From NCBI GenBank assembly GCA_964605715.1, contig CAZSDV010000003.1:19175-62966 (forward strand): 43,792 nucleotides of DNA, written 5' to 3'. How positions within the stretch are numbered: position 1 is the first letter of the stretch; the number at the start of each line of letters is the position of its first letter. The DNA is from an uncultured Acidobacteriota bacterium (lineage in GTDB: Bacteria > Acidobacteriota > Terriglobia > UBA7540 > JAPUME01). Below the pieces are notes generated by a model, which was not told the origin of the DNA, searched no databases, and saw only the letters and a program-made list of their open reading frames with translations. A program made the translations under genes and the position numbers. This document shows, one piece after another, positions 1 to 43,792 of this stretch.

Positions 1-395
1 GCCTAGGTCAAGTGAGCTCGCTGGTGTGGAGTCTGGCTTTGGCGGCCCTGGTAACTGCGATTCTTGCGGTGGGGTCTATCACCCTGGCAACAATTCTTGA
101 GCGTCGCCCTGAGATCGGACTTATGAAAGCGATGGGGGCGGGAGAACCTCACATAGTCCAGCTTTTTCTTTTTGAAGCCACTGTAACGGGTTTACTTGGA
201 GGGGTATTGGGTTACCTTTCAGGATCGCTGCTCGCCAGCGCCTTGGCGGAAAGGATTTTTGGGGTCCCAACTTCAGTCGAATGGATAATTTTCCCTGGAA
301 TTTTGACCGTTGCATTACTGATTAACTTGGCCGGGCATTTTTGGCCACTCATGTGGGCTAGGCGGTTCTCACCGAAAGAGATTTTACATGACTAG
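1..395 (+). CDS. ABC transporter permease, FtsX/MacB family (C-terminal fragment, 5' end outside window)
   Basis: The frame is open to the window edge. The translation ...ILERRPEIGLMKAMGAGEPHIVQLFLFEATVTGLLGG... is the conserved FtsX C-terminal TM module. The stop TAG 393-395 overlaps the next ATG (388). Confidence 0.8.
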   Translation, partial: LGQVSSLVWSLALAALVTAILAVGSITLATILERRPEIGLMKAMGAGEPHIVQLFLFEATVTGLLGGVLGYLSGSLLASALAERIFGVPTSVEWIIFPGILTVALLINLAGHFWPLMWARRFSPKEILHD

Positions 396-1632
396 TCGAC
401 AGTCTGGTGTGGCTAATGGTTGGTCAGGACGACTAGGTTGGCGGATTCTCGGACGCTCGCTTACTTTGAAGCGGCCCCAGGTACTGGTTACCTTCCTAAC
501 TTTGACAATTACCGCTGCAGTTGCCGCGATGCTTTTGAACCTTTACGGTGATGCACAAGTAAAGATGACCCGTGAGTTTCGATCCTTTGGAGCGAACTTA
601 ATTCTGTCCTCGAATGGCTCGGCTCGTGAAGGCAAGATCATGGCGGAGGTACAAAATGGGCCTGAGGTCTCTCTGATGGCTGAGGGTATGCTGGAAGAGA
701 TCCGTCGGTTGAGTCCTGATTCTCACCGGATCATGGTGGTGGGGATACTAAATGCTGTTGGTCGAGCCCGGAACGTGACGGGCCAGAAGGCTTTAAGGAG
801 CTTCGGTGAACCGGTTATCGTAGTGGGGACTGATTTTACTCTCCTTCATCAGCTGTATTCAGCTTGGCGGCTCCGCGATGAAGTTGTGGTCCAAGCTCAA
901 TCAGGTGCTGTAATCGGTGAGCGGGTGGCTGAGCGATTACTTCTGGAGCGGGGCGATGATCTGGAACTGGAGTTTGAAGGTGGCAGTTCTTCAACTCCCC
1001 TTCGCGTGAAAATTGATAATATCCTTTCGACCGGTGGATCTGAAGATGGCCAGGTATTTCTCTCTTTGGAACAGCTACAGGAAGCTCTAGGGATAAAGGA
1101 TCAAATCAGTCTGGCAGAACTACGTGTTGATGGCCCAACCTTGGAGATCGAAGCTGTTGCGGCTGGGATTGCAAATAGCTTTCCTGAGATTGACGTTCGG
1201 CCGGTGAGGGAGATTGTTTACTCTGAGGGGCAGGTTTTGAAAACGGTTCGCTGGTTACTTTTAACCCTCACATTAATAATCCTGTCCATAACGACACTCT
1301 GCTTACTTGCTACAATTACAGCGATTGTGTTCGAGCGCCAGAGGGAGATTGGATTAATGAAGGCCCTGGGGGCGAGTGACCAGCTCCTAATGGGCTTCTT
1401 CCTTGCAGAAGTGGCGATCCTTGCTTCGGTGGGAAGCTTGGTGGGATTTGGATTTGGCGTGGCCCTGTCTAGGTATCTAGGTATCAGATTGTTTGGAACA
1501 CCCCTTGATCTCTACTGGCCTACCCTGCCGTGGGTAGCTTTGGCCACGGTGGGTGTTGCGCTGCTGGCAGCATGGTCCCCGGTGCAAGTGGTGCGCCGCA
1601 TACATCCAGCGGTGGTGTTGAAGGGAGAGTAA
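388..1632 (+). CDS. ABC transporter permease, MacB/FtsX family with a large extracytoplasmic domain
   Basis: 414-aa ORF with an N-terminal TM helix, a long soluble domain, and a C-terminal FtsX module (FERQREIGLMKALGASDQLLMGFFLAE...). It overlaps both neighbouring genes (8 nt upstream, TAATG downstream). Confidence 0.9.
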   Translation: MTSRQSGVANGWSGRLGWRILGRSLTLKRPQVLVTFLTLTITAAVAAMLLNLYGDAQVKMTREFRSFGANLILSSNGSAREGKIMAEVQNGPEVSLMAEGMLEEIRRLSPDSHRIMVVGILNAVGRARNVTGQKALRSFGEPVIVVGTDFTLLHQLYSAWRLRDEVVVQAQSGAVIGERVAERLLLERGDDLELEFEGGSSSTPLRVKIDNILSTGGSEDGQVFLSLEQLQEALGIKDQISLAELRVDGPTLEIEAVAAGIANSFPEIDVRPVREIVYSEGQVLKTVRWLLLTLTLIILSITTLCLLATITAIVFERQREIGLMKALGASDQLLMGFFLAEVAILASVGSLVGFGFGVALSRYLGIRLFGTPLDLYWPTLPWVALATVGVALLAAWSPVQVVRRIHPAVVLKGE

Positions 1633-2711
1633 TGAGTTTTGTTGAACTGAAAAACTTGGTCAAGAGTTACGGCACCTCAGTTCGGGCGCTCGATCAGGTA
1701 ACTTTTGATGTTGAGTCGGGAGAATGGATTGCTGTCATGGGTCCATCGGGATCAGGAAAAACCACGCTGCTCAACATTCTAGGGGGGCTTGACCACCCTT
1801 CCGAAGGGGAGGTCTGGATTGGCGGTCGGGATGTGACGTGCCTAAATACACAGGAGATGAACCGTTATCGGGCGGAAAAAGTTGGTTTTGTCTTTCAGCA
1901 GTTTCATTTGGTTTCTTATCTGACGGTAGTCGAAAATATCATGCTGGCACAGTATTTTCATAGCGTGGCAGACGAGCAGGAGGCCAGAGATGCCCTTAAG
2001 CAGGTGGGTTTGGGTGAAAGACTTGATTTTTATCCGGCGCAGCTTTCCGGCGGAGAGCAGCAGCGGATTTGTGTGGCGCGGGCCTTAATCAATCAGCCTG
2101 AGCTGATTCTGGCTGACGAGCCAACAGGGAATTTGGATGAAGTAAATGAGGCTCTTATCTTGAGTTTATTGACAGAGTTGCAGCGCAAAGGGAATACCAT
2201 AATTATGGTTACGCACGATCCCGAGGTGGGACGGTTAGCTGACCGGAGAATTGAGCTTCATCACGGGAGATTGAGTGAGTCCCGTTCCCTTCCGTTGGTC
2301 GATGAAGAGTTATTTGACAATCTTTTGAAGAGAATTTGGGTTTTGCAAGAGGATTCAGCTGAAAAAAATCTGGAATTAAGACAGCTACCTGAGCTACGTG
2401 AAAATTTCACAACGCTCACATTAATGGTCGAAGGAGAGTGGATTATCAACAAAGAGGCCACGTTGACCTTGACCAAAAAGGGGCACCAGCGGGCCTCAGA
2501 TATTATACGGCGCCACAGGTTGGCTGAGCGGCTTTTTCGAGACACCTTTGGTTTACCTGAGGAATTGCTGGATGCCAATGCTTGCAAGATTGAGCATACT
2601 TTGAGTGCTGAAGTAACAGAGAAAATCTGTACCTTCCTCCATCATCCCCTGACCTGTCCGCACGGAGCAACCATTCCCCGTGGCCCTTGTTGCGCAGCCG
2701 GACCAGGGTAA
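1632..2711 (+). CDS. ABC transporter ATP-binding protein (MacB/LolD-like) fused to a C-terminal DtxR/MntR-like metal-sensor domain
   Basis: The ATG at 1632 shares TAATG with the permease stop. Motifs: Walker A GPSGSGKTT, signature LSGGEQQR, Walker B LILADEPT, H-loop VTHD. Residues ~223-350 (nt ~2298-2681) read ...TLTKKGHQRASDIIRRHRLAERLFRDTFGLPEELLDANACKIEHTLSAEV...CPHGATIP, which is collinear with the DtxR dimerisation/metal-binding domain. Confidence 0.9.
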   Translation: MSFVELKNLVKSYGTSVRALDQVTFDVESGEWIAVMGPSGSGKTTLLNILGGLDHPSEGEVWIGGRDVTCLNTQEMNRYRAEKVGFVFQQFHLVSYLTVVENIMLAQYFHSVADEQEARDALKQVGLGERLDFYPAQLSGGEQQRICVARALINQPELILADEPTGNLDEVNEALILSLLTELQRKGNTIIMVTHDPEVGRLADRRIELHHGRLSESRSLPLVDEELFDNLLKRIWVLQEDSAEKNLELRQLPELRENFTTLTLMVEGEWIINKEATLTLTKKGHQRASDIIRRHRLAERLFRDTFGLPEELLDANACKIEHTLSAEVTEKICTFLHHPLTCPHGATIPRGPCCAAGPG

Positions 2712-2885
2712 AAAAGTTTATACTAAATACTCTTAGCTTCTGAATTATAAATCTGCCAGTTGGTGGATTTATTCACCAACAAAGCCCAATTCGTACGTGG
2801 TCCCCTCCGATCACGACCTTGTCTGATATTGCCCCTTGTGCTAACTTTTCACACCTATAGTATAAGACGATGAGGATGGAGTCCT

Positions 2886-3806
2886 ATGAGAAATGTAATC
2901 ATAATGGGTTCTGGGTGTGCAGGTCTTACTGCCGCAGTTTATGCTGCCCGAGCGAATTTGAATCCCCTGGTTATTAGGGGAACGGAGGCAGGAGGGCAGC
3001 TAACACTTACTACGGCGGTAGAAAATTATCCAGGTTTCCCCGAAGGGGTACAGGGCCCAGAGCTGATAGAGCGAATGAAAGCTCAGGCAGAGGTCTTCGG
3101 AGCAGATTTTTTAGAGGGAAGTATAACCTGCGTCGACCTTTCTCAGCGACCCTTCGTTCTGGAGGTTGGGAATAAACGGATGGAAACTCGCACCTTAATT
3201 ATTGCCTCCGGTGCCTCGGCCCGACTGCTCGGGATCGATTCGGAGCGAGCACTGCTTGGAAAGGGAGTCTCAACTTGCGCTACGTGTGATGGATATTTTT
3301 TCCGCAAGAAGTCCGTAGTTGTGGTTGGGGGAGGAGATACGGCAATGGAGGATGCTCTGTTTCTAACGCGCTTTGCCACAGAGGTCAGTGTTATTCATAG
3401 ACGTGACCGATTGCGTGCTTCAAAGATTATGCAGGAACGTGCGCAAAAGAATGCAAAAATTAAGTTTATCTGGGACACGGTTGTGGAGGATATATTCGAT
3501 CCAACGAAAGGCTTGGTTGAAGGAGTTGAGTTAAGAAACGTGAAGACTAAGATGGCAACTAGGAAAGCATGCGACGGCGTCTTCGTTGGAATCGGGCACC
3601 GCCCGAATACGGATGTGTTGAATGGCCAGATTAAAGTGGACGAGAATGGGTATATCATTACCCACGAAGGTTCGCGGACTAGCATTCCAGGAGTTTTTGC
3701 CGCTGGTGACGTGCAGGATCATGTTTATAGGCAGGCTGTTACCGCTGCGGGTTCGGGCTGTATGGCTGCCATTGATGCGGAGAGACTACTAGAAGCAGAA
3801 GAATAA
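2886..3806 (+). CDS. trxB: thioredoxin-disulfide reductase
   Basis: 306 aa. FAD motif GSGCAGLTAA, redox-active CATCDG, NADPH motif GGGDTAMEDA...HRRDRLR, and C-terminal GVFAAGDV. Confidence 0.95.
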   Translation: MRNVIIMGSGCAGLTAAVYAARANLNPLVIRGTEAGGQLTLTTAVENYPGFPEGVQGPELIERMKAQAEVFGADFLEGSITCVDLSQRPFVLEVGNKRMETRTLIIASGASARLLGIDSERALLGKGVSTCATCDGYFFRKKSVVVVGGGDTAMEDALFLTRFATEVSVIHRRDRLRASKIMQERAQKNAKIKFIWDTVVEDIFDPTKGLVEGVELRNVKTKMATRKACDGVFVGIGHRPNTDVLNGQIKVDENGYIITHEGSRTSIPGVFAAGDVQDHVYRQAVTAAGSGCMAAIDAERLLEAEE

Positions 3807-3810
3807 TAAG

Positions 3811-3846
3811 GAAGCCCCAAGCACAGGCTTCAATTTCCTTTTTACT
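3811..3846. terminator. candidate intrinsic terminator between the convergent trxB and doxX genes
   Basis: GAAGCC(3811-3816)-9 nt-GGCTTC(3826-3831) followed by AATTTCCTTTTTAC. The reverse strand also has a T-rich tail (CTTATTATT). Confidence 0.4.
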
Positions 3847-3891
3847 AAAGAACCTCAGATTGGAATTGTTTTTAACTAGCCCACTTTAATT

Positions 3892-4314
3892 TCAAAGATC
3901 TGGAGATTCTAGTTTTTTCTTAAAAAGGCTGTCTAGATTGTATGAGCCACCTCCAATGGTAGCCAGCAGGAGGAAGATCAAGCAGTAGAGAGCGGCCCTC
4001 TCTCCTTGGTTCATGACTGGCCAGAAAGAGTTTGGGAAATGGACCATGAAGTAGGCAACAGCCATTTGCCCAGAAAGTATAAAAGCCACTGGTTGTGTAA
4101 AAAGGCCCAGTAAGATGGCTAGGCCACCGAAGAATTCCAGGACTCCCGCGAATCCCATCGTTGAAAAAAGTGGCGCTGTAGCACCTTCTTGTCCCCCGAA
4201 TCCGCCTAGCAGGCCAAATAGCTTCTGGACCCCATGCTCTAGGAACATGAATCCTGTCAGGACTCGCAACAACGTTAAGGAATGAACTTTATACCGACTC
4301 AGTAGATTGTTCAT
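3892..4314 (-). CDS. DoxX family membrane protein
   Basis: 140 aa with four predicted TM helices. The N-terminal LLRVLTGFMFLEHGVQKLFG is typical of DoxX. Confidence 0.8.
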   Translation of the reverse strand: MNNLLSRYKVHSLTLLRVLTGFMFLEHGVQKLFGLLGGFGGQEGATAPLFSTMGFAGVLEFFGGLAILLGLFTQPVAFILSGQMAVAYFMVHFPNSFWPVMNQGERAALYCLIFLLLATIGGGSYNLDSLFKKKLESPDL

Positions 4315-4352
4315 TGTTCTTTTACCTCATATTAAATGGAGTTAATGGAAAT

Positions 4353-4991
4353 TCAGTTTTCCTTCCGGCATATAGCAAAGCCATCTCGAAGTGGAATAAG
4401 GGTTGTGAAGAGTTTAGGTGTCGAGTAGATCAATTGGTTAAACCTTTGTATGCCAAGAGTGTCAGCATCACCTTTTTTAATTTTTCGGGTGACGCGGCCG
4501 TGCCAGAGTACATTATCGGTCACGAGTAGTCCACCAGGTTTGATTCGTGGCAGGGCCCTATCAAAGACAGCCGGATACTGGCTCTTTTCTACATCATTGA
4601 AGATTAGATCAAAGGAGCCCTTGGTGTTATCGAGGATCTCGAAAGCATCTCCGACAAGAATTTGAACTCTGTCGGCTATTCCTGCCCGTTCCAGGTAGGC
4701 CTTTGCCAGTCTAGCATTTTTCGGATTGCTATCGGTGTAGAATACTGAGCCAGATTTACCGATAGCCCTAGCCAGCCAAATAGTAGAGTAACCGATTGCC
4801 GAACCCATTTCGAAGACGCGCTGGGCTCCGGCAAGCTGTGTCAATTGGTAGAGAAGTCGCCCACAGGCAGGGCCGATTATTGGCACTTTGTGAGAGGAAG
4901 CATACGCTTCCATTTCTACCAACACTTCATCGCGGCTAGGTAACAGGCTGGCCAGATAGCGCTCAGTTAAAGAGTCAAGTATTGGAGGCAT
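4353..4991 (-). CDS. class I SAM-dependent O-methyltransferase (caffeoyl-CoA OMT-like)
   Basis: 212 aa. SAM motif VFEMGSAIGYS, then FDLIFNDVEKSQY and GGLLVTDNVLWHG, as in family 3 O-methyltransferases. Confidence 0.85.
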   Translation of the reverse strand: MPPILDSLTERYLASLLPSRDEVLVEMEAYASSHKVPIIGPACGRLLYQLTQLAGAQRVFEMGSAIGYSTIWLARAIGKSGSVFYTDSNPKNARLAKAYLERAGIADRVQILVGDAFEILDNTKGSFDLIFNDVEKSQYPAVFDRALPRIKPGGLLVTDNVLWHGRVTRKIKKGDADTLGIQRFNQLIYSTPKLFTTLIPLRDGFAICRKEN

Positions 4992-5034
4992 AGGTTAGTT
5001 TAACCTTTGTCAACTCAAACCAAAAAATCTGGAT

Positions 5035-5919
5035 TTAGGGGATTGACATCCCGGGCTCGAGTTCGAGAACTCTTGCTTTCGTGACCTTGCAAATTTCACT
5101 CTTGAACACCTCAGGAGTTCCCGATACTAGCGGGAAGGTTCCGAAGTGCATGGGTATGACTTCAGGCACACGGAGGAGCTTAACAGCATAGGCTGCCTCA
5201 CGCGGATTCATGGTGAAGAGATCACCAATCGGCAGCAGGGCCAACTGCGGCCTGTAGAGATTTCCAATCAGCTCCATATCACCAAAGAGGGCGGTGTCTC
5301 CGGCATGGTAGATTCTATAGTTGGTTGAAAACTCTAGTAGGTAACCAACCGCTTCTCCTCCGTAGACGATTTTCCCGTCGTCGAGGATTCCACAACTATG
5401 GTCGGCGTGGGTCATGGTGGTTATTACCTCTTCGACCACTTGCGAGCCCCCCTTGTTCATCGGATGGAGGTTCTCAACTCCTTTGCTTTCCAGCCAGTGA
5501 CATACTTCATAGATCGCAATGACCTGCGGCTTATATTCTCTGGCCAAGGGCAGCACGTCATCAATATGATCAAAGTGCCCATGGGTTATGAGGATTAGGT
5601 CAAGCTGCTCAAATTCCTTGTTTTTTTTAGGGCAGGCTGGGTTAGTGGCCACCCAAGGATCAATCAATATAACCTTTTTTTCGGGGGTGGTGATCTTGAA
5701 TGTTGAGTGGCCCAGCCAAGTAAGCTCTAAGGTATTTGGAATAGACATGTTATCCATTCTGGACAAGTTCGAATTTGGATCAGATTTACCAAAAGCAATC
5801 ACAGAGGCTCCTGGTAGTAGGGTAGCCTTTTGCCTATTCAGGATATGAATTGTGTCAAAGATTTCAATCGCCTGCGGCTGCATTTTATCCTGAACCTTGC
5901 CTGGAATCAACCTATCCAA
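5035..5919 (-). CDS. metal-dependent hydrolase, MBL fold (UPF0173-like)
   Basis: Motifs LTWLGHSTFKI, ILITHGHFDHIDD and HAGDT. The longest start, TTG 5919, has AGGAG 10 nt upstream. ATG 5757 or 5748 would give the ~240-aa size that is more usual for this family, so the start is uncertain. Confidence 0.85.
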   Translation of the reverse strand: MDRLIPGKVQDKMQPQAIEIFDTIHILNRQKATLLPGASVIAFGKSDPNSNLSRMDNMSIPNTLELTWLGHSTFKITTPEKKVILIDPWVATNPACPKKNKEFEQLDLILITHGHFDHIDDVLPLAREYKPQVIAIYEVCHWLESKGVENLHPMNKGGSQVVEEVITTMTHADHSCGILDDGKIVYGGEAVGYLLEFSTNYRIYHAGDTALFGDMELIGNLYRPQLALLPIGDLFTMNPREAAYAVKLLRVPEVIPMHFGTFPLVSGTPEVFKSEICKVTKARVLELEPGMSIP

Positions 5920-5942
5920 ACATAGGAAACTCCTGGGGGGGG

Positions 5943-5971
5943 TTGTAATCTAAGTGACCGGCGACTATACT
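5943..5971 (+). promoter_or_regulatory. candidate sigma70-type promoter of the rimP-nusA-infB operon
   Basis: TTGTAA (5943-5948), a 17-nt spacer, then TATACT (5966-5971), about 50 nt upstream of the rimP ATG. Confidence 0.4.
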
Positions 5972-5991
5972 AGGGCTGTCGATTCACATCA

Positions 5992-6013
5992 GTGGGCCTA
6001 GGCCCACTTTTTT
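5992..6013 (+). terminator. terminator-like hairpin in the rimP leader (candidate attenuator)
   Basis: Perfect 16-nt palindrome GTGGGCCTAGGCCCAC (5992-6007) followed directly by TTTTTT (6008-6013), 8 nt before the rimP ATG. There is no upstream + strand gene for it to terminate. Confidence 0.5.
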
Positions 6014-6021
6014 GTTGGATA

Positions 6022-6480
6022 ATGAACGTTAACTCTGAATTAATACGAGAGATTGCTTCAAGAGTGGCGGTTTCAGAGGGATTTGAGCTTGTTGATATGG
6101 AGCTTAAGGGTTCCTCTTCGAACCACCTCCTGAGGATATATATCCACAAGTCTGGTGGAATTGATCATGGCGACTGCCAGTTAGTTAGTGAGCAAATGAG
6201 CGCAATCCTGGACGTTGAGGACCTGTTTCCGGGTAGATACACTTTGGAAGTCTCTTCCCCCGGCCTTGATCGTCCTTTGAGGAATGCCGCGGATTTTCAG
6301 CGCTCCTACGGGCAGCGAGCTAAGATCACCCTCCGCGAACCTATGGCCGGCCAACGTAGTTTTGAGGGTCGGCTAATGAGATTTAAAGAAGGGTGTTTGC
6401 AAGTGGAGGTTGACGACAATAAGATTTTGGAACTGAAACACGAAAACATTGTGCGAGCAAAACTCCTGGTTGAGTTTTGA
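6022..6480 (+). CDS. rimP: ribosome maturation factor RimP
   Basis: 152 aa from ATG 6022. Contains GFELVDMELKG....LRIYI and LEVSSPGLDRPL, and sits immediately upstream of nusA. Confidence 0.9.
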   Translation: MNVNSELIREIASRVAVSEGFELVDMELKGSSSNHLLRIYIHKSGGIDHGDCQLVSEQMSAILDVEDLFPGRYTLEVSSPGLDRPLRNAADFQRSYGQRAKITLREPMAGQRSFEGRLMRFKEGCLQVEVDDNKILELKHENIVRAKLLVEF

Positions 6481-6564
6481 GTGAATCGAGCCGCTGGTGG
6501 AGTTGGATAGCAAGTCCGGTTGGCTTGCAAGATAAGATCAAAGGCTGACAAGAGGATCCAAATA

Positions 6565-8181
6565 ATGGCAACGAGTTTACTTTTTCAAACAATTGATCAA
6601 TTGGGCCGTGAGAAAGGCATCGATACGGAAGTTATCGTTGGAGCAGTTGAGGATGCAATTCTGGTTGCTGTCCGGAAGTACTATAAGACCGATGATGCTC
6701 TTCTTTCACAGTTCAATCGGAAAACCGGAGTGGTAGAAGTTTTTGCAGTGAAAAAAGTAACGGAGACCGTTACTGATCCTACGAAAGAGATTTCCCTGGA
6801 AGATGCGAAAAGATACGAACCTGAAATCAATGTGGAGGAGGAAATCCGAATATCCCTACCTACAGATGTGCTAGGACGAATCGCAGCACAGACGGCTAAA
6901 CAGGTCATTTTCCAGAAGGTACGTGAAGCAGAGCGTGAATCCGTTCATGCTGAATACAGCCAGCGGAACGGCGAGTTAGTGAATTGCATGGTTAAGCGGG
7001 TTGAAGGTCCAGACCTTATTGTTGACCTAGGGCGTACCGAAGGTCGCCTGCCTCGGCGTGAGCAGTCCCGCCTGGAAAGTTACCAGATTGGGGACCGGAT
7101 CAGGGTTGTTATTGTTGAAGTAGATCGTACAGCGAGAGGTCCTCAGGTAATCGTTTCACGAGCTGAGCCAATTTTGGTGCAGCGCCTTTTTGAAATGGAA
7201 GTTCCCGAAATCTATGATGGGACGGTGGTGGTTAAAATGCTCGCACGGGAAGCGGGCGAGCGAACTAAAATTGCTGTTTTTTCAAACCAGAGTGATGTTG
7301 ATTGTGTCGGGGCTTGCGTCGGGATGAAAGGTTCTCGCGTGCAGTCAATCATCCGGGAATTGCAAGGCGAGAAGATCGACATTATTCAGTACGACGAAGA
7401 TCCTATTCGTTTTGCTGGTAACGCCATTAGTCCAGCTAAAGGTACCACCGTTTCAGTAGCTGACGTAGAAGAGCGGCGCTTGGAGATTGTGGTAGATGAT
7501 ACTCAGCTATCCCTTGCCATTGGACGGAAAGGGCAGAATGTTCGTTTGGCGGCAAAGCTTCTCGGTTGGCATGTTGATATCAAGAGTGAAGAAGAGAAGC
7601 GCCAGGAAGTTGAAATTCAGATGGCTGCCTTGACGCGCTCTGGTACATCGGTAAGCGCACTCGAAAGTATTGGCCAAAAGACCTTGAAGAAACTTATGGA
7701 TCACGATATCGATACCATTGAGACTCTGGCACAGACGACGCCAGCTGAATTGACACAGCTGCCTGGTATTGGAGAAAAGACAGTGGAAAAGATTCGGGAA
7801 GCCGTGGCTGATTTTTTTGAGCAAGTACCTGACCAAATTACCGAGGAAGCCGAATCTGACAGCATTAAAGTGGAAGCTGAATTGGAGTCCGGCGAAGAAG
7901 CAGAAGATGGCATGACCCCGGAAAGTGAAGCAGATATTGCAACGGAAGGGGTCGAGATGGGAGATGAGTCCCAGGCTGATCAGGTTACGGGGTCGGAGGA
8001 AGCTGGGAGGCAGGAAACTGAAGAAGAAGTGACAGAGGCTGGCTTGGAGATTAAGGAGGCCAGAGAGTTTTCTGAGTCTGAAGAAGCAAAAGTAACAGAA
8101 ACCTCGACCACAGCGGAATTCGTTGAAGGTGATAAACTAGATTCGACCGCGACGGTGGATAAAGATGCCGAAGAAGATTAA
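6565..8181 (+). CDS. nusA: transcription termination/antitermination factor NusA with a long acidic C-terminal tail
   Basis: Starts at ATG 6565 (MATSLLFQTIDQLGREKGID). Has an S1 domain, two KH domains (GACVGMKGSRVQ, AIGRKGQNVRLA) and an HhH (LPGIGEKTVEKI), followed by a ~110-aa E/D-rich tail. Confidence 0.95.
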   Translation: MATSLLFQTIDQLGREKGIDTEVIVGAVEDAILVAVRKYYKTDDALLSQFNRKTGVVEVFAVKKVTETVTDPTKEISLEDAKRYEPEINVEEEIRISLPTDVLGRIAAQTAKQVIFQKVREAERESVHAEYSQRNGELVNCMVKRVEGPDLIVDLGRTEGRLPRREQSRLESYQIGDRIRVVIVEVDRTARGPQVIVSRAEPILVQRLFEMEVPEIYDGTVVVKMLAREAGERTKIAVFSNQSDVDCVGACVGMKGSRVQSIIRELQGEKIDIIQYDEDPIRFAGNAISPAKGTTVSVADVEERRLEIVVDDTQLSLAIGRKGQNVRLAAKLLGWHVDIKSEEEKRQEVEIQMAALTRSGTSVSALESIGQKTLKKLMDHDIDTIETLAQTTPAELTQLPGIGEKTVEKIREAVADFFEQVPDQITEEAESDSIKVEAELESGEEAEDGMTPESEADIATEGVEMGDESQADQVTGSEEAGRQETEEEVTEAGLEIKEAREFSESEEAKVTETSTTAEFVEGDKLDSTATVDKDAEED

Positions 8182-8211
8182 TTTTGGAGCGGAGGTAGCC
8201 TCAAAAGAAAG

Positions 8212-10761
8212 ATGAGTAAGATTAGAATCAACGATTTGGCACGGGAACTTGAGGTGAAAAGTAAGTTTATCCTTGAGTATTTGCCTAAGATTAACTTCCT
8301 CGAGAAAAAGTCTCATTCAAGCAGCTTAGAGGATGAGATAGCCAGTAAGGTGCGCGCCCATTTTTTAGCTTTACAGAAGAAAGAAGAGGCTGATGAGGTA
8401 GCACGGAAGGCTAGCCCTAAGCCTCCTGCCTTGAGTCCCGCAAAACCCGTAGAGAGACAGATTGCTCGGCCTCCATTGCGCCGATCCCTAGAGGAAATCA
8501 AGGCCGAGCTACGCAAGAAGAAGGTTCCCGTTCCGCCTTCTTCTCTCAGGCGCATTCCAGGGGTGACGACACGCAGTACAGCAACTCCTACTCGTGTTCC
8601 ACTTCCGTCCACCTCCACCCCAGCGCCACCGACGGCCAGCACGGCCCGGGCTGTTCCGGGAAAAGGTCCTATTGGAGCTAGGGTTTCCCGGACGGCTGTA
8701 AAGAAGGTAGCCCCTCCTGTCGAAGGGGGGCGTAAGTCCACAAAGACCACAAGAGCATCCAAGAAGGCCGATGCATCAAAGCCGCTTTATGAATTGGCGG
8801 TTCGCCGAACGCCGGGGGTACTCCGACCAGGAGTTACCCGTCGTCCCGGTGAACCTCACCCGATACATCCGACTGCTCGGCCCAGACCTTCGCAAGCAGG
8901 ACGTAACGCTCCTGCGCAACGGACCACAGACCGGAAACATCCAGCACAGCGCCGTTCTCCGGTTCCACCCCCGAAACCGACAGAACCGGAAATGGTGGAG
9001 ATTACTCGAAATATAACCATTTCAGAGGGTATTTCTGTCAAAGAGCTTTCGGAGAAACTGGGTGTGCGTGTGCGTGAGGTGATCACGAAATTGCTGGATC
9101 GTGGAATATTTGCCACCATCAACCAGACCTTGGAGAATTCTCTGGCAACCGAGATTTCGCGTGCGTGCGGTGCTGAGGTTGATATTGTGACATATGAGGA
9201 GGAGGTCCAACAGGAGGTTCAAGAAACTGAAAAGTCGGAAAACCTTAAGCCGCGTGCGCCAGTTGTTACCGTAATGGGCCACGTGGATCATGGGAAAACT
9301 TCTCTCTTAGATGCAATCCGAGAGTCTAAAGTTGCCGAAGGGGAGGCCGGCGGGATTACCCAGCATATTGGAGCTTACCGGGTTCAGGTTCGTGGGAGAC
9401 CTGTGGTTTTTCTGGATACGCCGGGCCACGAGGCTTTCACATTGATGCGCGCCCGCGGCGCCAAGGTGACCGATGTTGTCGTTCTAGTGGTGGCTGCTGA
9501 TGATGGTGTAATGCCGCAAACTCTTGAGGCAATTGCCCATGCGAAAGCTGCCAAGGTTCCCCTGTTGGTTGCTATTAATAAGATTGACAAGCCTGATGCC
9601 CTTCCCGACCGCGTGAAAAAGCAGTTGGCTGACCGTGAACTTAACCCTGAAGACTGGGGAGGCGATACGGTGATGGTAGAGGTGTCGGCTAAGGAGAGAA
9701 AGAATCTCGATCTATTATTGGAGATGGTTTTACTTGTCTCCGACATGCGGGAAGTAACGGCCAATCCGGACAGACTTGCCAGTGGAACCGTTCTAGAGGC
9801 GAGGCTTGACCGAGGACGCGGTCCTGTTGCTACCGTGTTGGTTCAGGCGGGATGCTTGCGCAAAGGAGATTCCTTTATTGCTGGAGCGATATTCGGTAGA
9901 GTGCGTGCCATGTTCGACGATCATGGCCGTAGCGTTGAAGAAGTGGGGCCATCAAGCCCGGTTGAAGTTTTAGGGCTCGCAAATGTCCCTCAAGCAGGAG
10001 ATGTATTGCAGGTAATTGAAGATACTGCGAAGGCTAAGCAGATTGCGCTTTATCGCCAAGGGAGACTTCGTGAGGCTACGATGAGCAAGACCGCCAGGCT
10101 TAGCTTGGAGCACCTGCACGACCAGATGGAGAGCGCAGATGTAAAAGAACTACCTTTAATTGTAAAGGCTGATGTTCAAGGCTCTGTTGAAGTGCTTGTG
10201 GACACACTGAATAAAAACAGCACAGATAAAGTGAAGATTAAGGTGTTGCACTCTGCCGTTGGTGCCATTACAGAAACTGATGTCCTTTTAGCTTCAGCTT
10301 CGAATGCCATTGTTATTGGATTCAATGTCCGGTCAGCACGCAAGGCAACGGATTTGGCAGAAAAGGAAAAGGTGGACATAAGGCTTCATACGGTGATCTA
10401 TAATCTGACTGATGAGATCAAGAAGGCAATGACCGGTCTACTAGCCGCCACCACTCGTGAGGTATCGTTGGGCCAAGCTGAAATTCGCGATACCTTCCGA
10501 ATTCGCAAAGTGGGGAATGTGGCTGGCTCCTTTGTTTCGGAGGGCAAGATCTCACGGGGAGCGCGGGCGCGGTTACTGCGGGACAGTGTCGTAATTTACG
10601 AGGGAAAAATACTCTCACTCAGAAGATTCAAGGATGATGTGGAAGAAGTAAAATCGGGGCTGGAGTGCGGAATCATACTGGAAAATTTCAGCGATGTCAA
10701 AATAAGCGATGTGCTGGAAACCTTTGTGGTTGAAGTGGTGGCTGAGCCTGCCTTGGCTTAG
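8212..10761 (+). CDS. infB: translation initiation factor IF-2
   Basis: 849 aa. Pro/Arg-rich N-terminal region, GTPase motifs GHVDHGKTS, DTPGH and NKID, and conserved C-terminal domains. Confidence 0.97.
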   Translation: MSKIRINDLARELEVKSKFILEYLPKINFLEKKSHSSSLEDEIASKVRAHFLALQKKEEADEVARKASPKPPALSPAKPVERQIARPPLRRSLEEIKAELRKKKVPVPPSSLRRIPGVTTRSTATPTRVPLPSTSTPAPPTASTARAVPGKGPIGARVSRTAVKKVAPPVEGGRKSTKTTRASKKADASKPLYELAVRRTPGVLRPGVTRRPGEPHPIHPTARPRPSQAGRNAPAQRTTDRKHPAQRRSPVPPPKPTEPEMVEITRNITISEGISVKELSEKLGVRVREVITKLLDRGIFATINQTLENSLATEISRACGAEVDIVTYEEEVQQEVQETEKSENLKPRAPVVTVMGHVDHGKTSLLDAIRESKVAEGEAGGITQHIGAYRVQVRGRPVVFLDTPGHEAFTLMRARGAKVTDVVVLVVAADDGVMPQTLEAIAHAKAAKVPLLVAINKIDKPDALPDRVKKQLADRELNPEDWGGDTVMVEVSAKERKNLDLLLEMVLLVSDMREVTANPDRLASGTVLEARLDRGRGPVATVLVQAGCLRKGDSFIAGAIFGRVRAMFDDHGRSVEEVGPSSPVEVLGLANVPQAGDVLQVIEDTAKAKQIALYRQGRLREATMSKTARLSLEHLHDQMESADVKELPLIVKADVQGSVEVLVDTLNKNSTDKVKIKVLHSAVGAITETDVLLASASNAIVIGFNVRSARKATDLAEKEKVDIRLHTVIYNLTDEIKKAMTGLLAATTREVSLGQAEIRDTFRIRKVGNVAGSFVSEGKISRGARARLLRDSVVIYEGKILSLRRFKDDVEEVKSGLECGIILENFSDVKISDVLETFVVEVVAEPALA

Positions 10762-10809
10762 TTGCTCCGCCAAAGTGCTCCTTCATCCGGCCCTGCCTCG
10801 GAGTCAGAT

Positions 10810-11091
10810 ATGCCGATTGGGGTCATGACCCTCGCGATTCGGATCCCTACAGCTCACTCCCTAAAAGAGAAAAGGTCTGTTCTGCGAAAAGTTCGCGATC
10901 GCCTGCAAAGCCGCTTTAACGTTGCTGTGGCGGAGTTAGATTATCAAGATGTTTGGCAGCGATCAACGATAGGTGTGGTTTCTATTTCGAGTAGCCGTAA
11001 TAATCTAGAGTTTACGTTTCAAACTGTGTTGGCTGAATCGGAAAAGATCCTGGGTCCTGACCTGGTCGATCACCAGCTTGATTTTTTCTAA
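10810..11091 (+). CDS. DUF503 (YlxP-like) protein
   Basis: 93 aa from ATG 10810 with GGAG upstream. Contains IPTAHSLKEKRSVLRKVRDRL, and has the conserved position between infB and rbfA. Confidence 0.8.
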   Translation: MPIGVMTLAIRIPTAHSLKEKRSVLRKVRDRLQSRFNVAVAELDYQDVWQRSTIGVVSISSSRNNLEFTFQTVLAESEKILGPDLVDHQLDFF

Positions 11092-11135
11092 AAATCCCCC
11101 CTTGCTCGGGGAAATGGGTTCAGGAGGGTAATTAC

Positions 11136-11555
11136 ATGCACGCCACTCATCGTTCTAAGCGAATGGCAGGTCTGATTCGCGCCGAAGTTGCAGCGATGTT
11201 GCTTTACGACCTGAAAGATCCCTGCATTGGATTTACTACAGTAACCGATGTCCAGCTGAGTCGCGATTTGTACCATGCAAAGATTTTTGTTAGTGTCCTT
11301 GGTTCCCAGCAACAGCAAAAGGATACCTTGAATGGCTTAAGTTCCGCCGCTGGTTTTGTTCGTCGTGAAATTAGTCACCGTTTGAAGTTACGTACTACCC
11401 CAGAGTTTCGTTTCGTGCTCGATCGTAGCAGCGAAACTTCAGCTAGGATTGAGCAATTAATCGAAAAGACAAAGTTAGAACGTCAACCGAACTCTTCCCT
11501 TGCAAGCGAAGCGGAGCATCGGCAGGATGTTGCGGATGGCATGAATAACGAGTGA
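11136..11555 (+). CDS. rbfA: ribosome-binding factor A
   Basis: 139 aa. RSKRMAGLIRAEVAAML...VTDVQLSRDLYHAKIFVSV...LKLRTTPEFRFVLD is typical RbfA. Confidence 0.9.
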   Translation: MHATHRSKRMAGLIRAEVAAMLLYDLKDPCIGFTTVTDVQLSRDLYHAKIFVSVLGSQQQQKDTLNGLSSAAGFVRREISHRLKLRTTPEFRFVLDRSSETSARIEQLIEKTKLERQPNSSLASEAEHRQDVADGMNNE

Positions 11556-11577
11556 TTTAGGAAAGCAGGGAACAACG

Positions 11578-12492
11578 TTGACAGAGCCTGCCGGTGTGCT
11601 GGTTATCGATAAGAGCCCTGGTATGACATCACACGATGTCGTAGTGGTGGTCCGGCGCATCCTCAGTATGCAGCAGGTGGGTCACTTTGGAACTCTTGAT
11701 CCTTTTGCCACTGGGGTGCTGCCGGTTTCCATTGGAAAAGCCACACGGTTCGCACAGTTCTATTTGAAATCACGAAAATCTTATGAGGGCACGCTTAGTT
11801 TTAGGTTTTCGACAGATACCTATGATGCAACAGGAAGGCCAACTTCACTTGCCCAAGATTTAAAATTAGATCTTGGACTTCTTGAAAAAACACTCGAAGG
11901 GTTTACTGGCCGTATTTTACAAACTCCACCAGCATTTTCTGCCAAGCGCGTTGGAGGTGTGCGGGCTTACCAATTGGCCCGTAACAACAGACCTGTTGAG
12001 CTTCAACCTGTTGAGGTTGACGTGTATTCTTTGGAACTTTCTGGTATTAAGGGTCCTGAGGTTCAGTTTTCTGTTGAGTGTTCGGGAGGAACCTACGTCC
12101 GTTCTTTGGCTCATGACTTGGGCCAAAAAATTGGCCTTCCTTCCCATCTAGTTGAACTGCGGCGAGTAGGAGTAGCAGAGTTCGAGATGAAAAATTCAAT
12201 TACGCTTGATGAGTTGGGCTGCATAGCAAAGCAAGGACAACTCGCAAAAGCTTTAATTCCACCTCGGATCCTGTTACCCGGATGCCCAGAGCTAGTTGTT
12301 CGCGGACGTGAGGAGAAAAATATTCGGCACGGTCACAGTTTTGAATTAACGGAGGGTCCGGATATGTGCCAATCAACTCAAGGAAGTCCTGCTGCTCCGA
12401 TACTGAAGATACTCAATCCGGAGAGACAGCTTATTGCTGTTGCTAGGCATGTTGCTGGCAGTGTTTATCATCCTAATTTTGTTTTATCTTGA
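11578..12492 (+). CDS. truB: tRNA pseudouridine(55) synthase TruB
   Basis: 304 aa with a TTG start. GVLVIDKSPGMTSHDVV and GHFGTLDPFATGVLPV include the catalytic Asp motif. Confidence 0.92.
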   Translation: MTEPAGVLVIDKSPGMTSHDVVVVVRRILSMQQVGHFGTLDPFATGVLPVSIGKATRFAQFYLKSRKSYEGTLSFRFSTDTYDATGRPTSLAQDLKLDLGLLEKTLEGFTGRILQTPPAFSAKRVGGVRAYQLARNNRPVELQPVEVDVYSLELSGIKGPEVQFSVECSGGTYVRSLAHDLGQKIGLPSHLVELRRVGVAEFEMKNSITLDELGCIAKQGQLAKALIPPRILLPGCPELVVRGREEKNIRHGHSFELTEGPDMCQSTQGSPAAPILKILNPERQLIAVARHVAGSVYHPNFVLS

Positions 12493-12644
12493 ATTTTCTC
12501 TTTTGTTATCATGTTAAGTTCATGCAATTTTCCAGATTTTTAATCAAGGGTACATATACGATGGATTTTGGAACAAAGAAAAATGGAATAGCACACCTTG
12601 AGGGTTTTACTGGAATCTTACCCAATCAATGTCTTGGTCAGCTA

Positions 12645-13943
12645 ATGGCCAAACTTATATTACTGAACATGCTGATGGTTAGCTCGCTTGCGGCCTTCGA
12701 GAGGGAGCCACTTGACGTTTTTAAGCGCCGCCGCGTCGAGTTAACGGAATCGGTGAAGGACGGTATCGTGGTTCTTTTCGGCGGGACGTCCCCCAGCGAC
12801 ATTGACTACATCCCGTTTCGGCAAGCAAACGACTTTTATTATCTGACTGGCTCAGAAGAACCGGATGCAGCTTTGATTTTGGTTCCACCTTTGATCGAGG
12901 GCGGAAGCGGGCGGGAGATTTTGTTTCTTCCTGAGCGTGATCTTGCTGAAGAACGCTGGACAGGTCCAAAGATTGGATCGGATGACCCTAGCCTTCACGA
13001 GACAACTGGTTTTTCAGAGGTTATGTCAACTGGGCATCTTCCGGAGCAAATGAAAGAGGCCTTGGGGCATTTGGAAAAGATTTATACGGTTGCCTCGAGA
13101 AGGAAAGAAGGTTTCGATACATTGCCAGGTAGTCGGATGAGACGGTTGGCGCCATTTGCCTCAATCGTAGATGTGGCTCCAAAAATTGCCAAGCTCCGAT
13201 CTGTGAAATCAGCAGGAGAAATAAGTTTGATTCGTAAATCGGTGGAGGCCACCATAGAAGCTCATCTTGCTGCGATGAGAGCGGTCCGACCTGGAGTTTA
13301 CGAATATGAGATTGCGGCTTTGATGAAGTACGAATATCAGCGGCGCGGATGTGAGCGTTCAGCTTATCCTCCCATTGTTGGTTCCGGCTTCAATTCCACT
13401 ATCCTTCATTACGACAAAAATCGTCGACAGATGGAGGCGGGCGATATGTTAGTGCTTGACGTGGGTGGTGAGTATTCAGGCTACGCAGCTGATATAACGC
13501 GGACGCTTCCTGTAGGCGGCCGCTTTACAAAACGGCAGAGGAAAATGTATGAGATCGTCTTAGGAGCACAGCAAGCAGCCATCGCAGCTGCCCGGCCAGG
13601 AGCATCGCTCGGACGTGACGGGCCCAATAGTCTTCACCTTATCGCCCTTGAATACCTAAATAAGAAGGGGAAGGAGCAAGTAGGAGAGCCCCTGGGAAAA
13701 TATTTTATCCACGGATTAGGACATCACGTTGGGTTAGCCGTCCATGATCCCTCAGAAAGAGATGGAACCCTCCGTCCAGGAATGGTTATCACTATTGAGC
13801 CAGGGATCTACATCCAAGATGAGGGATTAGGTGTCCGAATCGAGGATATGATTCTGATTACTGAGGATGGGAATGAATCACTAACTGGACGTCTGCCGCG
13901 TGATCCTGATGAAATTGAAAAATTAATGTCTCAAGAAAAGTGA
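12645..13943 (+). CDS. Xaa-Pro aminopeptidase (M24B), probably secreted
   Basis: AMP_N-like N-terminal domain plus a pita-bread fold with metal ligands (DVGGEYSGYAADITRT, HGLGHHVGLAVHD, IEPGIY, RIED). The start is uncertain: ATG 12645 gives a signal-like MAKLILLNMLMVSSLAA; the alternatives are ATG 12561 and TTG 12489. Confidence 0.85.
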   Translation: MAKLILLNMLMVSSLAAFEREPLDVFKRRRVELTESVKDGIVVLFGGTSPSDIDYIPFRQANDFYYLTGSEEPDAALILVPPLIEGGSGREILFLPERDLAEERWTGPKIGSDDPSLHETTGFSEVMSTGHLPEQMKEALGHLEKIYTVASRRKEGFDTLPGSRMRRLAPFASIVDVAPKIAKLRSVKSAGEISLIRKSVEATIEAHLAAMRAVRPGVYEYEIAALMKYEYQRRGCERSAYPPIVGSGFNSTILHYDKNRRQMEAGDMLVLDVGGEYSGYAADITRTLPVGGRFTKRQRKMYEIVLGAQQAAIAAARPGASLGRDGPNSLHLIALEYLNKKGKEQVGEPLGKYFIHGLGHHVGLAVHDPSERDGTLRPGMVITIEPGIYIQDEGLGVRIEDMILITEDGNESLTGRLPRDPDEIEKLMSQEK

Positions 13944-14020
13944 TTGGACCGTATATGCATACCTACAAAAACTACTGGCCTGGGTCTTAGTCCAGTGGCT
14001 CCTGGGAGAATTTAACAGTT

Positions 14021-15286
14021 CTAGAGAAGTGGCATCACCACTTTTGGCCCCCATTCGTTTTGAGGGAGAGGGATCATCACGTTTGTAATTTTTCTGGTGG
14101 TGGGCTGTACCTCTACGACCACCAGAGGTGTAAGTCTAACACTTGCATCCAGTGTTTCTTCCAATGACAGGCTATTCTTATAGGGTTTCTCTGCCCGTGC
14201 AATAACAACCTCAACTGGGTCATCACTAGTATCAGGATCAACTCCCATGAAGTTTGTTGGGAGGGTAAAGGGTGCGAGAAAGACTATGGTAACTATTGCG
14301 ATTTTTTTGAATCCTACCGCCGCAGTGCCATATTCACCAGATGGATCTATTAGTTGAGGTGACTGAGGTGGCATCTTGTAAAACATTCCTTTCATAAAGT
14401 AGCGGGGAGGCAGAATGGTTGCGACCAAAGGCAGGTTTCCGCGAGCCATGAGCCGTTCTTCTACCTTTTTGTTCTCCATGGTGATGTCGAGGATATTGCG
14501 GAGCCATTCTGGTGACTGTGGCCAAGCACTGATGGTAGTAGTTTGGTGTTCAGGCCTCATTTGGATCGCCGTAGCAGCCAGTACTCGTGATCTCAGAAGA
14601 AATCCAGCCGAAAAGGCAAGCGCAAGACAGAAGACATACGCTGCTACCCATCCAGCAGCCCGGGGTCTTATGCAAGCGAAGGTAACTTGGAAAATCCTCC
14701 GCACGGGGTTTCCGGGCAGAAAGGCACCCTTGTCAGCCGAATACTCGCGGTACTCCTGGCCAAATTGTTTTTCCATGCGAGACTCTTCAGATCGCGCAAG
14801 CCCCGCATATATAAACAGCATCGTTACCCAGATGCCGAGCAGCAAGAATCGAGGCCAGATTGTCAATAAACCCCAACCTGCTATTCCTAGGCAGAGATAT
14901 TGGGGATGCATGGATATGCGGTACAGAAACCTTGTTGCCATGCCACGTTTCAGGATCTTATTCCCGTAAACCTGAAGAGCTGAGATGAAGAACCCCCACA
15001 TTCCCACTGCGAAGATGTATCGACCAACTTTACGTTGCCCTTCAATAAAAGTTGAAGATGTAACAACCGAGTGATTAAGGAAGAAGCCATCTAGCCACGC
15101 GGTCAGTGGACTAGCTGAAAGGAATTCAAGTAACGGCTCAAAGCGTACACTAGCGTAGCAGAATCCAGCAACAAGGCTAATCATAATAAGAACCTCGCCA
15201 GCTCCCAGCGCTAAGAGTGACAATGCTCCATGTCGTCCAAAATTTTTAATGGTGATTTTAAACTTTTTCGTAAGGCAATAATCCAA
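14021..15286 (-). CDS. membrane protein with an ICMT/PEMT-like methyltransferase core fused to a C-terminal domain of unknown function
   Basis: 421 aa with a TTG start. RISMHPQYLCLGIAGWG...ARSEESRMEKQFGQEYREYS matches the HPxY...EE..L...FG..Y..Y signature of isoprenylcysteine carboxyl / phospholipid methyltransferases. I could not assign the ~190 C-terminal residues. Confidence 0.7.
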   Translation of the reverse strand: MDYCLTKKFKITIKNFGRHGALSLLALGAGEVLIMISLVAGFCYASVRFEPLLEFLSASPLTAWLDGFFLNHSVVTSSTFIEGQRKVGRYIFAVGMWGFFISALQVYGNKILKRGMATRFLYRISMHPQYLCLGIAGWGLLTIWPRFLLLGIWVTMLFIYAGLARSEESRMEKQFGQEYREYSADKGAFLPGNPVRRIFQVTFACIRPRAAGWVAAYVFCLALAFSAGFLLRSRVLAATAIQMRPEHQTTTISAWPQSPEWLRNILDITMENKKVEERLMARGNLPLVATILPPRYFMKGMFYKMPPQSPQLIDPSGEYGTAAVGFKKIAIVTIVFLAPFTLPTNFMGVDPDTSDDPVEVVIARAEKPYKNSLSLEETLDASVRLTPLVVVEVQPTTRKITNVMIPLPQNEWGPKVVMPLL

Positions 15287-15471
15287 GGCAAGCTTCCTTA
15301 GGCACAGGCTCCTTTACTGAGCCTTGCCATTCTAGTAGGATAATACGGGGGAGTAAACTAGTTCAGATGAGAAAGGTTTATGATGAGAGTGTGCCATTTC
15401 CTTTATGGGTTCTACGAAAAGTAAAGGAAAACCCAGGGCCACAGGGCTAATATCCCAAGTAGAAGCATGTT

Positions 15472-17151
15472 ATGGTTTCGAGGACAATGACTAGTTCACT
15501 TGCGAAAACGATTACCTTGGTGGTTCTATTGGTCGTGTTGCGTCCGGGGACAGCACAGAATCAAAGACAAGCGGAGTTTGACAAGCAGAGGCTAGAGGCG
15601 ATCGAAGATCTTTCTGAGTCGTTGGCCAACGACCTATTGGAGATGTCTGTTGCCGTTCGAAACAAAGACCTTGATTTAATTGGTAAGTTTGTTGCCAATC
15701 CGATCGTTGCAAAACCGCCTCCGAGCGAGCCAGATTCTCTGGTGCATGAATTGAAATGGATCCATGCGCATTCCTGGAAACAAAGACATGAAACACTTTC
15801 CCGTACAGAATTCCTTCAGGGTTGGGAGGGTTTTCTGGGCCACTTTTCTGAGATCGAGGATGCCCGCTTCAAAGTAAAGCAGGCAACCTTTGACGAATCA
15901 CAGCAAATCGAGGGCAGTGCAAGCGTAGGGTTCTATCTTATCGGCCGGGATCGTGAAGGGCGTCGCGAGTGGGTGACAGCTCAAGCCGATATTATGGGTA
16001 TAAAGAAGGGGAATGATCCATGGCGGATCAGTCGGTTTGACCTGAACTCGTTCGAATCCAAAATTGCGGTGAAGGATCTTTTTTCTGAAGTCGCGGTGCC
16101 TGCTGGAGTATCCGCTGTTTTTCCACCTTTTGGTGTGGAGCCAAACGACGGCTTCATGTATCACGGTGTTGCCACTGCAGATGTAAACGGAGACGGCCTA
16201 CTGGATGTTGTTGCTACCGGGGTGGATCAAAATTACCTCTACCTCAACGAAGGAAACGGCCGTTTTCGGGATATATCAGCAGAGTCTCTAGTGAAGTATG
16301 CTCCGCAAGGGTCTGGCCCGCTCTTCTTAGATTATGACAACGACGGTGATGTGGACATATTCTTTGCCGCGTTTGGCCCGCAAGTCCTTCTCGAAAATCG
16401 ACTTTTCCCCGACGGCGAACTTCATTTCTGGGACGTTTCTGGGCCTGCAAAGGTTGCCGTACGTGCCGTGGGGTTCAGTGCCGTGGCGGCTGATGTGGAC
16501 GGCAATGGTTTCCCTGATATCTATGTAGCCTCTTACAACCGGTACGGCATGGTAATGCCTAATGCGTGGCACCAGGCTACGAACGGTACACGTAATCCAC
16601 TGTTTATCAACCAGGGTGACGGAACTTTTCGGGAAGCAGCTGCAGATTGGGGTGTTGATGACGGGCGGTGGAGTTATGCAGCTGCTTTTGCTGATATTGA
16701 TGACGACGGGGACCAAGATCTGTACGTAGCTAATGACTTTGGGGAAAATGGTTTTTACCTGAACCAGGGCGACCGATTTGTTGATGTAGCCGCGACCAGA
16801 GGCTTGAAGGATCCTGGGTTTGGTATGGGGGTTTCTTTTGGAGATTACGACAATGATGGAAACCTGGACCTACACATTACGAATATGTCTTCGACTGCCG
16901 GCAACCGGATTCTCCGGCGCCTCTTCCCTGAAGAACAACGTGACGGCCTTTTACTGAAGAAGCTTGCCATAGGAAACAACCTATACAGGAACAACGGAGA
17001 TGGAACCTTTAACGATGTTACTGCTCAGGTAGGCGGCCTGCCAGGAGGTTGGGCATTTGGGGGAGGGTTTGTGGACTTTGATAATGATGGGTGGGAAGAT
17101 CTCTATACCCCCAATGGTTTTATCTCTGGCAAATCAATGAAAGATACCTGA
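15472..17151 (+). CDS. FG-GAP/VCBS repeat protein (CRTAC1-like), N-terminal part ending at an in-frame TGA
   Basis: Signal peptide, then repeated Ca-binding FG-GAP motifs (DVNGDGLLDV, DYDNDGDVDIFF, DVDGNGFPDIYV, DIDDDGDQDLYV, DYDNDGNLDLHI, DFDNDGWEDLY). Ends at TGA 17149-17151, in the same frame as the next ORF. Confidence 0.85.
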   Translation: MVSRTMTSSLAKTITLVVLLVVLRPGTAQNQRQAEFDKQRLEAIEDLSESLANDLLEMSVAVRNKDLDLIGKFVANPIVAKPPPSEPDSLVHELKWIHAHSWKQRHETLSRTEFLQGWEGFLGHFSEIEDARFKVKQATFDESQQIEGSASVGFYLIGRDREGRREWVTAQADIMGIKKGNDPWRISRFDLNSFESKIAVKDLFSEVAVPAGVSAVFPPFGVEPNDGFMYHGVATADVNGDGLLDVVATGVDQNYLYLNEGNGRFRDISAESLVKYAPQGSGPLFLDYDNDGDVDIFFAAFGPQVLLENRLFPDGELHFWDVSGPAKVAVRAVGFSAVAADVDGNGFPDIYVASYNRYGMVMPNAWHQATNGTRNPLFINQGDGTFREAAADWGVDDGRWSYAAAFADIDDDGDQDLYVANDFGENGFYLNQGDRFVDVAATRGLKDPGFGMGVSFGDYDNDGNLDLHITNMSSTAGNRILRRLFPEEQRDGLLLKKLAIGNNLYRNNGDGTFNDVTAQVGGLPGGWAFGGGFVDFDNDGWEDLYTPNGFISGKSMKDT

Positions 17152-18270
17152 AGCTTGTTTTGGCGCCACGTCGTGGCCGCATCAGAAAAGGTTGAGCAAG
17201 CCGGTAACCAGAAGTACCAGACCAATCATATGAGTGCTATTTTTCAGCAAGGACTTTCCTTTAGCGGATTTGAGCGTGACGCGCTGGGGCTCAATATGAA
17301 GGGAAAGCGGTTCCTTGACATCTCTGGTATTTCAGGGGTTGATTCCATTAGCGATGGGCGTGGAGCAATATTTGCTGACTTCGACAATGATGGTGATTCG
17401 GACATCTTTCTGACTACCCTCCAAGGACAAGCTCACCTCTTATTTCGGAACAATGTTGGGCAGGAGAATAACTTTATTCGAGTCCATTTAGAGGGCTCCG
17501 AAAGCGGTCGAGATGCTTTCGGAACCGTGGTGCGCGCAAAAACTTCCTCAGGTATCCTTACTAAGATCAAGGGAGGGGGAAGCGGATTTCTGTCCCAACA
17601 TGATCCCCGTGTGCTGTTAGGTTTGGGAAAAGACCCGACAGCTGAATGGATTGAGATCAAGTGGCCTAGTGGCACGGTTCAGCGTTTTGCAGATGTTGCC
17701 GCAGGTTCCACTTTGAAAATCAAAGAGGACAAGGCCGAACTCCATTTGCTAACAGAGAAACGCTTTCAACTCGCAGATCCTCTTTCGAAAGAGGAAGAGT
17801 TTTTTGCAAACCTAAATTTCAAGCGAGGTGAAGCCTTTCCAGACCTCGAACTTCGTTCTCTCACTAATGAAGTGATTAATTTGCGGAGCCTAGTGAAGCC
17901 AGATCATAGATATTTTGTAAATTTGTGGGCTACCTGGTGCGTGCCTTGCCGGGAGGAGATGCCAGAGCTGCAAAAGCTATATCCACAATTTCAGGAGGCA
18001 GGGATTGAAATCCTCGGCGTCAGTATTGATATCGATACAGCTGATCGTGTTCCACGGTTTCTGCGCGATCACGGGATTCTCTATCCTGCTTACACAGCTG
18101 ACAAGTCTTCGGTCTCAAAAATCTTTTCAGGGGAAGAGGTTGTGATACCAATGTCTTTCCTGCTTGATGGGGAAGGTAGGGTTCTGGAAGTTTTTACTGG
18201 TTGGTCACAGGAAACAGAAGCTAAGATTCATCTGCTAACATCTAACGGTTCGCGGGAAACTACCCGATGA
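17152..18270 (+). CDS. continuation of the FG-GAP protein: one more FG-GAP repeat, an UnbV/ASPIC domain and a TlpA-like thioredoxin domain
   Basis: Same frame as 15472..17151 with no stop other than the TGA, and no RBS or ATG near its 5' end. Contains DFDNDGDSDIFL, GRDAFGTVVRAK...GGGSGFLSQHDPRVLLGLG...IEIKWPSGTVQ (UnbV_ASPIC), and FVNLWATWCVPCREEMPEL (TlpA/ResA-type CxxC). Confidence 0.8.
   Translation, partial: SLFWRHVVAASEKVEQAGNQKYQTNHMSAIFQQGLSFSGFERDALGLNMKGKRFLDISGISGVDSISDGRGAIFADFDNDGDSDIFLTTLQGQAHLLFRNNVGQENNFIRVHLEGSESGRDAFGTVVRAKTSSGILTKIKGGGSGFLSQHDPRVLLGLGKDPTAEWIEIKWPSGTVQRFADVAAGSTLKIKEDKAELHLLTEKRFQLADPLSKEEEFFANLNFKRGEAFPDLELRSLTNEVINLRSLVKPDHRYFVNLWATWCVPCREEMPELQKLYPQFQEAGIEILGVSIDIDTADRVPRFLRDHGILYPAYTADKSSVSKIFSGEEVVIPMSFLLDGEGRVLEVFTGWSQETEAKIHLLTSNGSRETTR
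17161..17181 (+). promoter_or_regulatory. SECIS-like hairpin downstream of the in-frame TGA 17149
   Basis: Counting the U of UGA as +1: pairs G17-C29, C18-G28, C19-G27, A20-U26, C21-G25, with loop G22 U23 C24. Outer pairs G15-C30 (C16 bulged), G14-C32 and U13-A33. Confidence 0.45.
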
Positions 18271-18598
18271 ACAATTCCACGAAAATATTTTCTCTGCAAT
18301 AGTGCCTTTCACTCCCGGCCGCCATTTCTAAGTCCCACGGTCAGCTCCAGGTATATTTGTTCTAAAGTTGTCACCACTTGGTAATTTTTTGGAATATCAT
18401 TTCTCGTTCTAAATGATTGAAATAAAGTGTCATATGTGAGAATAAAAGGGAATTTTCTTCGTATATAGGAATTTTAAGGTTGCCTTTTGGTGCAATTTAA
18501 GAGAAAATTCCAGGCTCTCTTGCGCGCGCGGTGCGTGTATACAGTTTAATCTTAGAGGAGAGCAAAGCAAACTTACCTTCATAAATGTGAGAAGAATT

Positions 18599-18955
18599 AT
18601 GTCTCCGATTTTAAGGACAAGAAAAAAGGCTCAACGGCAGAATCTGCTGAAAAAGAAAGCGGAGTTAATTGCTAATCGTGGACAGGAGCCCGATACACTA
18701 GTCTGGGGGGTCCGCTCTCCTGATTCTGTCGAATTGGCAGCCCACTCCGTCGAGCAGGATGTCGCGACTTGGACCGTAAATCTTCGCTTCAAAACGCTGC
18801 GAGAAATCGATGGGGCACTGAATCGCCTAGATGACGGCGATTACGGGACCTGTGAATCTTGTGGTGAATCGATTGCTTCGAATCGCCTGAAGGCCTTACC
18901 TTGGGCCCGTTTTTGTGTTGCTTGCCAGGAGATTGGTGCTATAAGCGTCAATTGA
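18599..18955 (+). CDS. DksA/TraR family C4-type zinc finger protein
   Basis: C-terminal CESCGESIASNRLKALPWARFCVACQE (CxxC-17-CxxC) preceded by a coiled-coil-like region. ATG 18599 is preferred over GTG 18587. Confidence 0.8.
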   Translation: MSPILRTRKKAQRQNLLKKKAELIANRGQEPDTLVWGVRSPDSVELAAHSVEQDVATWTVNLRFKTLREIDGALNRLDDGDYGTCESCGESIASNRLKALPWARFCVACQEIGAISVN

Positions 18956-19343
18956 CCCGCAGCCTCCCTTGTTTTCTCTCGCCAGAAGAAATCAGGATTA
19001 GGATAGACTGATTTTACGGTGAATTCATGGCAAAAATAGGTAGGAGTGGTGTGGCCGGCACAATTTGGATTGAAGGAGCAGGGGGGGGCGCAGTGTCCTT
19101 TTTTGATAGTCTCCCAAAAATTACCTTCAAAAGGAAAAGAGTATTGCCTTCTATTTGCCGAATAAGTTAGGATAAACTCCTCTTCAGGTCTGAGTTTCTA
19201 GGGGCACTGGAAATGTGGTTTAAGGACATCAGGCTGAAGGGGTAAGGTCGGCTCCCGAGTTCGAAAGGGGGAGTTGGCCTGTTCCGAACAGGAGTGTTTT
19301 GGTTGGTCTCAGCTGGTACTTTTCAAACAGGAGTTAGTTCCCA

Positions 19344-19601
19344 ATGGCCTACATAATTGCGGAGCCTTGTATTGGTACCAAGGATACAGCTTGTGTGGAT
19401 GTTTGCCCGGTAGATTGCATTCATCCTAGGCAAGATGAGGACACCTATGAGTCGGTTGAACAGCTCTATATTGATCCCATTGAGTGCATTGATTGTGGAG
19501 CTTGTGTTCCGGTTTGTCCTGTCACTGCCATTTTTCCGCTGGATGATTTGCCCGAGAAGTGGGAAAAATTTACAGAGATCAACGCCGAATACTTCAAGTA
19601 A
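19344..19601 (+). CDS. ferredoxin (FdxA-type, 3Fe-4S/4Fe-4S pattern)
   Basis: 85 aa. [27 protein letters not shown]....[16 protein letters not shown]. Confidence 0.9.
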
Positions 19602-19884
19602 TAATTCGGCCAGGGCTAGCAGCTTTATTAAATTCGCTTGCCCATTCCCTTTCAAACTGATCCCACTTTTGTTTTCTTAGGAAAAACTTCCAAGGTGCAG
19701 TCAAACTTGTCGGGAGTGCTAATAGTGTTTAGTTTGGCTCCGTACCTGGGAGAGATGCGTTCGGTAGATTAGGAGCGGAAATTGTAATTGGTTCGCCGCG
19801 TTAAGCTAATCTAAAATGGCGCATCTTTAGTGGGTTAATCATGAGGTTTGCGCTCTTCTTTTTCAGTGTAGTGGAGGTGATTTT

Positions 19885-21030
19885 ATGAAAATAGTTTCCG
19901 TTGAGCCTTTCGTGGTTGGCACGAGTTGGCGAAACCTCATATTTGTTCGTGTCAAGACGGACGAAGGGTTAGAGGGGGTAGGAGAATGTACCTTGCAGAA
20001 CCGCCACGAAGGTGTGCTCGGCTTCCTTAAGGGTGCTGTACGGCGATACGTAATTGGTTCGGACCCTTTCGATATTGAGAGCCTCTGGCTTCGGATGTAC
20101 CGAAATGATTTCTGGCGTGGTGGTGACATTGCCCTGACAGCATTGAGTGCAATCGAACTAGCTTGCTGGGATATTGTCGGTAAAGCAACGAACCAGCCGG
20201 TCTATCGCCTCTTGGGGGGAAAATGCCGTGAAAAGGTGCGTGCATATGCTAACGCCTGGTACACTACGGCCCGCAAGCCTGAGGAGTTCGCCCGGCTAGC
20301 AAAGGGGGTAGTCAAAAAAGGGTATACTGCCATGAAAGTAGACCCTTTTGGGCCAGGAGAGCTAGAACTGTCACATAAAGAGCGTGACCGGGCCATCGAT
20401 CTAGTTGCTGCTATCCGTGAGGCCGTGGGATCTGAGATTGATATCTTTATCGAAATGCACGGACGGTTCAGCGCAGCCATGGCCATTGAAATTTCAAGGC
20501 TGCTCGAGCCCTACAAACCTGGCTGGATTGAGGAGCCTTGTCCTCCGGAAGACATTCCTTCGCTCGTAAAGGTAGCAAATTCCGTCAATATTCCTGTTGC
20601 CACCGGTGAACGTTATTTCACGCGCTACGGTTTTCGGGAGGTGCTGGAAACAGGTGCACCCGATATTATTCAGGCAGATATGCTTCATACTGGCGGTTTT
20701 CTAGAAATGAAAAAGATTGCTGCCATGGCTGATGTTCGCTCTATGTTAATGGCTCCACATAACTCGAATGGCCCCATCTGCACCACCACCAGTGTTCATC
20801 TGGGATTTTGCACATCAAACTTTAAAATCCAGGAGTGTTTCGATGATTTTTCGGAGCCCTGGGTACTCGATGCTGTATCTGGAGTTCCGCGCGTTGTGAA
20901 TGGTTACTTCTCACCGCCTACCAGGCCTGGATGGGGGATTGAACTGAACGAAGATGTCATCCAGGAACATCCTATGAATGATGAGTTTTTCAATTTATGG
21001 GAAGAAAACTGGCATATGCGAGGAAAGTAA
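19885..21030 (+). CDS. enolase-superfamily enzyme (mandelate racemase / galactonate dehydratase-like)
   Basis: 381 aa. N-terminal capping domain (KIVSVEPFVVGTSWRNLIFVRVKTDEGLEGVGE), barrel with AMKVDPFG, IDIFIEMHG, WIEEP and ATGER. Confidence 0.9.
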   Translation: MKIVSVEPFVVGTSWRNLIFVRVKTDEGLEGVGECTLQNRHEGVLGFLKGAVRRYVIGSDPFDIESLWLRMYRNDFWRGGDIALTALSAIELACWDIVGKATNQPVYRLLGGKCREKVRAYANAWYTTARKPEEFARLAKGVVKKGYTAMKVDPFGPGELELSHKERDRAIDLVAAIREAVGSEIDIFIEMHGRFSAAMAIEISRLLEPYKPGWIEEPCPPEDIPSLVKVANSVNIPVATGERYFTRYGFREVLETGAPDIIQADMLHTGGFLEMKKIAAMADVRSMLMAPHNSNGPICTTTSVHLGFCTSNFKIQECFDDFSEPWVLDAVSGVPRVVNGYFSPPTRPGWGIELNEDVIQEHPMNDEFFNLWEENWHMRGK

Positions 21031-21139
21031 GGATTAATTTTTCTCTTAATGCTGCCGCATGCTGAAATTCCCCTCTACTCAATCAGTGTTAATGCCTTTA
21101 TTTCCGGCTAAGGTTGAAGGCTGTCCTTAGGGATTATCA

Positions 21140-21955
21140 ATGAGGATATTGCTAAAGAGCAACTGGAGTGAGCAACTGAGACTGTGGTGCATAATCTTTG
21201 CTCTCGGTGGGTTGGTGCCACCATCGTCAGCGCGAGAAGAAGAAGTGAGGAATCCTCATACCACTTCGGTTGACGTGACAATCGGGGCCAGTTTATTCAG
21301 AGGCCACTGTGCCTTCTGTCACGGGTTGGCAGGAGGAGGTGGGCGAGGACCGAATTTGACGTTGGGAGAGTTTTACCACGGATCGAGTGATGCTGAGCTA
21401 CTTCACACGGTACAAAAAGGACTCCAGGGGACCGAGATGCCAGGCTCCTGGCTAAAGACCCAAAGTCTTTGGAGGATGATTGCTTATGTGCGTTCGTTGA
21501 GTGAAGATTCTCGCCCGACTAAACTACCCGGCAACCCAAAAGACGGCCGGGAGCTATTTCGTGGGCGTGGTGCTTGCCTTCAGTGTCACCTAGTTCAAGG
21601 TCAGGGGGGGCGACTCGGACCGGATCTTACTAATATTGGCTCCCGCCTCAATCCAGAATCCCTAAAGGTTTCAATTTTCAGGCCCAATGAGGTTGTTAAT
21701 CCGGAATACTGGTCTTTTCGGGTTACTGAGAAGAGCGGCACCATCCTCCAGGGAATTCGGCTTAACGAAGGTCCTTATTCACTCCAGATGATGGATATGA
21801 ATGAAAATTTACATTCCTTGTGGAAGCGAAATCTAAAGGTCCATATGACCAAAACATCTTGGATGCCCTCTTATGAAGATGTTTTCAATCAAGATGAGGT
21901 AGATGACATCATTGCCTACCTTTACTCGCTTCGAAGCAAACCGAGGATTAAATGA
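21140..21955 (+). CDS. diheme c-type cytochrome, secreted
   Basis: Signal peptide and two CxxCH sites (CAFCH, CLQCH). The second is followed by GPDLTNIGSR...SWMPSY...DIIAYLYSL, typical of dehydrogenase-associated cytochrome c domains. ATGA overlap with the next gene. Confidence 0.85.
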   Translation: MRILLKSNWSEQLRLWCIIFALGGLVPPSSAREEEVRNPHTTSVDVTIGASLFRGHCAFCHGLAGGGGRGPNLTLGEFYHGSSDAELLHTVQKGLQGTEMPGSWLKTQSLWRMIAYVRSLSEDSRPTKLPGNPKDGRELFRGRGACLQCHLVQGQGGRLGPDLTNIGSRLNPESLKVSIFRPNEVVNPEYWSFRVTEKSGTILQGIRLNEGPYSLQMMDMNENLHSLWKRNLKVHMTKTSWMPSYEDVFNQDEVDDIIAYLYSLRSKPRIK

Positions 21956-23550
21956 AGCGTTTATGGTTTTTCCTTCTTGTCTTTAGCTGCGTGTTAAGAC
22001 TTCCAGCACAGGTTACTTACGAGCGACTACTTCAGGCCGAACAAGAACCTGAGAACTGGCTAACCTATTCAGGAAGTTATTCAAGTCAGCGTTATAGCAA
22101 ACTCAAATTAATTGACCGCAACAATGTTGGGAATCTGATACTGAAGTGGGTTTTTCAGATGAAGACAACAGTGCATGTGGAAACTTCACCTCTGATCGTC
22201 GATGGGATTATGTATGTTACTGATCCCCCTAATAAAGTTCACGCCATTGATACGCGGACAGGCCGTACCTTCTGGTCTCACCAGCGAGCTCTCCCTGGAC
22301 ACATTAACCGTACGGTCTGCTGCGGCTTGGTTAACCGTGGACTAGCCATACTGGGTGATAAACTCTATTGGGGAACATTAGATGCTCACCTGATTGCATT
22401 GGATTCGAAGACAGGGTCTGTTCTTTGGGATGTCGAAGTGGCTGATTACCGAGCTGGCTATGCGATTACCAGTGCTCCACTAGCGGTCAAAAATATGGTG
22501 ATTACGGGTATTGCCGGAGGAGAGTATGGCATTCGTGGGTTTGTGGATGCCTATGATTCAGAGACCGGGAAACAAGTATGGCGATTCTACACCGTTCCTG
22601 GGCCTGGTGAGCCAGGAAACGAAACCTGGGAAGGGGATTCCTGGAAGACAGGAGGCGCTCCCACTTGGGTTACTGGTTCATTTGATCCAGGCTTGAATCT
22701 GATTTACTGGGGAACAGGAAATCCAGGTCCAGATTGGGACGGCAGTGTCCGCGAGGGAGATAACCTGTATTCATCAGCTGTGGTTGCGTTGGATGCCGAC
22801 AGCGGAAAACTTAGGTGGCATTATCAATTCACACCACATGATGTCCATGACTGGGATGCCGCTCAAATCCCTGTCCTAGTCGATGCCAAGTTTCAAGGTC
22901 GTGATCGGAAGTTGATGCTGTGGGGTAATCGTAATGCCTTTTATTATATATTGGATCGAGAGACTGGCAAGTTTCTCTTGGGAAAGGCGTATGCTCGACA
23001 AACCTGGTCCGATGGTTTCACTGCAGATGGCCGACCGATTGTTAAGCCTAATACTGATCCCACCCCTGAGGGCAACCTAGTTTATCCTGGATTGATAGGA
23101 GCTACTAACTGGTTCTCTCCCTCCTACAGTCCAAAATCGGATCTGTTTTACCTTTCGGTGTGGGAGGATTATGGCAGCATTTACTTTACGGAGGAATCCG
23201 ATTATAAACCTGGTGACCGTTATCTTGGCGGTGTTGCGGCGAAGGTTCCTGATGAACCGGGAAGAGGTGTTATTCGTGCCTTGGACCCATGGACTGGCGA
23301 ATTAAAATGGGAACACAAGTTGCAAAAAAAACCTATCACTGGACTTCTCTCTACTGCCGGAGGTCTTGTGTTCGGCGGCTCAGAGGAGGGCTACTTCTAT
23401 GCTCTGGATTCTGATTCAGGTGAGGACCTTTGGCGCATTAACACAGGAGGTCAAGTCCGTGCTGGCCCTGTTACGTATTTAAGTGAAGGAAAGCAGCTGG
23501 TGTCAATTGCCTCCGGTAGCGCCATATTCACTTTTGAGCTTCAGCAGTAG
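21952..23550 (+). CDS. PQQ-dependent alcohol dehydrogenase (methanol/ethanol family)
   Basis: 532 aa with a signal peptide. Vicinal disulfide CC (C123-C124, nt 22318-22323), W-rich propeller repeats, and active-site D300-W-D302 (nt 22849-22857). Confidence 0.92.
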   Translation: MKRLWFFLLVFSCVLRLPAQVTYERLLQAEQEPENWLTYSGSYSSQRYSKLKLIDRNNVGNLILKWVFQMKTTVHVETSPLIVDGIMYVTDPPNKVHAIDTRTGRTFWSHQRALPGHINRTVCCGLVNRGLAILGDKLYWGTLDAHLIALDSKTGSVLWDVEVADYRAGYAITSAPLAVKNMVITGIAGGEYGIRGFVDAYDSETGKQVWRFYTVPGPGEPGNETWEGDSWKTGGAPTWVTGSFDPGLNLIYWGTGNPGPDWDGSVREGDNLYSSAVVALDADSGKLRWHYQFTPHDVHDWDAAQIPVLVDAKFQGRDRKLMLWGNRNAFYYILDRETGKFLLGKAYARQTWSDGFTADGRPIVKPNTDPTPEGNLVYPGLIGATNWFSPSYSPKSDLFYLSVWEDYGSIYFTEESDYKPGDRYLGGVAAKVPDEPGRGVIRALDPWTGELKWEHKLQKKPITGLLSTAGGLVFGGSEEGYFYALDSDSGEDLWRINTGGQVRAGPVTYLSEGKQLVSIASGSAIFTFELQQ

Positions 23551-23755
23551 CCCGTTCCCTTCAGATGGGAGGGGTGGTTACCTCCATAGATTCTGCAGAT
23601 GGCCTCAAAAATAAACTTTCAACTAATAACAGAAAATGAGCTGGGTTTTTGTCTTGCGCTCATAAGGCATGACACTATTATTTTGTTTCTACAACTAAGA
23701 GGAATGCAAATTAATGAGCAGTGAAAAAGCTAAAAGCCCTGGAAGTGCTAGCCTC

Positions 23756-26077
23756 CTAAAGGGTAGCTTTTCTCAGACGTAGTGCGTTGGTAATTACAGA
23801 AATGGAACTGAAGGTCATAGCCCCAGCCGCAATCATCGGGTTAAGTAATAATCCAAAAAAAGGGTAAAGGATTCCAGCAGCGATCGGAACCCCGAGAGAG
23901 TTAAAAATAAGGGCTAAGAAGAGGTTCTGGCGGATATTGCGCATGGTTGTACGACTCAACCGTCGAGCCCGTGTGATTCCACGCAGGTCCCCCTTAATGA
24001 GCGTCACCCCGGCATTTTCCATGGCTATAGCAGTCCCAGTTCCCATGGCGATTCCTACTTGTGCCAGAGCTAGGGCGGGGGCATCATTGATCCCGTCTCC
24101 GGCCATTGCTACCACATGGCCTTGAGCTCGGAGCCGTTTTACCACTTCACCTTTTTGGTCAGGTAACACTTCAGCTTCCATGCCAGTTAGCTCAAGCTTC
24201 TGTGCTACAGCGGTAGCGGTTCCCTTACTGTCGCCTGTGACCATAATGACTTTTATGCCCTCTTGGTTTAGCATCTTTATTGCTTCCGGAGTAGATTTCC
24301 TAATGGGATCTCCTACGGCCACGAGCCCAGCTATTTTGTTTTCCACAGCTACGAATACCACTGTCTGTCCGTCCTGTTGAAGGGTTTCAGCGCGATCGGC
24401 TAGAGTGCTCGGATCAATACCTAATTCTTTAAGCAGAGCGATGTTACCAAGAGTCACCTGTTGTCCATCCACCGTTCCCATTACACCTTTTCCGGTTAGC
24501 GATTGGAATTCTTGCGCTTCATGAAGATCCAAGTCTCTCTCACGTGCGGCCGTTACGATAGCGGCCGCTAGGGGATGCTCGCTTGCCTTTTCCAAGGTTG
24601 CCGCGAGTCGCAGAATCTCTAAGTTGTCCATGTCTGGTACAGTAACAATAGCACTCAATCGGGGCTTACCCTCTGTTAGGGTGCCGGTCTTATCAATTAC
24701 CAACGTATCAATTTTTTCGAGCACTTCCAGAGCCTCCGCATCCTTGATTAGAACTCCCGTGGTTGCGCCAAGGCCGATGCCGACCATGATCGACATTGGC
24801 GTAGCCAGCCCCAGTGCGCAGGGGCAAGCTATAACCAAAACCGCCACAGCATTTACAAGTGCATGAGCCAACGTAGGCTTTGGCCCGAGAAGGGCCCACA
24901 AGAGGAAGGTGATCCCGGCGATGGAGAAAACTGCTGGGATGAAATAGGAGGCCACCACATCAGCTAGGCGTTGAGTCGGTGCACGGCTTCGCTGCGCTTC
25001 ACTTACCATTTGGATGATTTGCGCCAGAAGGGTATCTTTTCCTACTTGTTCCGCGCGCATCTGAAAGGTACCAGTACCGTTTAATGTCCCGCTGGTGACA
25101 CGACTCTTAGAAGATTTTTCCACGGGGATTGCTTCGCCGGTTACAGAGGATTCATCTATGGAGCTTGTCCCCATGAGTACCATGCCGTCTACGGGAATTT
25201 TCTCTCCCGGGCGAACTCGGAGCCGGTCACCCGGCTTAACTCCTTCTATTGGCACATCAATATCTGTCTCGTCATCCTGTACTAGGCAGGCAGTTTTAGG
25301 TGCAAGACCAAGAAGAGCTTTGAGCGCAGTGCCGGTCTTACCACGGGCTCGGAGCTCGAGCACTTGTCCCAACAATACCAGGGTGATAATCATGGCCCCA
25401 GCTTCAAAATAGACGTCAATTCTCCCACTTCCACTTTGAAAAGAAACGGGAATGATGCCTGGCAAAATCGTGACAAGGACACTAAATATGTAGGCGATCC
25501 CGGCACCCACGGTAATGAGGGTGAACATGTTCAAGCTTCGCTGCGTTGTCGACATCCATCCGCGCTGGAGAAGCGGCCATCCTCCCCAAAGAACAACTGG
25601 TGTGGCTAGCGCGAATTGCATCCACCGCCCCATGGCTTTAGAGATTATCTGTTCTAGTGGTTGCCCAGGGATCATTTCTCCCATTGCGAGAACAAGTACA
25701 GGAAATGAGAGAGCGAAGCTTATCCAGAACCGCCGTGTCATCTCGACGAGCTCAGGGTTTTCTTTTTGTTCTAGCGTCAAAGTACGAGGTTCGAGCGCCA
25801 TGCCACATTTCGGGCAGGGGCCAGGTTCAGATTCGTTAACCTCTGGATCCATCGGGCAGACATAGCTGTTTTCTTGGCTTTTTTGCGGGGATCCTACACT
25901 CGATGAAGGTGTATTAGGATTTAGTTGAGCCATTGCAGGTTTCAGGTATTTCGCTGGGTGGCCTTGGAATTTTTCACGGCAGCGCTCGCAGCAGAAGTAA
26001 TATGTTTTGCCGCCGTGCTCGTGGGAGGCTACAGCTGAAGTTGGCTCTATCTCCATTCCGCATACGGGATCTATCAA
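23756..26077 (-). CDS. copA: heavy-metal (Cu+-type) translocating P1B-type ATPase
   Basis: 773 aa. TM CPC motif ([12 protein letters not shown]), DKTGTLT, SEHPLA and GDGINDAP. N-terminal TRASH/YHS-like DPVCGMEI...YYFCCERC plus CPMDPEV...CPKCGMAL, and no GMTCxxC HMA domain. Confidence 0.95.
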
Positions 26078-26098
26078 TGCTGAATCACTCCTTTTATC

Positions 26099-26650
26099 CT
26101 ATTTCATCGTGGCAGGAATCGAGATTCTGCGCCATTCACCTCGCACGATAGCTTTCCGGATCTCTGTGGCTGATTTTCCTTTTCTGGTTAGCTGGTCTGC
26201 AAGGAGGACCTCCTTGATGCAGGTGAGTCACCCAGCTCCGTGATCGGAGGCGTAGCAATCCAGCAAGCTCCCATGACCATGTTGGTCACAATAGCAGTAG
26301 CAGGGTTGCTGTGCCAGAACCTCGGGTATGGCGCTAGCAATACGGTAAGCACGCGCGACAAGAGGTTGGCTTCGGAAATAGGAAGCTGGTACAAGACGCG
26401 GGAAGGGTTTTGCATTCTCCGGATCCTTGTGAAAGGGAGGGGAGGGGCGCATTGTAGGCGACTGGACTGCTGAGGTTGGTTGGCGTGCCGTTTCTGCGCC
26501 CGGCTGCATAGGGGCAGGGGCACGTAAGTTTTCGTTTCTTTTTAGTAATCCGTAGATTCCGAACCCAACCACTAGCAGGACCACAAAAACCCAACTTCGG
26601 TTTTTGGGTTTAGGTTGAGGTTGTTTTCTCTTTTTAATCCTCCGACTCAT
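26099..26650 (-). CDS. membrane-anchored PCYCGC-motif protein, predicted selenoprotein (TGA 26230..26228 read as Sec)
   Basis: ATG 26650 follows GAGGAG. One TM helix (WVFVVLLVVGFGIYGLL), then ...QQPCYCYCDQHGHGSLLDCYASDHGAG-TGA-LTCIKEV...KGKSATEIRKAI.... The frame stays open past the TGA for 42 codons to TAG 26101..26099, 21 nt before the copA ATG. If the TGA is a true stop, the CDS is 26228..26650. Confidence 0.65.
26200..26216 (-). promoter_or_regulatory. SECIS-like hairpin downstream of the in-frame TGA 26230..26228
   Basis: mRNA +15..+31 = CAAGGAG-GUC-CUCCUUG, a perfect 7-bp stem with apical loop G22 U23 C24. Confidence 0.5.
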
Positions 26651-26970
26651 GGCTTGCTCCTCTGTCCCTTTCCTAATGAAGGTAATCAAATGTAATTGGC
26701 TATTCGACGCCTCTTGCATGAAGGCTATGTTTCTTAGTGCCCTTTTCAGGGGATGAAGATTACAGGATATACCAAAAGTTTCGAATTGATGGAACTCAAA
26801 TACTTTTTGGATCTTTAATATAAGATTTAGACCTTGCGTTGCGCTCTGTGTTTGTTATCGAATGACCACGCAAGGGATTCTGTTGGTAGCTGAATCACAT
26901 CAAATCCCAGGTACACTGGTTCCGAGTGATCACCCATTTTTTACGGCCAGCAATAGGAGGGGAAACTATC

Positions 26971-29004
26971 ATGACCATGATTAAAGGTATTCTTTTTTTG
27001 GCTTTTATGAGTTTTTTTTTAGGAGGAGCAATGGTCCATGCTCAGAGCTCATCAGGGATTCCAGAAAAAGATATTCGCATTAAGGTCCGGGACTTGAATT
27101 CACCCTGTAAAATTCCTCAGTACGATTCACTGCAAGGATGGTTAAGTCGCATGGCCTCCCTTCGAAAACAGATCCTTGTTAGTGCCGGGCTTTGGCCTTT
27201 ACCTCCGAAGGCTCCTTTAAATTCAGAAATCTTTGGGCGCATAGACTACGAAGATTACAGCATAGAAAAGGTTTACTTTGAAAGCCATCCAGGGTTCTAT
27301 GTTACAGGAAATCTTTATAGGCCACTTGGGAAACAGGGACCGTTTCCTGCCATTCTATCTCCACATGGACATTGGCCATACGGGCGATTTGCAAGTCAGG
27401 TTCATGGTTCCGTGCCTGCACGCGCCGTTCATTTTGCTCGCCAAGGGGCAATAGTTTTTTCGTATGACATGGTCGGCTACAACGATAGCTTTCAGGTGAG
27501 CCATAGTTTTCGAGGTGCCGAAGAAGAGCTTTGGAGTGTGGGTCTGCTCGGGCTGCAATTGTGGAATAGCATTCGCGTCGTGGATTTCCTGCTCTCACTT
27601 CCTGAAGTGGATAAAAGTCGCCTCGCAGCCACAGGTGCGTCGGGCGGGGCAACGCAAACTTTTCTCCTAACGGCAATCGATGATCGAATTAAAGTTTCTG
27701 CCCCAGTCAATATGATTTCAGGTCACATGCAAGGGGGCTCTATTTGTGAAAATGCGCCAGGCTTGCGCATTGATACTTGCAATATCGAAATCGGTGCCAT
27801 GATGGCACCTCGTCCAATGCTTATGGTGTCAGCTACGGGAGATTGGACGACCGACACACCACGGATTGAGTATCCTGGCATACGGCACATCTACGAGCTC
27901 TATGGCAAGCAAGACAGGATTTCAAACGAGCACTTCCATGCCCCACACAACTACAATAAAGAGAGCCGCGAAGCTGTCTACGCTTGGTTTGATCGCTGGC
28001 TTCTGGGCCAGAATTTCGAGGAAGCAGTAAAGGAGAAAACATATCGACCTGACCGACCTTCGAAGCAGATGGTATTTTTCGGCAGAGCTTTACCTGAGGC
28101 CGCAAAAACTGAACAAGAGCTAGTGAAATACTTAATTCAATCTGCCCACCGACAGCTAGAATCCCTCAAACCGAAAAATGCCAAAGAAGTTGAAAGATTT
28201 CGCAGAGTTTTTGAGCCCTCACTCCGTTATGCGCTGATGGTAAAAGAGCCTGATTCCGCCCAGGTCTTAGTTGAGAATAAAGCGGTTACATCTCTGGGAG
28301 AGGTTACCCAGGAAGATTTACTACTGAGCTATCGTGGTAGCCGGATTTCTGCCGTGTTGTGGCACCAAGGTGGGGTACGCAGTAGGCCAGCGGCCTTGCT
28401 CGTTCACCCACAGGGTACTTCTGCTTTTATTGAGATGACCACGAATCAACCGGGTACATTAGTAAAAAACCTACTGCGTAGAAAATTTTCTGTTTTGACG
28501 ATCGATACTTTTAAGCCTCTTCCAATTCCGGCTGACGGCTACATTGAGGAACGAGGAAAATTTTTCTCGACTTACAATCGCTCTGATGACGCCAAACGAA
28601 TTCAGGATATTTTAACTGCCCTCGTTTACCTCGAGGGACGAAGGGGAATTTCAGGTGTTAATTTGGTGGGAGTGGAAAGAGGGGGACTCCTGTGTCTGTT
28701 GGCGCGCGGGCTAACATCGAAAGTAAAAGTTCTTGTGGCTGACGCTCAACAGTTCAATATTGATGATGATCAACGCTACCTGCGAGACCTTTCCTTGCCT
28801 GGGATCAGACGGGCAGGTGATTTTCGCACGGCCGTTACCCTCTCATCACCAGGAAGGCTACTTCTCCATAACACGGGCGGAAGTTCTTTGGTGCCCTGGG
28901 CTCAAGATGTTTATAAGGCGACAGGCTTTCAAAATAATCTTGAAGTTCTTGACGGTAAAGTTTCAGAAAAGGATTTGGTTCGCTGGCTGCAGTCCCTTAG
29001 GTGA
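26971..29004 (+). CDS. secreted alpha/beta hydrolase (acetyl-xylan-esterase / dienelactone-hydrolase-like) with a long C-terminal extension
   Basis: ATG 26971 follows AGGAGG. Signal peptide MTMIKGILFLAFMSFFLGGAMVHAQ and nucleophile elbow GASGG (ATGASGGATQTF). I could not assign the C-terminal ~300 aa. Confidence 0.75.
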   Translation: MTMIKGILFLAFMSFFLGGAMVHAQSSSGIPEKDIRIKVRDLNSPCKIPQYDSLQGWLSRMASLRKQILVSAGLWPLPPKAPLNSEIFGRIDYEDYSIEKVYFESHPGFYVTGNLYRPLGKQGPFPAILSPHGHWPYGRFASQVHGSVPARAVHFARQGAIVFSYDMVGYNDSFQVSHSFRGAEEELWSVGLLGLQLWNSIRVVDFLLSLPEVDKSRLAATGASGGATQTFLLTAIDDRIKVSAPVNMISGHMQGGSICENAPGLRIDTCNIEIGAMMAPRPMLMVSATGDWTTDTPRIEYPGIRHIYELYGKQDRISNEHFHAPHNYNKESREAVYAWFDRWLLGQNFEEAVKEKTYRPDRPSKQMVFFGRALPEAAKTEQELVKYLIQSAHRQLESLKPKNAKEVERFRRVFEPSLRYALMVKEPDSAQVLVENKAVTSLGEVTQEDLLLSYRGSRISAVLWHQGGVRSRPAALLVHPQGTSAFIEMTTNQPGTLVKNLLRRKFSVLTIDTFKPLPIPADGYIEERGKFFSTYNRSDDAKRIQDILTALVYLEGRRGISGVNLVGVERGGLLCLLARGLTSKVKVLVADAQQFNIDDDQRYLRDLSLPGIRRAGDFRTAVTLSSPGRLLLHNTGGSSLVPWAQDVYKATGFQNNLEVLDGKVSEKDLVRWLQSLR

Positions 29005-29287
29005 TCGGACTCTTAGAGTTAGATTTTAATAAGTGGATTGCTGAGATGTGCCTATAAGGAGGAGGGTGTCAGCGATGAACTTAAATAGGCGGATTAGCCA
29101 ACCATGTCATAAAAGAGGGTCCGCTCTATATCTAATGGGCTTCGTCGCGGAGCTGACTCCCGATTAGGGAGCAGGGTCCACCTCTACTTTAAGGGACTAT
29201 CTTTTTTGCGAGGAAGAATACAGGAGGATGAGAGTACTTGACCGCGGAAGTCAAGTTCCAATTAGGATGTCATTCTCCCCAAGCAGT

Positions 29288-29617
29288 TTATTTTTTCAGA
29301 GTACGTATGTGACCAACAATGGCCTTGAGTTCCTCATCGCTGATCTTAGTTGCAGGAAATGCGGGCATTGGGGGTTTGCCTGCCCGGGTGAATTCCGAAA
29401 TGTGTTTGTCGGAGTGGCTTTCCTGCCATTTAGCGTCACTCATATCCGGAGTCTTCATTGCTGCAAAACCCTTACCGTCAATTCCGTGACACATGGAGCA
29501 GTTTCTCTTGAATAAATCTTCGCCGTCGTTCGCTGATGTGGGAGTACTTGCGACGCAAAGGAGGAAAATTCCCAAAAAAATCGTTGCACGTGTAAGTGCA
29601 TTCCAGCTAGTTTCCAT
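29288..29617 (-). CDS. monoheme class I c-type cytochrome, secreted
   Basis: 109 aa with a signal peptide, CSMCHG, and a distal PMPAF (Met ligand region). Confidence 0.85.
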   Translation of the reverse strand: METSWNALTRATIFLGIFLLCVASTPTSANDGEDLFKRNCSMCHGIDGKGFAAMKTPDMSDAKWQESHSDKHISEFTRAGKPPMPAFPATKISDEELKAIVGHIRTLKK

Positions 29618-29840
29618 CGATGACTCCTCGGGCTTTTTGTTAATTTGTTGTACAGGAGCTTCACTTGCAATTGCTTTTTAAAATGAATGAATGTTACGCA
29701 GAAACAAACCAGGAACATGTTAGCTGTATGAATCACTAAAATCAACGCCTCCCTAGGTTTTCATTGCAATAAATCGCAACTCTTTTAGGGGGCGGGGTGT
29801 TTGAGCGCTTCGCACAACTAATTTAGAAAAGGAAGGATTT

Positions 29841-30569
29841 ATGGCAACAGAATTGAGAGGTAAAGTTGCAGTTGTTACAGGCGGGTCTCGTGGTATTGGG
29901 TTTGCGGTTGCGGACCGCTTAGCTACGGAAGGAGTAAATGTGGTTGTCTGCGCCCGTAATTCTGAAAGGCTAAATCAGGCTGTTCAGCAGCTCACCCAGC
30001 GACACGCTCATTTGGTTCGCGGTTTGGTAGCTGATGTCCGCCGCTTTGAGGATTGTCGCCGAATAATGGAGCATGCAGCGGAGATATTTGGGGGCATAGA
30101 TATCTTGGTGAATAATGCAGGCATTGGTTTTTTCAAACCTGTGGATCAGATTAACCCTGAAGAGTGGGATGAATTGTTGGCAACCAACCTAAGTGGAGTT
30201 TTTTATTGTGTTCACGAAGTTGTGCCCTGGATGCGCAAACGCGGCGGGGGGTATATTTTCAATATCTCAAGTCTTGCTGGAGTGAATCCTTTCAAAGGGG
30301 GGGCAGCCTACAATGCCTCGAAATTCGGGTTGAACGGTTTCAGCGAAGCTGCGATGCAAGACCTGCGCTATGACGGGATTCGTGTCAGTTATATCATGCC
30401 TGGGAGTGTTGATACGGACTTTACTCACCACCCTTCCTCTAGGCCACGTTCAAATTGGAAGCTTTCGAGTGAAGATATCGCCAAGGCTGTCGTAGACTTA
30501 GCTGCTTATCCTAGCGGCTCTCTCGCAAGCCGTATCGAGCTGCGCCCGTCACAGCCGCCAAAAAAATAG
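29841..30569 (+). CDS. SDR family oxidoreductase (classical short-chain dehydrogenase)
   Basis: TGGSRGIG, NNAG, and S...YNASK catalytic motifs. 242 aa. Confidence 0.9.
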   Translation: MATELRGKVAVVTGGSRGIGFAVADRLATEGVNVVVCARNSERLNQAVQQLTQRHAHLVRGLVADVRRFEDCRRIMEHAAEIFGGIDILVNNAGIGFFKPVDQINPEEWDELLATNLSGVFYCVHEVVPWMRKRGGGYIFNISSLAGVNPFKGGAAYNASKFGLNGFSEAAMQDLRYDGIRVSYIMPGSVDTDFTHHPSSRPRSNWKLSSEDIAKAVVDLAAYPSGSLASRIELRPSQPPKK

Positions 30570-30780
30570 AGAGGAAAAAGATTGATGACTCATTGAAATT
30601 TCTGATAACTAATCTACTTCAGGTTTCCTGTCCGCCAGAAATGAAAAATGTTGATTTAAAACGACTGTATACAGGGGCTGCAACCTGGGGTATGTTGGCT
30701 CGTCAATTCTTCACATCTAGTCAGGTGGTATCGAAGCCCGACTTAACGTTTTAGGATCTGCGGCCTGATCTGAGTATAAA

Positions 30781-31380
30781 ATGATTACCGGTAAGATTGG
30801 GGAGGCTGGCCAGTTTATGCACACCTGGGTTGTGCGAGGGTTGGTGTCGACACGCTTAAGCCCAAATGTTTTTACCTTCCTTGGATTTTGTATCAATGTT
30901 TATGCTGCCTTCTTGTTTGCTGATGGGTATTTTTTCCGCGGTGCTCTGATTGTGATTTTGGCAGGTGTGTTTGACCTGTGTGACGGACCTGTGGCTCGTG
31001 CCACAAACCAAGTTACTGCTTTCGGAGCGTTCTTTGATTCAGTGATAGATCGTTATTCTGACATGGCACTTTATATTGGGATTCTTGTTTATTACGTACG
31101 TGCTGGCTCAATGCTTTATGTTGGCCTTACGGCCTTAGTGGTGGCTGGCTCGTTGATGACTAGCTATACCAGGGCGAAGTCAGAATCTATAATTCCTTCT
31201 TGCAAGGTGGGATTTCTCGAGCGCGCCGAACGTATTGTTTTAATCATCATTGGCGGTCTATTTAATCATATGGGTCCCGTGCTTTGGGTAATTGCCATTT
31301 TTTCGAATCTTGCAGTTATTCACCGCTGCCTTTATACCTGGCAGCAGCTCCGTGGGCTCAACTCTAAAATGTCCAGATAG
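30781..31380 (+). CDS. CDP-alcohol phosphatidyltransferase family protein
   Basis: DLCDGPVARATNQVTAFGAFFDSVIDRYSD matches D-x2-DG-x2-AR-x8-G-x3-D-x3-D. Multi-TM, 199 aa. Confidence 0.88.
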   Translation: MITGKIGEAGQFMHTWVVRGLVSTRLSPNVFTFLGFCINVYAAFLFADGYFFRGALIVILAGVFDLCDGPVARATNQVTAFGAFFDSVIDRYSDMALYIGILVYYVRAGSMLYVGLTALVVAGSLMTSYTRAKSESIIPSCKVGFLERAERIVLIIIGGLFNHMGPVLWVIAIFSNLAVIHRCLYTWQQLRGLNSKMSR

Positions 31381-31409
31381 CCGTTTTTGTTAATCAACTG
31401 TTTGAATGG

Positions 31410-32372
31410 TTAATGATTTAGCAGCCTGCTTGCTTGAGGGACTATTACGGAAAGCCGCTGAGGAAATAGGGTAATCTCCAGTGGAAGCATGCCCAGTGGT
31501 TCACCATCAACTTCTATCCTGGTAGGTTCATTAGCCTCTGCCGCAATTTTGCTTCCTTGAAGGTGATGAACTTTCGGGTGGCGGTACACATTGTCGGAGT
31601 AGAGGATTGAATGGTCCCGGACTAAATTGTAGAAGTTCAGGAAATCGATGACCGTGACTTCTAACACACCATCGTTCAGGAGTGCTGTTGGGCATGGTTG
31701 CATTCCTCCTCCATGGAACCTTCCGTTGCCAACTGCAACATTGGAAACAAAGAATGGTAGGGGTTCGGAGGAGCCGTTTAATCGTAGGCGTACAGAGCGC
31801 CCTCGATAGCCGAGGAAAACGCGAAGTGTTGCCCATTTGAAGGCGAGGGCACCACTGAAGCGAGAGAGGAAATTCTTTGAAGCTTCAGCGACTGCTCCTC
31901 CCATGCCGAAGCTCACAAGATTGATGAAAATACGACTCTGATGCTTCCTCTGATGGTCAGTGTAAACTATTTTTCCAAGATCAATCGGAAGCGGAGTGCC
32001 AGTTTTTAGGACTTCGATCATTTCTTCGATGTTTGAGGATATCCCCAGCGTTCTTCTGAAATCACCGCCCGTTCCTAAATTTAGCAATCCTAGGCAAGCG
32101 CTGGGTCGCACAGGCTTATCAGCGGTGAAGAAACCGTTAGCAATTTCATTAATGGTGCCGTCGCCTCCAGCAGCGATTATGCGCTCAAATCCTTTTTCGA
32201 GTAACTCCCGAGCTAGCACGATGCCATGTCCTGGACACTTGGTGAATTGTGTAACGAACGGGCCCAGGTGATATTTCAGTGTCTGTTGAATATGCGACCA
32301 ATTGCGGGCTGCCTTCCCACCTCCTGAGCAGGGATTTACAATAACTGCTGTTTTTTTTGTTTCGTTAGTCAC
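31410..32372 (-). CDS. diacylglycerol-kinase-like lipid kinase (YegS/BmrU/LCB5 family)
   Basis: GTG start. AVIVNPCSGGGKA and IIAAGGDGTINEIANG are hallmarks of the DAGK catalytic domain. 320 aa. Confidence 0.88.
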   Translation of the reverse strand: MTNETKKTAVIVNPCSGGGKAARNWSHIQQTLKYHLGPFVTQFTKCPGHGIVLARELLEKGFERIIAAGGDGTINEIANGFFTADKPVRPSACLGLLNLGTGGDFRRTLGISSNIEEMIEVLKTGTPLPIDLGKIVYTDHQRKHQSRIFINLVSFGMGGAVAEASKNFLSRFSGALAFKWATLRVFLGYRGRSVRLRLNGSSEPLPFFVSNVAVGNGRFHGGGMQPCPTALLNDGVLEVTVIDFLNFYNLVRDHSILYSDNVYRHPKVHHLQGSKIAAEANEPTRIEVDGEPLGMLPLEITLFPQRLSVIVPQASRLLNH

Positions 32373-32388
32373 AAGATTAGGAAACTTA

Positions 32389-33381
32389 TCAGTTTTTTCC
32401 GAGCCGTTCTTGAAGATCCACTACCGTATCCCTCAGTGTTTCCATGGGGTGGCGGCTTTTAAAACCTAGTTCAGTTTGTGCCTTTTGAGAGTTGCAATAC
32501 CAGAATAGCGCTGACATCCTGATGGACTCCTCGTCCAGCTCAAAAGACTTCCCAATCAGAGGGTATAATCGTCGCAACCATCGTGCGGTTACAAGGGAGA
32601 AGCCCAATGAAGGTTGCAGTTTCGGTGCCCTGAGGCCGGAGATTTCTGAAACTGCCCTGATTAATTTTTGGAAAGTCCAGTTTGGCCCCGCAAGAATGTA
32701 GCGTTCACCACAGCTTCCAGACTGCATGGCGGTGATCAATCCACCAGCGACATCACGGACGTCAACGAAGTTCAATCCCCCACGTGGGATGGCAAGAATT
32801 TGCCCTTTCAAGAATAGCGCTACGTCCCGGGTTGAGGAGTTTCGATCATCACCAGGTCCAAGCAAGAGGCTGGGATTCACAAGCACAACCGGTATTTGGA
32901 AGCGCTTCCAGTAGCTGAGGGTTAGTTTTTCAGCAAAGATCTTGCTCAGATAGTAAGGCCATTTTCCTACAACCTCGTGCTTGTAGCCAGAAGTCTCATT
33001 GTGGAGGACAGGGTTTGGGCTGACGGCCACCGTTCCCGATGAGGAGACGACAACCATTTTTTTAATATTGTGTTTTCGGGCTGCTTCGCACACATTCCGG
33101 GTGCCTTCGATATGGGTTTTGTAAAGGATTCCGTTGTCCTTGGGTTTACGCAAAACCATTCCGGCTAGGTGATATATTTCTTGTACGCCCTCAGCGGCCC
33201 GAAGTACATCTGGAAGCGATGTAATATTGGCACGAACCACTTCGATTTCAGAATTATTGTTCCAGTGCGACAGTCCTCGACAGAATATCCGCAGGCGAGC
33301 AAGCTTATCTTTCTCCTTCAGTTGTTCCACCAGATGTTTTCCCAGGAAGCCTGTGGCTCCAGTTATAAGTATGGTCTTCAT
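32389..33381 (-). CDS. NAD-dependent epimerase/dehydratase (extended SDR, HpnA / 3-beta-HSD-like)
   Basis: ILITGATGFLGKHLV Rossmann motif and YYLSK (YxxxK). 330 aa. Confidence 0.88.
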   Translation of the reverse strand: MKTILITGATGFLGKHLVEQLKEKDKLARLRIFCRGLSHWNNNSEIEVVRANITSLPDVLRAAEGVQEIYHLAGMVLRKPKDNGILYKTHIEGTRNVCEAARKHNIKKMVVVSSSGTVAVSPNPVLHNETSGYKHEVVGKWPYYLSKIFAEKLTLSYWKRFQIPVVLVNPSLLLGPGDDRNSSTRDVALFLKGQILAIPRGGLNFVDVRDVAGGLITAMQSGSCGERYILAGPNWTFQKLIRAVSEISGLRAPKLQPSLGFSLVTARWLRRLYPLIGKSFELDEESIRMSALFWYCNSQKAQTELGFKSRHPMETLRDTVVDLQERLGKN

Positions 33382-33387
33382 GAGAAC

Positions 33388-35079
33388 TCAGTTGTCCTCC
33401 GGGGAAGGAAGGACATCGGCCATGCCGATTGGTGGGATGTGCATAAGCGTGATACTCGGTTTTCTTCTTAAAAAAGATTGGGCCATCCCTAGAGCCTCTT
33501 CCATATTTCGGGCACAGTCCCATCCTAAGGTCCTTGCAACGCTAGAATCTTCTGCTCCAACGACGATAACTTTTCCTACATGTGCACGGCCATTTTCTCC
33601 CCAATACCACATGTAAAAAGGGTGCACACCATGGTAGGCGTTGCCGGTGCGGTACATGCGGATGTAATCGGGGTTATGTGCAAATTCCTCTTCGTAGTTC
33701 CTCTGTAGTTCAAAGGAGTCACGCGTCTCAGGCAGGATACGGTGAAAAAACTCAATATAAGAGGGGTGATGCTGTGGATCGAACTCATCATACAGTGGAT
33801 GGGTAAGAATCATCACGCCATTCTTTTTCACCACTGGCATATTTCTGTACATGTTGTGGAAGTACCCCAGTGCCAATACTTGCACGAGCACTGGATTCAA
33901 GATTGAGTTGACGTTGTACGGTGAAATAAATGGGATGCCATATACGACCACATCAGATTGCCCTTCTACGGGCACGCAGTACTGCGCGTAGCAATAGGCT
34001 AGAGTTTTTTGGTGTGTCTGATTTGTTGCTCCGGCATGGATAGCGATTGGCTCATAGGCAGCAGGAAAACTAAAGAGCAGTTTTCTTTTAGCGGAGCGTG
34101 AGAGCTTTTTTAGTATCCATTGCGTTGTCTTAAAGGATGCGCGATCGAAGGCTGAATAATCGTCCTCATTTTTTGCAAAAAATGACATTTTCGGGTGGAA
34201 CATTGCATTGTTGAGAGCCGTTTCGATGTGAAATACCTTCAGGTGTTGATTGATGACTTCCTGGATACGGTCGCAGGATGCAGTAAGCGCAGATTGGGAA
34301 GGGTCAAAATAGGAATTACACTTTAGGATGGTGCCCGGGGTATGGTGCGCCTGTAGAGTGGGGTAATCGCACAGCCCTACGCTAACGGATTTACTTCCAC
34401 CATCCATGGAAACTAGGTTTATGTTGACATAAATCAATAGATCAGATTCGGCTGCACGCCGATTGATGCGTACTCGCTCGCCGTTTTCAGTAGTGCCGAG
34501 CTCAACCATGCCGTTAGGTGCCTCACCGTCATGGTTGTAGAGACGATTCGGATAGAATTCCCGGAATATTTTTCTTCCCACCGCATGTTGGATTTCAAAT
34601 GGTGCCATCTTCCGGTGAAATGAAGTGGCGATAATAATGTGAATATCTTCGATATTTTTTTCGGTCAATAACCTCAGCAGGATGTTTAGGATTGTTTCAC
34701 GCACGTCAGGTTGTGGCATCTTTGGAAGAGGAAGGGAAATGTCGTCGATAGCGATTGTTACCTTCATGCCTGGTGTGAGCGAAGCTGCCAGCGGGTCCAT
34801 TTCTTCCGGATGGTCAATGGCATATTCGACAGCGGAGTCACGATTTAGAAGTCCTGGAATTGTGGGCTTAGGATAGACTACGCGCGTTCCGGCAGGCATT
34901 TTCACGTCGGTAAGATCCTCGCCGTTCCACAAAAGACGCGATGAGGAATTGCGGGTTAGGTGTTCTACGCAACCACTATCTGATACTAGTGCGTTTCGCC
35001 CCACTGCGTTAGGCGTCGGATCAAGAGATTCCAATATTTCAGTTCCCGCGGGAAAAATCACATTACTGGTTGCTGGCAT
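33388..35079 (-). CDS. LarA-like (lactate racemase N-terminal domain / DUF2088) protein, divergent, 563 aa
   Basis: VTIAIDDISLPLP, IIIATSFHRKM and ESDLLIYVN...GGSKSVSVGLCDYPTLQAHH are collinear with the LarA segments ISSDHTRPVP, VATGFHRPS and GGRKS...(16)...H as I recall them. ATG 35079 follows GGAAGGGGAG. Confidence 0.75.
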   Translation of the reverse strand: MPATSNVIFPAGTEILESLDPTPNAVGRNALVSDSGCVEHLTRNSSSRLLWNGEDLTDVKMPAGTRVVYPKPTIPGLLNRDSAVEYAIDHPEEMDPLAASLTPGMKVTIAIDDISLPLPKMPQPDVRETILNILLRLLTEKNIEDIHIIIATSFHRKMAPFEIQHAVGRKIFREFYPNRLYNHDGEAPNGMVELGTTENGERVRINRRAAESDLLIYVNINLVSMDGGSKSVSVGLCDYPTLQAHHTPGTILKCNSYFDPSQSALTASCDRIQEVINQHLKVFHIETALNNAMFHPKMSFFAKNEDDYSAFDRASFKTTQWILKKLSRSAKRKLLFSFPAAYEPIAIHAGATNQTHQKTLAYCYAQYCVPVEGQSDVVVYGIPFISPYNVNSILNPVLVQVLALGYFHNMYRNMPVVKKNGVMILTHPLYDEFDPQHHPSYIEFFHRILPETRDSFELQRNYEEEFAHNPDYIRMYRTGNAYHGVHPFYMWYWGENGRAHVGKVIVVGAEDSSVARTLGWDCARNMEEALGMAQSFLRRKPSITLMHIPPIGMADVLPSPEDN

Positions 35080-35770
35080 AGCTCCCCTTCCTTAGATCCA
35101 GGATTGCCCAGCCACGCTTGATGGCGACCTTTTTTAATCGGCAATCAGGATTAACAGCTATAGGTTCGCCTACGGCTTCAAGCATTGGTAAATCGGAAGA
35201 ACTGTCAGAGTATGCTTTTGATTTTCTCATCTCGGCAGATGAAGCTTGGCAGGACTTTTGCATTGCCGTCACTTTTTCATTTTCCGCAATGAGTGGAGGT
35301 GCGATCTCACCTGTTGCAATACCGTCTTGATAAATCAGCTGGTTGCATATTACCTCATCAAAACCGAAGTATCGCACCACGGGTTCTAATGCGAAGTCGA
35401 GGGCTCCGCTGATGAGGACCGGGCGAAATCCATTTTTTCGGTCTGCATCAATTAAAGGTTTTGCTCCCAAATAAATTGTCGGGAGGATAACGTTTTCAAA
35501 AAGTGGCTCAGCTAGCTGTTGAAGGCAATCTTTTTCCATTCCTTGGTATTCACGGTAAAAAACCTTATTGAATAAACGTCGCGAATAAAGGTTCAGGCCT
35601 ATCCACAAGGGGATTTCCAAGACAAGCTTCGTGTACTTTAGGATTGCTCGGATCTTTGCAGGTTGATTTCTTACGAGATAGGCGCATCTTGTTACTACAT
35701 TTGAGGAGGCTAAAGTTCCATCAAAGTCGTAAAATGCTACCCGGTTGCGTTCGCTCATAATATGTTTCAT
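35063..35770 (-). CDS. HAD-IB family hydrolase (phosphoserine-phosphatase-like)
   Basis: ATG 35770 (MKHIMSERNRVAFYDFDGTL). Contains DxDGT motif I, ISGA, and a distal SDSSSDLPML. Its 3' end overlaps the next gene's start by 17 nt. Confidence 0.85.
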   Translation of the reverse strand: MKHIMSERNRVAFYDFDGTLASSNVVTRCAYLVRNQPAKIRAILKYTKLVLEIPLWIGLNLYSRRLFNKVFYREYQGMEKDCLQQLAEPLFENVILPTIYLGAKPLIDADRKNGFRPVLISGALDFALEPVVRYFGFDEVICNQLIYQDGIATGEIAPPLIAENEKVTAMQKSCQASSAEMRKSKAYSDSSSDLPMLEAVGEPIAVNPDCRLKKVAIKRGWAILDLRKGSYASNQ

Positions 35771-35786
35771 CTCGGTAAGATCGTTG

Positions 35787-36389
35787 CTAAGTTGGTTTAA
35801 GTAAATTGCGAAAGTTCTGCCGGTGCTGCCACGCAAGCAGCAAGATCATCAGGACAGCATTGGCGGCATGCTGTAAACCTGAAAGCCATAGTAGCAGCAC
35901 AGCGAAAGTAATCCAGGCGAAAAGTGAGCTAATCGCCCCGGCCTCTTTCCACCTCAGTTTGCTTCCTGCGATGCGTATTATGGCGAAAGCAGTCAAGGCA
36001 ATTCCAGCCAAACCTGGATAGAGAACCAGCATCACTCCACCCGAAGTTGCTACGCCCTTTCCTCCGTTAAATTTTAAGAAAGGGGAATAGCAATGCCCGA
36101 TTACTGCTGCAAACCCGTATAGCCATCCATAGTGAATGCTGTCACCAGGTTGGAGAAAACGCCAGAAGAACCATGAAGCCAAGAAGCCTTTTCCCATGTC
36201 TCCAATAAGCACGATGATTGCACGAGGCTTATTGACTCGCAGTACGTTATTAAATCCAGGATTTCCAGAGCCAACCTTACGAATGTCAATCCCTGAGGAT
36301 GCCATGGCGATTACTGCGAAAGGAATTGACCCGACAAAGAAACAGATTAGCAATTTAGGAACAATAGGTATTAAGGTTTCAAGCATCAT
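35787..36389 (-). CDS. plsY: glycerol-3-phosphate acyltransferase PlsY (acyl-phosphate dependent)
   Basis: 200 aa, multi-TM. GSGNPGFNNVLR and FKGGKGVATSGG are PlsY signatures. Confidence 0.9.
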   Translation of the reverse strand: MMLETLIPIVPKLLICFFVGSIPFAVIAMASSGIDIRKVGSGNPGFNNVLRVNKPRAIIVLIGDMGKGFLASWFFWRFLQPGDSIHYGWLYGFAAVIGHCYSPFLKFNGGKGVATSGGVMLVLYPGLAGIALTAFAIIRIAGSKLRWKEAGAISSLFAWITFAVLLLWLSGLQHAANAVLMILLLAWQHRQNFRNLLKPT

Positions 36390-36435
36390 TAATCTCCAGC
36401 AGGTTTGGCCTCAAATTTTAGAAATTTAAATTTTC

Positions 36436-39195
36436 TTAGTCATAAAGCTTGTAGATGGCTAATCGAATACGGTCCCGCAGAGGTGCTATTTCATTCGCTC
36501 TTCCATGGATCCTGGTTCCAAGGGTAATTCTGGTTTGCTGCTGGTTTGAGTGGCCAGATATGCATTTGATTGCGGCAGGTATCAAAGCATTTCCTGTCCC
36601 TACGGCAGCCTGGACGCTTTCCAGACGGAAGCGGCTTGCGAGTGGTGGAGTTCCTGTACGTCCATCAGCAAGAGCTAAAACAGAAATTTTCTCATAAAGA
36701 GCTCCTTGAATTCGCTGCCTAAGCATTCCACCCGGAGGTGTGTACACGTCTTTCAATGGTGCAATAATGAGTGGTTTCAGCAAAAAGGTGGCTGGCCACC
36801 GCAAGGACGTGAGCGCCGTTGCGTCCACAAGTTGAACGGGGGCTGGCAAGGAGGCAACCAAGGCGAGCGGGTCTAATTTGTCATCCCGGTTTACCATGAT
36901 GACAGCGGTTTTATGTGGAGCCATCGCACTTTTACATTCGAATTCGATTTTCCTTCCTAATACGCGTAAAAATACTTGTGCTGACCAACGGCCCATATAG
37001 GCTGCCTGACGACAAGGCAGCAAACGGATCAATATCCCACATAGCAGCGAAACCGTAAGAATTGTTACAGATCTGAAACCTGCAGCTATATTTTGGGTAG
37101 CTTTTTTTAGAAAACGACCAATCATGACATCAAAATTTTTTAGCCAGAGACGGATGATCTGCACCCAAGGAGCCCGCTTATTAATTTTGAGTTTTCCAGA
37201 TTCGTAGAGTGAACAGGTTTCGTTGCGGCGAATTTTTCCGCTTGAAGTCTTGGGGATACTCTGAGGTGCCACCAGAACCACTTTATCGGGAGGGATGCCT
37301 AGAATGCCATCAACCTGTTTTATGATTTCGCTCTCGATTCGTCGCAGCTCATCGGGAATATTGGAGCGGGTTTCTGCTGCGATGACCAGCTGCTCTGTTC
37401 CTGTGAAGGTGTCCATGGTGCCAAAGGCTGCTGTGCACCCCCGACGTACACCTGTAACTTCAGCTGCAGCCTCTTCCACATCCTGCGGGTTAATATTTCG
37501 ACCGGACTTGATGATGCAATCTTTGAGGCGCCCCGTGATATAAAGTTCCCCATCTGCTTGGTAAGCCAAATCGCCTGAATCCATCCATCCATCTTCAGTG
37601 AGGACACGTGCAGTTGCTTCCGGATTCCGGTAGTATCCTGAGGTTTTTGATGGACCACGGAATAGAAGTCGTCCCTGGATTCGTTCTGCCAACTCCTGCC
37701 CTTTCTCGTCCACGATTTTAACCTCATGATTGGGCATTGGTTTACCATTTGCAACGAAATGCATTCGGTTTGTATCTGCAGCTTTTACTTTTTCAGCACG
37801 ACCGTTTTTCTCAAAAATATCCCGGCGAATAGTGTCGATGACAGGGCGACGGTTAATAGGTGGAAAAGCTAGGGCAACGCTTGATTCTGCTAAACCGTAA
37901 CAAGGTACATAGCTCTCTGCGCGGAAACCAAATGCTTTGAAGCGCCTTTCAAATCTTGCAAGAGTACTTGGAAGTACGGTTTCTCCTGCATTGATCGCAA
38001 TGCGCCAAGAACTCAAGTCGAGTCCCTCAAGGGCAGAGTCAGGAATTTTCCGTGCACAAAGTTCGAACGAAAAATTGGGAGCTGGGCAGAGAGTTCCTTT
38101 TGAATCACTGAGAGCGTGAAGCCAGCGCTCGGGTCGACTAAGGAAAGCCAAAGGTGAAAGAACTGTAATTGGAAGGCCATAGTAAAGGCTAAAGAGCCAT
38201 GAGCCGATCAATCCCATGTCGTGGTAGAGAGGGAGCCATGTGACGACAATATCAGTTGGCCGAACCTGCACTGACCAGCCAATTCCACGCACGTTGGCGA
38301 GAATGTTTGAGTGAGTTAAAATAACCCCCTTTGGATCACCCGTGCTTCCAGAGGTGTATTGGATGAAGGCGGTTTCGGACGGATTAACCACGGGCGTCGG
38401 CAGTCCGGCGCCAGATTTAATCATGGCACTGACCGTAGTCACGTTAGCAAGACTTGGAATGCCAAGATTCATGATCTTTGAGACGGCCCGGGCCTGCTCA
38501 AAGCTAATGAGGAATCGTACCCTTGCATTGCGCAGTATAGCGACCTGCCGAGTGACATACTCTTCGATTTTGTCCGGACGAGCAGGGGGATAAATGGGTA
38601 CCGCGATACCACCAGCAAGCATTACACCGAAGAAAGCGTAGAAGAAATCAGAACAAGTGGGCAGCATGATTGCCACTGTTTCGTCTCTCTTGAGCCCTGC
38701 ATTGGTTAATCCTGCTGCGACCTGTGAAGCTGTGCTGAGTAGTTGGCCGTAAGAAATATCCTGACCGCCATGATCTTCAAGTAGATGAACATGTACCCGC
38801 TCTGGTTCGAGTTCAGCATATCGGTGGAGCACATCAATCATTGAGCAGGCGGAAGTAGGCTCCGGAGGAGCTGGGCGTAAGGGCTGGACGATGTGGTAGC
38901 AGGATTCGACGGGAGACTTTTTTTTAGGTTTGAGTAGTGCCTGTACCCATTCAGAAGGAGTCTCCGATTCCTGAGCAATGTGGTCTGGTAGGCGGATCTG
39001 GAAATGCGCTTCTATACGAACTAGCAGTTCCACGCGTTCAAGGCTCCCAAGGCTCAATTCTCGCTCAAGTGATGAATTGAGAGATAGTGATTCTACTGCC
39101 TGATGAGAACCTAATTCTTGCAGGAGCTCGCGGATGATTTCAAGTACTTGCTTTTCGACCGATACTATTTGAGATGGTGTTTTGAGTGTTAACAT
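36436..39195 (-). CDS. fusion protein: N-terminal carrier (PP-binding) domain, fatty acyl-AMP ligase / acyl-ACP synthetase domain, TM segment, and a lysophospholipid-acyltransferase-like domain
   Basis: 919 aa. The carrier domain has LSLGSLERVELL. The adenylation core has YTSGSTGDPKGV, YGLAES, SGDLAY and PKTSSGKIRR. After the TM helix (ILTVSLLCGILIRLL) the C terminus shows MVNRDDKLD (an NHxxxxD motif with R in place of H), LADGRTG (FPEGTR-like) and LIPAAI. Confidence 0.88.
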   Translation of the reverse strand: MLTLKTPSQIVSVEKQVLEIIRELLQELGSHQAVESLSLNSSLERELSLGSLERVELLVRIEAHFQIRLPDHIAQESETPSEWVQALLKPKKKSPVESCYHIVQPLRPAPPEPTSACSMIDVLHRYAELEPERVHVHLLEDHGGQDISYGQLLSTASQVAAGLTNAGLKRDETVAIMLPTCSDFFYAFFGVMLAGGIAVPIYPPARPDKIEEYVTRQVAILRNARVRFLISFEQARAVSKIMNLGIPSLANVTTVSAMIKSGAGLPTPVVNPSETAFIQYTSGSTGDPKGVILTHSNILANVRGIGWSVQVRPTDIVVTWLPLYHDMGLIGSWLFSLYYGLPITVLSPLAFLSRPERWLHALSDSKGTLCPAPNFSFELCARKIPDSALEGLDLSSWRIAINAGETVLPSTLARFERRFKAFGFRAESYVPCYGLAESSVALAFPPINRRPVIDTIRRDIFEKNGRAEKVKAADTNRMHFVANGKPMPNHEVKIVDEKGQELAERIQGRLLFRGPSKTSGYYRNPEATARVLTEDGWMDSGDLAYQADGELYITGRLKDCIIKSGRNINPQDVEEAAAEVTGVRRGCTAAFGTMDTFTGTEQLVIAAETRSNIPDELRRIESEIIKQVDGILGIPPDKVVLVAPQSIPKTSSGKIRRNETCSLYESGKLKINKRAPWVQIIRLWLKNFDVMIGRFLKKATQNIAAGFRSVTILTVSLLCGILIRLLPCRQAAYMGRWSAQVFLRVLGRKIEFECKSAMAPHKTAVIMVNRDDKLDPLALVASLPAPVQLVDATALTSLRWPATFLLKPLIIAPLKDVYTPPGGMLRQRIQGALYEKISVLALADGRTGTPPLASRFRLESVQAAVGTGNALIPAAIKCISGHSNQQQTRITLGTRIHGRANEIAPLRDRIRLAIYKLYD

Positions 39196-39261
39196 GGAAA
39201 TGTTTCGTCGGCCTCGTTTTATATTGAGTCACTCGCCAGCGGCCATTTCTACGAAACTAGT

Positions 39262-40860
39262 TTATATCTTAAATGACCAACCTTTAACTACTTCCGGTTG
39301 AACCCATTTTTCGATGCCTTGGATTTGATTATGAGTCCAATATTCAGCCCAATCGATTTGTTCCGGTTCCCAGGGAATCAGAACCTTGTCTTCGACGGAG
39401 ATCATTGAGTAGGCTGCCCGAATGTTTTCCGATTCGAAAACGTAGCGATTATGCAGGATAAAAGGAAGATATTGATCTAGAGTTTGCTCCCGAAACGCCG
39501 CCTGCAGTTCTTGGATTCTCAAGCTCGCTGACCAGCGAGAAAATATCTTTTCCCGGTCTACTCCGAAAGATTTGAGAGCTTCCTTTAGCCGGGCAATTAG
39601 TGTGCGGGTACACCGGATCCTGTTCTGAAGGCGCACGCGTGTGGAACGAGCTTGATCAGGGGTGATGAAACGAATCCTGCCTCTCGATTTAGCCGTAGCC
39701 GGTCCTAATTTTCTCTCCCAGTGATTTAATTTTTTATTTTGTGCTTCTCTATCCAATAGCTTTATTAATGGTTTGATCCAGAGAGGATTGACGTCAGCCG
39801 TACCGAGCTGGTAAACCGACTGGTGTTTTCCCTCCAGGAGCAAGGCTCCAGCTGCGAGAATTGCTGAAGCCACTAGGTCTACCGGTACAACCTCAAGTGG
39901 TGCATCTTCATTTACCGGCCAGTTTTTGAGTCCCCCTAAGGCCATTAGAACCAGAGGAGCTGAGGTACGCCCTCCTTCGATCCATCCAGGGAAGGGAAAT
40001 TGCAGGGCGCTCTCGATGATAGCAGGGCGGACGATAGCCCAATCTAGATTCTCTTGGGCCGCGAGTACCTGCTCTCCAAGACTTTTCGTATAGGTGTAGG
40101 TGTTTACCCATCCCCAGCGCTCTGCCCGTTTTCGGCCCAAATCGGAAAGCCTTTGGGTAATTTTTCTGGGACGGGCCTCGCCACTAGTAGTGCTGCTCAA
40201 TCCAGCGGACTCGTAAATTTGCTGAACTAAATTGCGACAAACTTCAATTTCTGAGGTATGCGAGAAGGTTTTTTCTTTTGGATCTATGCGACGAGGATAG
40301 AAGCCTAAAATTGGGTCGGTTTCTTCAATTAAACCGTCACTTTCTCCGCAGACATAACAGGTTGACACATGGAGGAGCTTAGCGCCAATTTGCTTTGCAA
40401 TTTCTGCCACATGATCGATCCCGTACACGTTTGAGTTAAGGGATTCGTCAATTGGAGGGAAAAAGTCCACTTTTCCGGCGCAGTTCACAATGAGACCTAC
40501 GCGACCGACTAGCTGTTCCAGAGATTTTGGCCCTAAATTGCACTGTGGTTTGCTGATATCGCCAGGCCAGACTGTGATTTTCTTTTGAATGCAATCCTTG
40601 CCATGTTTTTCAATGACGGGAGCCAGGGCAGGGGAGTTAAGAATTTCTCTCGTGAACCGTCCCTGAGGTGAAAGGCTGTGTTGCGGACGAAGTAGGATAT
40701 GAAGATGCTTTATTTCAGGGAAGCGGTCCAGCAAAAGTCCCAGTACTACCTTGCCGAGGAACCCATTTCCACCAGTCAGAAGAATTTCATGTTCCTTGAA
40801 AATCTTACAAATCTTTATCACGAATAAACCTCTTGGCCGTTCTGGAGAGTTTGGTTGCAC
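39262..40860 (-). CDS. fatty acyl-CoA/ACP reductase (NAD_binding_4, 'male sterility' type)
   Basis: 532 aa with a GTG start. LLTGGNGFLGKVVL, NTYTYTKSLGE (YxxxK), and a long C-terminal FAR-type domain. Confidence 0.88.
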   Translation of the reverse strand: MQPNSPERPRGLFVIKICKIFKEHEILLTGGNGFLGKVVLGLLLDRFPEIKHLHILLRPQHSLSPQGRFTREILNSPALAPVIEKHGKDCIQKKITVWPGDISKPQCNLGPKSLEQLVGRVGLIVNCAGKVDFFPPIDESLNSNVYGIDHVAEIAKQIGAKLLHVSTCYVCGESDGLIEETDPILGFYPRRIDPKEKTFSHTSEIEVCRNLVQQIYESAGLSSTTSGEARPRKITQRLSDLGRKRAERWGWVNTYTYTKSLGEQVLAAQENLDWAIVRPAIIESALQFPFPGWIEGGRTSAPLVLMALGGLKNWPVNEDAPLEVVPVDLVASAILAAGALLLEGKHQSVYQLGTADVNPLWIKPLIKLLDREAQNKKLNHWERKLGPATAKSRGRIRFITPDQARSTRVRLQNRIRCTRTLIARLKEALKSFGVDREKIFSRWSASLRIQELQAAFREQTLDQYLPFILHNRYVFESENIRAAYSMISVEDKVLIPWEPEQIDWAEYWTHNQIQGIEKWVQPEVVKGWSFKI

Positions 40861-41067
40861 AAGGCACTACTTACAGATTTTAAGTACCAAACTAGATAAG
40901 TGCCGTGCTGATTCTCCTGATACTACAATCGTATTTAGGACACGTTAGCGGGCGAAGGAACCCAATGTCAAGGTTGGGGCTTCTAAGCCTTTTACCTGGT
41001 GGGGTTGGACGTACAGAGTCACCAGTGGTAAAAATAAGGGGGAAAAATTTCAACAAGGAATTTAGCA

Positions 41068-41850
41068 TTGAAACCCATTGCACTTACTGTTGCCGGTTCG
41101 GATCCGTCGGGCGGGGCTGGCATTCAGGCGGATCTTAAAACTTTCCACCAGGTTAGCGTTTACGGGATGAGCGTCATAACCCTGGTTACTGTCCAGAATA
41201 CTCAGTGTGTAAGTGTAGTAGAGCCCCTTCCCGCTGAATTGGTAGGCAAGCAACTTGATGCTCTAATTGAGGATATTCCACCCCATGCAGCTAAGACGGG
41301 TGCCCTGGGAACAGCAGAAATCATTGAAGAGATCGCGGAACATGCGCAGAAATTTTCCTTCCCTTTAGTCGTGGATCCGGTGATGCTTAGCAAGGATGAG
41401 ACTGAATTAATGGTTCCTTCAGCCAGGAAGATTTTCATCAAACGGCTTTTGCCGCAGGCATTTCTCATAACACCGAACTTGGACGAAGCAGCAATCTTAG
41501 CTGGAATAGCGGTTAACGATGAACTGTCAATGCAGGAATCAGCTCGAAGGATTGCGGATTTGGGTCCCAGAGCTGTGCTGGTTAAGGGAGGGCATTTGGA
41601 GGGAAAAGCCCTAGATCTACTTTTCCATCAGGGCAAGTTTCAGAGATTTATAGCACATCGAGAAACTACGGCCCATATGCACGGAACTGGATGTACCCAT
41701 TCAGCTGCCATTACAGCGGGATTAGCTCATGGCAAGAACCTAGAAGCCGCTGTGCGCTCGGCAAAACAGTTTATCTCTCGGGCAATTATTGAAAACCCAG
41801 GTCTCGGTCACGGAATAGGGCCGGTAAATCACCACGCAAAAATCAAATGA
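41068..41850 (+). CDS. thiD: hydroxymethylpyrimidine/phosphomethylpyrimidine kinase
   Basis: TTG start follows AAGGAA. Contains LTVAGSDPSGGAGIQADLKTF, VVDPVM, LITPNLDEA, VKGGH and GTGCTHSAAITAGLA. Confidence 0.92.
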   Translation: MKPIALTVAGSDPSGGAGIQADLKTFHQVSVYGMSVITLVTVQNTQCVSVVEPLPAELVGKQLDALIEDIPPHAAKTGALGTAEIIEEIAEHAQKFSFPLVVDPVMLSKDETELMVPSARKIFIKRLLPQAFLITPNLDEAAILAGIAVNDELSMQESARRIADLGPRAVLVKGGHLEGKALDLLFHQGKFQRFIAHRETTAHMHGTGCTHSAAITAGLAHGKNLEAAVRSAKQFISRAIIENPGLGHGIGPVNHHAKIK

Positions 41851-42118
41851 GGTCCATTCTCAGAATTAAAGGTTTGTAGTTTATTAGACTCATTGATGCC
41901 AGCTGTTTCAGTCCAACAAGCTTCTATTGGGAATTATATTTTTTCCAAAATCTCCCTTTGGGCATATTTAAAAAAGGGTTTTTGGAGGAAGGATTTTTCT
42001 ATTCCTTTTTAGCACCGTTACCCAGAGAACAATTTTGTGTATCCAAAAAAAGAAGACCTTTCATTTTCGGATACCCTCCTGAAGCGATTGTCTCTTTCTC
42101 AGGAGAAGAAAGTTTTTC

Positions 42119-42139
42119 AAGCCGAGGGCGGCTTATTTT
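42119..42139 (+). terminator. orphan intrinsic-terminator-like hairpin in the thiD-tRNA spacer
   Basis: AAGCCG(42119-42124)-AGGG-CGGCTT(42129-42134) followed by ATTTT(C), about 270 nt after the thiD stop and about 115 nt before the tRNA. Confidence 0.4.
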
Positions 42140-42252
42140 CAGTGTGAAAAAAGGAGGGTGTCTGGCCATGATTATTTTTTCCATATTTTTCGGTAAGAAG
42201 AATGGGTCTAGGTGGTGAAAGAATGTTTGTTGTATGCTGAAGGAGTCTTTCC

Positions 42253-42328
<76 letters not shown>

Positions 42329-42577
42329 AATATCTTTTGTGACTCGCATGAGATCTTCCTCTTTACTGACTTCCCTTCGCTGGCTCTCTCTATTTTCACT
42401 GGTTTTAAACCTTACCTTAATCGGTCACCTGTAGATCATTAAATTTAAAAATACCTTCCATTTAGCTTTTCCTCCCCTACCGAAATCAAGTTTCCCATTG
42501 GGACCTGAAATCACGGTGACCTGCTCTGACATTGTCCATTTTGAGATATTAATAATTGATTGTAAAAAATTAAATAT

Positions 42578-43522
42578 TTGTACTATCATACATTTGTGAA
42601 AGCAATTGACCCTGTAAACATTGCGGTTGACAAGAACTCAATTCTAAAAATGTTAAATGGTCCCAAACCGAGCTCAAAGTTACGGTCGCAATTACGAGTT
42701 CATTACATTGATAGCGGAGGGATTGTAACGAGGCGTGAGTGGAGAGCTATCTATGTGTCTCATGTTTCGCACTGGCTAGGTGGATATGTTGAGGAATGGA
42801 TACAAACGGGTCTTAGAAAAGATGGCAGTGAACGGCCAAAGGATAAAAATCTATGGCGAACTAAAGATGCACTACCCGCAGTACAGGAATATCTAAAAGA
42901 TTACGCTGCTAGTGTTTCCGTGTCCCATGATTCTTCCGGTTTGGATATAACTATCAGTAAGTTTCCTGAGGCCGGTCTTCCTCTTTCCACGGAAGGACGA
43001 GGTAATCTCAGAGACCTACTTGTCGTAGGTAGCCTCCTGATTAAGGAACTTGACCGAGTAACTCGCAAGGAGGCGGATCGTCTCCTTACGAACATAATTG
43101 CCAGCCCTTGGCAGCTGTCTCTTTGTAAGTGCCGGTACGAACCGTGCGGGAAGTACTTCCTCCACAAGAAACCCCAGACATCTTACAGGCATGGAGCTTT
43201 TTGCAGCAGGGAACACCAAAACCGTGCAAGTGCAAGAAGGCTGACAAAGGAATGGAGAACCAGAGGGATTCAGAGATTGATAAATCAGGCAGCGGAGGGG
43301 CTCCTGAAGTGGAAAAGTGGTCCCAAATGGACCAGGGATATCAATCTGAAGAGGAGGCTCGCTAGGGCCCTGACCAAACTCAATGAGACCAGAAGTTTTA
43401 AAGGCAAATCTAATGGCACGGTCTCGGACCAAGTAACGATGAATTGGGTGACTCGAAACCGAAAGGGAATCGAAAAAGCTCGGAAGAGGAAGAGTTGGCC
43501 GAAGTTAAAAAATCAGGAATAG
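42578..43522 (+). CDS. hypothetical protein with a C-terminal FCS/TRASH-like Cys motif and a basic tail
   Basis: 314-aa ORF in the AT-rich region after the tRNA (TTG 42578; alternative ATG 42650). CKCRYEPCGKYF-x17-FCSREHQ resembles a C-x4-C...FCS zinc-binding motif. I recognise no family. Confidence 0.45.
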   Translation: MYYHTFVKAIDPVNIAVDKNSILKMLNGPKPSSKLRSQLRVHYIDSGGIVTRREWRAIYVSHVSHWLGGYVEEWIQTGLRKDGSERPKDKNLWRTKDALPAVQEYLKDYAASVSVSHDSSGLDITISKFPEAGLPLSTEGRGNLRDLLVVGSLLIKELDRVTRKEADRLLTNIIASPWQLSLCKCRYEPCGKYFLHKKPQTSYRHGAFCSREHQNRASARRLTKEWRTRGIQRLINQAAEGLLKWKSGPKWTRDINLKRRLARALTKLNETRSFKGKSNGTVSDQVTMNWVTRNRKGIEKARKRKSWPKLKNQE

Positions 43523-43618
43523 CCAAGATGCGCCTGAGATGCTCGGGTGGGGCTGGCTTAAGGGTTTGTACCCTCATCCTGTGCTGGGAAGCTAAAGAGA
43601 AAACACAAGGAGCCAATA

Positions 43619-43762
43619 ATGAAAACCTTTGGATACGTATTCGTATTCTGCATTGCACTGGTAGTGGCGATGTTGGGTGCTGATTTATTTTTAGACCAAC
43701 TGGAAGCAAAAGTTACATTTGTTTCGGTTACAGTGATTCTTTTTGGATTGGCAATAAGTTAG
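43619..43762 (+). CDS. possible 47-aa small membrane protein
   Basis: The ATG is preceded by AAGGAG at a 6-nt spacing. Product MKTFGYVFVFCIALVVAMLGADLFLDQLEAKVTFVSVTVILFGLAIS has two hydrophobic helices. It is below the size cutoff of the ORF track. Confidence 0.35.
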   Translation: MKTFGYVFVFCIALVVAMLGADLFLDQLEAKVTFVSVTVILFGLAIS

Positions 43763-43792
43763 GGTAGCGAAAAAATTCCTCACTAAGGGACC

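Follow-up and report, generated by a model that had tools for sequence, protein, structure and literature searches.

A single in-frame TGA in the DNA of an uncultured Acidobacteriota bacterium raises the question of whether the gene that carries it is dead, divided or recoded. The window, that is, the whole stretch of DNA that was analysed (43,792 nucleotides), contains the ORFs 15472..17151 and 17155..18270 in one common frame, and the sole divider between them is the TGA at 17149-17151 (...GFISGKSMKDT-TGA-SLFWRHVVAASEK...). The break falls inside a series of FG-GAP repeats, with a further DFDNDGDSDIF repeat 3' of the TGA. The second ORF lacks a GGAGG-like motif in front of it, and its earliest ATG past the TGA is codon 27. 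The conceptual product contains just two cysteines, C823 and C826 of a WCVPC motif. These features had been reported in a preliminary description, which left a selenocysteine (Sec) codon and a very recent pseudogene as alternatives, and all of them were confirmed. Judging from the comparative evidence presented here, UGA 17149-17151 is almost certainly read as Sec. We assign a probability of about 0.88 to the reading in which 15472-18270 is a single gene, its product is an exported selenoprotein of 932 aa, and the UGA is decoded by the standard bacterial SelB/hairpin route. Both the identity of the inserted residue and the export of the protein are what we infer from sequence.

Gene model and domain architecture

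In the 932-aa product, Pfam identified FG-GAP_3 in six stretches (E 9e-42) and UnbV_ASPIC (E 8e-16). The order of the parts is a predicted signal peptide, an N-terminal alpha/beta domain, the FG-GAP propeller, UnbV/ASPIC, and a TlpA-like thioredoxin domain (Table 1). The propeller is broken by a helical insertion, whose first residue is the predicted Sec. Translation may alternatively start at an ATG at 15487.

Table 1. Coordinates of the predicted selenoprotein gene and its features in the window.
Feature	Position	Strand	Details and basis
Complete predicted selenoprotein gene	15472..18270	+	932 codons; Sec = codon 560; own TGA stop 18268-18270
Predicted Sec-type signal peptide (MVSRTMTSSLAKTITLVVLLVVLRPGTA/QN)	15472..15558	+	Predicted by eye; AF2 homologue model disordered at 1-33
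FG-GAP/VCBS beta-propeller, Dx[DN]xDG calcium-type motifs	16180..17511	+	Pfam; fold match to murine CRTAC1 9etn
UGA predicted to be read as selenocysteine, codon 560, motif D-T-U-S-L-F-W-R-H-V-V	17149..17151	+	Comparative
Bacterial SECIS-type hairpin	17163..17180	+	Stem 17163-17169 : 17173-17176 + 17178-17180; apical loop G-U-C 17170-17172
UnbV_ASPIC domain, aa 682-748	17515..17715	+	Pfam
TlpA/ResA-like thioredoxin-fold domain, aa 785-915	17824..18216	+	Pfam AhpC-TSA/Redoxin, NCBIfam, PDB sequence and fold matches
Redox motif C823-V-P-C826 within WATWCVPC	17938..17949	+	The protein's sole two cysteines

An AF2 model was made for the Cys homologue P0008, which is 50% identical to the window protein (pLDDT 88, pTM 0.87). 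Its best fold match in the PDB was murine CRTAC1 (9etn; E 1e-28, TM 0.72 on the target), followed by ResA/TlpA. The succession of an FG-GAP/VCBS propeller and UnbV_ASPIC places the window protein in the CRTAC1 / ASPIC-UnbV family, the fold part of this assignment coming from the model of P0008. The residue of P0008 at the TGA site is the first of helix 590-603, with a local pLDDT of 54-71 around it. By this model, two late propeller blades are separated by an insertion, and the predicted Sec is the N-terminal residue of a helix within it.

The C-terminal domain has a thioredoxin fold with the W-C-x-x-C signature (WCVPC, aa 822-826), on which Pfam, NCBIfam, PDB sequence and fold matches agree. 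The PDB profile search matched it with E 5e-24, and its best NCBIfam matches were ResA (E 5e-22) and TlpA (E 5e-18). Since the NCBIfam scores fall below the curated equivalog cut-offs (78.5 bits vs 170 for ResA; 65.6 bits vs 230 for TlpA), the domain is a relative at the domain or family level and not TlpA or ResA itself.

Conservation of the TGA among homologues

When the fused protein was used as a query, 105 of the 120 best matches (distinct clusters, 55–89% identity) stopped at ...NGF[IV]SGxxMxDT, the site of the TGA in the window. With the 3' half as a query, the best 120 matches were all fragments of 338–393 aa. In the nearest relative (87% identity), the gene is split identically in independent assemblies, on 7 or more contigs, and each of the 26 members of its cluster is 557 aa long. 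Metagenomes were searched with a DNA pattern that is blind to the codon at the site (GAYACN-NNN-WSN-NNN-TTYTGGMGNCANGTNGT). This search returned 120 loci, 118 of them homologous and the other two chance matches. The codon at the site was TGA in 118/118 homologous loci, with the frame open and conserved past it; TAA, TAG or TGY was found in none of them. The search of genome contigs listed mostly distant FG-GAP paralogues and at least about 10 informative loci. Among the matches listed, TGA was also present at the site in MAGs of Vicinamibacteria, Pyrinomonadaceae, Phycisphaerae, Pirellulaceae, Mariniblastus, Verrucomicrobiales, and Akkermansiaceae, and hence it recurs in relatives from Planctomycetota and Verrucomicrobiota. 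Recurrence of TGA at one site in more than 100 divergent homologues is far beyond chance.

A general reassignment of UGA was ruled out because other genes of the window use TGA as a normal terminator: 12 of its 30 large ORFs, this gene among them, end in TGA. No further credible in-frame TGA candidate was found in the window.

A very young pseudogene would show just such a lone in-frame stop between intact flanking sequences; a nonsense mutation would mean that the gene is dead, and a sequencing or assembly error that the TGA is not real. The probability of either is practically nil, given the identical TGA in every homologous metagenome locus, the stop at the same site in most of the best protein clusters, its recurrence across several phyla and between independent assemblies, and the strong in-frame conservation past it. 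A systematic error across all assemblies and platforms is implausible. The recent-pseudogene alternative of the preliminary description is therefore excluded.

The gene could also be truly split. In this case the UGA would terminate translation, re-initiation would produce a second chain with the last blade, ASPIC and the TlpA-like domain, and the two chains would assemble. Every gene caller and database entry examined annotates two ORFs, and a TTG is found two codons past the stop. However, a mere terminator would drift, whereas the 118 loci always have TGA and never TAA or TAG. There is no Shine-Dalgarno sequence and no conserved start, codon 2 past the TGA being L, Q, H, F, V, T, A or E. 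The second chain would have no signal peptide, yet TlpA-like domains act outside the cytoplasm. Homologues with TGC or another sense codon at the site are single polypeptides, and a hairpin of SECIS geometry is another point against termination. We consider a split gene very improbable and conclude that recoding of the TGA is conserved among these homologues.

A SECIS-type hairpin downstream of the TGA

The preliminary description had drawn a hairpin 3' of the TGA with C16 bulged (positions 15 to 32 correspond to 17163 to 17180). The hairpin exists, and this register is an equivalent alternative to that of RNAfold, in which 15-21 are paired with 25-28 and 30-32, C29 is bulged and the loop is G22 U23 C24, at -9.0 kcal/mol. 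The hairpin begins about 11–14 nt past the UGA, and the G-U of its apical loop lies 17–18 nt past it; the loop reads GUC or GGUCG and the stem comprises 5–7 bp. The published bSECIS model has a loop of 3–9 nt with a G in loop positions 1-2, a stem of 4–16 bp, a distance of 16–37 nt from the UGA, and an energy of at most -7.5 kcal/mol (PMC13188914). On the four criteria of that publication, the hairpin agrees with the model in 4/4. Of 113 sequences, 112 stay at or below this energy limit.

Since thermodynamics alone is uninformative at such a short length, comparative counts were used to evaluate the hairpin; the 60-nt fold had no extra stability relative to shuffles (z -0.2 to -0.8). Pairing was seen in 95.6% of the stem cells across 102 distinct sequences, compared with at most 69% in slid controls, and G22 and U23 of the loop were invariant. 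One stem pair only, 18:28, covaries. It is UA in 54 sequences, CG in 39, GU in 4, AU in 2, GC in 2, and mismatched in 1, so that all four Watson-Crick forms are present; one partner is the wobble base of an Arg codon, and the other is the first position of a codon for Thr, Ala, Pro or Ser. The remaining stem pairs show no covariation because their bases are set by the codons of the conserved W-R-x-V-V. Genomic GC content could account in part for the switch from U-A to C-G at 18:28, but the occurrence of G-C and A-U pairs and the scarcity of mismatches (1/102) speak against this account.

Rfam yielded no SECIS family and only noise, both in a gathering-threshold scan of the window and in a permissive scan of 17100-17260. 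Near the junction, predicted promoters and terminators were no more numerous than expected by chance, and none lay at 17151.

Sense-codon homologues and coupling of the site to CxxC

TGC or Cys occupies the site in P0008, P0016, P0017, P0293, P0397, and P0400. The expectation that a Cys would align with the TGA was thus correct for the TGC homologues, which have it in the predicted D-x-C-S-x-F-W-R context, and incorrect for the wider family, which mostly has S, E, D, A, N or Q. The alternation of TGA and TGC that had been proposed as a check was found: P0008 carries TGC with the hairpin intact at 6/6 pairs, and Cys (TGC) is the nearest sense-codon replacement in which the hairpin is intact. 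Distant non-Sec homologues lose the hairpin, with P0020 keeping 2/6 pairs and P0017 folding at -5.9 kcal/mol. TGA-specific conservation, the covarying SECIS-type hairpin, the TGC homologues, and purifying selection downstream of the TGA strongly support the Sec reading.

The residue at the site and the distant CxxC are retained together. An intact CxxC is present in 98 of the 101 Sec or Cys forms vs 10 of the 42 forms with other residues, and wider-family homologues with S, E, D, A, N or Q at the site usually also lack it. The CxxC is located 257–302 aa past the site in 95/97 Sec-type loci. The fusion to a TlpA domain, which had been called unusual, is therefore not so within the subfamily, and it is conserved across phyla. 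In one clade the site is V, L or S, yet the CxxC and a remnant of the hairpin are kept; Sec is therefore dispensable in some lineages.

This tolerance of V, L or S would also fit a UGA that is recoded, but not as Sec, either through read-through by a near-cognate tRNA (Trp, Cys, Arg) or through hairpin-dependent insertion of Cys. For some bacteria, insertion of Cys by a factor like SelB, together with a Sec-like tRNA that is charged with Cys, has been proposed. We regard such recoding as very improbable, given that the hairpin fits the SelB-type consensus in the position of its apical G-U, that the nearest hairpin-keeping sense replacement is Cys, the usual partner of Sec, that the coupling to an intact CxxC is as expected of a redox chalcogen, and that Acidobacteriota include known Sec users. 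Sec remains the preferred identity of the inserted residue.

Genomic surroundings

None of selA, selB, selC, and selD was found in the 43.8-kb window. The only tRNA gene in the window is tRNA-Met, and no tRNA-Sec was found there or in 1.5 Mb of retrieved loci. No CcdA or DsbD gene was found in the window. The neighbours of the gene in the window are unrelated housekeeping genes, and no gene neighbourhood is conserved; the sole recurrent neighbour is a TPR + FG-GAP paralogue, present in 21 of 123 loci. A copper P-type ATPase gene and a cytochrome c gene lie near by in the window.

Proposed mechanism

Herein, we describe how the 932-aa protein might be made and might work. The mRNA hairpin would recruit SelB-GTP with Sec-tRNASec, and the UGA would be decoded as Sec. 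When selenium or the machinery is limiting, translation would terminate at the UGA, leaving a 559-aa fragment. The selenol would be the reactive centre and would attack an oxidised substrate outside the cytoplasm, for example a peroxide or a disulfide. The fused WCVPC would resolve the selenenic acid or selenenylsulfide so formed and would in turn be re-reduced by a membrane reductant of the CcdA/DsbD type.

That the Sec/Cys site and the CxxC are kept together suggests such a Sec-CxxC redox relay in the protein, both the relay and its substrate being putative. The full proposal, namely a large unrecognised family of exported selenoenzymes in Acidobacteriota, Planctomycetota, and Verrucomicrobiota in which the Sec of the helical insertion in a CRTAC1-like, calcium-binding propeller and the fused TlpA-like CxxC form a catalytic relay, has in our view about even odds. 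Alternatively, Sec may be inserted and serve as a metal or cofactor ligand or as a structural selenol, with no relay and with the TlpA-like domain serving other periplasmic clients. TlpA proteins normally reduce separate clients, such as ScoI and CoxB (PDB 4txo, 4txv), and ten homologues have the CxxC and neither Sec nor Cys at the site; the copper ATPase and cytochrome c genes would also fit, though neighbourhoods are not conserved. Against this stand the joint retention or loss of Sec/Cys and CxxC, the conservation of the fusion across phyla, and the fact that no further thiol is available in the mature window protein to resolve an oxidised Sec. A Sec without a relay is thus somewhat unlikely, and the relay is the reading we prefer.

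Comparison with known systems

As in other bacterial genes with a SECIS inside the ORF, of which E. coli fdhF is the archetype, the in-frame UGA is directly followed by a short hairpin. Its geometry and energy (apical G-U 17–18 nt past the UGA in a small loop, stem of 5–7 bp, -7.5 kcal/mol or lower) are those of the fdhF type, and homologues with a Cys codon exist. Unlike in fdhF-type genes, the host family is new for Sec; the residue would be in a beta-propeller insertion and not in a thioredoxin-fold UxxC/CxxU or a molybdopterin site; and the stem is mostly fixed by the W-R-x-V-V codons, with one pair free to covary.

The protein shares FG-GAP repeats and UnbV_ASPIC with CRTAC1 / ASPIC-UnbV proteins, and its sense-codon relatives bear the NCBI name 'CRTAC1 family protein'. 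Unlike CRTAC1, it adds the predicted Sec in D-[TLC]-U-S-x-[FY]-W-R, an extra N-terminal domain, and the C-terminal TlpA-like domain. The bacterial CRTAC1-like family has no established biochemical activity, and no link between it and selenium was found in the literature.

The C-terminal domain resembles TlpA, ResA, and DsbE (CcmG) in sequence, fold and active site (WATWCVPC), but unlike them it is fused to a propeller protein of ~780 aa and is not membrane-anchored alone. It also resembles the extracytoplasmic thioredoxin-fold families of Sec-using bacteria, with a weak match to NF041054 (E 2e-9). In the selenoprotein families of that kind Sec replaces an active-site Cys, whereas the CxxC of the window protein is all-cysteine and its predicted Sec is ~263 residues upstream, in another domain.

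A 2026 catalogue holds 119 prokaryotic selenoprotein families or subfamilies, and its Table 1 has no FG-GAP, VCBS, ASPIC or CRTAC1 entry (PMC13188914). NCBIfam release 20 matched only the thioredoxin domain, always below cut-off, and has no such selenoprotein family. The deep-Sep and BSepDB texts make no mention of an FG-GAP/ASPIC-type selenoprotein family, and a literature search for selenoprotein or selenocysteine together with FG-GAP, ASPIC, UnbV, CRTAC1 or VCBS found nothing relevant. We judge the selenoprotein family to be real and apparently new, with a standard Sec mechanism.

Implications

All Sec-type database entries that we examined, numbering in the hundreds, are called as two proteins, under names such as 'VCBS repeat-containing', 'hypothetical', 'peroxiredoxin', 'thiol-disulfide isomerase', and 'ASPIC/UnbV domain-containing, partial'. 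Recognition of the Sec codon would correct these split gene models and add one family to the prokaryotic selenoproteome. The family is widespread in soil and sediment bacteria, from phyla that are thinly represented in the selenoprotein catalogues consulted. Both features predicted here, probable export and a Sec outside the thioredoxin fold, are uncommon among bacterial selenoproteins. The location of the SECIS inside the conserved W-R-x-V-V peptide imposes RNA and protein constraints on shared codons, which can be seen through the covariation at 18:28. The bacterial CRTAC1-like family is very large and has no known activity, and the coupling of Sec to CxxC suggests redox chemistry for it. 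If the relay is real, many paralogues without Sec and without CxxC would be redox-dead derivatives, and the relay would offer the first biochemical handle on the abundant, functionally blank bacterial ASPIC/UnbV proteins.

A single TGA within one coding region

The two ORFs of the gene are separated only by a TGA (context ...NGFISGKSMKDT*SLFWRHVVAASEK...). When this stop is read through, the product has 932 aa and FG-GAP_3 is matched in six stretches. Compared with NCBIfam, the fused protein had ResA and TlpA as top matches, each under its own equivalog cut-off, and its sole cysteines are C823 and C826 (WATWCVPC). The first ATG of the second ORF lies 27 codons past the TGA, no Shine-Dalgarno-like motif was found in the sequence ahead of this ORF, and a promoter and terminator scan at the junction returned nothing. 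The preliminary description of the ORFs, TGA, domains, cysteines, late ATG and lack of a Shine-Dalgarno motif was correct throughout.

Coordinates of the gene, its elements and other features of the window
Feature	Position	Strand	Remarks
First ORF	15472..17151	+	same frame as second ORF
Second ORF	17155..18270	+	same frame as first ORF
In-frame TGA	17149-17151	+	codon 560
SECIS-type hairpin	17163-17180	+	loop 17170-17172
UnbV_ASPIC domain	aa 682-748 of fused product		
AhpC-TSA/Redoxin thioredoxin-fold domain	aa 785-915 of fused product		
Upstream neighbours			rimP, nusA, infB, truB, Xaa-Pro aminopeptidase, divergent PEMT-like membrane protein
Downstream neighbours			dksA, ferredoxin, enolase-superfamily gene, cytochrome c, PQQ dehydrogenase, heavy-metal P-type ATPase
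Membrane protein, 421 aa	14021-15286	-	divergent; only a weak PEMT (phospholipid methyltransferase) match, aa 106-177; remainder unassigned
Cytochrome c, dehydrogenase and ATPase genes	21140-26077		cytochrome c directly upstream of PQQ-dependent dehydrogenase; YHS/HMBD-type heavy-metal P-type ATPase next, opposite strand
Lipid-related run	31410-40860	-	DAG-kinase-like gene, NAD-epimerase, LarA-N-like protein (563 aa), HAD hydrolase, PlsY-like acyltransferase, 919-aa carrier-protein + AMP-binding enzyme, 'male sterility'-type acyl reductase
Two-domain ORF	1530-2711	+	ABC-transporter ATPase (aa 54-199); iron-dependent repressor C-terminal metal-binding domain (aa 315-384)
ORF, 163 aa	26228-26719	-	no Pfam match at E <=1e-5
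ORF, 314 aa	42578-43522	+	no Pfam match at E <=1e-5

Conservation of the TGA among homologues

When the fused protein was used as a query, 105 of the best 120 matches stopped at ...NGF[IV]SGxxMxDT, the residue just before the window TGA. These 105 matches are separate 90%-identity clusters (55-89% identity) drawn from ENA, JGI, NCBI and Logan. With the 3' half as a query, the best 120 matches were fragments of 338-393 aa, which their sources named 'peroxiredoxin', 'thiol-disulfide isomerase/thioredoxin', 'ASPIC/UnbV domain-containing protein' or 'redoxin domain-containing protein'. Metagenome contigs were also searched with a codon-blind DNA pattern that fixed the flanking codons alone (D-T-NNN-S-x-F-W-R-[HQ]-V-V). 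Among the 120 loci listed, 118 were homologous and the remaining two were stop-ridden chance matches. NNN was TGA in 118/118 homologous loci, with an open frame and conserved sequence beyond it; TAA, TAG, TGC and TGT were found in none of the 118.

The TGA is shared by Acidobacteria, Vicinamibacteria and Pyrinomonadaceae MAGs (species-representative genomes), and recurs, at only ~33-38% identity, in Phycisphaerae, Pirellulaceae, Mariniblastus, Verrucomicrobiales and Akkermansiaceae. The motif common to the TGA forms across phyla is D-[TLC]-U-S-x-[FY]-W-R-[QHR]-V-V. The closest relative (87% identity) is split in the same manner on at least 7 contigs from independent assemblies, where other genes surround it; its cluster has 26 members, each of 557 aa. 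The C-terminal half of this relative is recorded under Acidobacteriota, which makes an acidobacterium the probable source of the window.

The preliminary description had left the choice between selenocysteine (Sec) and a recent pseudogene. The latter is excluded by conservation of the TGA across homologues, phyla and independent assemblies, and its recurrence likewise excludes a sequencing error. If the TGA were a mere terminator between two genes, it would be expected to drift to another stop in some lineages, whereas TGA is kept in all. A change of genetic code was rejected, since 12 of the window's 30 large ORFs end in TGA, this gene itself among them (18268-18270). No second credible gene with an in-frame TGA was found in the window.

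A covarying SECIS-type hairpin

The hairpin that had been noted downstream of the TGA is present, and it covaries. We aligned 102 distinct 42-nt segments starting at the TGA, with its T as position 1. Positions 15-20 and 26-31 were paired in 95.6% of cells; slid partners gave 19-69%, and none of 500 shuffles attained the observed value. The conserved W-R-x-V-V codons contain five of the six stem pairs, which are near-invariant for that reason. The remaining pair, 18:28, joins the wobble base of the Arg codon, a synonymous position, to base 1 of the codon three further on, and was UA in 54 sequences, CG in 39, GU in four, AU in two, GC in two and mismatched in one. The codon holding position 28 alternates between Thr, Ala, Pro and Ser while staying complementary to position 18. 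GC content could account for the preference between U-A and C-G, but it could not have produced G-C and A-U pairs, nor does it explain why non-complementary combinations are missing.

In the apical loop, G22 and U23 were invariant across the 102 segments. The bSECIS model of a 2026 review (PMC13188914) describes a loop of 3-9 nt, a stem of 4-16 bp, a UGA-loop spacing of 16-37 nt, an energy of <=-7.5 kcal/mol and a G as first or second loop base, usually G[G/U]. All of these are found here: loops read GUC or GGUCG, stems have 5-7 bp, 17-18 nt separate UGA and loop, and the energy (-9.0 kcal/mol in the window, median -9.3) is <=-7.5 in 112 of 113 sequences. In the window, a synonymous GCG to GCC change moves the register and leaves one C bulged. 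The geometry is presumably like that of E. coli fdhF. No Rfam family matched the hairpin, and single-sequence folding z-scores of the region were unremarkable.

Homologues with a sense codon at the site

With regard to the TGA/TGC alternation raised in the preliminary description, Cys (TGC) homologues such as P0008 and P0017 exist.

Homologous proteins with a sense codon at the site
Protein	Codon	Residue	Thioredoxin domain or CxxC	Hairpin
P0008	TGC	Cys	domain kept	6/6 pairs
P0005	GTG	Val	CxxC kept	4/6 pairs
P0006	TTG	Leu	CxxC kept	5/6 pairs
P0007	TCG	Ser	CxxC kept	5/6 pairs
P0017	TGC	Cys	domain none	degraded, -5.9 kcal/mol
P0020	TCG	Ser	domain none	2/6 pairs

P0008 probably represents a recent Sec-to-Cys change. 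The full-length homologues P0005, P0006 and P0007 form a single clade (loci L206-L208) in which the site looks unconstrained, the Sec trait perhaps having been lost beforehand. The more distant P0017 and P0020 keep the W-R peptide while the hairpin is gone; thus the stem-loop follows the TGA state rather than the protein motif alone.

Co-retention of the site and the CxxC motif

A CxxC lies 257-302 residues past the Sec in 95 of the 97 Sec-type loci with a complete 3' part, other phyla included. The planctomycete and verrucomicrobial Sec-type forms carry extra C-terminal TPR repeats; a conserved ERNC motif was also observed in them. In the distant homologue of a Pirellulaceae MAG (locus L008, ~4379-4384), a Cys directly precedes the Sec (G-D-C-U-S-F-F-W-R), an adjacent pair that resembles vicinal selenenylsulfide centres.

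With P0008 as the query, an exhaustive phmmer search of 1.84 billion cluster representatives yielded 4,269 proteins at E <=1e-30, and 35 of the best 150 stop exactly before the site. In full-length representatives, the residue at the site was S (17), E (13), D (9), A (8), N (6), C (6), Q (3) or others, and the thioredoxin motif was often degenerate (SxxC, CxxS, SxxS etc.). An intact CxxC was present in 98/101 Sec-or-Cys forms versus 10/42 other-residue forms (Fisher's exact ~9e-20, with kinship ignored and a few regex matches spurious).

Predicted structure

The structure was predicted for the Cys homologue P0008 in place of the fused window protein, from an alignment of 147 rows (mean pLDDT 88, pTM 0.87). 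Cys590, the Sec equivalent, opens helix 590-603, one of two helices inserted between late propeller blades (pLDDT 54-71). A helix N-terminus is a typical place for a reactive chalcogen. The CxxC at 852-855 opens helix 853-871, as in thioredoxins. The best fold match in a Foldseek search of the PDB was murine CRTAC1 (9etn; E 1e-28, TM 0.72 on target), followed by ResA, TlpA and DsbE structures, and a profile search concurred.

Genomic surroundings

The selenoprotein gene seems to be solitary. Of its neighbours at 123 loci, none is conserved save a TPR + FG-GAP paralogue (21/123); this TPR + FG-GAP/ASPIC protein (~1200 aa) flanks the orthologue at locus L116 and 20 others and is absent from the window. 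Neither sel genes nor a CcdA or DsbD gene occur in the window; the Acidobacteriota include documented Sec users. Elsewhere in the window, the lipid-related run may form a gene cluster dedicated to an unusual membrane lipid. The two-domain ORF at 1530-2711 overlaps the preceding FtsX/MacB-type permease ORF by ~100 nt, and represents an unusual fusion or, alternatively, two genes taken for one.

A probable selenoprotein of the CRTAC1-like type

The gene is one continuous coding region whose in-frame codon is conserved specifically as TGA; it has a hairpin of bSECIS geometry that covaries, Cys-codon homologues and a site co-retained with CxxC, and the Sec reading of the preliminary description was right. 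We put the probability that the TGA is decoded as Sec at about 0.9. With high confidence, SelB and Sec-tRNASec would insert Sec at codon 560. With moderate confidence, a predicted N-terminal signal peptide would export the protein, and the selenol and the TlpA-like CxxC may form a redox relay, resembling the cycle of a GPx or peroxiredoxin that carries its own thioredoxin. Since the window protein has no thiol besides the CxxC, oxidised selenium would be resolved by the CxxC, an external thiol or another chain.

Recoding follows the usual bacterial mechanism, but for Sec the protein family is an unusual one. FG-GAP, VCBS, ASPIC/UnbV and CRTAC1 have no entry among the 119 prokaryotic selenoprotein families and subfamilies of the most recent inventory, and in the TlpA-type and redoxin selenoproteins listed there the Sec, unlike here, sits inside the thioredoxin motif (PMC13188914). 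No NCBIfam model (release 20) covers the propeller part, the family goes unmentioned in the deep-Sep and BSepDB papers, and full-text literature on selenoproteins with FG-GAP, ASPIC, UnbV, CRTAC1 or VCBS domains yielded nothing relevant. Within the limits of the literature searched, this is an undescribed selenoprotein family. It is widespread, and was consistently mis-annotated in the database records examined. In conclusion, the family would place Sec in an unusual structural and cellular location, and it offers a redox hypothesis that can be tested on CRTAC1-like proteins of bacteria.

Follow-up and report, generated by a model that had tools for sequence, protein, structure and literature searches.

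A probable CYCXC family selenoprotein gene beside a copper-type ATPase gene in an uncultured Acidobacteriota bacterium

In a 43,792-nt stretch of DNA from an uncultured Acidobacteriota bacterium (contig CAZSDV010000003.1; the whole stretch is referred to here as the window), a minus-strand reading frame ends at a TGA codon, stays open in frame beyond it, and is followed at a short distance by the gene for a P1B-type ATPase. The locus raises two questions: whether the TGA ends the protein or encodes selenocysteine (Sec), and what a protein read through this codon might do beside a copper transporter. The original prediction, made from the sequence of the window, answered both at once by proposing a Sec-containing PCYCGC-motif membrane protein that serves a copper exporter as metallochaperone or redox partner. 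The two parts of that answer are taken in turn below, the first by comparison across genomes and the second from gene neighbourhoods and a structure model.

Gene layout and family membership

The minus-strand ORF at 26228..26719 has its best start at ATG 26650 and stops at TGA 26230..26228, with 42 open codons from there to a TAG; sequence and translation confirmed all of these coordinates as originally predicted (Table 1). Homologues P0002, P0004, P0005 and P0008 share an MSRR start in the alignment, which backs ATG 26650. The 42 codons after the TGA encode LTCIKEVLLADQLTRKGKSATEIRKAIVRGEWRRISIPATMK, a product with the pattern xxC-IKE-LLA...GK..EIR.AI.RGEW. Between the TAG and the ATPase gene lies a gap of 21 nt, and both this gap and the ATPase start position at 26077 hold as predicted, although the start codon there is TTG and not the ATG that had been assumed.

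Table 1. Positions of the CYCXC gene, its elements and the adjacent ATPase gene in the window.
Feature	Position	Strand	Details
Complete CYCXC (PCYCGC, OS_HP4) gene, probable selenoprotein	26099..26650	minus	183 codons, ATG 26650 to TAG 26099; predicted Sec codon 141
Shine-Dalgarno-like GAGGAG	26657..26662	minus	6 nt 5' of ATG 26650
N-terminal membrane anchor (predicted)	26540..26593	minus	SWVFVVLLVVGFGIYGLL; after a strongly basic N-terminus
P-C-Y-C-Y-C family motif	26288..26305	minus	residues 116-121
U-x-x-C motif (predicted), UGA CUC ACC UGC	26219..26230	minus	residues 141-144; Sec codon 26230..26228
Candidate SECIS hairpin CAAGGAG-GUC-CUCCUUG	26200..26216	minus	+15..+31 from the U of UGA; loop G22 U23 C24
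Post-UGA coding extension	26099..26227	minus	42 codons and TAG (26101..26099); conserved C-terminal helices
Cu(I)-type P1B ATPase	23756..26077	minus	TTG start; YHS and HMBD N-terminal, CPC motif

Profile hidden Markov models were used to score the 183-residue product with the TGA read as Cys, and the matches place this product in the CYCXC/PCYCGC family (NF041379, PF13798, formerly "OS_HP4"). The NCBIfam equivalog NF041379 ("OS_HP4_CYCXC, CYCXC family (seleno)protein") matches it at 98.8 bits, above the cutoff of 90, and PF13798 (PCYCGC) matches residues 94-168, crossing position 141, at 33.7 bits against a cutoff of 25; Pfam and NCBIfam gave no match to any other family. The 140-residue product that ends at the TGA reaches 61.3 bits with NF041379, under the cutoff of 90. 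The window protein has in common with the CYCXC/OS_HP4 family the P-C-Y-C-x-C motif, the U/C-x-x-C site and the C-terminal GK..EIR..RG(D/E)W, and no structural difference from the family was seen.

A database search returned 321 homologues of the window protein, one of which (P0022) is named "CYCXC family (seleno)protein" in NCBI. Among the best 120 of these, 55 gene calls (P0001 and 54 others) stop exactly at the TGA site and 65 run on with CxxC. Cys is invariant at the TGA column in the full-length homologues, and the other invariant columns of the alignment are P116, C117, C119, C121, H126, C132, H137, C144, E147, I164, R165 and W173, with Y118 and G158 nearly invariant. Residues P116, C117, C119, C121, H126, C132, H137, U141 and C144 of the window protein fall on invariant columns, and C144, E147, I164, R165 and W173 lie 3' of the TGA and are missing from the 140-residue product. 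The statement in the original prediction that PCYCGC proteins carry a CxxC followed by a GK..EI segment is borne out, with C141, C144, I164 and R165 (of the EIR) invariant and G158 nearly so.

The original prediction was not aware of a listing of this family among selenoproteins, but there is one: besides NF041379 and the name of P0022, two reviews list it. One (PMC9312934, 2022) gives "Hypothetical protein OS_HP4, UxxC" as a selenoprotein family, and a 2026 selenoproteome review likewise lists the PF13798 family with a UxxC Sec motif; both credit the analysis of Olavius symbionts by Zhang and Gladyshev. For this family their tables give an example accession, the Pfam accession and the UxxC motif, and no function. 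Since the family stands in NCBIfam and in both reviews, the selenoprotein find at 26099..26650 is a correct rediscovery of a family already catalogued. What is added here is a description of the SECIS for the acidobacterial members, the Sec to Cys ratio of 53:28, and a clade-restricted link to Cu/Ag efflux. The result also matters for annotation, as gene callers cut CYCXC genes at the TGA (55 of the best 120 homologues) and so lose the conserved C-terminal third.

Decoding of the in-frame TGA

Taken by itself, the sequence of the window is statistically unconvincing for a Sec reading, and the significance comes from comparison across genomes. A stretch of 42 open codons after a stop has a chance probability of about 0.13 by our own estimate and is not rare, and the local 71-nt fold differs from shuffled sequences by z = -1.18, which is not significant. 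Because this single-sequence fold signal is weak, comparative analysis was relied upon.

Scanning a single genome for each GTDB species yielded 80 loci with 81 gene copies, nearly all in metagenome-assembled genomes of Acidobacteriota (Terriglobia, Blastocatellia, Bryobacterales, Acidiferrales). The codon at the site is TGA in 53 of the 81 copies and TGC or TGT in 28; no copy has any other codon, TAA and TAG included. Alignments run through the TGA position and homologues have Cys there, a point that the original prediction named for checking. In species-representative genomes, mostly of Acidobacteriota, Sec forms exceed Cys forms about 2:1. The 42 codons are conserved as well: a tail is kept after every TGA, open in frame for about 37-46 codons (counted from the tails; 42 in the window) with its motifs retained. 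The two closest relatives, on ENA contigs ctg362127 (1.66 Mb) and ctg495738 (3.04 Mb), have the same TGA followed in frame by LTCIKEVLLVDQMTKQGKSA(V/E)...

The 7-bp hairpin described in the original prediction at +15..+31 (26216..26200), with G22, U23 and C24 in its loop, is present in the window, and its helix recurs with all seven pairs in 53 of 55 TGA forms. Only one of 26 Cys forms has the complete hairpin; this form (L030) is plausibly the product of a recent change from Sec to Cys. Nucleotide 22 is G in every TGA form. Three pairs show compensatory double changes, namely 15-31 (C-G to U-A), 16-30 (A-U to G-C or C-G) and 21-25 (G-C to A-U). Over 45 distinct sequences the share of paired cells is 99%, which falls to 46-59% when the 3' arm is shifted by 1-3 columns, and the observed covariation score was reached by none of 500 shuffles.

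The codons that make up the hairpin behave in the same way. Sec forms with the peptide KEVLL over the hairpin use AAG GAG GUN CUC CUU in 31 of 31 cases, whereas in the nine Cys forms with this peptide the synonymous codons vary (AAA/AAG, mostly GAA, CUG/CUC/CUU/UUG/CUA/UUA) and only 3-5 of the 7 hairpin positions pair. The synonymous sites of the hairpin are frozen only where a TGA precedes, as predicted for a SECIS. Conservation, covariation and a synonymous constraint confined to TGA forms all speak for the SECIS proposed in the original prediction. By this account the hairpin would act as a bacterial SECIS that shows G22-U23-C24 at an fdhF-like distance from the UGA, and it would presumably be presented to SelB carrying Sec-tRNA(Sec).

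Since the E. coli fdhF minihelix also spans +15..+31 from the U of its UGA and exposes GGUC (G22 G23 U24 C25), the geometry of the CYCXC hairpin is canonical. The two share the span, and the CYCXC hairpin carries G21 G22 U23 C24 at its tip; it differs from fdhF in a stem without the bulged U and in a GU that lies one nucleotide nearer the UGA. Its loop nominally has 3 nt (GUC/GUU), which become 5 nt should the closing G-C pair open. No SECIS or tRNA-Sec was matched in Rfam scans of the window at gathering thresholds or of 26100..26300 with E-values up to 10, and Rfam has no usable covariance model for the CYCXC hairpin. The sequence AAGGAGG in the 5' arm of the hairpin was also considered as an internal Shine-Dalgarno site and rejected, the only start (UUG at +29) giving a frame of four codons.

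On the comparative data the UGA at codon 141 is, with high likelihood, decoded as Sec, which would make the locus a selenoprotein gene, and what it encodes is very probably a CYCXC selenoprotein with a working insertion hairpin. As for the insertion machinery, neither the 43.8-kb window nor a 10-kb extension to its left (L164) nor any of the retrieved loci showed selA, selB, selD or tRNA-Sec; ARAGORN detected no tRNA-Sec in the window or in 165 loci, and Pfam annotation of 30 larger ORFs of the window revealed no SelA, SelB or SelD. Users of selenoproteins are known among the Acidobacteria (PMC1794560), and a second in-frame TGA in the window (17149), which is followed by a similar hairpin with G22 U23 C24 in matching positions, suggests that the host decodes UGA as Sec.

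The absence of tRNA-Sec and sel genes from the window, its extension and the retrieved loci would also suit a UGA that is read through as another amino acid, either as Cys by a selC*-type tRNA(Cys) or as Trp or Gly by near-cognate or suppressor decoding, and UGA-reading variants of tRNA(Cys) do exist in some anaerobes (PMC7609411). The selC* tRNA(Cys) are, however, named only from Firmicutes, Thermodesulfobacteria, Nitrospirae and Proteobacteria, not from Acidobacteria (PMC7609411), and a global reassignment of UGA conflicts with the other frames of the window that do stop at TGA. The site alternates with Cys only, and a SECIS-type hairpin with an invariant loop G at the canonical distance is the signature of SelB-dependent decoding, so that read-through without Sec is improbable.

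A true stop, with a 140-residue protein and a downstream frame and hairpin that are untranslated or nonfunctional, is how gene callers annotate the site (P0001 and 54 other calls), and the 42-codon open stretch could be due to chance. Such a stop would nevertheless leave a product under the family cutoff (61.3 against 90 bits) and cost it the invariant C144, E147, I164, R165 and W173; it must also contend with an extension kept as protein in 53 species, with a stop that is always TGA, and with a synonymous constraint on the hairpin that is confined to TGA forms. We regard a true stop as very improbable. A single base separates TGA from TGC or TGT, and a sequencing or assembly error, or else a pseudogene, might be suspected for that reason, but 53 independent species-level genomes share this TGA, as do several metagenome assemblies of independent origin, and the gene has neither frameshifts nor additional stops. 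The recurrence in 53 species effectively refutes the error and pseudogene readings, whose chance of being right is negligible. The comparative data clearly favour Sec at codon 141.

A second gene with an in-frame TGA

The plus-strand frame 15472..18270 is continuous but for the TGA at 17149..17151, which separates the peptides GFISGKSMKDT and SLFWRHVV. It encodes FG-GAP repeats in its N-terminal part and, in its C-terminal part, UnbV_ASPIC and a TlpA/ResA-like thioredoxin domain. FG-GAP and UnbV_ASPIC normally form a single polypeptide, and distant CRTAC1-like homologues align unbroken over the site. Among the best 120 homologues of the region around 17149, 117 end at exactly ...DT. For the C-terminal part, each of the best 120 homologues is a separate ORF of at most 343 residues, and none is fused by way of a sense codon. 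In metagenome loci with a stop at this site, the stop is TGA in 15 of 15, the window included. More distant homologues have Ser, Gly, Ala, Met or Glu there, and the only two sequences that align a Cys, L128 and L159, are remote and loosely similar.

The TGA forms carry a hairpin downstream of the codon, for example GGCGGCA-GGUCG-UGUCGCC at +14..+32, in which G22 and U23 are invariant and C24 is present in all but two. Four pair types (AU, GU, UA, CG) occur at pair 18-28, and 92% of cells are paired compared with 17-64% when the arms are slid. Forms without the TGA that share the WRQVV peptide lack the hairpin. An FG-GAP/ASPIC/TlpA-like selenoprotein family was not found in NCBIfam or in the 2026 selenoproteome review, and a literature search for an FG-GAP selenoprotein returned no relevant paper. 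These patterns suggest that the gene may represent a widespread, undescribed selenoprotein family, essentially without Cys counterparts, whose members gene callers always split. As a lead it is more interesting than the CYCXC find.

Copper context, predicted fold and known systems

The ATPase encoded at 23756..26077 has E1-E2_ATPase, Hydrolase, YHS and HMBD domains in Pfam and a CPC motif, and it matches the copper-translocating ATPase model TIGR01511 at 571.5 bits (cutoff 397). The TTG-initiated product has (M)IDPVCGM at its N-terminus and is matched by Pfam YHS from residue 1 on. No terminator-like site was found in the 21-nt gap between the CYCXC and ATPase genes; a sigma-70 promoter scan 5' of the CYCXC gene found no promoter, which is uninformative for the phylum Acidobacteriota. 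The Cu-type ATPase 21 nt downstream stands as originally predicted. The metallochaperone or redox role proposed along with it draws on a neighbourhood seen in one clade and is only weakly supported.

The ATPase adjacency is found only in the window and in two relatives (loci L001-L003). In 19 of 78 loci the three genes nearest to CYCXC include a CusA/CzcA-type RND pump (TIGR00914, 1213 bits, cutoff 701), which mostly lies directly upstream on the same strand, and these clusters also hold a CusB-like adaptor with an HMBD domain and an outer-membrane factor. The 19 RND-linked loci, two of which carry Cys forms, all fall in the clade to which the window protein is closest. Most other clades have unrelated neighbours (NHL, SLT, ABC-2, BNR and sulfatase proteins). 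The recurrent link to CusCBA/CopA efflux genes in one clade offers a functional hypothesis open to test.

In the window protein a single transmembrane helix follows a basic N-terminus, and in the alignment many homologues carry lipoprotein-type signals (LLLASC, LLLAGC, VLGAC) at the position of the anchor. Because of these signals and the N-terminal helix, the topology is predicted to be N-in/C-out, with the Cys/Sec domain extracytoplasmic. An AlphaFold (AF2) model of the Cys homologue P0010 is all-alpha with pLDDT above 94 over the domain, and it places the first Cys of the CxxC just before, and the second within, the first turn of an alpha-helix. When this model was compared with the PDB by Foldseek, the lowest E-value was 3.8, and no PDB sequence was matched in a profile search. 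As the PDB holds no relative in fold or sequence, neither a metal-chaperone nor a thioredoxin fold backs the proposed role.

From these elements a mechanism can be sketched. The all-alpha domain, rich in Cys and His (C-x-C-x-C, H, C, H, U-x-x-C) and anchored by the transmembrane helix, would sit outside the cytoplasm, where the selenolate-thiolate pair of the helix-start U-x-x-C might bind a soft metal, Cu(I) or Ag(I), or carry out periplasmic thiol/selenol redox chemistry. In this way the domain would assist the neighbouring CopA-type ATPase, and in relatives a CusCBA-type pump, in exporting copper. On the strength of gene neighbourhood we tentatively propose that the protein binds Cu(I)/Ag(I) in the periplasm or acts there as a redox partner in support of copper efflux, at somewhat less than an even chance. 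A narrower version, in which CYCXC is a new-fold extracytoplasmic Cu(I)/Ag(I) carrier from the exit of CopA to CusCBA that fills the CusF role in Acidobacteriota, is rather unlikely. In it the U-x-x-C, backed by the C-x-C-x-C/His cluster, would accept copper where it leaves CopA on the periplasmic side, and the advantage of Sec would be a selenolate that remains reduced and metal-avid in an oxidising periplasm.

The protein may also be a true selenoprotein whose function is not copper, either a general extracytoplasmic thiol/selenol oxidoreductase or a binder of Zn or Fe, with an ATPase adjacency that is incidental and stems, for instance, from a small mobile islet. The confinement of that adjacency to the window and L001-L003 fits such a function, as do the transposase genes that flank the cluster in L001 and L003, the roughly three quarters of loci that have no metal gene nearby, and a Firmicute PCYCGC lipoprotein that adjoins an Fe3+ binding protein (PMC13068155). 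It is harder to reconcile with the closest clade, in which CusA/CzcA-type pumps recur on the same strand in many species and beside both Sec and Cys forms, and with the window, which keeps CYCXC with the ATPase though RND genes are absent. A function outside copper is a serious rival, likewise at somewhat less than an even chance.

Set beside known systems, the copper-linked reading has several points of likeness. Like CusF, CopG/DUF411 and CopZ, CYCXC is small, rich in Cys and His, predicted to be extracytoplasmic (CopZ is cytoplasmic) and encoded beside Cu(I) exporters, and in many loci it comes directly after cusA. Like CopZ (MxCxxC) and Atx1, it has a CxxC-type motif at the N-terminus of a helix, as judged from the P0010 model. 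It is all-alpha and has no solved relative, whereas CusF is a beta-barrel, CopG thioredoxin-like and CopZ ferredoxin-like. Sec likewise replaces Cys in other predicted bacterial UxxC selenoproteins tied to heavy-metal transport (E1-E2 cation ATPase, MerT-like, CobW-like and YHS-domain proteins), but these are other families, and the ATPase of the window itself uses Cys (CPC, YHS CGM) and not Sec.

Sec and Cys forms among relatives of the CYCXC gene

Relatives of the window's CYCXC gene (PCYCGC/OS_HP4 family) occur as Sec forms, with TGA at the U/C-x-x-C site, and as Cys forms, with TGC or TGT. One acidobacterial MAG (locus L007) carries a tandem pair of CYCXC paralogues, at 6403 and 7001, after a CusA-type pump, with TGA (Sec) in the first copy and TGT (Cys) in the second. 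In locus L030 the codon is TGC (Cys), and yet an intact hairpin, CAAGGAG-GCC-CUCCUUG, lies at about 6394..6425. Since L030 is the sole Cys form with an intact hairpin (1 of 26), it suggests a recent Sec-to-Cys replacement.

A second gene with an in-frame TGA

The window holds another gene split by an in-frame TGA, which encodes FG-GAP, UnbV_ASPIC and TlpA-like thioredoxin domains. The hairpin that follows this TGA shows covariation at pair 18-28. Of the 120 best homologues, 117 stop at the same residue as the frame before this TGA, the stop codon at this site is TGA in all 15 cases (15/15), and homologues that lack the TGA carry Ser, Gly, Ala, Met or Glu there, not Cys. No entry for this TGA family was found in NCBIfam or in the 2026 selenoproteome review, and thus it may represent a family of selenoproteins not described before.

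Features located in the window (hairpin positions count the U of UGA as +1)
Feature	Position	Strand	Remark
ABC-transporter ATPase fused to C-terminal metal-binding/dimerisation domain of iron-dependent (DtxR-type) repressors	1530..2711	+	
FG-GAP / UnbV_ASPIC / TlpA-like thioredoxin gene	15472..18270	+	split by in-frame TGA
In-frame TGA of this gene	17149..17151	+	context …SMKDT*SLFWRHVV…
Hairpin after this TGA	about 17162..17180	+	presents G22 U23 C24

Genes at the left edge and upstream

FtsX/MacB-like permeases lie beside the ABC-ATPase/DtxR-type fusion gene, and so do FTR1/FtrD-like iron transport genes, the latter in the upstream extension L164. L164 1..2034, from a related contig of an ENA metagenome assembly, contains a gene with an FGE-sulfatase domain and a Methyltransf_33 gene, a pair similar to EgtB/EgtD of ergothioneine biosynthesis.

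The metal-gene cluster and its ATPase

Window 21140..29004 and L003 1267..17502, a relative's CYCXC locus, have syntenic flanking genes, with an AXE1-like esterase on one side and a PQQ dehydrogenase and cytochrome c on the other. Around the CYCXC-ATPase pair, L003 and a further such locus, L001, have extra genes: cusCBA-like genes, DDE transposases and one for an unknown protein of 229 aa. From this, the metal cluster has the appearance of an islet that varies and may be mobile. The original prediction placed an ATG start for the Cu-type P1B ATPase at window 26077 (minus strand), but the codon there is TTG. At its N-terminus this ATPase carries first a YHS and then an HMBD domain, where an HMA/CopZ-like domain is usual.

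Follow-up and report, generated by a model that had tools for sequence, protein, structure and literature searches.

Two in-frame UGA codons in an acidobacterial DNA fragment very probably encode selenocysteine, one in a CYCXC protein and one in an FG-GAP/UnbV-ASPIC propeller protein

A 43,792-nucleotide stretch of DNA from an uncultured Acidobacteriota bacterium, which in its full length we call the window, contains two genes that are interrupted by an in-frame TGA, and these are the only such cases within it. We conclude that both UGAs very probably act as selenocysteine (Sec) codons and that the hairpins behind them are bacterial SECIS elements embedded in coding sequence. Sec decoding had been proposed in an earlier note on this DNA from the matching spacing of the two hairpins, and it is supported here by the conservation of the TGA, by Cys in the same alignment column, by the protein family to which the site-1 gene belongs and by agreement with all sequence and structure features of the bacterial SECIS consensus. 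Judged on the sequences compared, the Sec reading draws its support mainly from evidence other than the hairpins.

Results

The site-1 gene (26099..26650, minus strand) ends at TAG 26101..26099 and encodes a member of the CYCXC family. The N-terminus of its translation is membrane-anchored, and a PCYCYC motif is followed further downstream by U-L-T-C. The truncated form of this gene, ORF P0121, starts at ATG 26650 and is 100% identical to the gene product; an alternative ATG lies upstream at 26719. The protein scored 98.7 bits against the NCBIfam model NF041379 (cut-off 90) and 33.6 against the Pfam model PCYCGC (PF13798; cut-off 25), and both family motifs were found, the CYCxC-type motif as PCYCYC and the downstream U-x-x-C as G-U-L-T-C. 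The CYCXC family (OS_HP4) is tabulated as a UxxC selenoprotein in a 2026 review (PMC13188914). Site 1 resembles this family (NF041379; OS_HP4; PF13798) in its motifs, in the existence of Sec and Cys forms and in a score above the curated cut-off; nothing notable sets it apart, and it represents a further member, with an adjoining copper ATPase gene. The latter, a copper-type P1B ATPase gene (23756..26077, minus strand), lies directly downstream, and the same gene order was seen in loci L201 and L202. A fusion of the site-1 ORF with this ATPase was considered and rejected, as TAG 26101..26099 separates both genes.

The putative site-1 Sec codon, the U of U-x-x-C, is UGA 26230..26228 (minus strand), assigned from the homologue column and TGA conservation. 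Cys occupies this column in 92 of the 120 best homologue clusters, while in the other 28 the protein ends exactly there, and these count as truncated (Sec) forms. Every Sec-form locus examined (L201-206 and L213-217) kept TGA at this codon, never TAA or TAG, and the frame stays open for 42 conserved codons past it.

The site-2 gene (15472..18270, plus strand) encodes a secreted-type protein of 932 codons when one UGA is read through. Pfam and NCBIfam searches of the translation gave FG-GAP (FG-GAP_3) repeats, a UnbV_ASPIC domain and a C-terminal TlpA/ResA-like thioredoxin domain; the NCBIfam matches were to thioredoxin-type models only, all of them sub-threshold. A C-V-P-C active-site motif was recognised by sequence in the TlpA-like domain (17938..17949, plus strand), and a count of Cys and Sec residues left U560, C823 and C826 as the only redox residues of the protein. 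Full-length homologues are available (P0005-P0008), and residues 27-928 could be aligned by tblastn in one frame in L001-L006. The nearest solved structure is that of cartilage acidic protein 1 (PDB 9etn, E = 4e-27). FG-GAP_3 repeats and UnbV_ASPIC are shared with the CRTAC1 / ASPIC-UnbV propeller proteins, to which the site-2 clade adds a Sec (or Cys) in the motif D-T-U-S-x-F-W-R and the TlpA-like CxxC domain. Shortened entries appear in public data under the name 'VCBS repeat-containing protein' and full-length relatives as 'CRTAC1 family protein'. Public annotation cuts genes of the site-2 type in two, a 'VCBS repeat' fragment and a tail that carries no annotation.

The putative site-2 Sec codon is UGA 17149..17151 (plus strand), within K-D-T-U-S-L-F-W-R, as placed by homologue clusters and a codon-free scan. 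Among the 120 closest homologue clusters, 105 end exactly at ...DT, just before the TGA. The scan used a custom DNA pattern, in which the Sec codon was left unspecified, on a metagenome collection, and it returned TGA at this codon in 124/124 loci, with no TAA, TAG or sense codon. Another 11 loci, distant ones outside this phylum, likewise carry TGA, the phyla of distant TGA-bearing homologues being Planctomycetota, Verrucomicrobiota and Gemmatimonadota. A protein-profile scan of the genome collection listed at least seven close Sec forms together with distant CRTAC1-like genes. The frame past the TGA is open and conserved for 372 codons, and the FG-GAP repeats go on beyond it. Cys stands in the Sec column in P0008, P0016, P0017, L059 and L073. 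In many other relatives of full length the residue there is Ser, Val, Leu or Ala instead of Cys, an uncommon finding where a Sec is catalytic. A thioredoxin-domain match was obtained in 11 of 17 Sec-form loci and in none of the 63 loci that lack the TGA here.

Both RNAs were numbered with the U of UGA as +1. At site 1 (UGACUCACCUGCAUCAAGGAGGUCCUCCUUGCAG) RNA folding placed the candidate SECIS hairpin at 26197..26222 (minus strand), with an upper stem-loop of 17 nt at 26216..26200 (+15..+31). This upper stem-loop reads CAAGGAG-GUC-CUCCUUG, with loop G22 U23 C24 at 26209..26207. In the minimum free energy (MFE) fold, at -11.5 kcal/mol, positions 17-21 are paired to 25-29 and 9-13 to 30-34, and an unbroken helix of 7 bp, C15-G31 to G21-C25, can also form around the GUC loop. 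Six distinct Sec-form loci, at 51-76% protein identity, share this 7-bp helix below a GUY triloop, as do the Sec-form loci L213 and L214; across the six Sec-form lineages the helix is invariant and shows no covariation.

At site 2 (UGAAGCUUGUUUUGGCGCCACGUCGUGGCCGCAUCAGAA) folding gave a candidate SECIS hairpin at 17158..17187 (plus strand) with its upper stem-loop at 17163..17180 (+15..+32) and loop G22 U23 C24 at 17170..17172. The fold, at -10 to -13.2 kcal/mol, joins positions 18-21 to 25-28, 15-17 to 30-32 with C29 bulged out, and 10-14 to 35-39. The upper stem-loop spans +15..+31 in most relatives, the extra position in the window arising with the bulge. All 109 site-2 sequences and every site-1 Sec form have G22 U23 unchanged. 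A pentaloop is seen in relatives whose codon 7 is Gln (CAR), and in other phyla the loops in the MFE fold are mostly GGUC, GUG or GGUCG at +20..+27, with L009 as an exception.

In both RNAs the helix thus extends from about +15 to +31/32 below a G22-U23-C24 triloop. The earlier note had reported matching hairpins with this apical triplet, and our folds agree with it at both sites. Triloops of the type G22U23N24 with a closing stem of 4 bp or more were found at 113 of 87,464 window positions (0.13%) and at 4 of the 1,576 TGA trinucleotides in the window; two of these four are sites 1 and 2, and the other two are weak and lie out of frame or antisense. As the earlier note had suggested checking, ordinary TGA stops of window genes were compared, and none of the 13 had the geometry. 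The sole remaining same-frame junction, TGA 33390..33388 on the minus strand, was weighed up and dropped as a third candidate, being an ordinary stop between the Lar_N and epimerase genes with no hairpin. Across the fetched loci, combining ORF-joining TGAs with the geometry gave about five probable chance matches besides both families, much in line with the 4.8% background joining rate, in a test that is circular because the loci had been picked for both families.

The claim that the two geometries are identical rests on n=2 and is aided by codon phase, and in other phyla the site-2 loop is found at +20 to +27. At both sites +22..24 is an in-frame Val codon, GUC, seven codons past the Sec, with flanking codons that are complementary to each other, so the two coding contexts are not as fully unrelated as had been claimed. 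The same hairpin was also found in close non-Sec homologues, with Val (L210), Ser (L211) or Cys (L212) and in the site-1 Cys forms L207 and L208, where it is an apparent SECIS remnant. As these close homologues keep the hairpin, the hairpin alone cannot tell Sec from non-Sec genes, and the evidential weight that had been given to the hairpins is lower than supposed, the more so as 11-13% of synonymous recodings retain the geometry (see below).

Discussion

One way to account for the hairpins without an RNA function is to regard them as by-products of the encoded peptides (K-E-V-L-L at site 1, W-R-H-V-V-A at site 2) and codon usage, the GUC match then being chance, in that both loops happen to be Val codons in phase. 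Taken by itself, the thermodynamic stability of either hairpin is unremarkable: against dinucleotide shuffles z was only -1.88 at site 1 and -1.15 at site 2, which would suit such an origin, as would hairpin retention in homologues with Cys, Ser or Val. The codon-shuffle comparison proposed in the earlier note gave a divided answer. Of the synonymous recodings, 11% at site 1 and 13% at site 2 retained the strict geometry, and 19% of site-2 recodings folded as well as the native sequence, so this resampling cannot bear the argument at site 2; for site 1, in contrast, it is significant, only 0.8% of recodings reaching the observed MFE. The alignments speak against a by-product. In site-2 alignment A2 (109 sequences) the helix 15-20/26-31 was 95% paired, a value attained by 0/500 shuffles, whereas slid-partner controls fell to 17-68%. 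Pair 18:28 occurs in six standard types (UA 67, CG 34, GU 3, AU 1, GC 1, UG 1), and double changes were seen in three pairs of the helix. At 18:28 the third base of an Arg codon tracks the first base of an Ala, Thr or Ser codon (CGC-GCN, CGU-ACG, CGG-UCN), which couples a synonymous to a non-synonymous change. Third codon positions are frozen in the stem and free in the loop, the stem Val codon being GUG in 106/106 sequences while the loop Val codon varies (GUC 75, GUU 17, GUG 14). Distant Sec forms with other peptides (LPYILSAVAH, LPFVSGAVAQ) still have a GC-rich helix and a GGUC loop at +24..27, and conversely a distant Cys CYCXC gene with an identical K-E-V-L-L peptide, encoded by AAA GAG GUG CUC CUG, has lost the helix, with 3 bp left. 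As for the hairpins of the Cys homologues, SECIS-like remnants have been described before (PMC1794560, Fig. 4), in Cys genes that descend from Sec genes. We therefore consider an origin as by-products very unlikely.

It could also be envisaged that one or both TGAs are true stops, arising from a pseudogene, a nonsense mutation or coupled adjacent genes, in which case site 2 would give two proteins, a propeller fragment of 559 aa and a C-terminal one, and site 1 a CYCXC fragment of 140 aa. Gene callers and public annotation do agree with this, in the form of the shortened 'VCBS repeat-containing protein' entries and 140-aa ORFs. However, the codon is always TGA and never TAA or TAG at the 124 site-2 loci and at all site-1 Sec-form loci, and a stop would interrupt conserved domains, as it would sit ahead of further FG-GAP repeats at site 2 and cut through the U-x-x-C motif at site 1. 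Homologues with Cys or another sense codon run through uninterrupted, and the downstream frames are open and conserved at both sites. The first start-type codon after the site-2 TGA is TTG 17155, directly past it, and the first reported after the site-1 TGA is a TTG lying past the TAG. We regard true stops as more improbable still, and on the alignments a nonsense mutation appears excluded at either site, which bears out and strengthens the earlier view that such mutations were less likely; the conserved TGA, the Cys homologues and the intact downstream frames all point the same way. Finally, the UGAs might be read through without SelB or Sec, by a near-cognate Trp or Cys tRNA or under a reassigned code, with the hairpin as a generic stimulator of read-through or pausing. 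Some read-through events are indeed stimulated by downstream hairpins. A reassigned code is excluded, since TGA closes 13 of the 34 window genes as an ordinary stop. Against non-Sec read-through stand further the aligned Cys of a CxxC-type motif at site 1 and the presence of Cys among the aligned residues at site 2, the place of site 1 in a curated selenoprotein family and a geometry that fits a SelB-type element specifically; its probability seems to us close to negligible. Sec thus remains our preferred reading of both UGAs.

The Sec trait is on record in Acidobacteria (PMC1794560; PMC12013277). Within the 43.8-kb window ARAGORN found no tRNA-Sec and Rfam at the gathering threshold gave tRNA-Met only, and a Pfam search of 33 window ORFs found no selA, selB or selD; in the 200 fetched loci (1.66 Mb) there was no tRNA-Sec and no CYCXC homologue. 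On the E. coli model, the binding site of a SelB.GTP.Sec-tRNA(Sec) complex would be the apical part of a stem-loop of about 17 nt, which would start 11 nt past the UGA (+15..+31) and expose G22-U23 in its loop. With the UGA in the ribosomal A site, the tethered SelB would deliver Sec-tRNA in competition with RF2. The site-1 product would be a CYCXC protein of 183 residues with U-x-x-C as its centre, and the site-2 product a 932-residue FG-GAP/UnbV-ASPIC propeller protein with the single Sec U560, which would probably be recycled by the C-terminal TlpA-like C-x-x-C of the same protein, its likely redox partner. SelB binding, the cause of the spacing, Sec insertion itself and the relay from U560 to CxxC are all steps that we infer.

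The bacterial SECIS consensus (bSECISearch criteria) comprises an upper stem of 4-16 bp, an apical loop of 3-9 nt that opens with G[G/U], the G being its first or second base, a UGA-loop distance of 16-37 nt and an MFE of -7.5 kcal/mol or lower (PMC13188914). At both sites the stem-loop lies directly downstream of the in-frame UGA, inside the ORF, with a 3-nt loop that starts with G22 U23, 18 nt (+4..+21) from the UGA. The stem has 5-7 bp at site 1 and 4+3 bp around a one-base bulge at site 2, with MFE values of -11.5 and -13.2 kcal/mol, respectively. The structure is kept in orthologues beyond what the protein demands, as seen from pairing and covariation at site 2 and from invariance together with loss in the Cys form at site 1. 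Neither site differs structurally from the consensus, although this model is permissive and the specificity of a match is low.

The hairpins were also compared with that of E. coli fdhF, where, as here, the hairpin lies inside the ORF straight after the UGA and exposes G-U in a small apical loop. The fdhF loop contains GGUC, and similar GGUC-containing loops are frequent among the site-2 relatives. The minimal fdhF SECIS is a 17-nt element, nt 15-31, beginning 11 nt past the UGA (PMC8659212), and site 1 fills this slot exactly (C15..G31). In contrast to fdhF, with G23/U24, the GU of both sites is at +22/+23, one nt nearer the UGA, and the fdhF tetraloop is replaced by a triloop, or by a pentaloop in some site-2 relatives. 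At position 17, where fdhF has its bulged U, site 1 has an A and site 2 a G, both of them paired, and the upper helix of neither site has a 5' bulged U. Among the Rfam matches at E <= 10 there was no SECIS family for either hairpin. The hairpins of the close Cys, Ser and Val homologues resemble the remnants described by Zhang et al. 2006 (PMC1794560) in that the helix and GU loop are kept, at both loci; they differ in that Val, Leu and Ser besides Cys have replaced Sec, and the direction would be one of Sec loss, not gain. The recoding mechanism as such is textbook and ordinary, and the hairpins by themselves add little.

The site-2 family may be of wider interest. No selenoprotein family model in NCBIfam covers an FG-GAP/UnbV-ASPIC protein with Sec, the 119-family table of 2026 (PMC13188914) has no entry with FG-GAP, VCBS, CRTAC1, ASPIC, PF13517, PF07593 or PF01839, and our literature search found no report of a selenoprotein of the site-2 type. 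On balance, and by a narrow measure, we favour the view that the fusion of propeller and TlpA-like domain represents an uncatalogued and widespread family of secreted or periplasmic selenoproteins, in which a lone Sec outside a thioredoxin fold (D-T-U-S-x-F-W-R) is catalytic and is regenerated by the tethered C-x-x-C. From the homologues collected, the proposed family would range over Acidobacteriota, Planctomycetota, Verrucomicrobiota and Gemmatimonadota.

In practical terms, each of the two shortened gene calls of the window should be joined with its downstream part to give one full-length selenoprotein, and the same merging applies to more than 100 homologue clusters in public data. The hairpins kept in Cys, Ser and Val relatives caution that Sec codons are not callable from SECIS-like geometry alone. 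The site-2 family is apparently large in Acidobacteriota, a phylum common in soils, and its architecture is unusual. If our reading of it is true, selenium use would extend to a new class of extracytoplasmic proteins, for which the pairing of U560 with a tethered C-x-x-C offers a concrete chemistry hypothesis.

Two genes interrupted by in-frame TGA codons

The site-1 gene (26650..26099, minus strand; 183 codons, ending in TAG) encodes a membrane-anchored product carrying the motifs PCYCYC and G-U-L-T-C, which scored 98.7 bits against the NCBIfam model NF041379 'CYCXC family (seleno)protein' (cut-off 90) and was also matched by Pfam PCYCGC. This family is listed in a 2026 inventory of prokaryotic selenoproteins (OS_HP4, PF13798, UxxC; PMC13188914), and site 1 is a member of a known selenoprotein family. 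The selenocysteine (Sec) column was occupied by Cys in 92 of the 120 closest homologue clusters (HGAG-C-xx-C-IKE...), while the other 28 stopped exactly there. Within 23756..26719 (minus strand), the CYCXC gene is followed directly by the gene for a copper-type P1B ATPase, whose product has CxxC-type metal-binding motifs near its N-terminus and whose orthologues in the homologue loci L201/L202 show YHS and HMBD Pfam matches. A fusion of the two genes was ruled out because TAG 26101..26099 separates them. The CYCXC gene is also found downstream of an RND pump (ACR_tran) in relatives (L201-L203, L213, L217), with an IS element (DDE_Tnp_1/DUF4096) between the two in L201. This metal-efflux neighbourhood would suit a function in copper handling.

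The site-2 gene (15472..18270, plus strand; 932 codons, reading through the UGA) encodes a protein with a signal-peptide-like N-terminus, five FG-GAP_3 matches, UnbV_ASPIC and a C-terminal TlpA/ResA-like thioredoxin domain with W-C-V-P-C; its nearest solved structure is CRTAC1 (9etn). The TGA lies in the context K-D-T-U-S-L-F-W-R, and the only redox-type residues are U560, C823 and C826, the C823-x-x-C826 of the TlpA-like domain supplying all the Cys of the protein. Termination exactly at ...D-T was seen in 105 of the 120 nearest homologue clusters (55-100% identity), and such shortened products appear in public records as 'VCBS repeat-containing protein' or 'hypothetical protein'.

Conservation of the TGA codon at site 2

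A metagenome collection was scanned for degenerate DNA matches to N-G-F-x-S-G-x-x-M-x-D-T-NNN-S-x-[FY]-W-R, in which the critical codon was left unspecified. TGA occupied this codon in 124/124 usable loci (the window and six genome-scan loci included), with no other stop and no sense codon in any of them. A scan of species genomes added at least seven Sec forms that are close or moderately close, in Acidobacteriota, Pyrinomonadaceae, Vicinamibacteria and a Planctomycetota MAG; the tblastn match to the site-2 protein ran in one frame through to residues 922-928 in L001-L006, and stopped at residue 835 in L007 (Planctomycetota). Among the genome-scan matches listed, distant homologues (27-35% identity) from Planctomycetota, Verrucomicrobiota, Gemmatimonadota and other MAGs had TGA at the aligned D-[LTYI]-U, and Cys forms occurred in an Arenicella MAG and a deltaproteobacterial MAG. 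Full-length relatives carried Cys (protein clusters P0008, P0016, P0017), Ser, Val, Leu or Ala in the Sec column. In the 80 genome-scan loci L001-L080, again among the matches listed, a TlpA-like domain was detected in 11 of the 17 with TGA at the site-2 position versus 0 of the 63 others, being fused in ten and encoded 2.5 kb downstream in one.

Geometry and rarity of the two hairpins

The RNA at site 1, read from the UGA (minus strand, 26230..26228), is UGACUCACCUGCAUCAAGGAGGUCCUCCUUGCAG, and that at site 2 (plus strand, UGA 17149..17151) is UGAAGCUUGUUUUGGCGCCACGUCGUGGCCGCAUCAGAA. With the U of UGA numbered +1, RNA folding placed a G22-U23-C24 triloop at both. In the site-1 hairpin (MFE -11.5 kcal/mol) the upper helix can be unbroken between C15-G31 and G21-C25, and 9-13 pairs with 30-34 below it; the site-2 hairpin (-10 to -13.2 kcal/mol) pairs 18-21 with 25-28 and 15-17 with 30-32, leaving C29 bulged, and has a lower helix of 10-14 with 35-39. 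The shared geometry described in the earlier note, a loop at +22..24 on a stem of about +15 to +30/31, was therefore accurate for both sites. Its description of the coding contexts as unrelated held only in part, since +22..24 is an in-phase Val codon, GUC, in both genes.

A G22U23N24 triloop on a stem of at least 4 bp occurred at 113 of 87,464 window positions (0.13%) and at 4 of 1,576 window TGA trinucleotides, two of which are sites 1 and 2. The other two were rejected as chance matches: TGA 16014..16016 (plus strand) is out of frame within the site-2 gene with a weak fold of -8.0 kcal/mol, and TGA 23020..23018 (minus strand) is antisense to a PQQ-dehydrogenase gene with a weak fold of -6.0 kcal/mol. 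The feature was absent after all 13 TGA codons that serve window genes as ordinary stops, downstream of which MFE was mostly -1 to -9 kcal/mol. Sites 1 and 2 are the only gene-interrupting TGAs in the window, and the chance of two independent such hairpins at these positions is of the order of 10^-6. Bulk stability is less impressive than the rarity of the geometry, with z values against dinucleotide shuffles of -1.88 (site 1) and -1.15 (site 2).

Synonymous codons were also resampled with window codon usage. At site 1 the resampled MFE was -5.1 +/- 2.3 kcal/mol (observed -11.5), 0.8% of sequences reaching the observed value and 11% keeping the strict geometry; at site 2 it was -10.3 +/- 3.3 kcal/mol (observed -13.2), with 19% and 13%, respectively. 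The peptides I-K-E-V-L-L (site 1) and W-R-H-V-V-A (site 2) therefore themselves favour the fold.

Constraint at the RNA level

In an alignment of 109 distinct site-2 hairpin sequences, helix 15-20/26-31 was paired in 95% of cells, and the observed pairing, double-change count and covariation score were each reached by 0 of 500 column shuffles; sliding the 3' partners by 1-3 columns lowered pairing to 17-68%. Pair 18:28 was U-A in 67 sequences, C-G in 34, G-U in 3, and A-U, G-C and U-G in one each. Within the Arg codon, the synonymous third base varied with the first base of the codon four downstream: Ala GCN accompanied CGC, Thr ACG accompanied CGU and Ser UCN accompanied CGG. The stem Val codon was GUG in 106/106 sequences, while the loop Val codon was free to vary (GUC 75, GUU 17, GUG 14). 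Where codon 7 is CAC (His), as in the window, C21-G25 closes the triloop, and where it is CAG or CAA (Gln) a pentaloop G/A-G-U-N-G results, G22-U23 being invariant in both. In distant Sec forms whose peptides differ (L-P-Y-I-L-S-A-V-A-H, L-P-F-V-S-G-A-V-A-Q), the helix was still GC-rich and its GGUC loop lay at +24..27, and an MFE loop of GGUC, GUG, GGUCG or similar lay at +20..27 in 10 of the 11 distant Sec forms folded.

At site 1, the helix AUC-AAG-GAG-GUY-CUC-CUU-G (7 bp, GUY triloop at +22..24) was identical in six distinct Sec-form lineages, namely the window, L201/202, L203, L204-206, L213 (a Methylomirabilales MAG) and L214-217; constraint on the RNA here takes the form of invariant synonymous positions, with no covariation among the six. 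L218, a distant Cys-type CYCXC gene (NCBI name Bryobacteraceae), is an informative control: it encodes the same K-E-V-L-L peptide with the codons AAA GAG GUG CUC CUG and has 3 bp of the helix left.

The bacterial SECIS (recoding hairpin) consensus comprises an apical loop of 3-9 nt, an upper stem of 4-16 bp, G in loop position one or two followed by G or U, a UGA-to-loop distance of 16-37 nt and MFE <= -7.5 kcal/mol (PMC13188914), and both hairpins agree with all five features. The minimal element of E. coli fdhF is a 17-nt stem-loop (nt 15-31, 11 nt from the UGA) with a bulged U17 and with G23 and U24 in the loop (PMC8659212). Like it, the site-1 upper hairpin spans exactly 15-31, as does that of site 2 in most relatives (15-32 in the window). 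In contrast, the window hairpins have GU one nucleotide closer, at +22/23, and the site-1 and site-2 hairpins have a tri- or pentaloop and lack the bulged U17. Both are therefore classed as bacterial SECIS elements of the usual kind that do not replicate the E. coli element strictly.

Probable selenocysteine decoding and its alternatives

A variant genetic code was ruled out as the explanation because TGA ends 13 of the 34 window genes as a normal stop. Equivalent hairpins in controls, which the earlier note took to count against recoding, were found in part: close non-Sec relatives keep the hairpin at both sites, namely Cys forms L207 and L208 (7 bp) at site 1 and Val form L210, Ser form L211 and Cys form L212 at site 2. 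Thus, the hairpin is not sufficient to identify a Sec codon. These retained hairpins are most simply read as remnant SECIS elements after recent Sec loss, of the kind reported in FdhA and HesB-like genes (PMC1794560, Fig. 4). One full-length site-2 clade (L210, L211, P0005-P0007, P0056) carries Val, Leu or Ser at the Sec position, and the helix persists in the two members compared as DNA, L210 and L211; this points to a loss of Sec after which constraint on the residue was relaxed, with the protein kept. It is the conserved TGA together with Sec/Cys pairing that carries the identification of Sec, and on this comparative evidence both TGAs very probably reflect Sec decoding rather than nonsense mutations, as the earlier note had proposed.

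No selA, selB, selD or tRNA-Sec gene was found in the 43.8-kb window, where the only tRNA is tRNA-Met (42253..42328), and no tRNA-Sec in the 200 fetched loci. Sec decoding is documented in Acidobacteria (PMC1794560), and Occallatibacter riparius has three known selenoproteins (PMC12013277); the trait in this phylum is consistent with Sec decoding here and is no proof for this organism.

Other features of the window

TGA 33388..33390 (minus strand), a third same-frame junction, has 567 open codons before it and 332 after it. It was rejected as the ordinary stop that separates a Lar_N-domain gene from one for an NAD-dependent epimerase, and it lacks a SECIS-like hairpin. A conserved operon, rimP-nusA-infB-DUF503-rbfA-truB, occupies 5992..12492 (plus strand); its nusA, infB and DUF503 ORFs share one frame and were rejected as recoding candidates, with TAA and TAG between them. 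In a single 393-codon ORF at 1530..2711 (plus strand), an ABC-transporter ATPase domain (aa 54-199) is followed by the metal-binding/dimerisation domain that forms the C-terminal part of an iron-dependent repressor (aa 315-384), whereas the DNA-binding domain of such a repressor was not detected. The ORF may be a natural fusion or may represent two genes that have been merged.

Implications

The recoding mechanism at both sites is ordinary. The shared geometry, seen in two families, would fit a spacing preference of the lineage's SelB, the factor delivering Sec-tRNA; an in-phase Val codon is, however, the natural means of encoding GU at this position. NCBIfam release 20 has no model over the propeller part of the site-2 protein, the only matches in that library being to thioredoxin-type models and below threshold; the 119-family table of PMC13188914 has no FG-GAP, VCBS, CRTAC1 or ASPIC entry, nor the corresponding Pfam accessions, and a full-text literature search found nothing relevant tying these names to selenocysteine. 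Site 2 thus apparently represents a widespread, uncatalogued selenoprotein family, and in the window protein U560 would be the catalytic Sec, recycled by the tethered C-x-x-C domain.

What the first reader, a model, noticed from the sequence alone, without database searches (positions are those of the whole stretch)
30781..40860. Compact operon resembling a dedicated ether or other unusual glycerolipid assembly line
Seen in the sequence: seven co-directional minus-strand genes have gaps of 66, 46, 16, -17 (overlap), 6 and 16 nt. In order they encode a fatty acyl reductase (39262..40860), a carrier-FAAL-acyltransferase-like fusion (36436..39195), PlsY (35787..36389), a HAD-IB hydrolase (35063..35770), a LarA-like protein (33388..35079), an extended-SDR epimerase/dehydratase (32389..33381) and a DAG-kinase-like lipid kinase (31410..32372). 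They converge, 29 nt apart, on a CDP-alcohol phosphatidyltransferase (30781..31380), which is preceded by an SDR (29841..30569). Established knowledge: in eukaryotes and myxobacteria, acyl activation plus reduction to a fatty alcohol or aldehyde feeds alkyl-glycerol ether lipid synthesis. The Myxococcus ElbD protein was reported to combine ligase, carrier, reductase and AGPAT-type domains, which is the same inventory that is spread over two genes here. PlsY, lipid kinase and CDP-alcohol transferases act on the glycerol-phosphate backbone and the head group. Inference: the locus encodes a self-contained pathway from free fatty acid to a specialised (alkyl-ether or otherwise modified) phospholipid. 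No FAD-dependent alkyl-DHAP synthase is present, so ether-bond formation, if it occurs, would need a non-canonical enzyme. The LarA-like protein and the epimerase are the unexplained candidates.
Basis: partly seen in the sequence, partly recalled or inferred. Interest (0 to 1): 0.75.

Follow-up and report, generated by a model that had tools for sequence, protein, structure and literature searches.

The report
Acidobacterial elb-type ether-lipid gene cluster
This is an acidobacterial version of the myxobacterial "elb" ether-lipid gene cluster, so the kind is known, but it shows that the cluster's best conserved and never explained gene (ElbC) encodes a lactate-racemase-like nickel-cofactor enzyme that may make the ether bond.

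Summary
Seven co-directional minus-strand genes lie at the stated coordinates with the stated gaps, and they converge on a CDP-alcohol transferase. It is an elb-type (ether lipid biosynthesis) cluster from a marine Terriglobia/Bryobacterales-like acidobacterium.

- HAD = ElbB.
- LarA-like = ElbC, 53% identical to M. xanthus MXAN_1529.
- Extended SDR = ElbE.
- FAR plus ACP-FAAL-acyltransferase = a split, re-ordered ElbD.

The pairing of the LarA-like gene with the HAD gene holds in 71 of 80 related loci from several phyla. PlsY, a YegS-type lipid kinase and the CDP-alcohol transferase are acidobacterial additions. Elb-like clusters with similar accessory genes, and split elbD, are already published, so the kind is known.

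New details found here:
- The acyltransferase domain has lost its catalytic His (NRx4D instead of NHx4D). This happens only in the lineage that recruited PlsY.
- ElbC, called "unknown function" in ether-lipid papers, is LarA-homolog group 15. It keeps the nickel-pincer tether Lys, the Ni-ligand His and one catalytic His, but lacks the second His.

No lipid product was shown. Any role of ElbC in forming the ether bond is inference.

The parts
39262..40860 (-). Fatty acyl reductase (FAR). It corresponds to the N-terminal reductase part of ElbD. The Rossmann motif TGGNGFLGK and a YxxxK motif are present.
   Evidence: NAD_binding_4 1.4e-49 plus a weak Sterile domain. It is 27-36% identical to the N-terminus of fused ElbD in Myxococcota loci and 52-72% identical in acidobacterial loci. 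Motifs were read from the translation.
36436..39195 (-). ACP, FAAL-like adenylation domain, a hydrophobic segment, then a degenerate acyltransferase domain (AT*). It corresponds to the C-terminal two thirds of ElbD, but with the carrier domain moved to the N-terminus.
   Evidence: PP-binding at residues 16-87 and AMP-binding at 125-522. FAAL models are the best NCBIfam hits. The L007 homologue carries PF01553 Acyltransferase at 33 bits.
36439..37179 (-). AT* domain (residues 673-919 of the fusion). It has an acyltransferase fold, with motif I as NRDDKLD (His replaced by Arg, R770) and motif III (FPEGTR) degenerate.
   Evidence: No Pfam hit at E<=1. hhalign against the ElbD acyltransferase domain gives probability 96.9%, E 1.3e-10, with NR..D aligned over NH..D. 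His is missing in 12 of 13 Bryobacterales-type homologues, whereas 31 fused ElbD proteins have NHx4D and 30 have FPEGTR. It is the least conserved part of the protein: 30-35% identity against 53-60% for the whole protein.
35787..36389 (-). PlsY-type glycerol-3-phosphate acyltransferase, which uses acyl-phosphate. The GSGNPG and HxxSPF...GGKGVAT motifs are intact.
   Evidence: PF02660 2.6e-39. TIGR00023 scores 129.5, just under its 137.2 cutoff. It lies within 10 kb of the LarA-like gene in 16 of 23 acidobacterial loci and 0 of 57 others.
35063..35770 (-). HAD-IB phosphatase, the ElbB orthologue. The DxDGT nucleophile motif is present.
   Evidence: TIGR01490 114 bits, above its 98.3 cutoff. It is next to the LarA-like gene in 71 of 80 loci, on the same strand in 70. 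It sits in the elbB position in L055.
33388..35079 (-). ElbC orthologue, a LarA (lactate racemase) superfamily protein of group 14/15/16. H155 corresponds to catalytic His108 of LarA, K230 to the nickel-pincer tether Lys184, and H246 to the Ni-ligand His200. The loop that carries the second catalytic His174 is absent.
   Evidence: NF052592 783 bits, above its 740 cutoff. PDB 9q2u at E 4e-32 over both domains, with the residue mapping. K230 and H246 are conserved in 81 of 81 sequences and H155 in 80 of 81. It is 53% identical to MXAN_1529.
32389..33381 (-). Extended SDR (HpnA/3-beta-HSD-like), the ElbE orthologue. GATGFLG and YxxxK motifs are present.
   Evidence: Epimerase 8.7e-33. It is 36-42% identical to the SDR downstream of ElbD in Myxococcota loci. 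It sits in the elbE position in L055.
31410..32372 (-). YegS/BmrU/Rv2252-type lipid (diacylglycerol-like) kinase. This is an acidobacterial accessory gene.
   Evidence: DAGK_cat plus YegS_C, and TIGR00147 above cutoff. Present in 17 of 23 acidobacterial loci and 1 other, always co-directional.
30781..31380 (+). CDP-alcohol phosphatidyltransferase with an intact DGx2ARx8Gx3Dx3D motif. It is nearest to the inositol-phosphate-transferring clade and is the probable head-group step.
   Evidence: PF01066 2e-18. Archaetidylinositol-phosphate synthase 144.9 bits and PIP synthase 121 bits are both below cutoff, against 36 bits for PgsA. Its homologue lies directly upstream of FAR, co-directional, in L007, L010 and L014.
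29841..30569 (+). Classical SDR. Membership of the cluster is doubtful.
   Evidence: adh_short 2.3e-61. It is conserved next to the cluster only in the closest relative, L003.

Best explanation
The locus is the acidobacterial (Bryobacterales-type) form of the elb ether-lipid biosynthesis cluster.

Shown by orthology:
- HAD = ElbB, LarA-like = ElbC, extended SDR = ElbE.
- FAR plus ACP-FAAL-AT* together carry the ElbD domain set.

Inferred pathway:
1. The FAAL-like domain adenylates a free fatty acid and loads it on its own N-terminal carrier domain.
2. FAR reduces the carrier-bound acyl group to a fatty aldehyde or alcohol.
3. PlsY supplies 1-acyl-glycerol-3-phosphate. It takes over the backbone acylation that the intact acyltransferase domain performs in fused ElbD, because here that domain has lost its catalytic His and probably acts only as a membrane anchor or scaffold.
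4. ElbC is a nickel-pincer enzyme with a single catalytic His. Together with the NAD(P)-dependent ElbE it converts the acyl or hemiacetal intermediate into 1-O-alkyl-glycerol-3-phosphate, through a transient keto (DHAP-like) state at glycerol C2.
5. The HAD phosphatase and the YegS-type kinase interconvert the phosphorylated and free alkyl(acyl)glycerol.
6. After CDP activation by housekeeping enzymes, the CDP-alcohol transferase adds a polyol-phosphate head group, probably inositol-phosphate-like.

The expected product is a 1-O-alkyl (monoether) glycerophospholipid.
For: Orthology and synteny:
- L055 reproduces elbABCDE with the LarA-like gene in the elbC position (operon description in PMC9131029).
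- MXAN_1529 is listed as LarAH group 15, and the locus tags elbA=MXAN_1531 to elbE=MXAN_1527 make it elbC.
- The window protein is 53% identical to MXAN_1529 over 377 ungapped residues, E 7e-150.
- Across 80 loci from Acidobacteriota, Myxococcota, Binatia, Planctomycetota, Gemmatimonadales and Leptonemataceae, the counts are HAD 71, FAR 49, AMP-binding 47 and ElbE-like SDR 45.
- The same seven-gene order occurs in L003 and in L083-L086.

Genetics in M. xanthus tie elbD, and probably elbE, to alkyl and vinyl ether lipids independently of AGPS (PMC9131029).

Catalytic motifs are intact in every enzyme except AT* (translations).

PlsY co-occurs with the His-less AT* architecture in 13 of 13 loci and is absent from the 57 non-acidobacterial loci, which hold the canonical ElbD genes.

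The nickel-pincer-binding residues of ElbC are invariant.

Published elb-like clusters have neighbouring G3P acyltransferase, DAG kinase and CDP-alcohol transferase genes (bioRxiv 10.64898/2026.06.23.733905).
Against: - There are no lipid data for this organism or for any carrier of this exact architecture.
- The individual steps of the Elb pathway are biochemically unknown. Isolated ElbD showed no acyltransferase activity, and an aldehyde but no fatty alcohol was detected.
- elbC itself has never been mutated on its own.
- Pontiella carries ElbD homologues but no ether lipids were detected in it (PMC11868695).
- Solibacter usitatus (Bryobacterales) makes ether lipids while reported to lack ElbD (PMC10087280).
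- Frankia LarAH14 showed no activity on the hydroxyacids tested, so even the cofactor-dependent chemistry of this group is unproven.
- No larB/larC/larE genes for nickel-pincer synthesis were found in the window, in 10 kb of contig beyond it, or as conserved neighbours.
- The adenylation domain is only 23-29% identical to that of ElbD.
- A phosphatase and a kinase in one operon have no clear joint logic.
Confidence: 0.75

Rival explanations
1. Ordinary or housekeeping phospholipid synthesis. On this reading PlsY, the lipid kinase and the CDP-alcohol transferase are the cell's normal glycerolipid enzymes, and the FAR/FAAL/LarA-like genes merely sit beside them.
For: PlsY has intact motifs and scores close to the equivalog cutoff (129.5 against 137.2). 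The rest of the window is housekeeping, including rimP-nusA-infB-rbfA-truB. G+C content is uniform, so there is no sign of an island.
Against: PlsY, the kinase and the transferase are embedded co-directionally, with 6-66 nt gaps, among elb orthologues. That order is kept in relatives whose LarA-like protein is 72-86% identical. PlsY appears only where the ElbD acyltransferase has lost its His. No plsX, plsC or cdsA is present.
Confidence: 0.07
2. A fatty alcohol, fatty aldehyde, wax-ester or other non-ether lipid pathway. FAR and FAAL would make fatty alcohols that are esterified or phosphorylated, not ether-linked.
For: The FAR has the two-domain alcohol-forming architecture. No ether-forming enzyme of a proven type (AGPS, PlsA/Ger) is present. 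Some ElbD-homologue carriers show no ether lipids.
Against: M. xanthus elbD mutants lose alkyl and vinyl ether lipids. No wax synthase/DGAT is present in the cluster. The invariant partners are glycerol-phosphate-related (HAD-IB, an AGPAT-type domain or PlsY) rather than wax-related.
Confidence: 0.08
3. ElbC changes the stereochemistry of the backbone or of a hydroxy-acid rather than making the ether. It would epimerise C2 of a glycerol-phosphate lipid, or racemise a 2-hydroxy fatty acid or glycerate. The ether bond would be made by ElbD/FAR plus ElbE alone.
For: Every characterised LarA-family enzyme is a C2 racemase or epimerase (PMC7583248, PMC11770544). The TG-1 ether lipid of M. xanthus is described only as 'rac'.
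Against: The second catalytic His, needed for two-base racemisation, is absent in the whole family. The signature positions listed for groups 14/15 in Desguin's dataset differ from LarA's at most positions other than the cofactor-binding Asp, Lys and His. Assigning some of those positions to carboxylate binding rests on my own knowledge of LarA. LarAH14 was inactive on all 2-hydroxyacids tested.
Confidence: 0.1

Closest known systems
Myxococcus xanthus elbABCDE ether-lipid operon (MXAN_1531-1527; MIBiG BGC0000871)
   Same: It has orthologues of ElbB (HAD-IB), ElbC (LarA-like, 53% identical) and ElbE (extended SDR). All four ElbD domain types are present: reductase, adenylation, carrier and acyltransferase fold. 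The genes are co-directional and tightly packed.
   Different: - ElbD is split into FAR and ACP-FAAL-AT*.
- The carrier domain precedes the adenylation domain instead of following it.
- The adenylation domain is FAAL-like and only 23-29% identical to that of ElbD.
- The acyltransferase motif I His is replaced by Arg.
- There is no ElbA.
- PlsY, a YegS-type kinase and a CDP-alcohol transferase have been added.
elb-like gene cluster families of sponge symbionts (Poribacteria, Acidobacteriota; Loureiro et al. 2022 mSystems and 2026 bioRxiv) and the split-elbD variant reported for soil Acidobacteria
   Same: Marine origin and an acidobacterial host. The published clusters have neighbouring G3P acyltransferase, DAG kinase and CDP-alcohol transferase genes (clades 1-2), and a split between the reductase and adenylation domains is on record.
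   Different: I could not compare sequences with those families. Those papers do not mention a LarA-like or ElbC gene, the His-to-Arg change, or the N-terminal carrier order. The nearest genomes to the window are Terriglobia/Bryobacterales MAGs, whereas the sponge acidobacterial MAGs are subdivision 6.
LarA (lactate racemase) superfamily, groups 14/15/16, and the single-histidine LarA homologues LarA_Sp / LarA_Bw (PDB 9q2u, 9q3j)
   Same: It has the two-domain LarA fold by sequence (E 4e-32). The nickel-pincer tether Lys, the Ni-ligand His and the first catalytic His are conserved. The second catalytic His is missing. It also shares the C-terminal YxRxYR...H..H motif with the structurally solved single-His enzymes.
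   Different: The His174 loop is deleted rather than replaced by Asn. His306 of LarA_Sp is Pro here. The genomic context is glycerolipid genes rather than glycolysis or carbohydrate genes. No substrate is known.
Eukaryotic and myxobacterial AGPS route (GNPAT, FAR1, FAD-dependent alkyl-DHAP synthase, acyl/alkyl-DHAP reductase)
   Same: It has the same logical parts list: fatty acid activation, FAR, backbone acyltransferase and an SDR-type reductase. A route through a C2-keto intermediate is plausible.
   Different: No FAD-dependent AGPS is present in the window. If the ether-forming catalyst is encoded here, it would be the nickel-pincer LarA-like protein. PlsY acylates G3P rather than DHAP.
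PlsA/PlsR and Ger (anaerobic ester-to-ether reductases)
   Same: The proposed end product is the same: 1-O-alkyl or alkenyl glycerolipids in bacteria.
   Different: The proteins are unrelated. No PlsA/Ger-like protein was seen in the window. Published work says those enzymes work only anaerobically, while this window also encodes cytochrome c and PQQ-dehydrogenase proteins.

Membership tests
elb ether-lipid cluster | ElbC orthologue next to an ElbB (HAD-IB) orthologue | tested here: met
   53% identity to MXAN_1529. The HAD gene overlaps it by 17 nt. The pair is conserved in 71 of 80 loci.
elb ether-lipid cluster | A single multidomain ElbD in the order reductase, adenylation, carrier, acyltransferase | tested here: not met
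   The domains lie on two genes, with the order FAR | ACP-FAAL-AT*. Fused ElbD in L055 has the canonical order.
elb ether-lipid cluster | Catalytically competent AGPAT-type domain (NHx4D, FPEGTR) | tested here: not met
   The window has NRDDKLD and a degenerate motif III. By contrast, 31 fused ElbD proteins have NHx4D and 30 have FPEGTR.
elb ether-lipid cluster | ElbE-type extended SDR in the operon | tested here: met
   Epimerase family 8.7e-33. It is 36-42% identical to the SDR that follows ElbD in Myxococcota.
elb ether-lipid cluster | Required for production of alkyl or vinyl ether glycerolipids | not testable with these tools
   This needs lipidomics of a mutant or an expression host. The only genetic evidence is from M. 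xanthus elbD and elbE.
LarA / nickel-pincer-dependent superfamily | Lys that tethers the cofactor (LarA K184) and His that ligates Ni (H200) | tested here: met
   K230 and H246 align to K195 and H211 of the holo structure 9q2u. Both are 81 of 81 conserved.
LarA / nickel-pincer-dependent superfamily | Two catalytic histidines (H108 and H174) for racemisation | tested here: not met
   H155 (=H108) is present in 80 of 81 sequences. The H174 loop is a 4-residue gap. Groups 14/15 are reported to lack it.
LarA / nickel-pincer-dependent superfamily | larB, larC and larE maturation genes in the same genome | not testable with these tools
   None were found in the window, in 10 kb upstream of it, or among conserved neighbours. 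Whole genomes could not be read.
LarA / nickel-pincer-dependent superfamily | Membership by curated sequence model | tested here: met
   NF052592 (LarAH14/15/16) 783.4 bits against a cutoff of 740. Lar_N 1.4e-34.
PlsY acyl-phosphate:G3P acyltransferase | Curated equivalog score and conserved motifs | tested here: inconclusive
   TIGR00023 scores 129.5, below its 137.2 cutoff, while Pfam PF02660 is far above its cutoff. The motifs GSGNPG and H..SPF..GGKGVAT are present.
AGPS (alkyl-DHAP synthase) route | FAD-dependent alkyl-DHAP synthase gene | tested here: not met
   No FAD_binding_4/AGPS-like protein was found among the 36 window ORFs scanned. The rest of the genome was not seen.
Phosphatidylinositol-phosphate synthase clade of CDP-alcohol transferases | Score above the curated cutoff of the AIPS or PIPS models | tested here: not met
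   144.9 against 180 for AIPS and 121 against 170 for PIPS. These are still far above the PgsA score of 36. The head group is therefore only a guess.

The most novel reading that the evidence does not exclude
ElbC is a nickel-pincer (LarA-type) enzyme and the missing ether-bond-forming catalyst of the AGPS-independent aerobic bacterial pathway. Using its one catalytic His and the cofactor, it would take a hydride from C2 of 1-acyl-G3P (or of a G3P-aldehyde hemiacetal). The resulting DHAP-like keto intermediate would be held while the acyl group is exchanged for a fatty alcohol, or water is lost. The hydride would then be returned, giving 1-O-alkyl-G3P. That would be the first lipid substrate, the first non-isomerase net reaction and the first aerobic membrane-biogenesis role for the LarA family. 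Because ElbC is the best conserved gene of the cluster, it would also be a better marker than ElbD for aerobic bacterial ether-lipid producers, possibly including producers of branched GDGT-type lipids.
Probability: 0.25. Interest if true: 0.85.

Novelty: new variant of a known kind. Interest (0 to 1): 0.5.

Why it matters
How aerobic bacteria make non-isoprenoid ether lipids without AGPS is unresolved. It bears on the origin of branched GDGT palaeoclimate proxies, on sponge-symbiont ether lipids and on the 'lipid divide'. Environmental surveys currently use ElbD as the marker.

This locus adds three points:
- Bryobacterales-type Acidobacteria carry a re-ordered elb cluster. Full-length ElbD searches may under-detect it, because the adenylation part is only about 25% identical.
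- The acyltransferase function appears to have passed to PlsY. That points to an acylated G3P as a pathway intermediate.
- ElbC is more conserved than any other cluster protein: 52-60% identity between phyla, against 23-45% for the others. It is a nickel-pincer-type enzyme.

Two separate literatures list the same M. xanthus gene, MXAN_1529. One calls it 'ElbC, unknown function' and the other 'LarAH group 15, unknown function'. Nothing in the searchable library connects them. Joining them gives a direct experiment: test whether ether-lipid synthesis depends on ElbC and on nickel.

Tried and rejected
- **Pfam scan of the C-terminal 246 aa alone:** no hit at E<=1. The domain was resolved only through the L007 homologue and hhalign.
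- **Search for larB/larC/larE:** the remaining window ORFs were annotated. ORFs from 81 loci were clustered and ten recurrent neighbour families annotated: TetR, GGDEF, a DSP phosphatase, ParA, a radical SAM/TRAM protein, a protein kinase and four with no Pfam match. The contig was extended 10 kb upstream. The look-up from the downstream end found no record. No lar maturation gene was seen. Whole-genome co-occurrence could not be tested.
- **Link to a cultured organism with lipid data:** the most widely seen close homologue (P0061, 64 collection blocks) came only from metagenome contigs. Solibacter usitatus is not among the best 80 genome loci, which agrees with the report that it lacks ElbD, but only the best 80 of 590 or more were kept.
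- **Literature link between ElbC and LarA:** searches for elbC + LarA, lactate racemase + elbD and nickel-pincer + ether lipid found nothing relevant. A search for LarC + LarE + Myxococcus also found nothing.
- **Promoter and terminator scan of 29000-42000:** fewer hits than in shuffled sequence, so uninformative.
- **Rfam scan:** only a tRNA, and no riboswitch upstream of the operon or of thiD.
- **Considered and rejected:** a horizontally acquired island (uniform G+C), and LarAH15 as a gluconate epimerase. The 2024 JBC paper numbers individual proteins, so its 'LarAH15' is a Phytophthora GntE and not Desguin's group 15.
- **Not run:** structure prediction, because the sequence evidence for both folds was already decisive.

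Full report
**Observation.**
- 39262-40860, 36436-39195, 35787-36389, 35063-35770 (ATG; a longer TTG ORF reaches 35836), 33388-35079, 32389-33381 and 31410-32372 all lie on the minus strand.
- The gaps are 66, 46, 16, -17, 6 and 16 nt.
- The operon converges, 29 nt apart, on 30781-31380 (+), which is preceded by 29841-30569 (+).
- Pfam and NCBIfam confirm the family calls: FAR (NAD_binding_4 plus a weak Sterile domain), PP-binding plus a FAAL-like AMP-binding domain, PlsY, HAD-IB, a LarA-like protein that passes the curated LarAH14/15/16 model (783 against 740 bits), an HpnA-like extended SDR, a YegS-type lipid kinase, a CDP-alcohol transferase nearest the inositol-phosphate transferases, and a classical SDR.
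- The rest of the window is ordinary chromosome: rimP-nusA-infB-rbfA-truB, a copper ATPase, a PQQ dehydrogenase, c-type cytochromes and thiD. G+C content is uniform.
- The same DNA occurs on marine metagenome contigs. The nearest genomes are Terriglobia/Bryobacterales MAGs.

**What it is.** I used the LarA-like protein to fetch 80 related genomic loci and mapped all window proteins onto them.
- In Myxococcota the LarA-like gene is preceded by the HAD gene. It is followed by a very long gene that matches both FAR and the adenylation domain, and then by the extended SDR.
- In Corallococcus terminator (L055) the domain scan reads SDR, HAD, LarA-like, a 1541-aa protein with NAD_binding_4, Sterile, AMP-binding, PP-binding and Acyltransferase, then SDR.
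- That is the published elbABCDE operon: elbA and elbE are NAD epimerase-family proteins, elbB is HAD-like, elbC has unknown function, and elbD is the FAR-ACS-ACP-AGPAT protein (PMC9131029).
- The identification can be made exact. The PNAS 2026 paper gives the tags MXAN_1531 (elbA) to MXAN_1527 (elbE), so elbC is MXAN_1529. Desguin et al. 2020 list MXAN_1529 in LarA-homolog group 15, 'unknown function'.
- The window protein is 53% identical to MXAN_1529 over 377 ungapped residues, E 7e-150.

**Synteny statistics**. Among the 80 loci:
- HAD accompanies the LarA-like gene in 71, on the same strand in 70.
- FAR is present in 49, an AMP-binding gene in 47 and the ElbE-like SDR in 45. Many loci are cut short by contig ends.
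- PlsY is present in 16 of 23 acidobacterial loci and in none of the other 57.
- The lipid kinase is present in 17 of 23 acidobacterial loci and in one other.
- The CDP-alcohol transferase is present in four acidobacterial loci. In three of them it lies directly upstream of FAR on the same strand.
- A widespread uncultured relative (74% identical LarA-like protein) has the identical seven-gene order.
- An all-against-all clustering of the ORFs from the 80 loci plus the window region found no further widely conserved partner.
- Desguin's supplementary Table S1 had already recorded that LarAH groups 14-16 sit beside AGPAT, HAD-type phosphatase, thioester reductase, NDP-sugar-epimerase-type and long-chain acyl-CoA synthetase COGs. 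It drew no lipid conclusion.

**How this version differs from ElbD.** The second gene is not a simple fragment of ElbD.
- Its carrier domain is N-terminal, and its adenylation domain is FAAL-like and only 23-29% identical to that of ElbD.
- Its C-terminal 250 residues have no Pfam match. The L007 homologue still scores on PF01553, and a profile-profile comparison with the ElbD acyltransferase domain gives 96.9% probability.
- In that alignment the catalytic NHx4D of ElbD falls on NRx4D. The His is missing in 12 of 13 Bryobacterales-type proteins, and FPEGTR is degenerate. In contrast, 31 fused ElbD proteins keep NHx4D and 30 keep FPEGTR.
- This domain is also the least conserved part of the protein (30-35% identity against 53-60% for the whole protein).
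- All 13 loci with this architecture have PlsY in the cluster, and none of the 57 non-acidobacterial loci, which hold the canonical ElbD genes, has PlsY within 10 kb.
- I infer that PlsY has taken over the backbone acylation. This suggests that the ElbD acyltransferase acts on G3P at sn-1 and that an acyl-G3P is a pathway intermediate.

**ElbC.**
- Its best solved relatives are the single-histidine LarA homologues 9q2u and 9q3j (E 4e-32 and 6e-27, both domains aligned).
- Using the holo structure's residue roles (PMC12611868): H155 aligns with the first catalytic His, K230 with the Lys covalently bound to the nickel-pincer cofactor, and H246 with the Ni-ligand His. The loop carrying the second catalytic residue is a gap.
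- In 81 family members K230 and H246 are invariant, and H155 is present in 80.
- The signature table in Desguin's dataset shows that, apart from the cofactor-binding Asp, Lys and His, groups 14 and 15 differ from LarA at most of the listed active-site positions. Frankia LarAH14 was inactive on every hydroxyacid tested.
- ElbC is thus predicted to bind the cofactor. It is unlikely to be a racemase and unlikely to act on a simple 2-hydroxyacid.
- It is also the most conserved protein of the cluster between phyla (52-60% against 23-45% for the others), although the loci were selected by ElbC similarity.

**Mechanism.** This paragraph is inference.
- Fatty acid is adenylated and loaded on the carrier domain. 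FAR reduces it. An aldehyde was seen in M. xanthus and lost in elbD mutants.
- PlsY makes 1-acyl-G3P.
- ElbC transiently oxidises glycerol C2 by hydride transfer to the cofactor. This creates the DHAP-like ketone that, by my reading of the published AGPS mechanism, the AGPS reaction also depends on. The ketone allows acyl-for-alkyl exchange, or dehydration of a hemiacetal.
- The keto group is then re-reduced, either by the cofactor or by ElbE with NAD(P)H.
- The HAD phosphatase, the kinase and the CDP-alcohol transferase handle phosphate and the head group.
- A recent report that nickel-pincer enzymes can do intermolecular hydride transfer (PMC13524815) shows that the cofactor is not limited to racemisation.
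- None of these steps was tested here.

**Comparison with the literature and novelty.**
- The elb cluster is known in myxobacteria, in subdivision 4 Acidobacteria and in sponge symbionts.
- A split between the reductase and adenylation domains is published, and so are neighbouring G3P acyltransferase, DAG kinase and CDP-alcohol transferase genes.
- The locus is therefore a variant of a known kind.
- I could not find three things in the searchable literature: the N-terminal carrier/FAAL architecture, the His-to-Arg acyltransferase correlated with PlsY recruitment, and any statement that ElbC is a LarA-family nickel-pincer protein. The library is incomplete, and Lorenzen 2014 and Sinninghe Damsté 2018 could not be read.

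**Limits.**
- No lipid phenotype is available.
- No whole genome could be read, so I could not check larBCE or a second plsY.
- ElbD homologues do not always coincide with ether lipids.
- A brGDGT-producing member of the Bryobacterales is reported to lack ElbD.

**Scores.**
- Confidence that this is an elb-type ether-lipid cluster: 0.75.
- Probability that ElbC itself forms or directly enables the ether bond: about 0.25.

Noticed in passing
window 14021-15286 (-): A 421-aa protein whose only Pfam hit is a phospholipid methyltransferase (PEMT) domain at residues 106-177. This is another lipid-modifying candidate, about 15 kb from the cluster.
   Followed up: no
window 1530-2711 (+): The stop-to-stop ORF joins an ABC-transporter ATPase domain to an iron-dependent-repressor C-terminal (metal-binding) domain. 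It lies next to FtsX/MacB-type permease genes. The fusion is unusual, and gene callers also report it (L087, L088).
   Followed up: no
window 42253-42325 (+): A tRNA gene (Rfam, 77.9 bits). The 116-aa ORF at 41999-42349 on the minus strand overlaps it and is probably spurious.
   Followed up: partly
window 21952-23550 (+); L083 1591-3378: A PQQ-dependent dehydrogenase lies about 8 kb from the cluster in the window. A PQQ dehydrogenase with a cytochrome c domain sits directly upstream of FAR in the widespread relative L083-L086. This could be a link to alcohol or aldehyde oxidation, or it could be coincidence.
   Followed up: no
L019, L021, L022 (Sulfopaludibacter-type Acidobacteria): A third cluster layout: HAD, LarA-like, FAR, SDR, kinase, then PlsY on the opposite strand. 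No ACP-FAAL-AT* gene lies within 10 kb.
   Followed up: no
L016, L017, L020, L023 (Bryobacterales MAGs with full 10-kb flanks): Only the HAD and LarA-like genes are linked (plus the SDR in L016 and L017). FAR and the adenylation gene must be elsewhere or absent. The HAD/ElbC pair therefore behaves as the minimal conserved unit.
   Followed up: partly
Desguin 2020 Dataset S1, Frankia group 16 LarA homologs: Group 16 proteins (FRAAL3757, Francci3_2278) have Gly in place of the cofactor-tethering Lys, and one has Asn in place of the first catalytic His. Some lipid-context LarA homologues may therefore have lost cofactor binding.
   Followed up: no
L083-L086 5360-5479: A 39-aa ORF is called between FAR and the ACP-FAAL gene in the relative. 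The window has only a 66-nt gap at that position.
   Followed up: no
L087 1-2034 (contig beyond the window's left end): FGE-sulfatase-type and Methyltransf_33 genes lie side by side, which resembles the EgtB/EgtD ergothioneine pair. They are followed by a TonB-dependent receptor, an aldehyde dehydrogenase (opposite strand), LexA and an FTR1 iron permease.
   Followed up: no
L065 8472-9131 and 10 other loci: A TetR-family regulator lies immediately upstream of the HAD/LarA-like pair in 11 loci, including L065 (labelled 'uncultured delta proteobacterium'). It is a candidate cluster regulator and is absent from the window.
   Followed up: no
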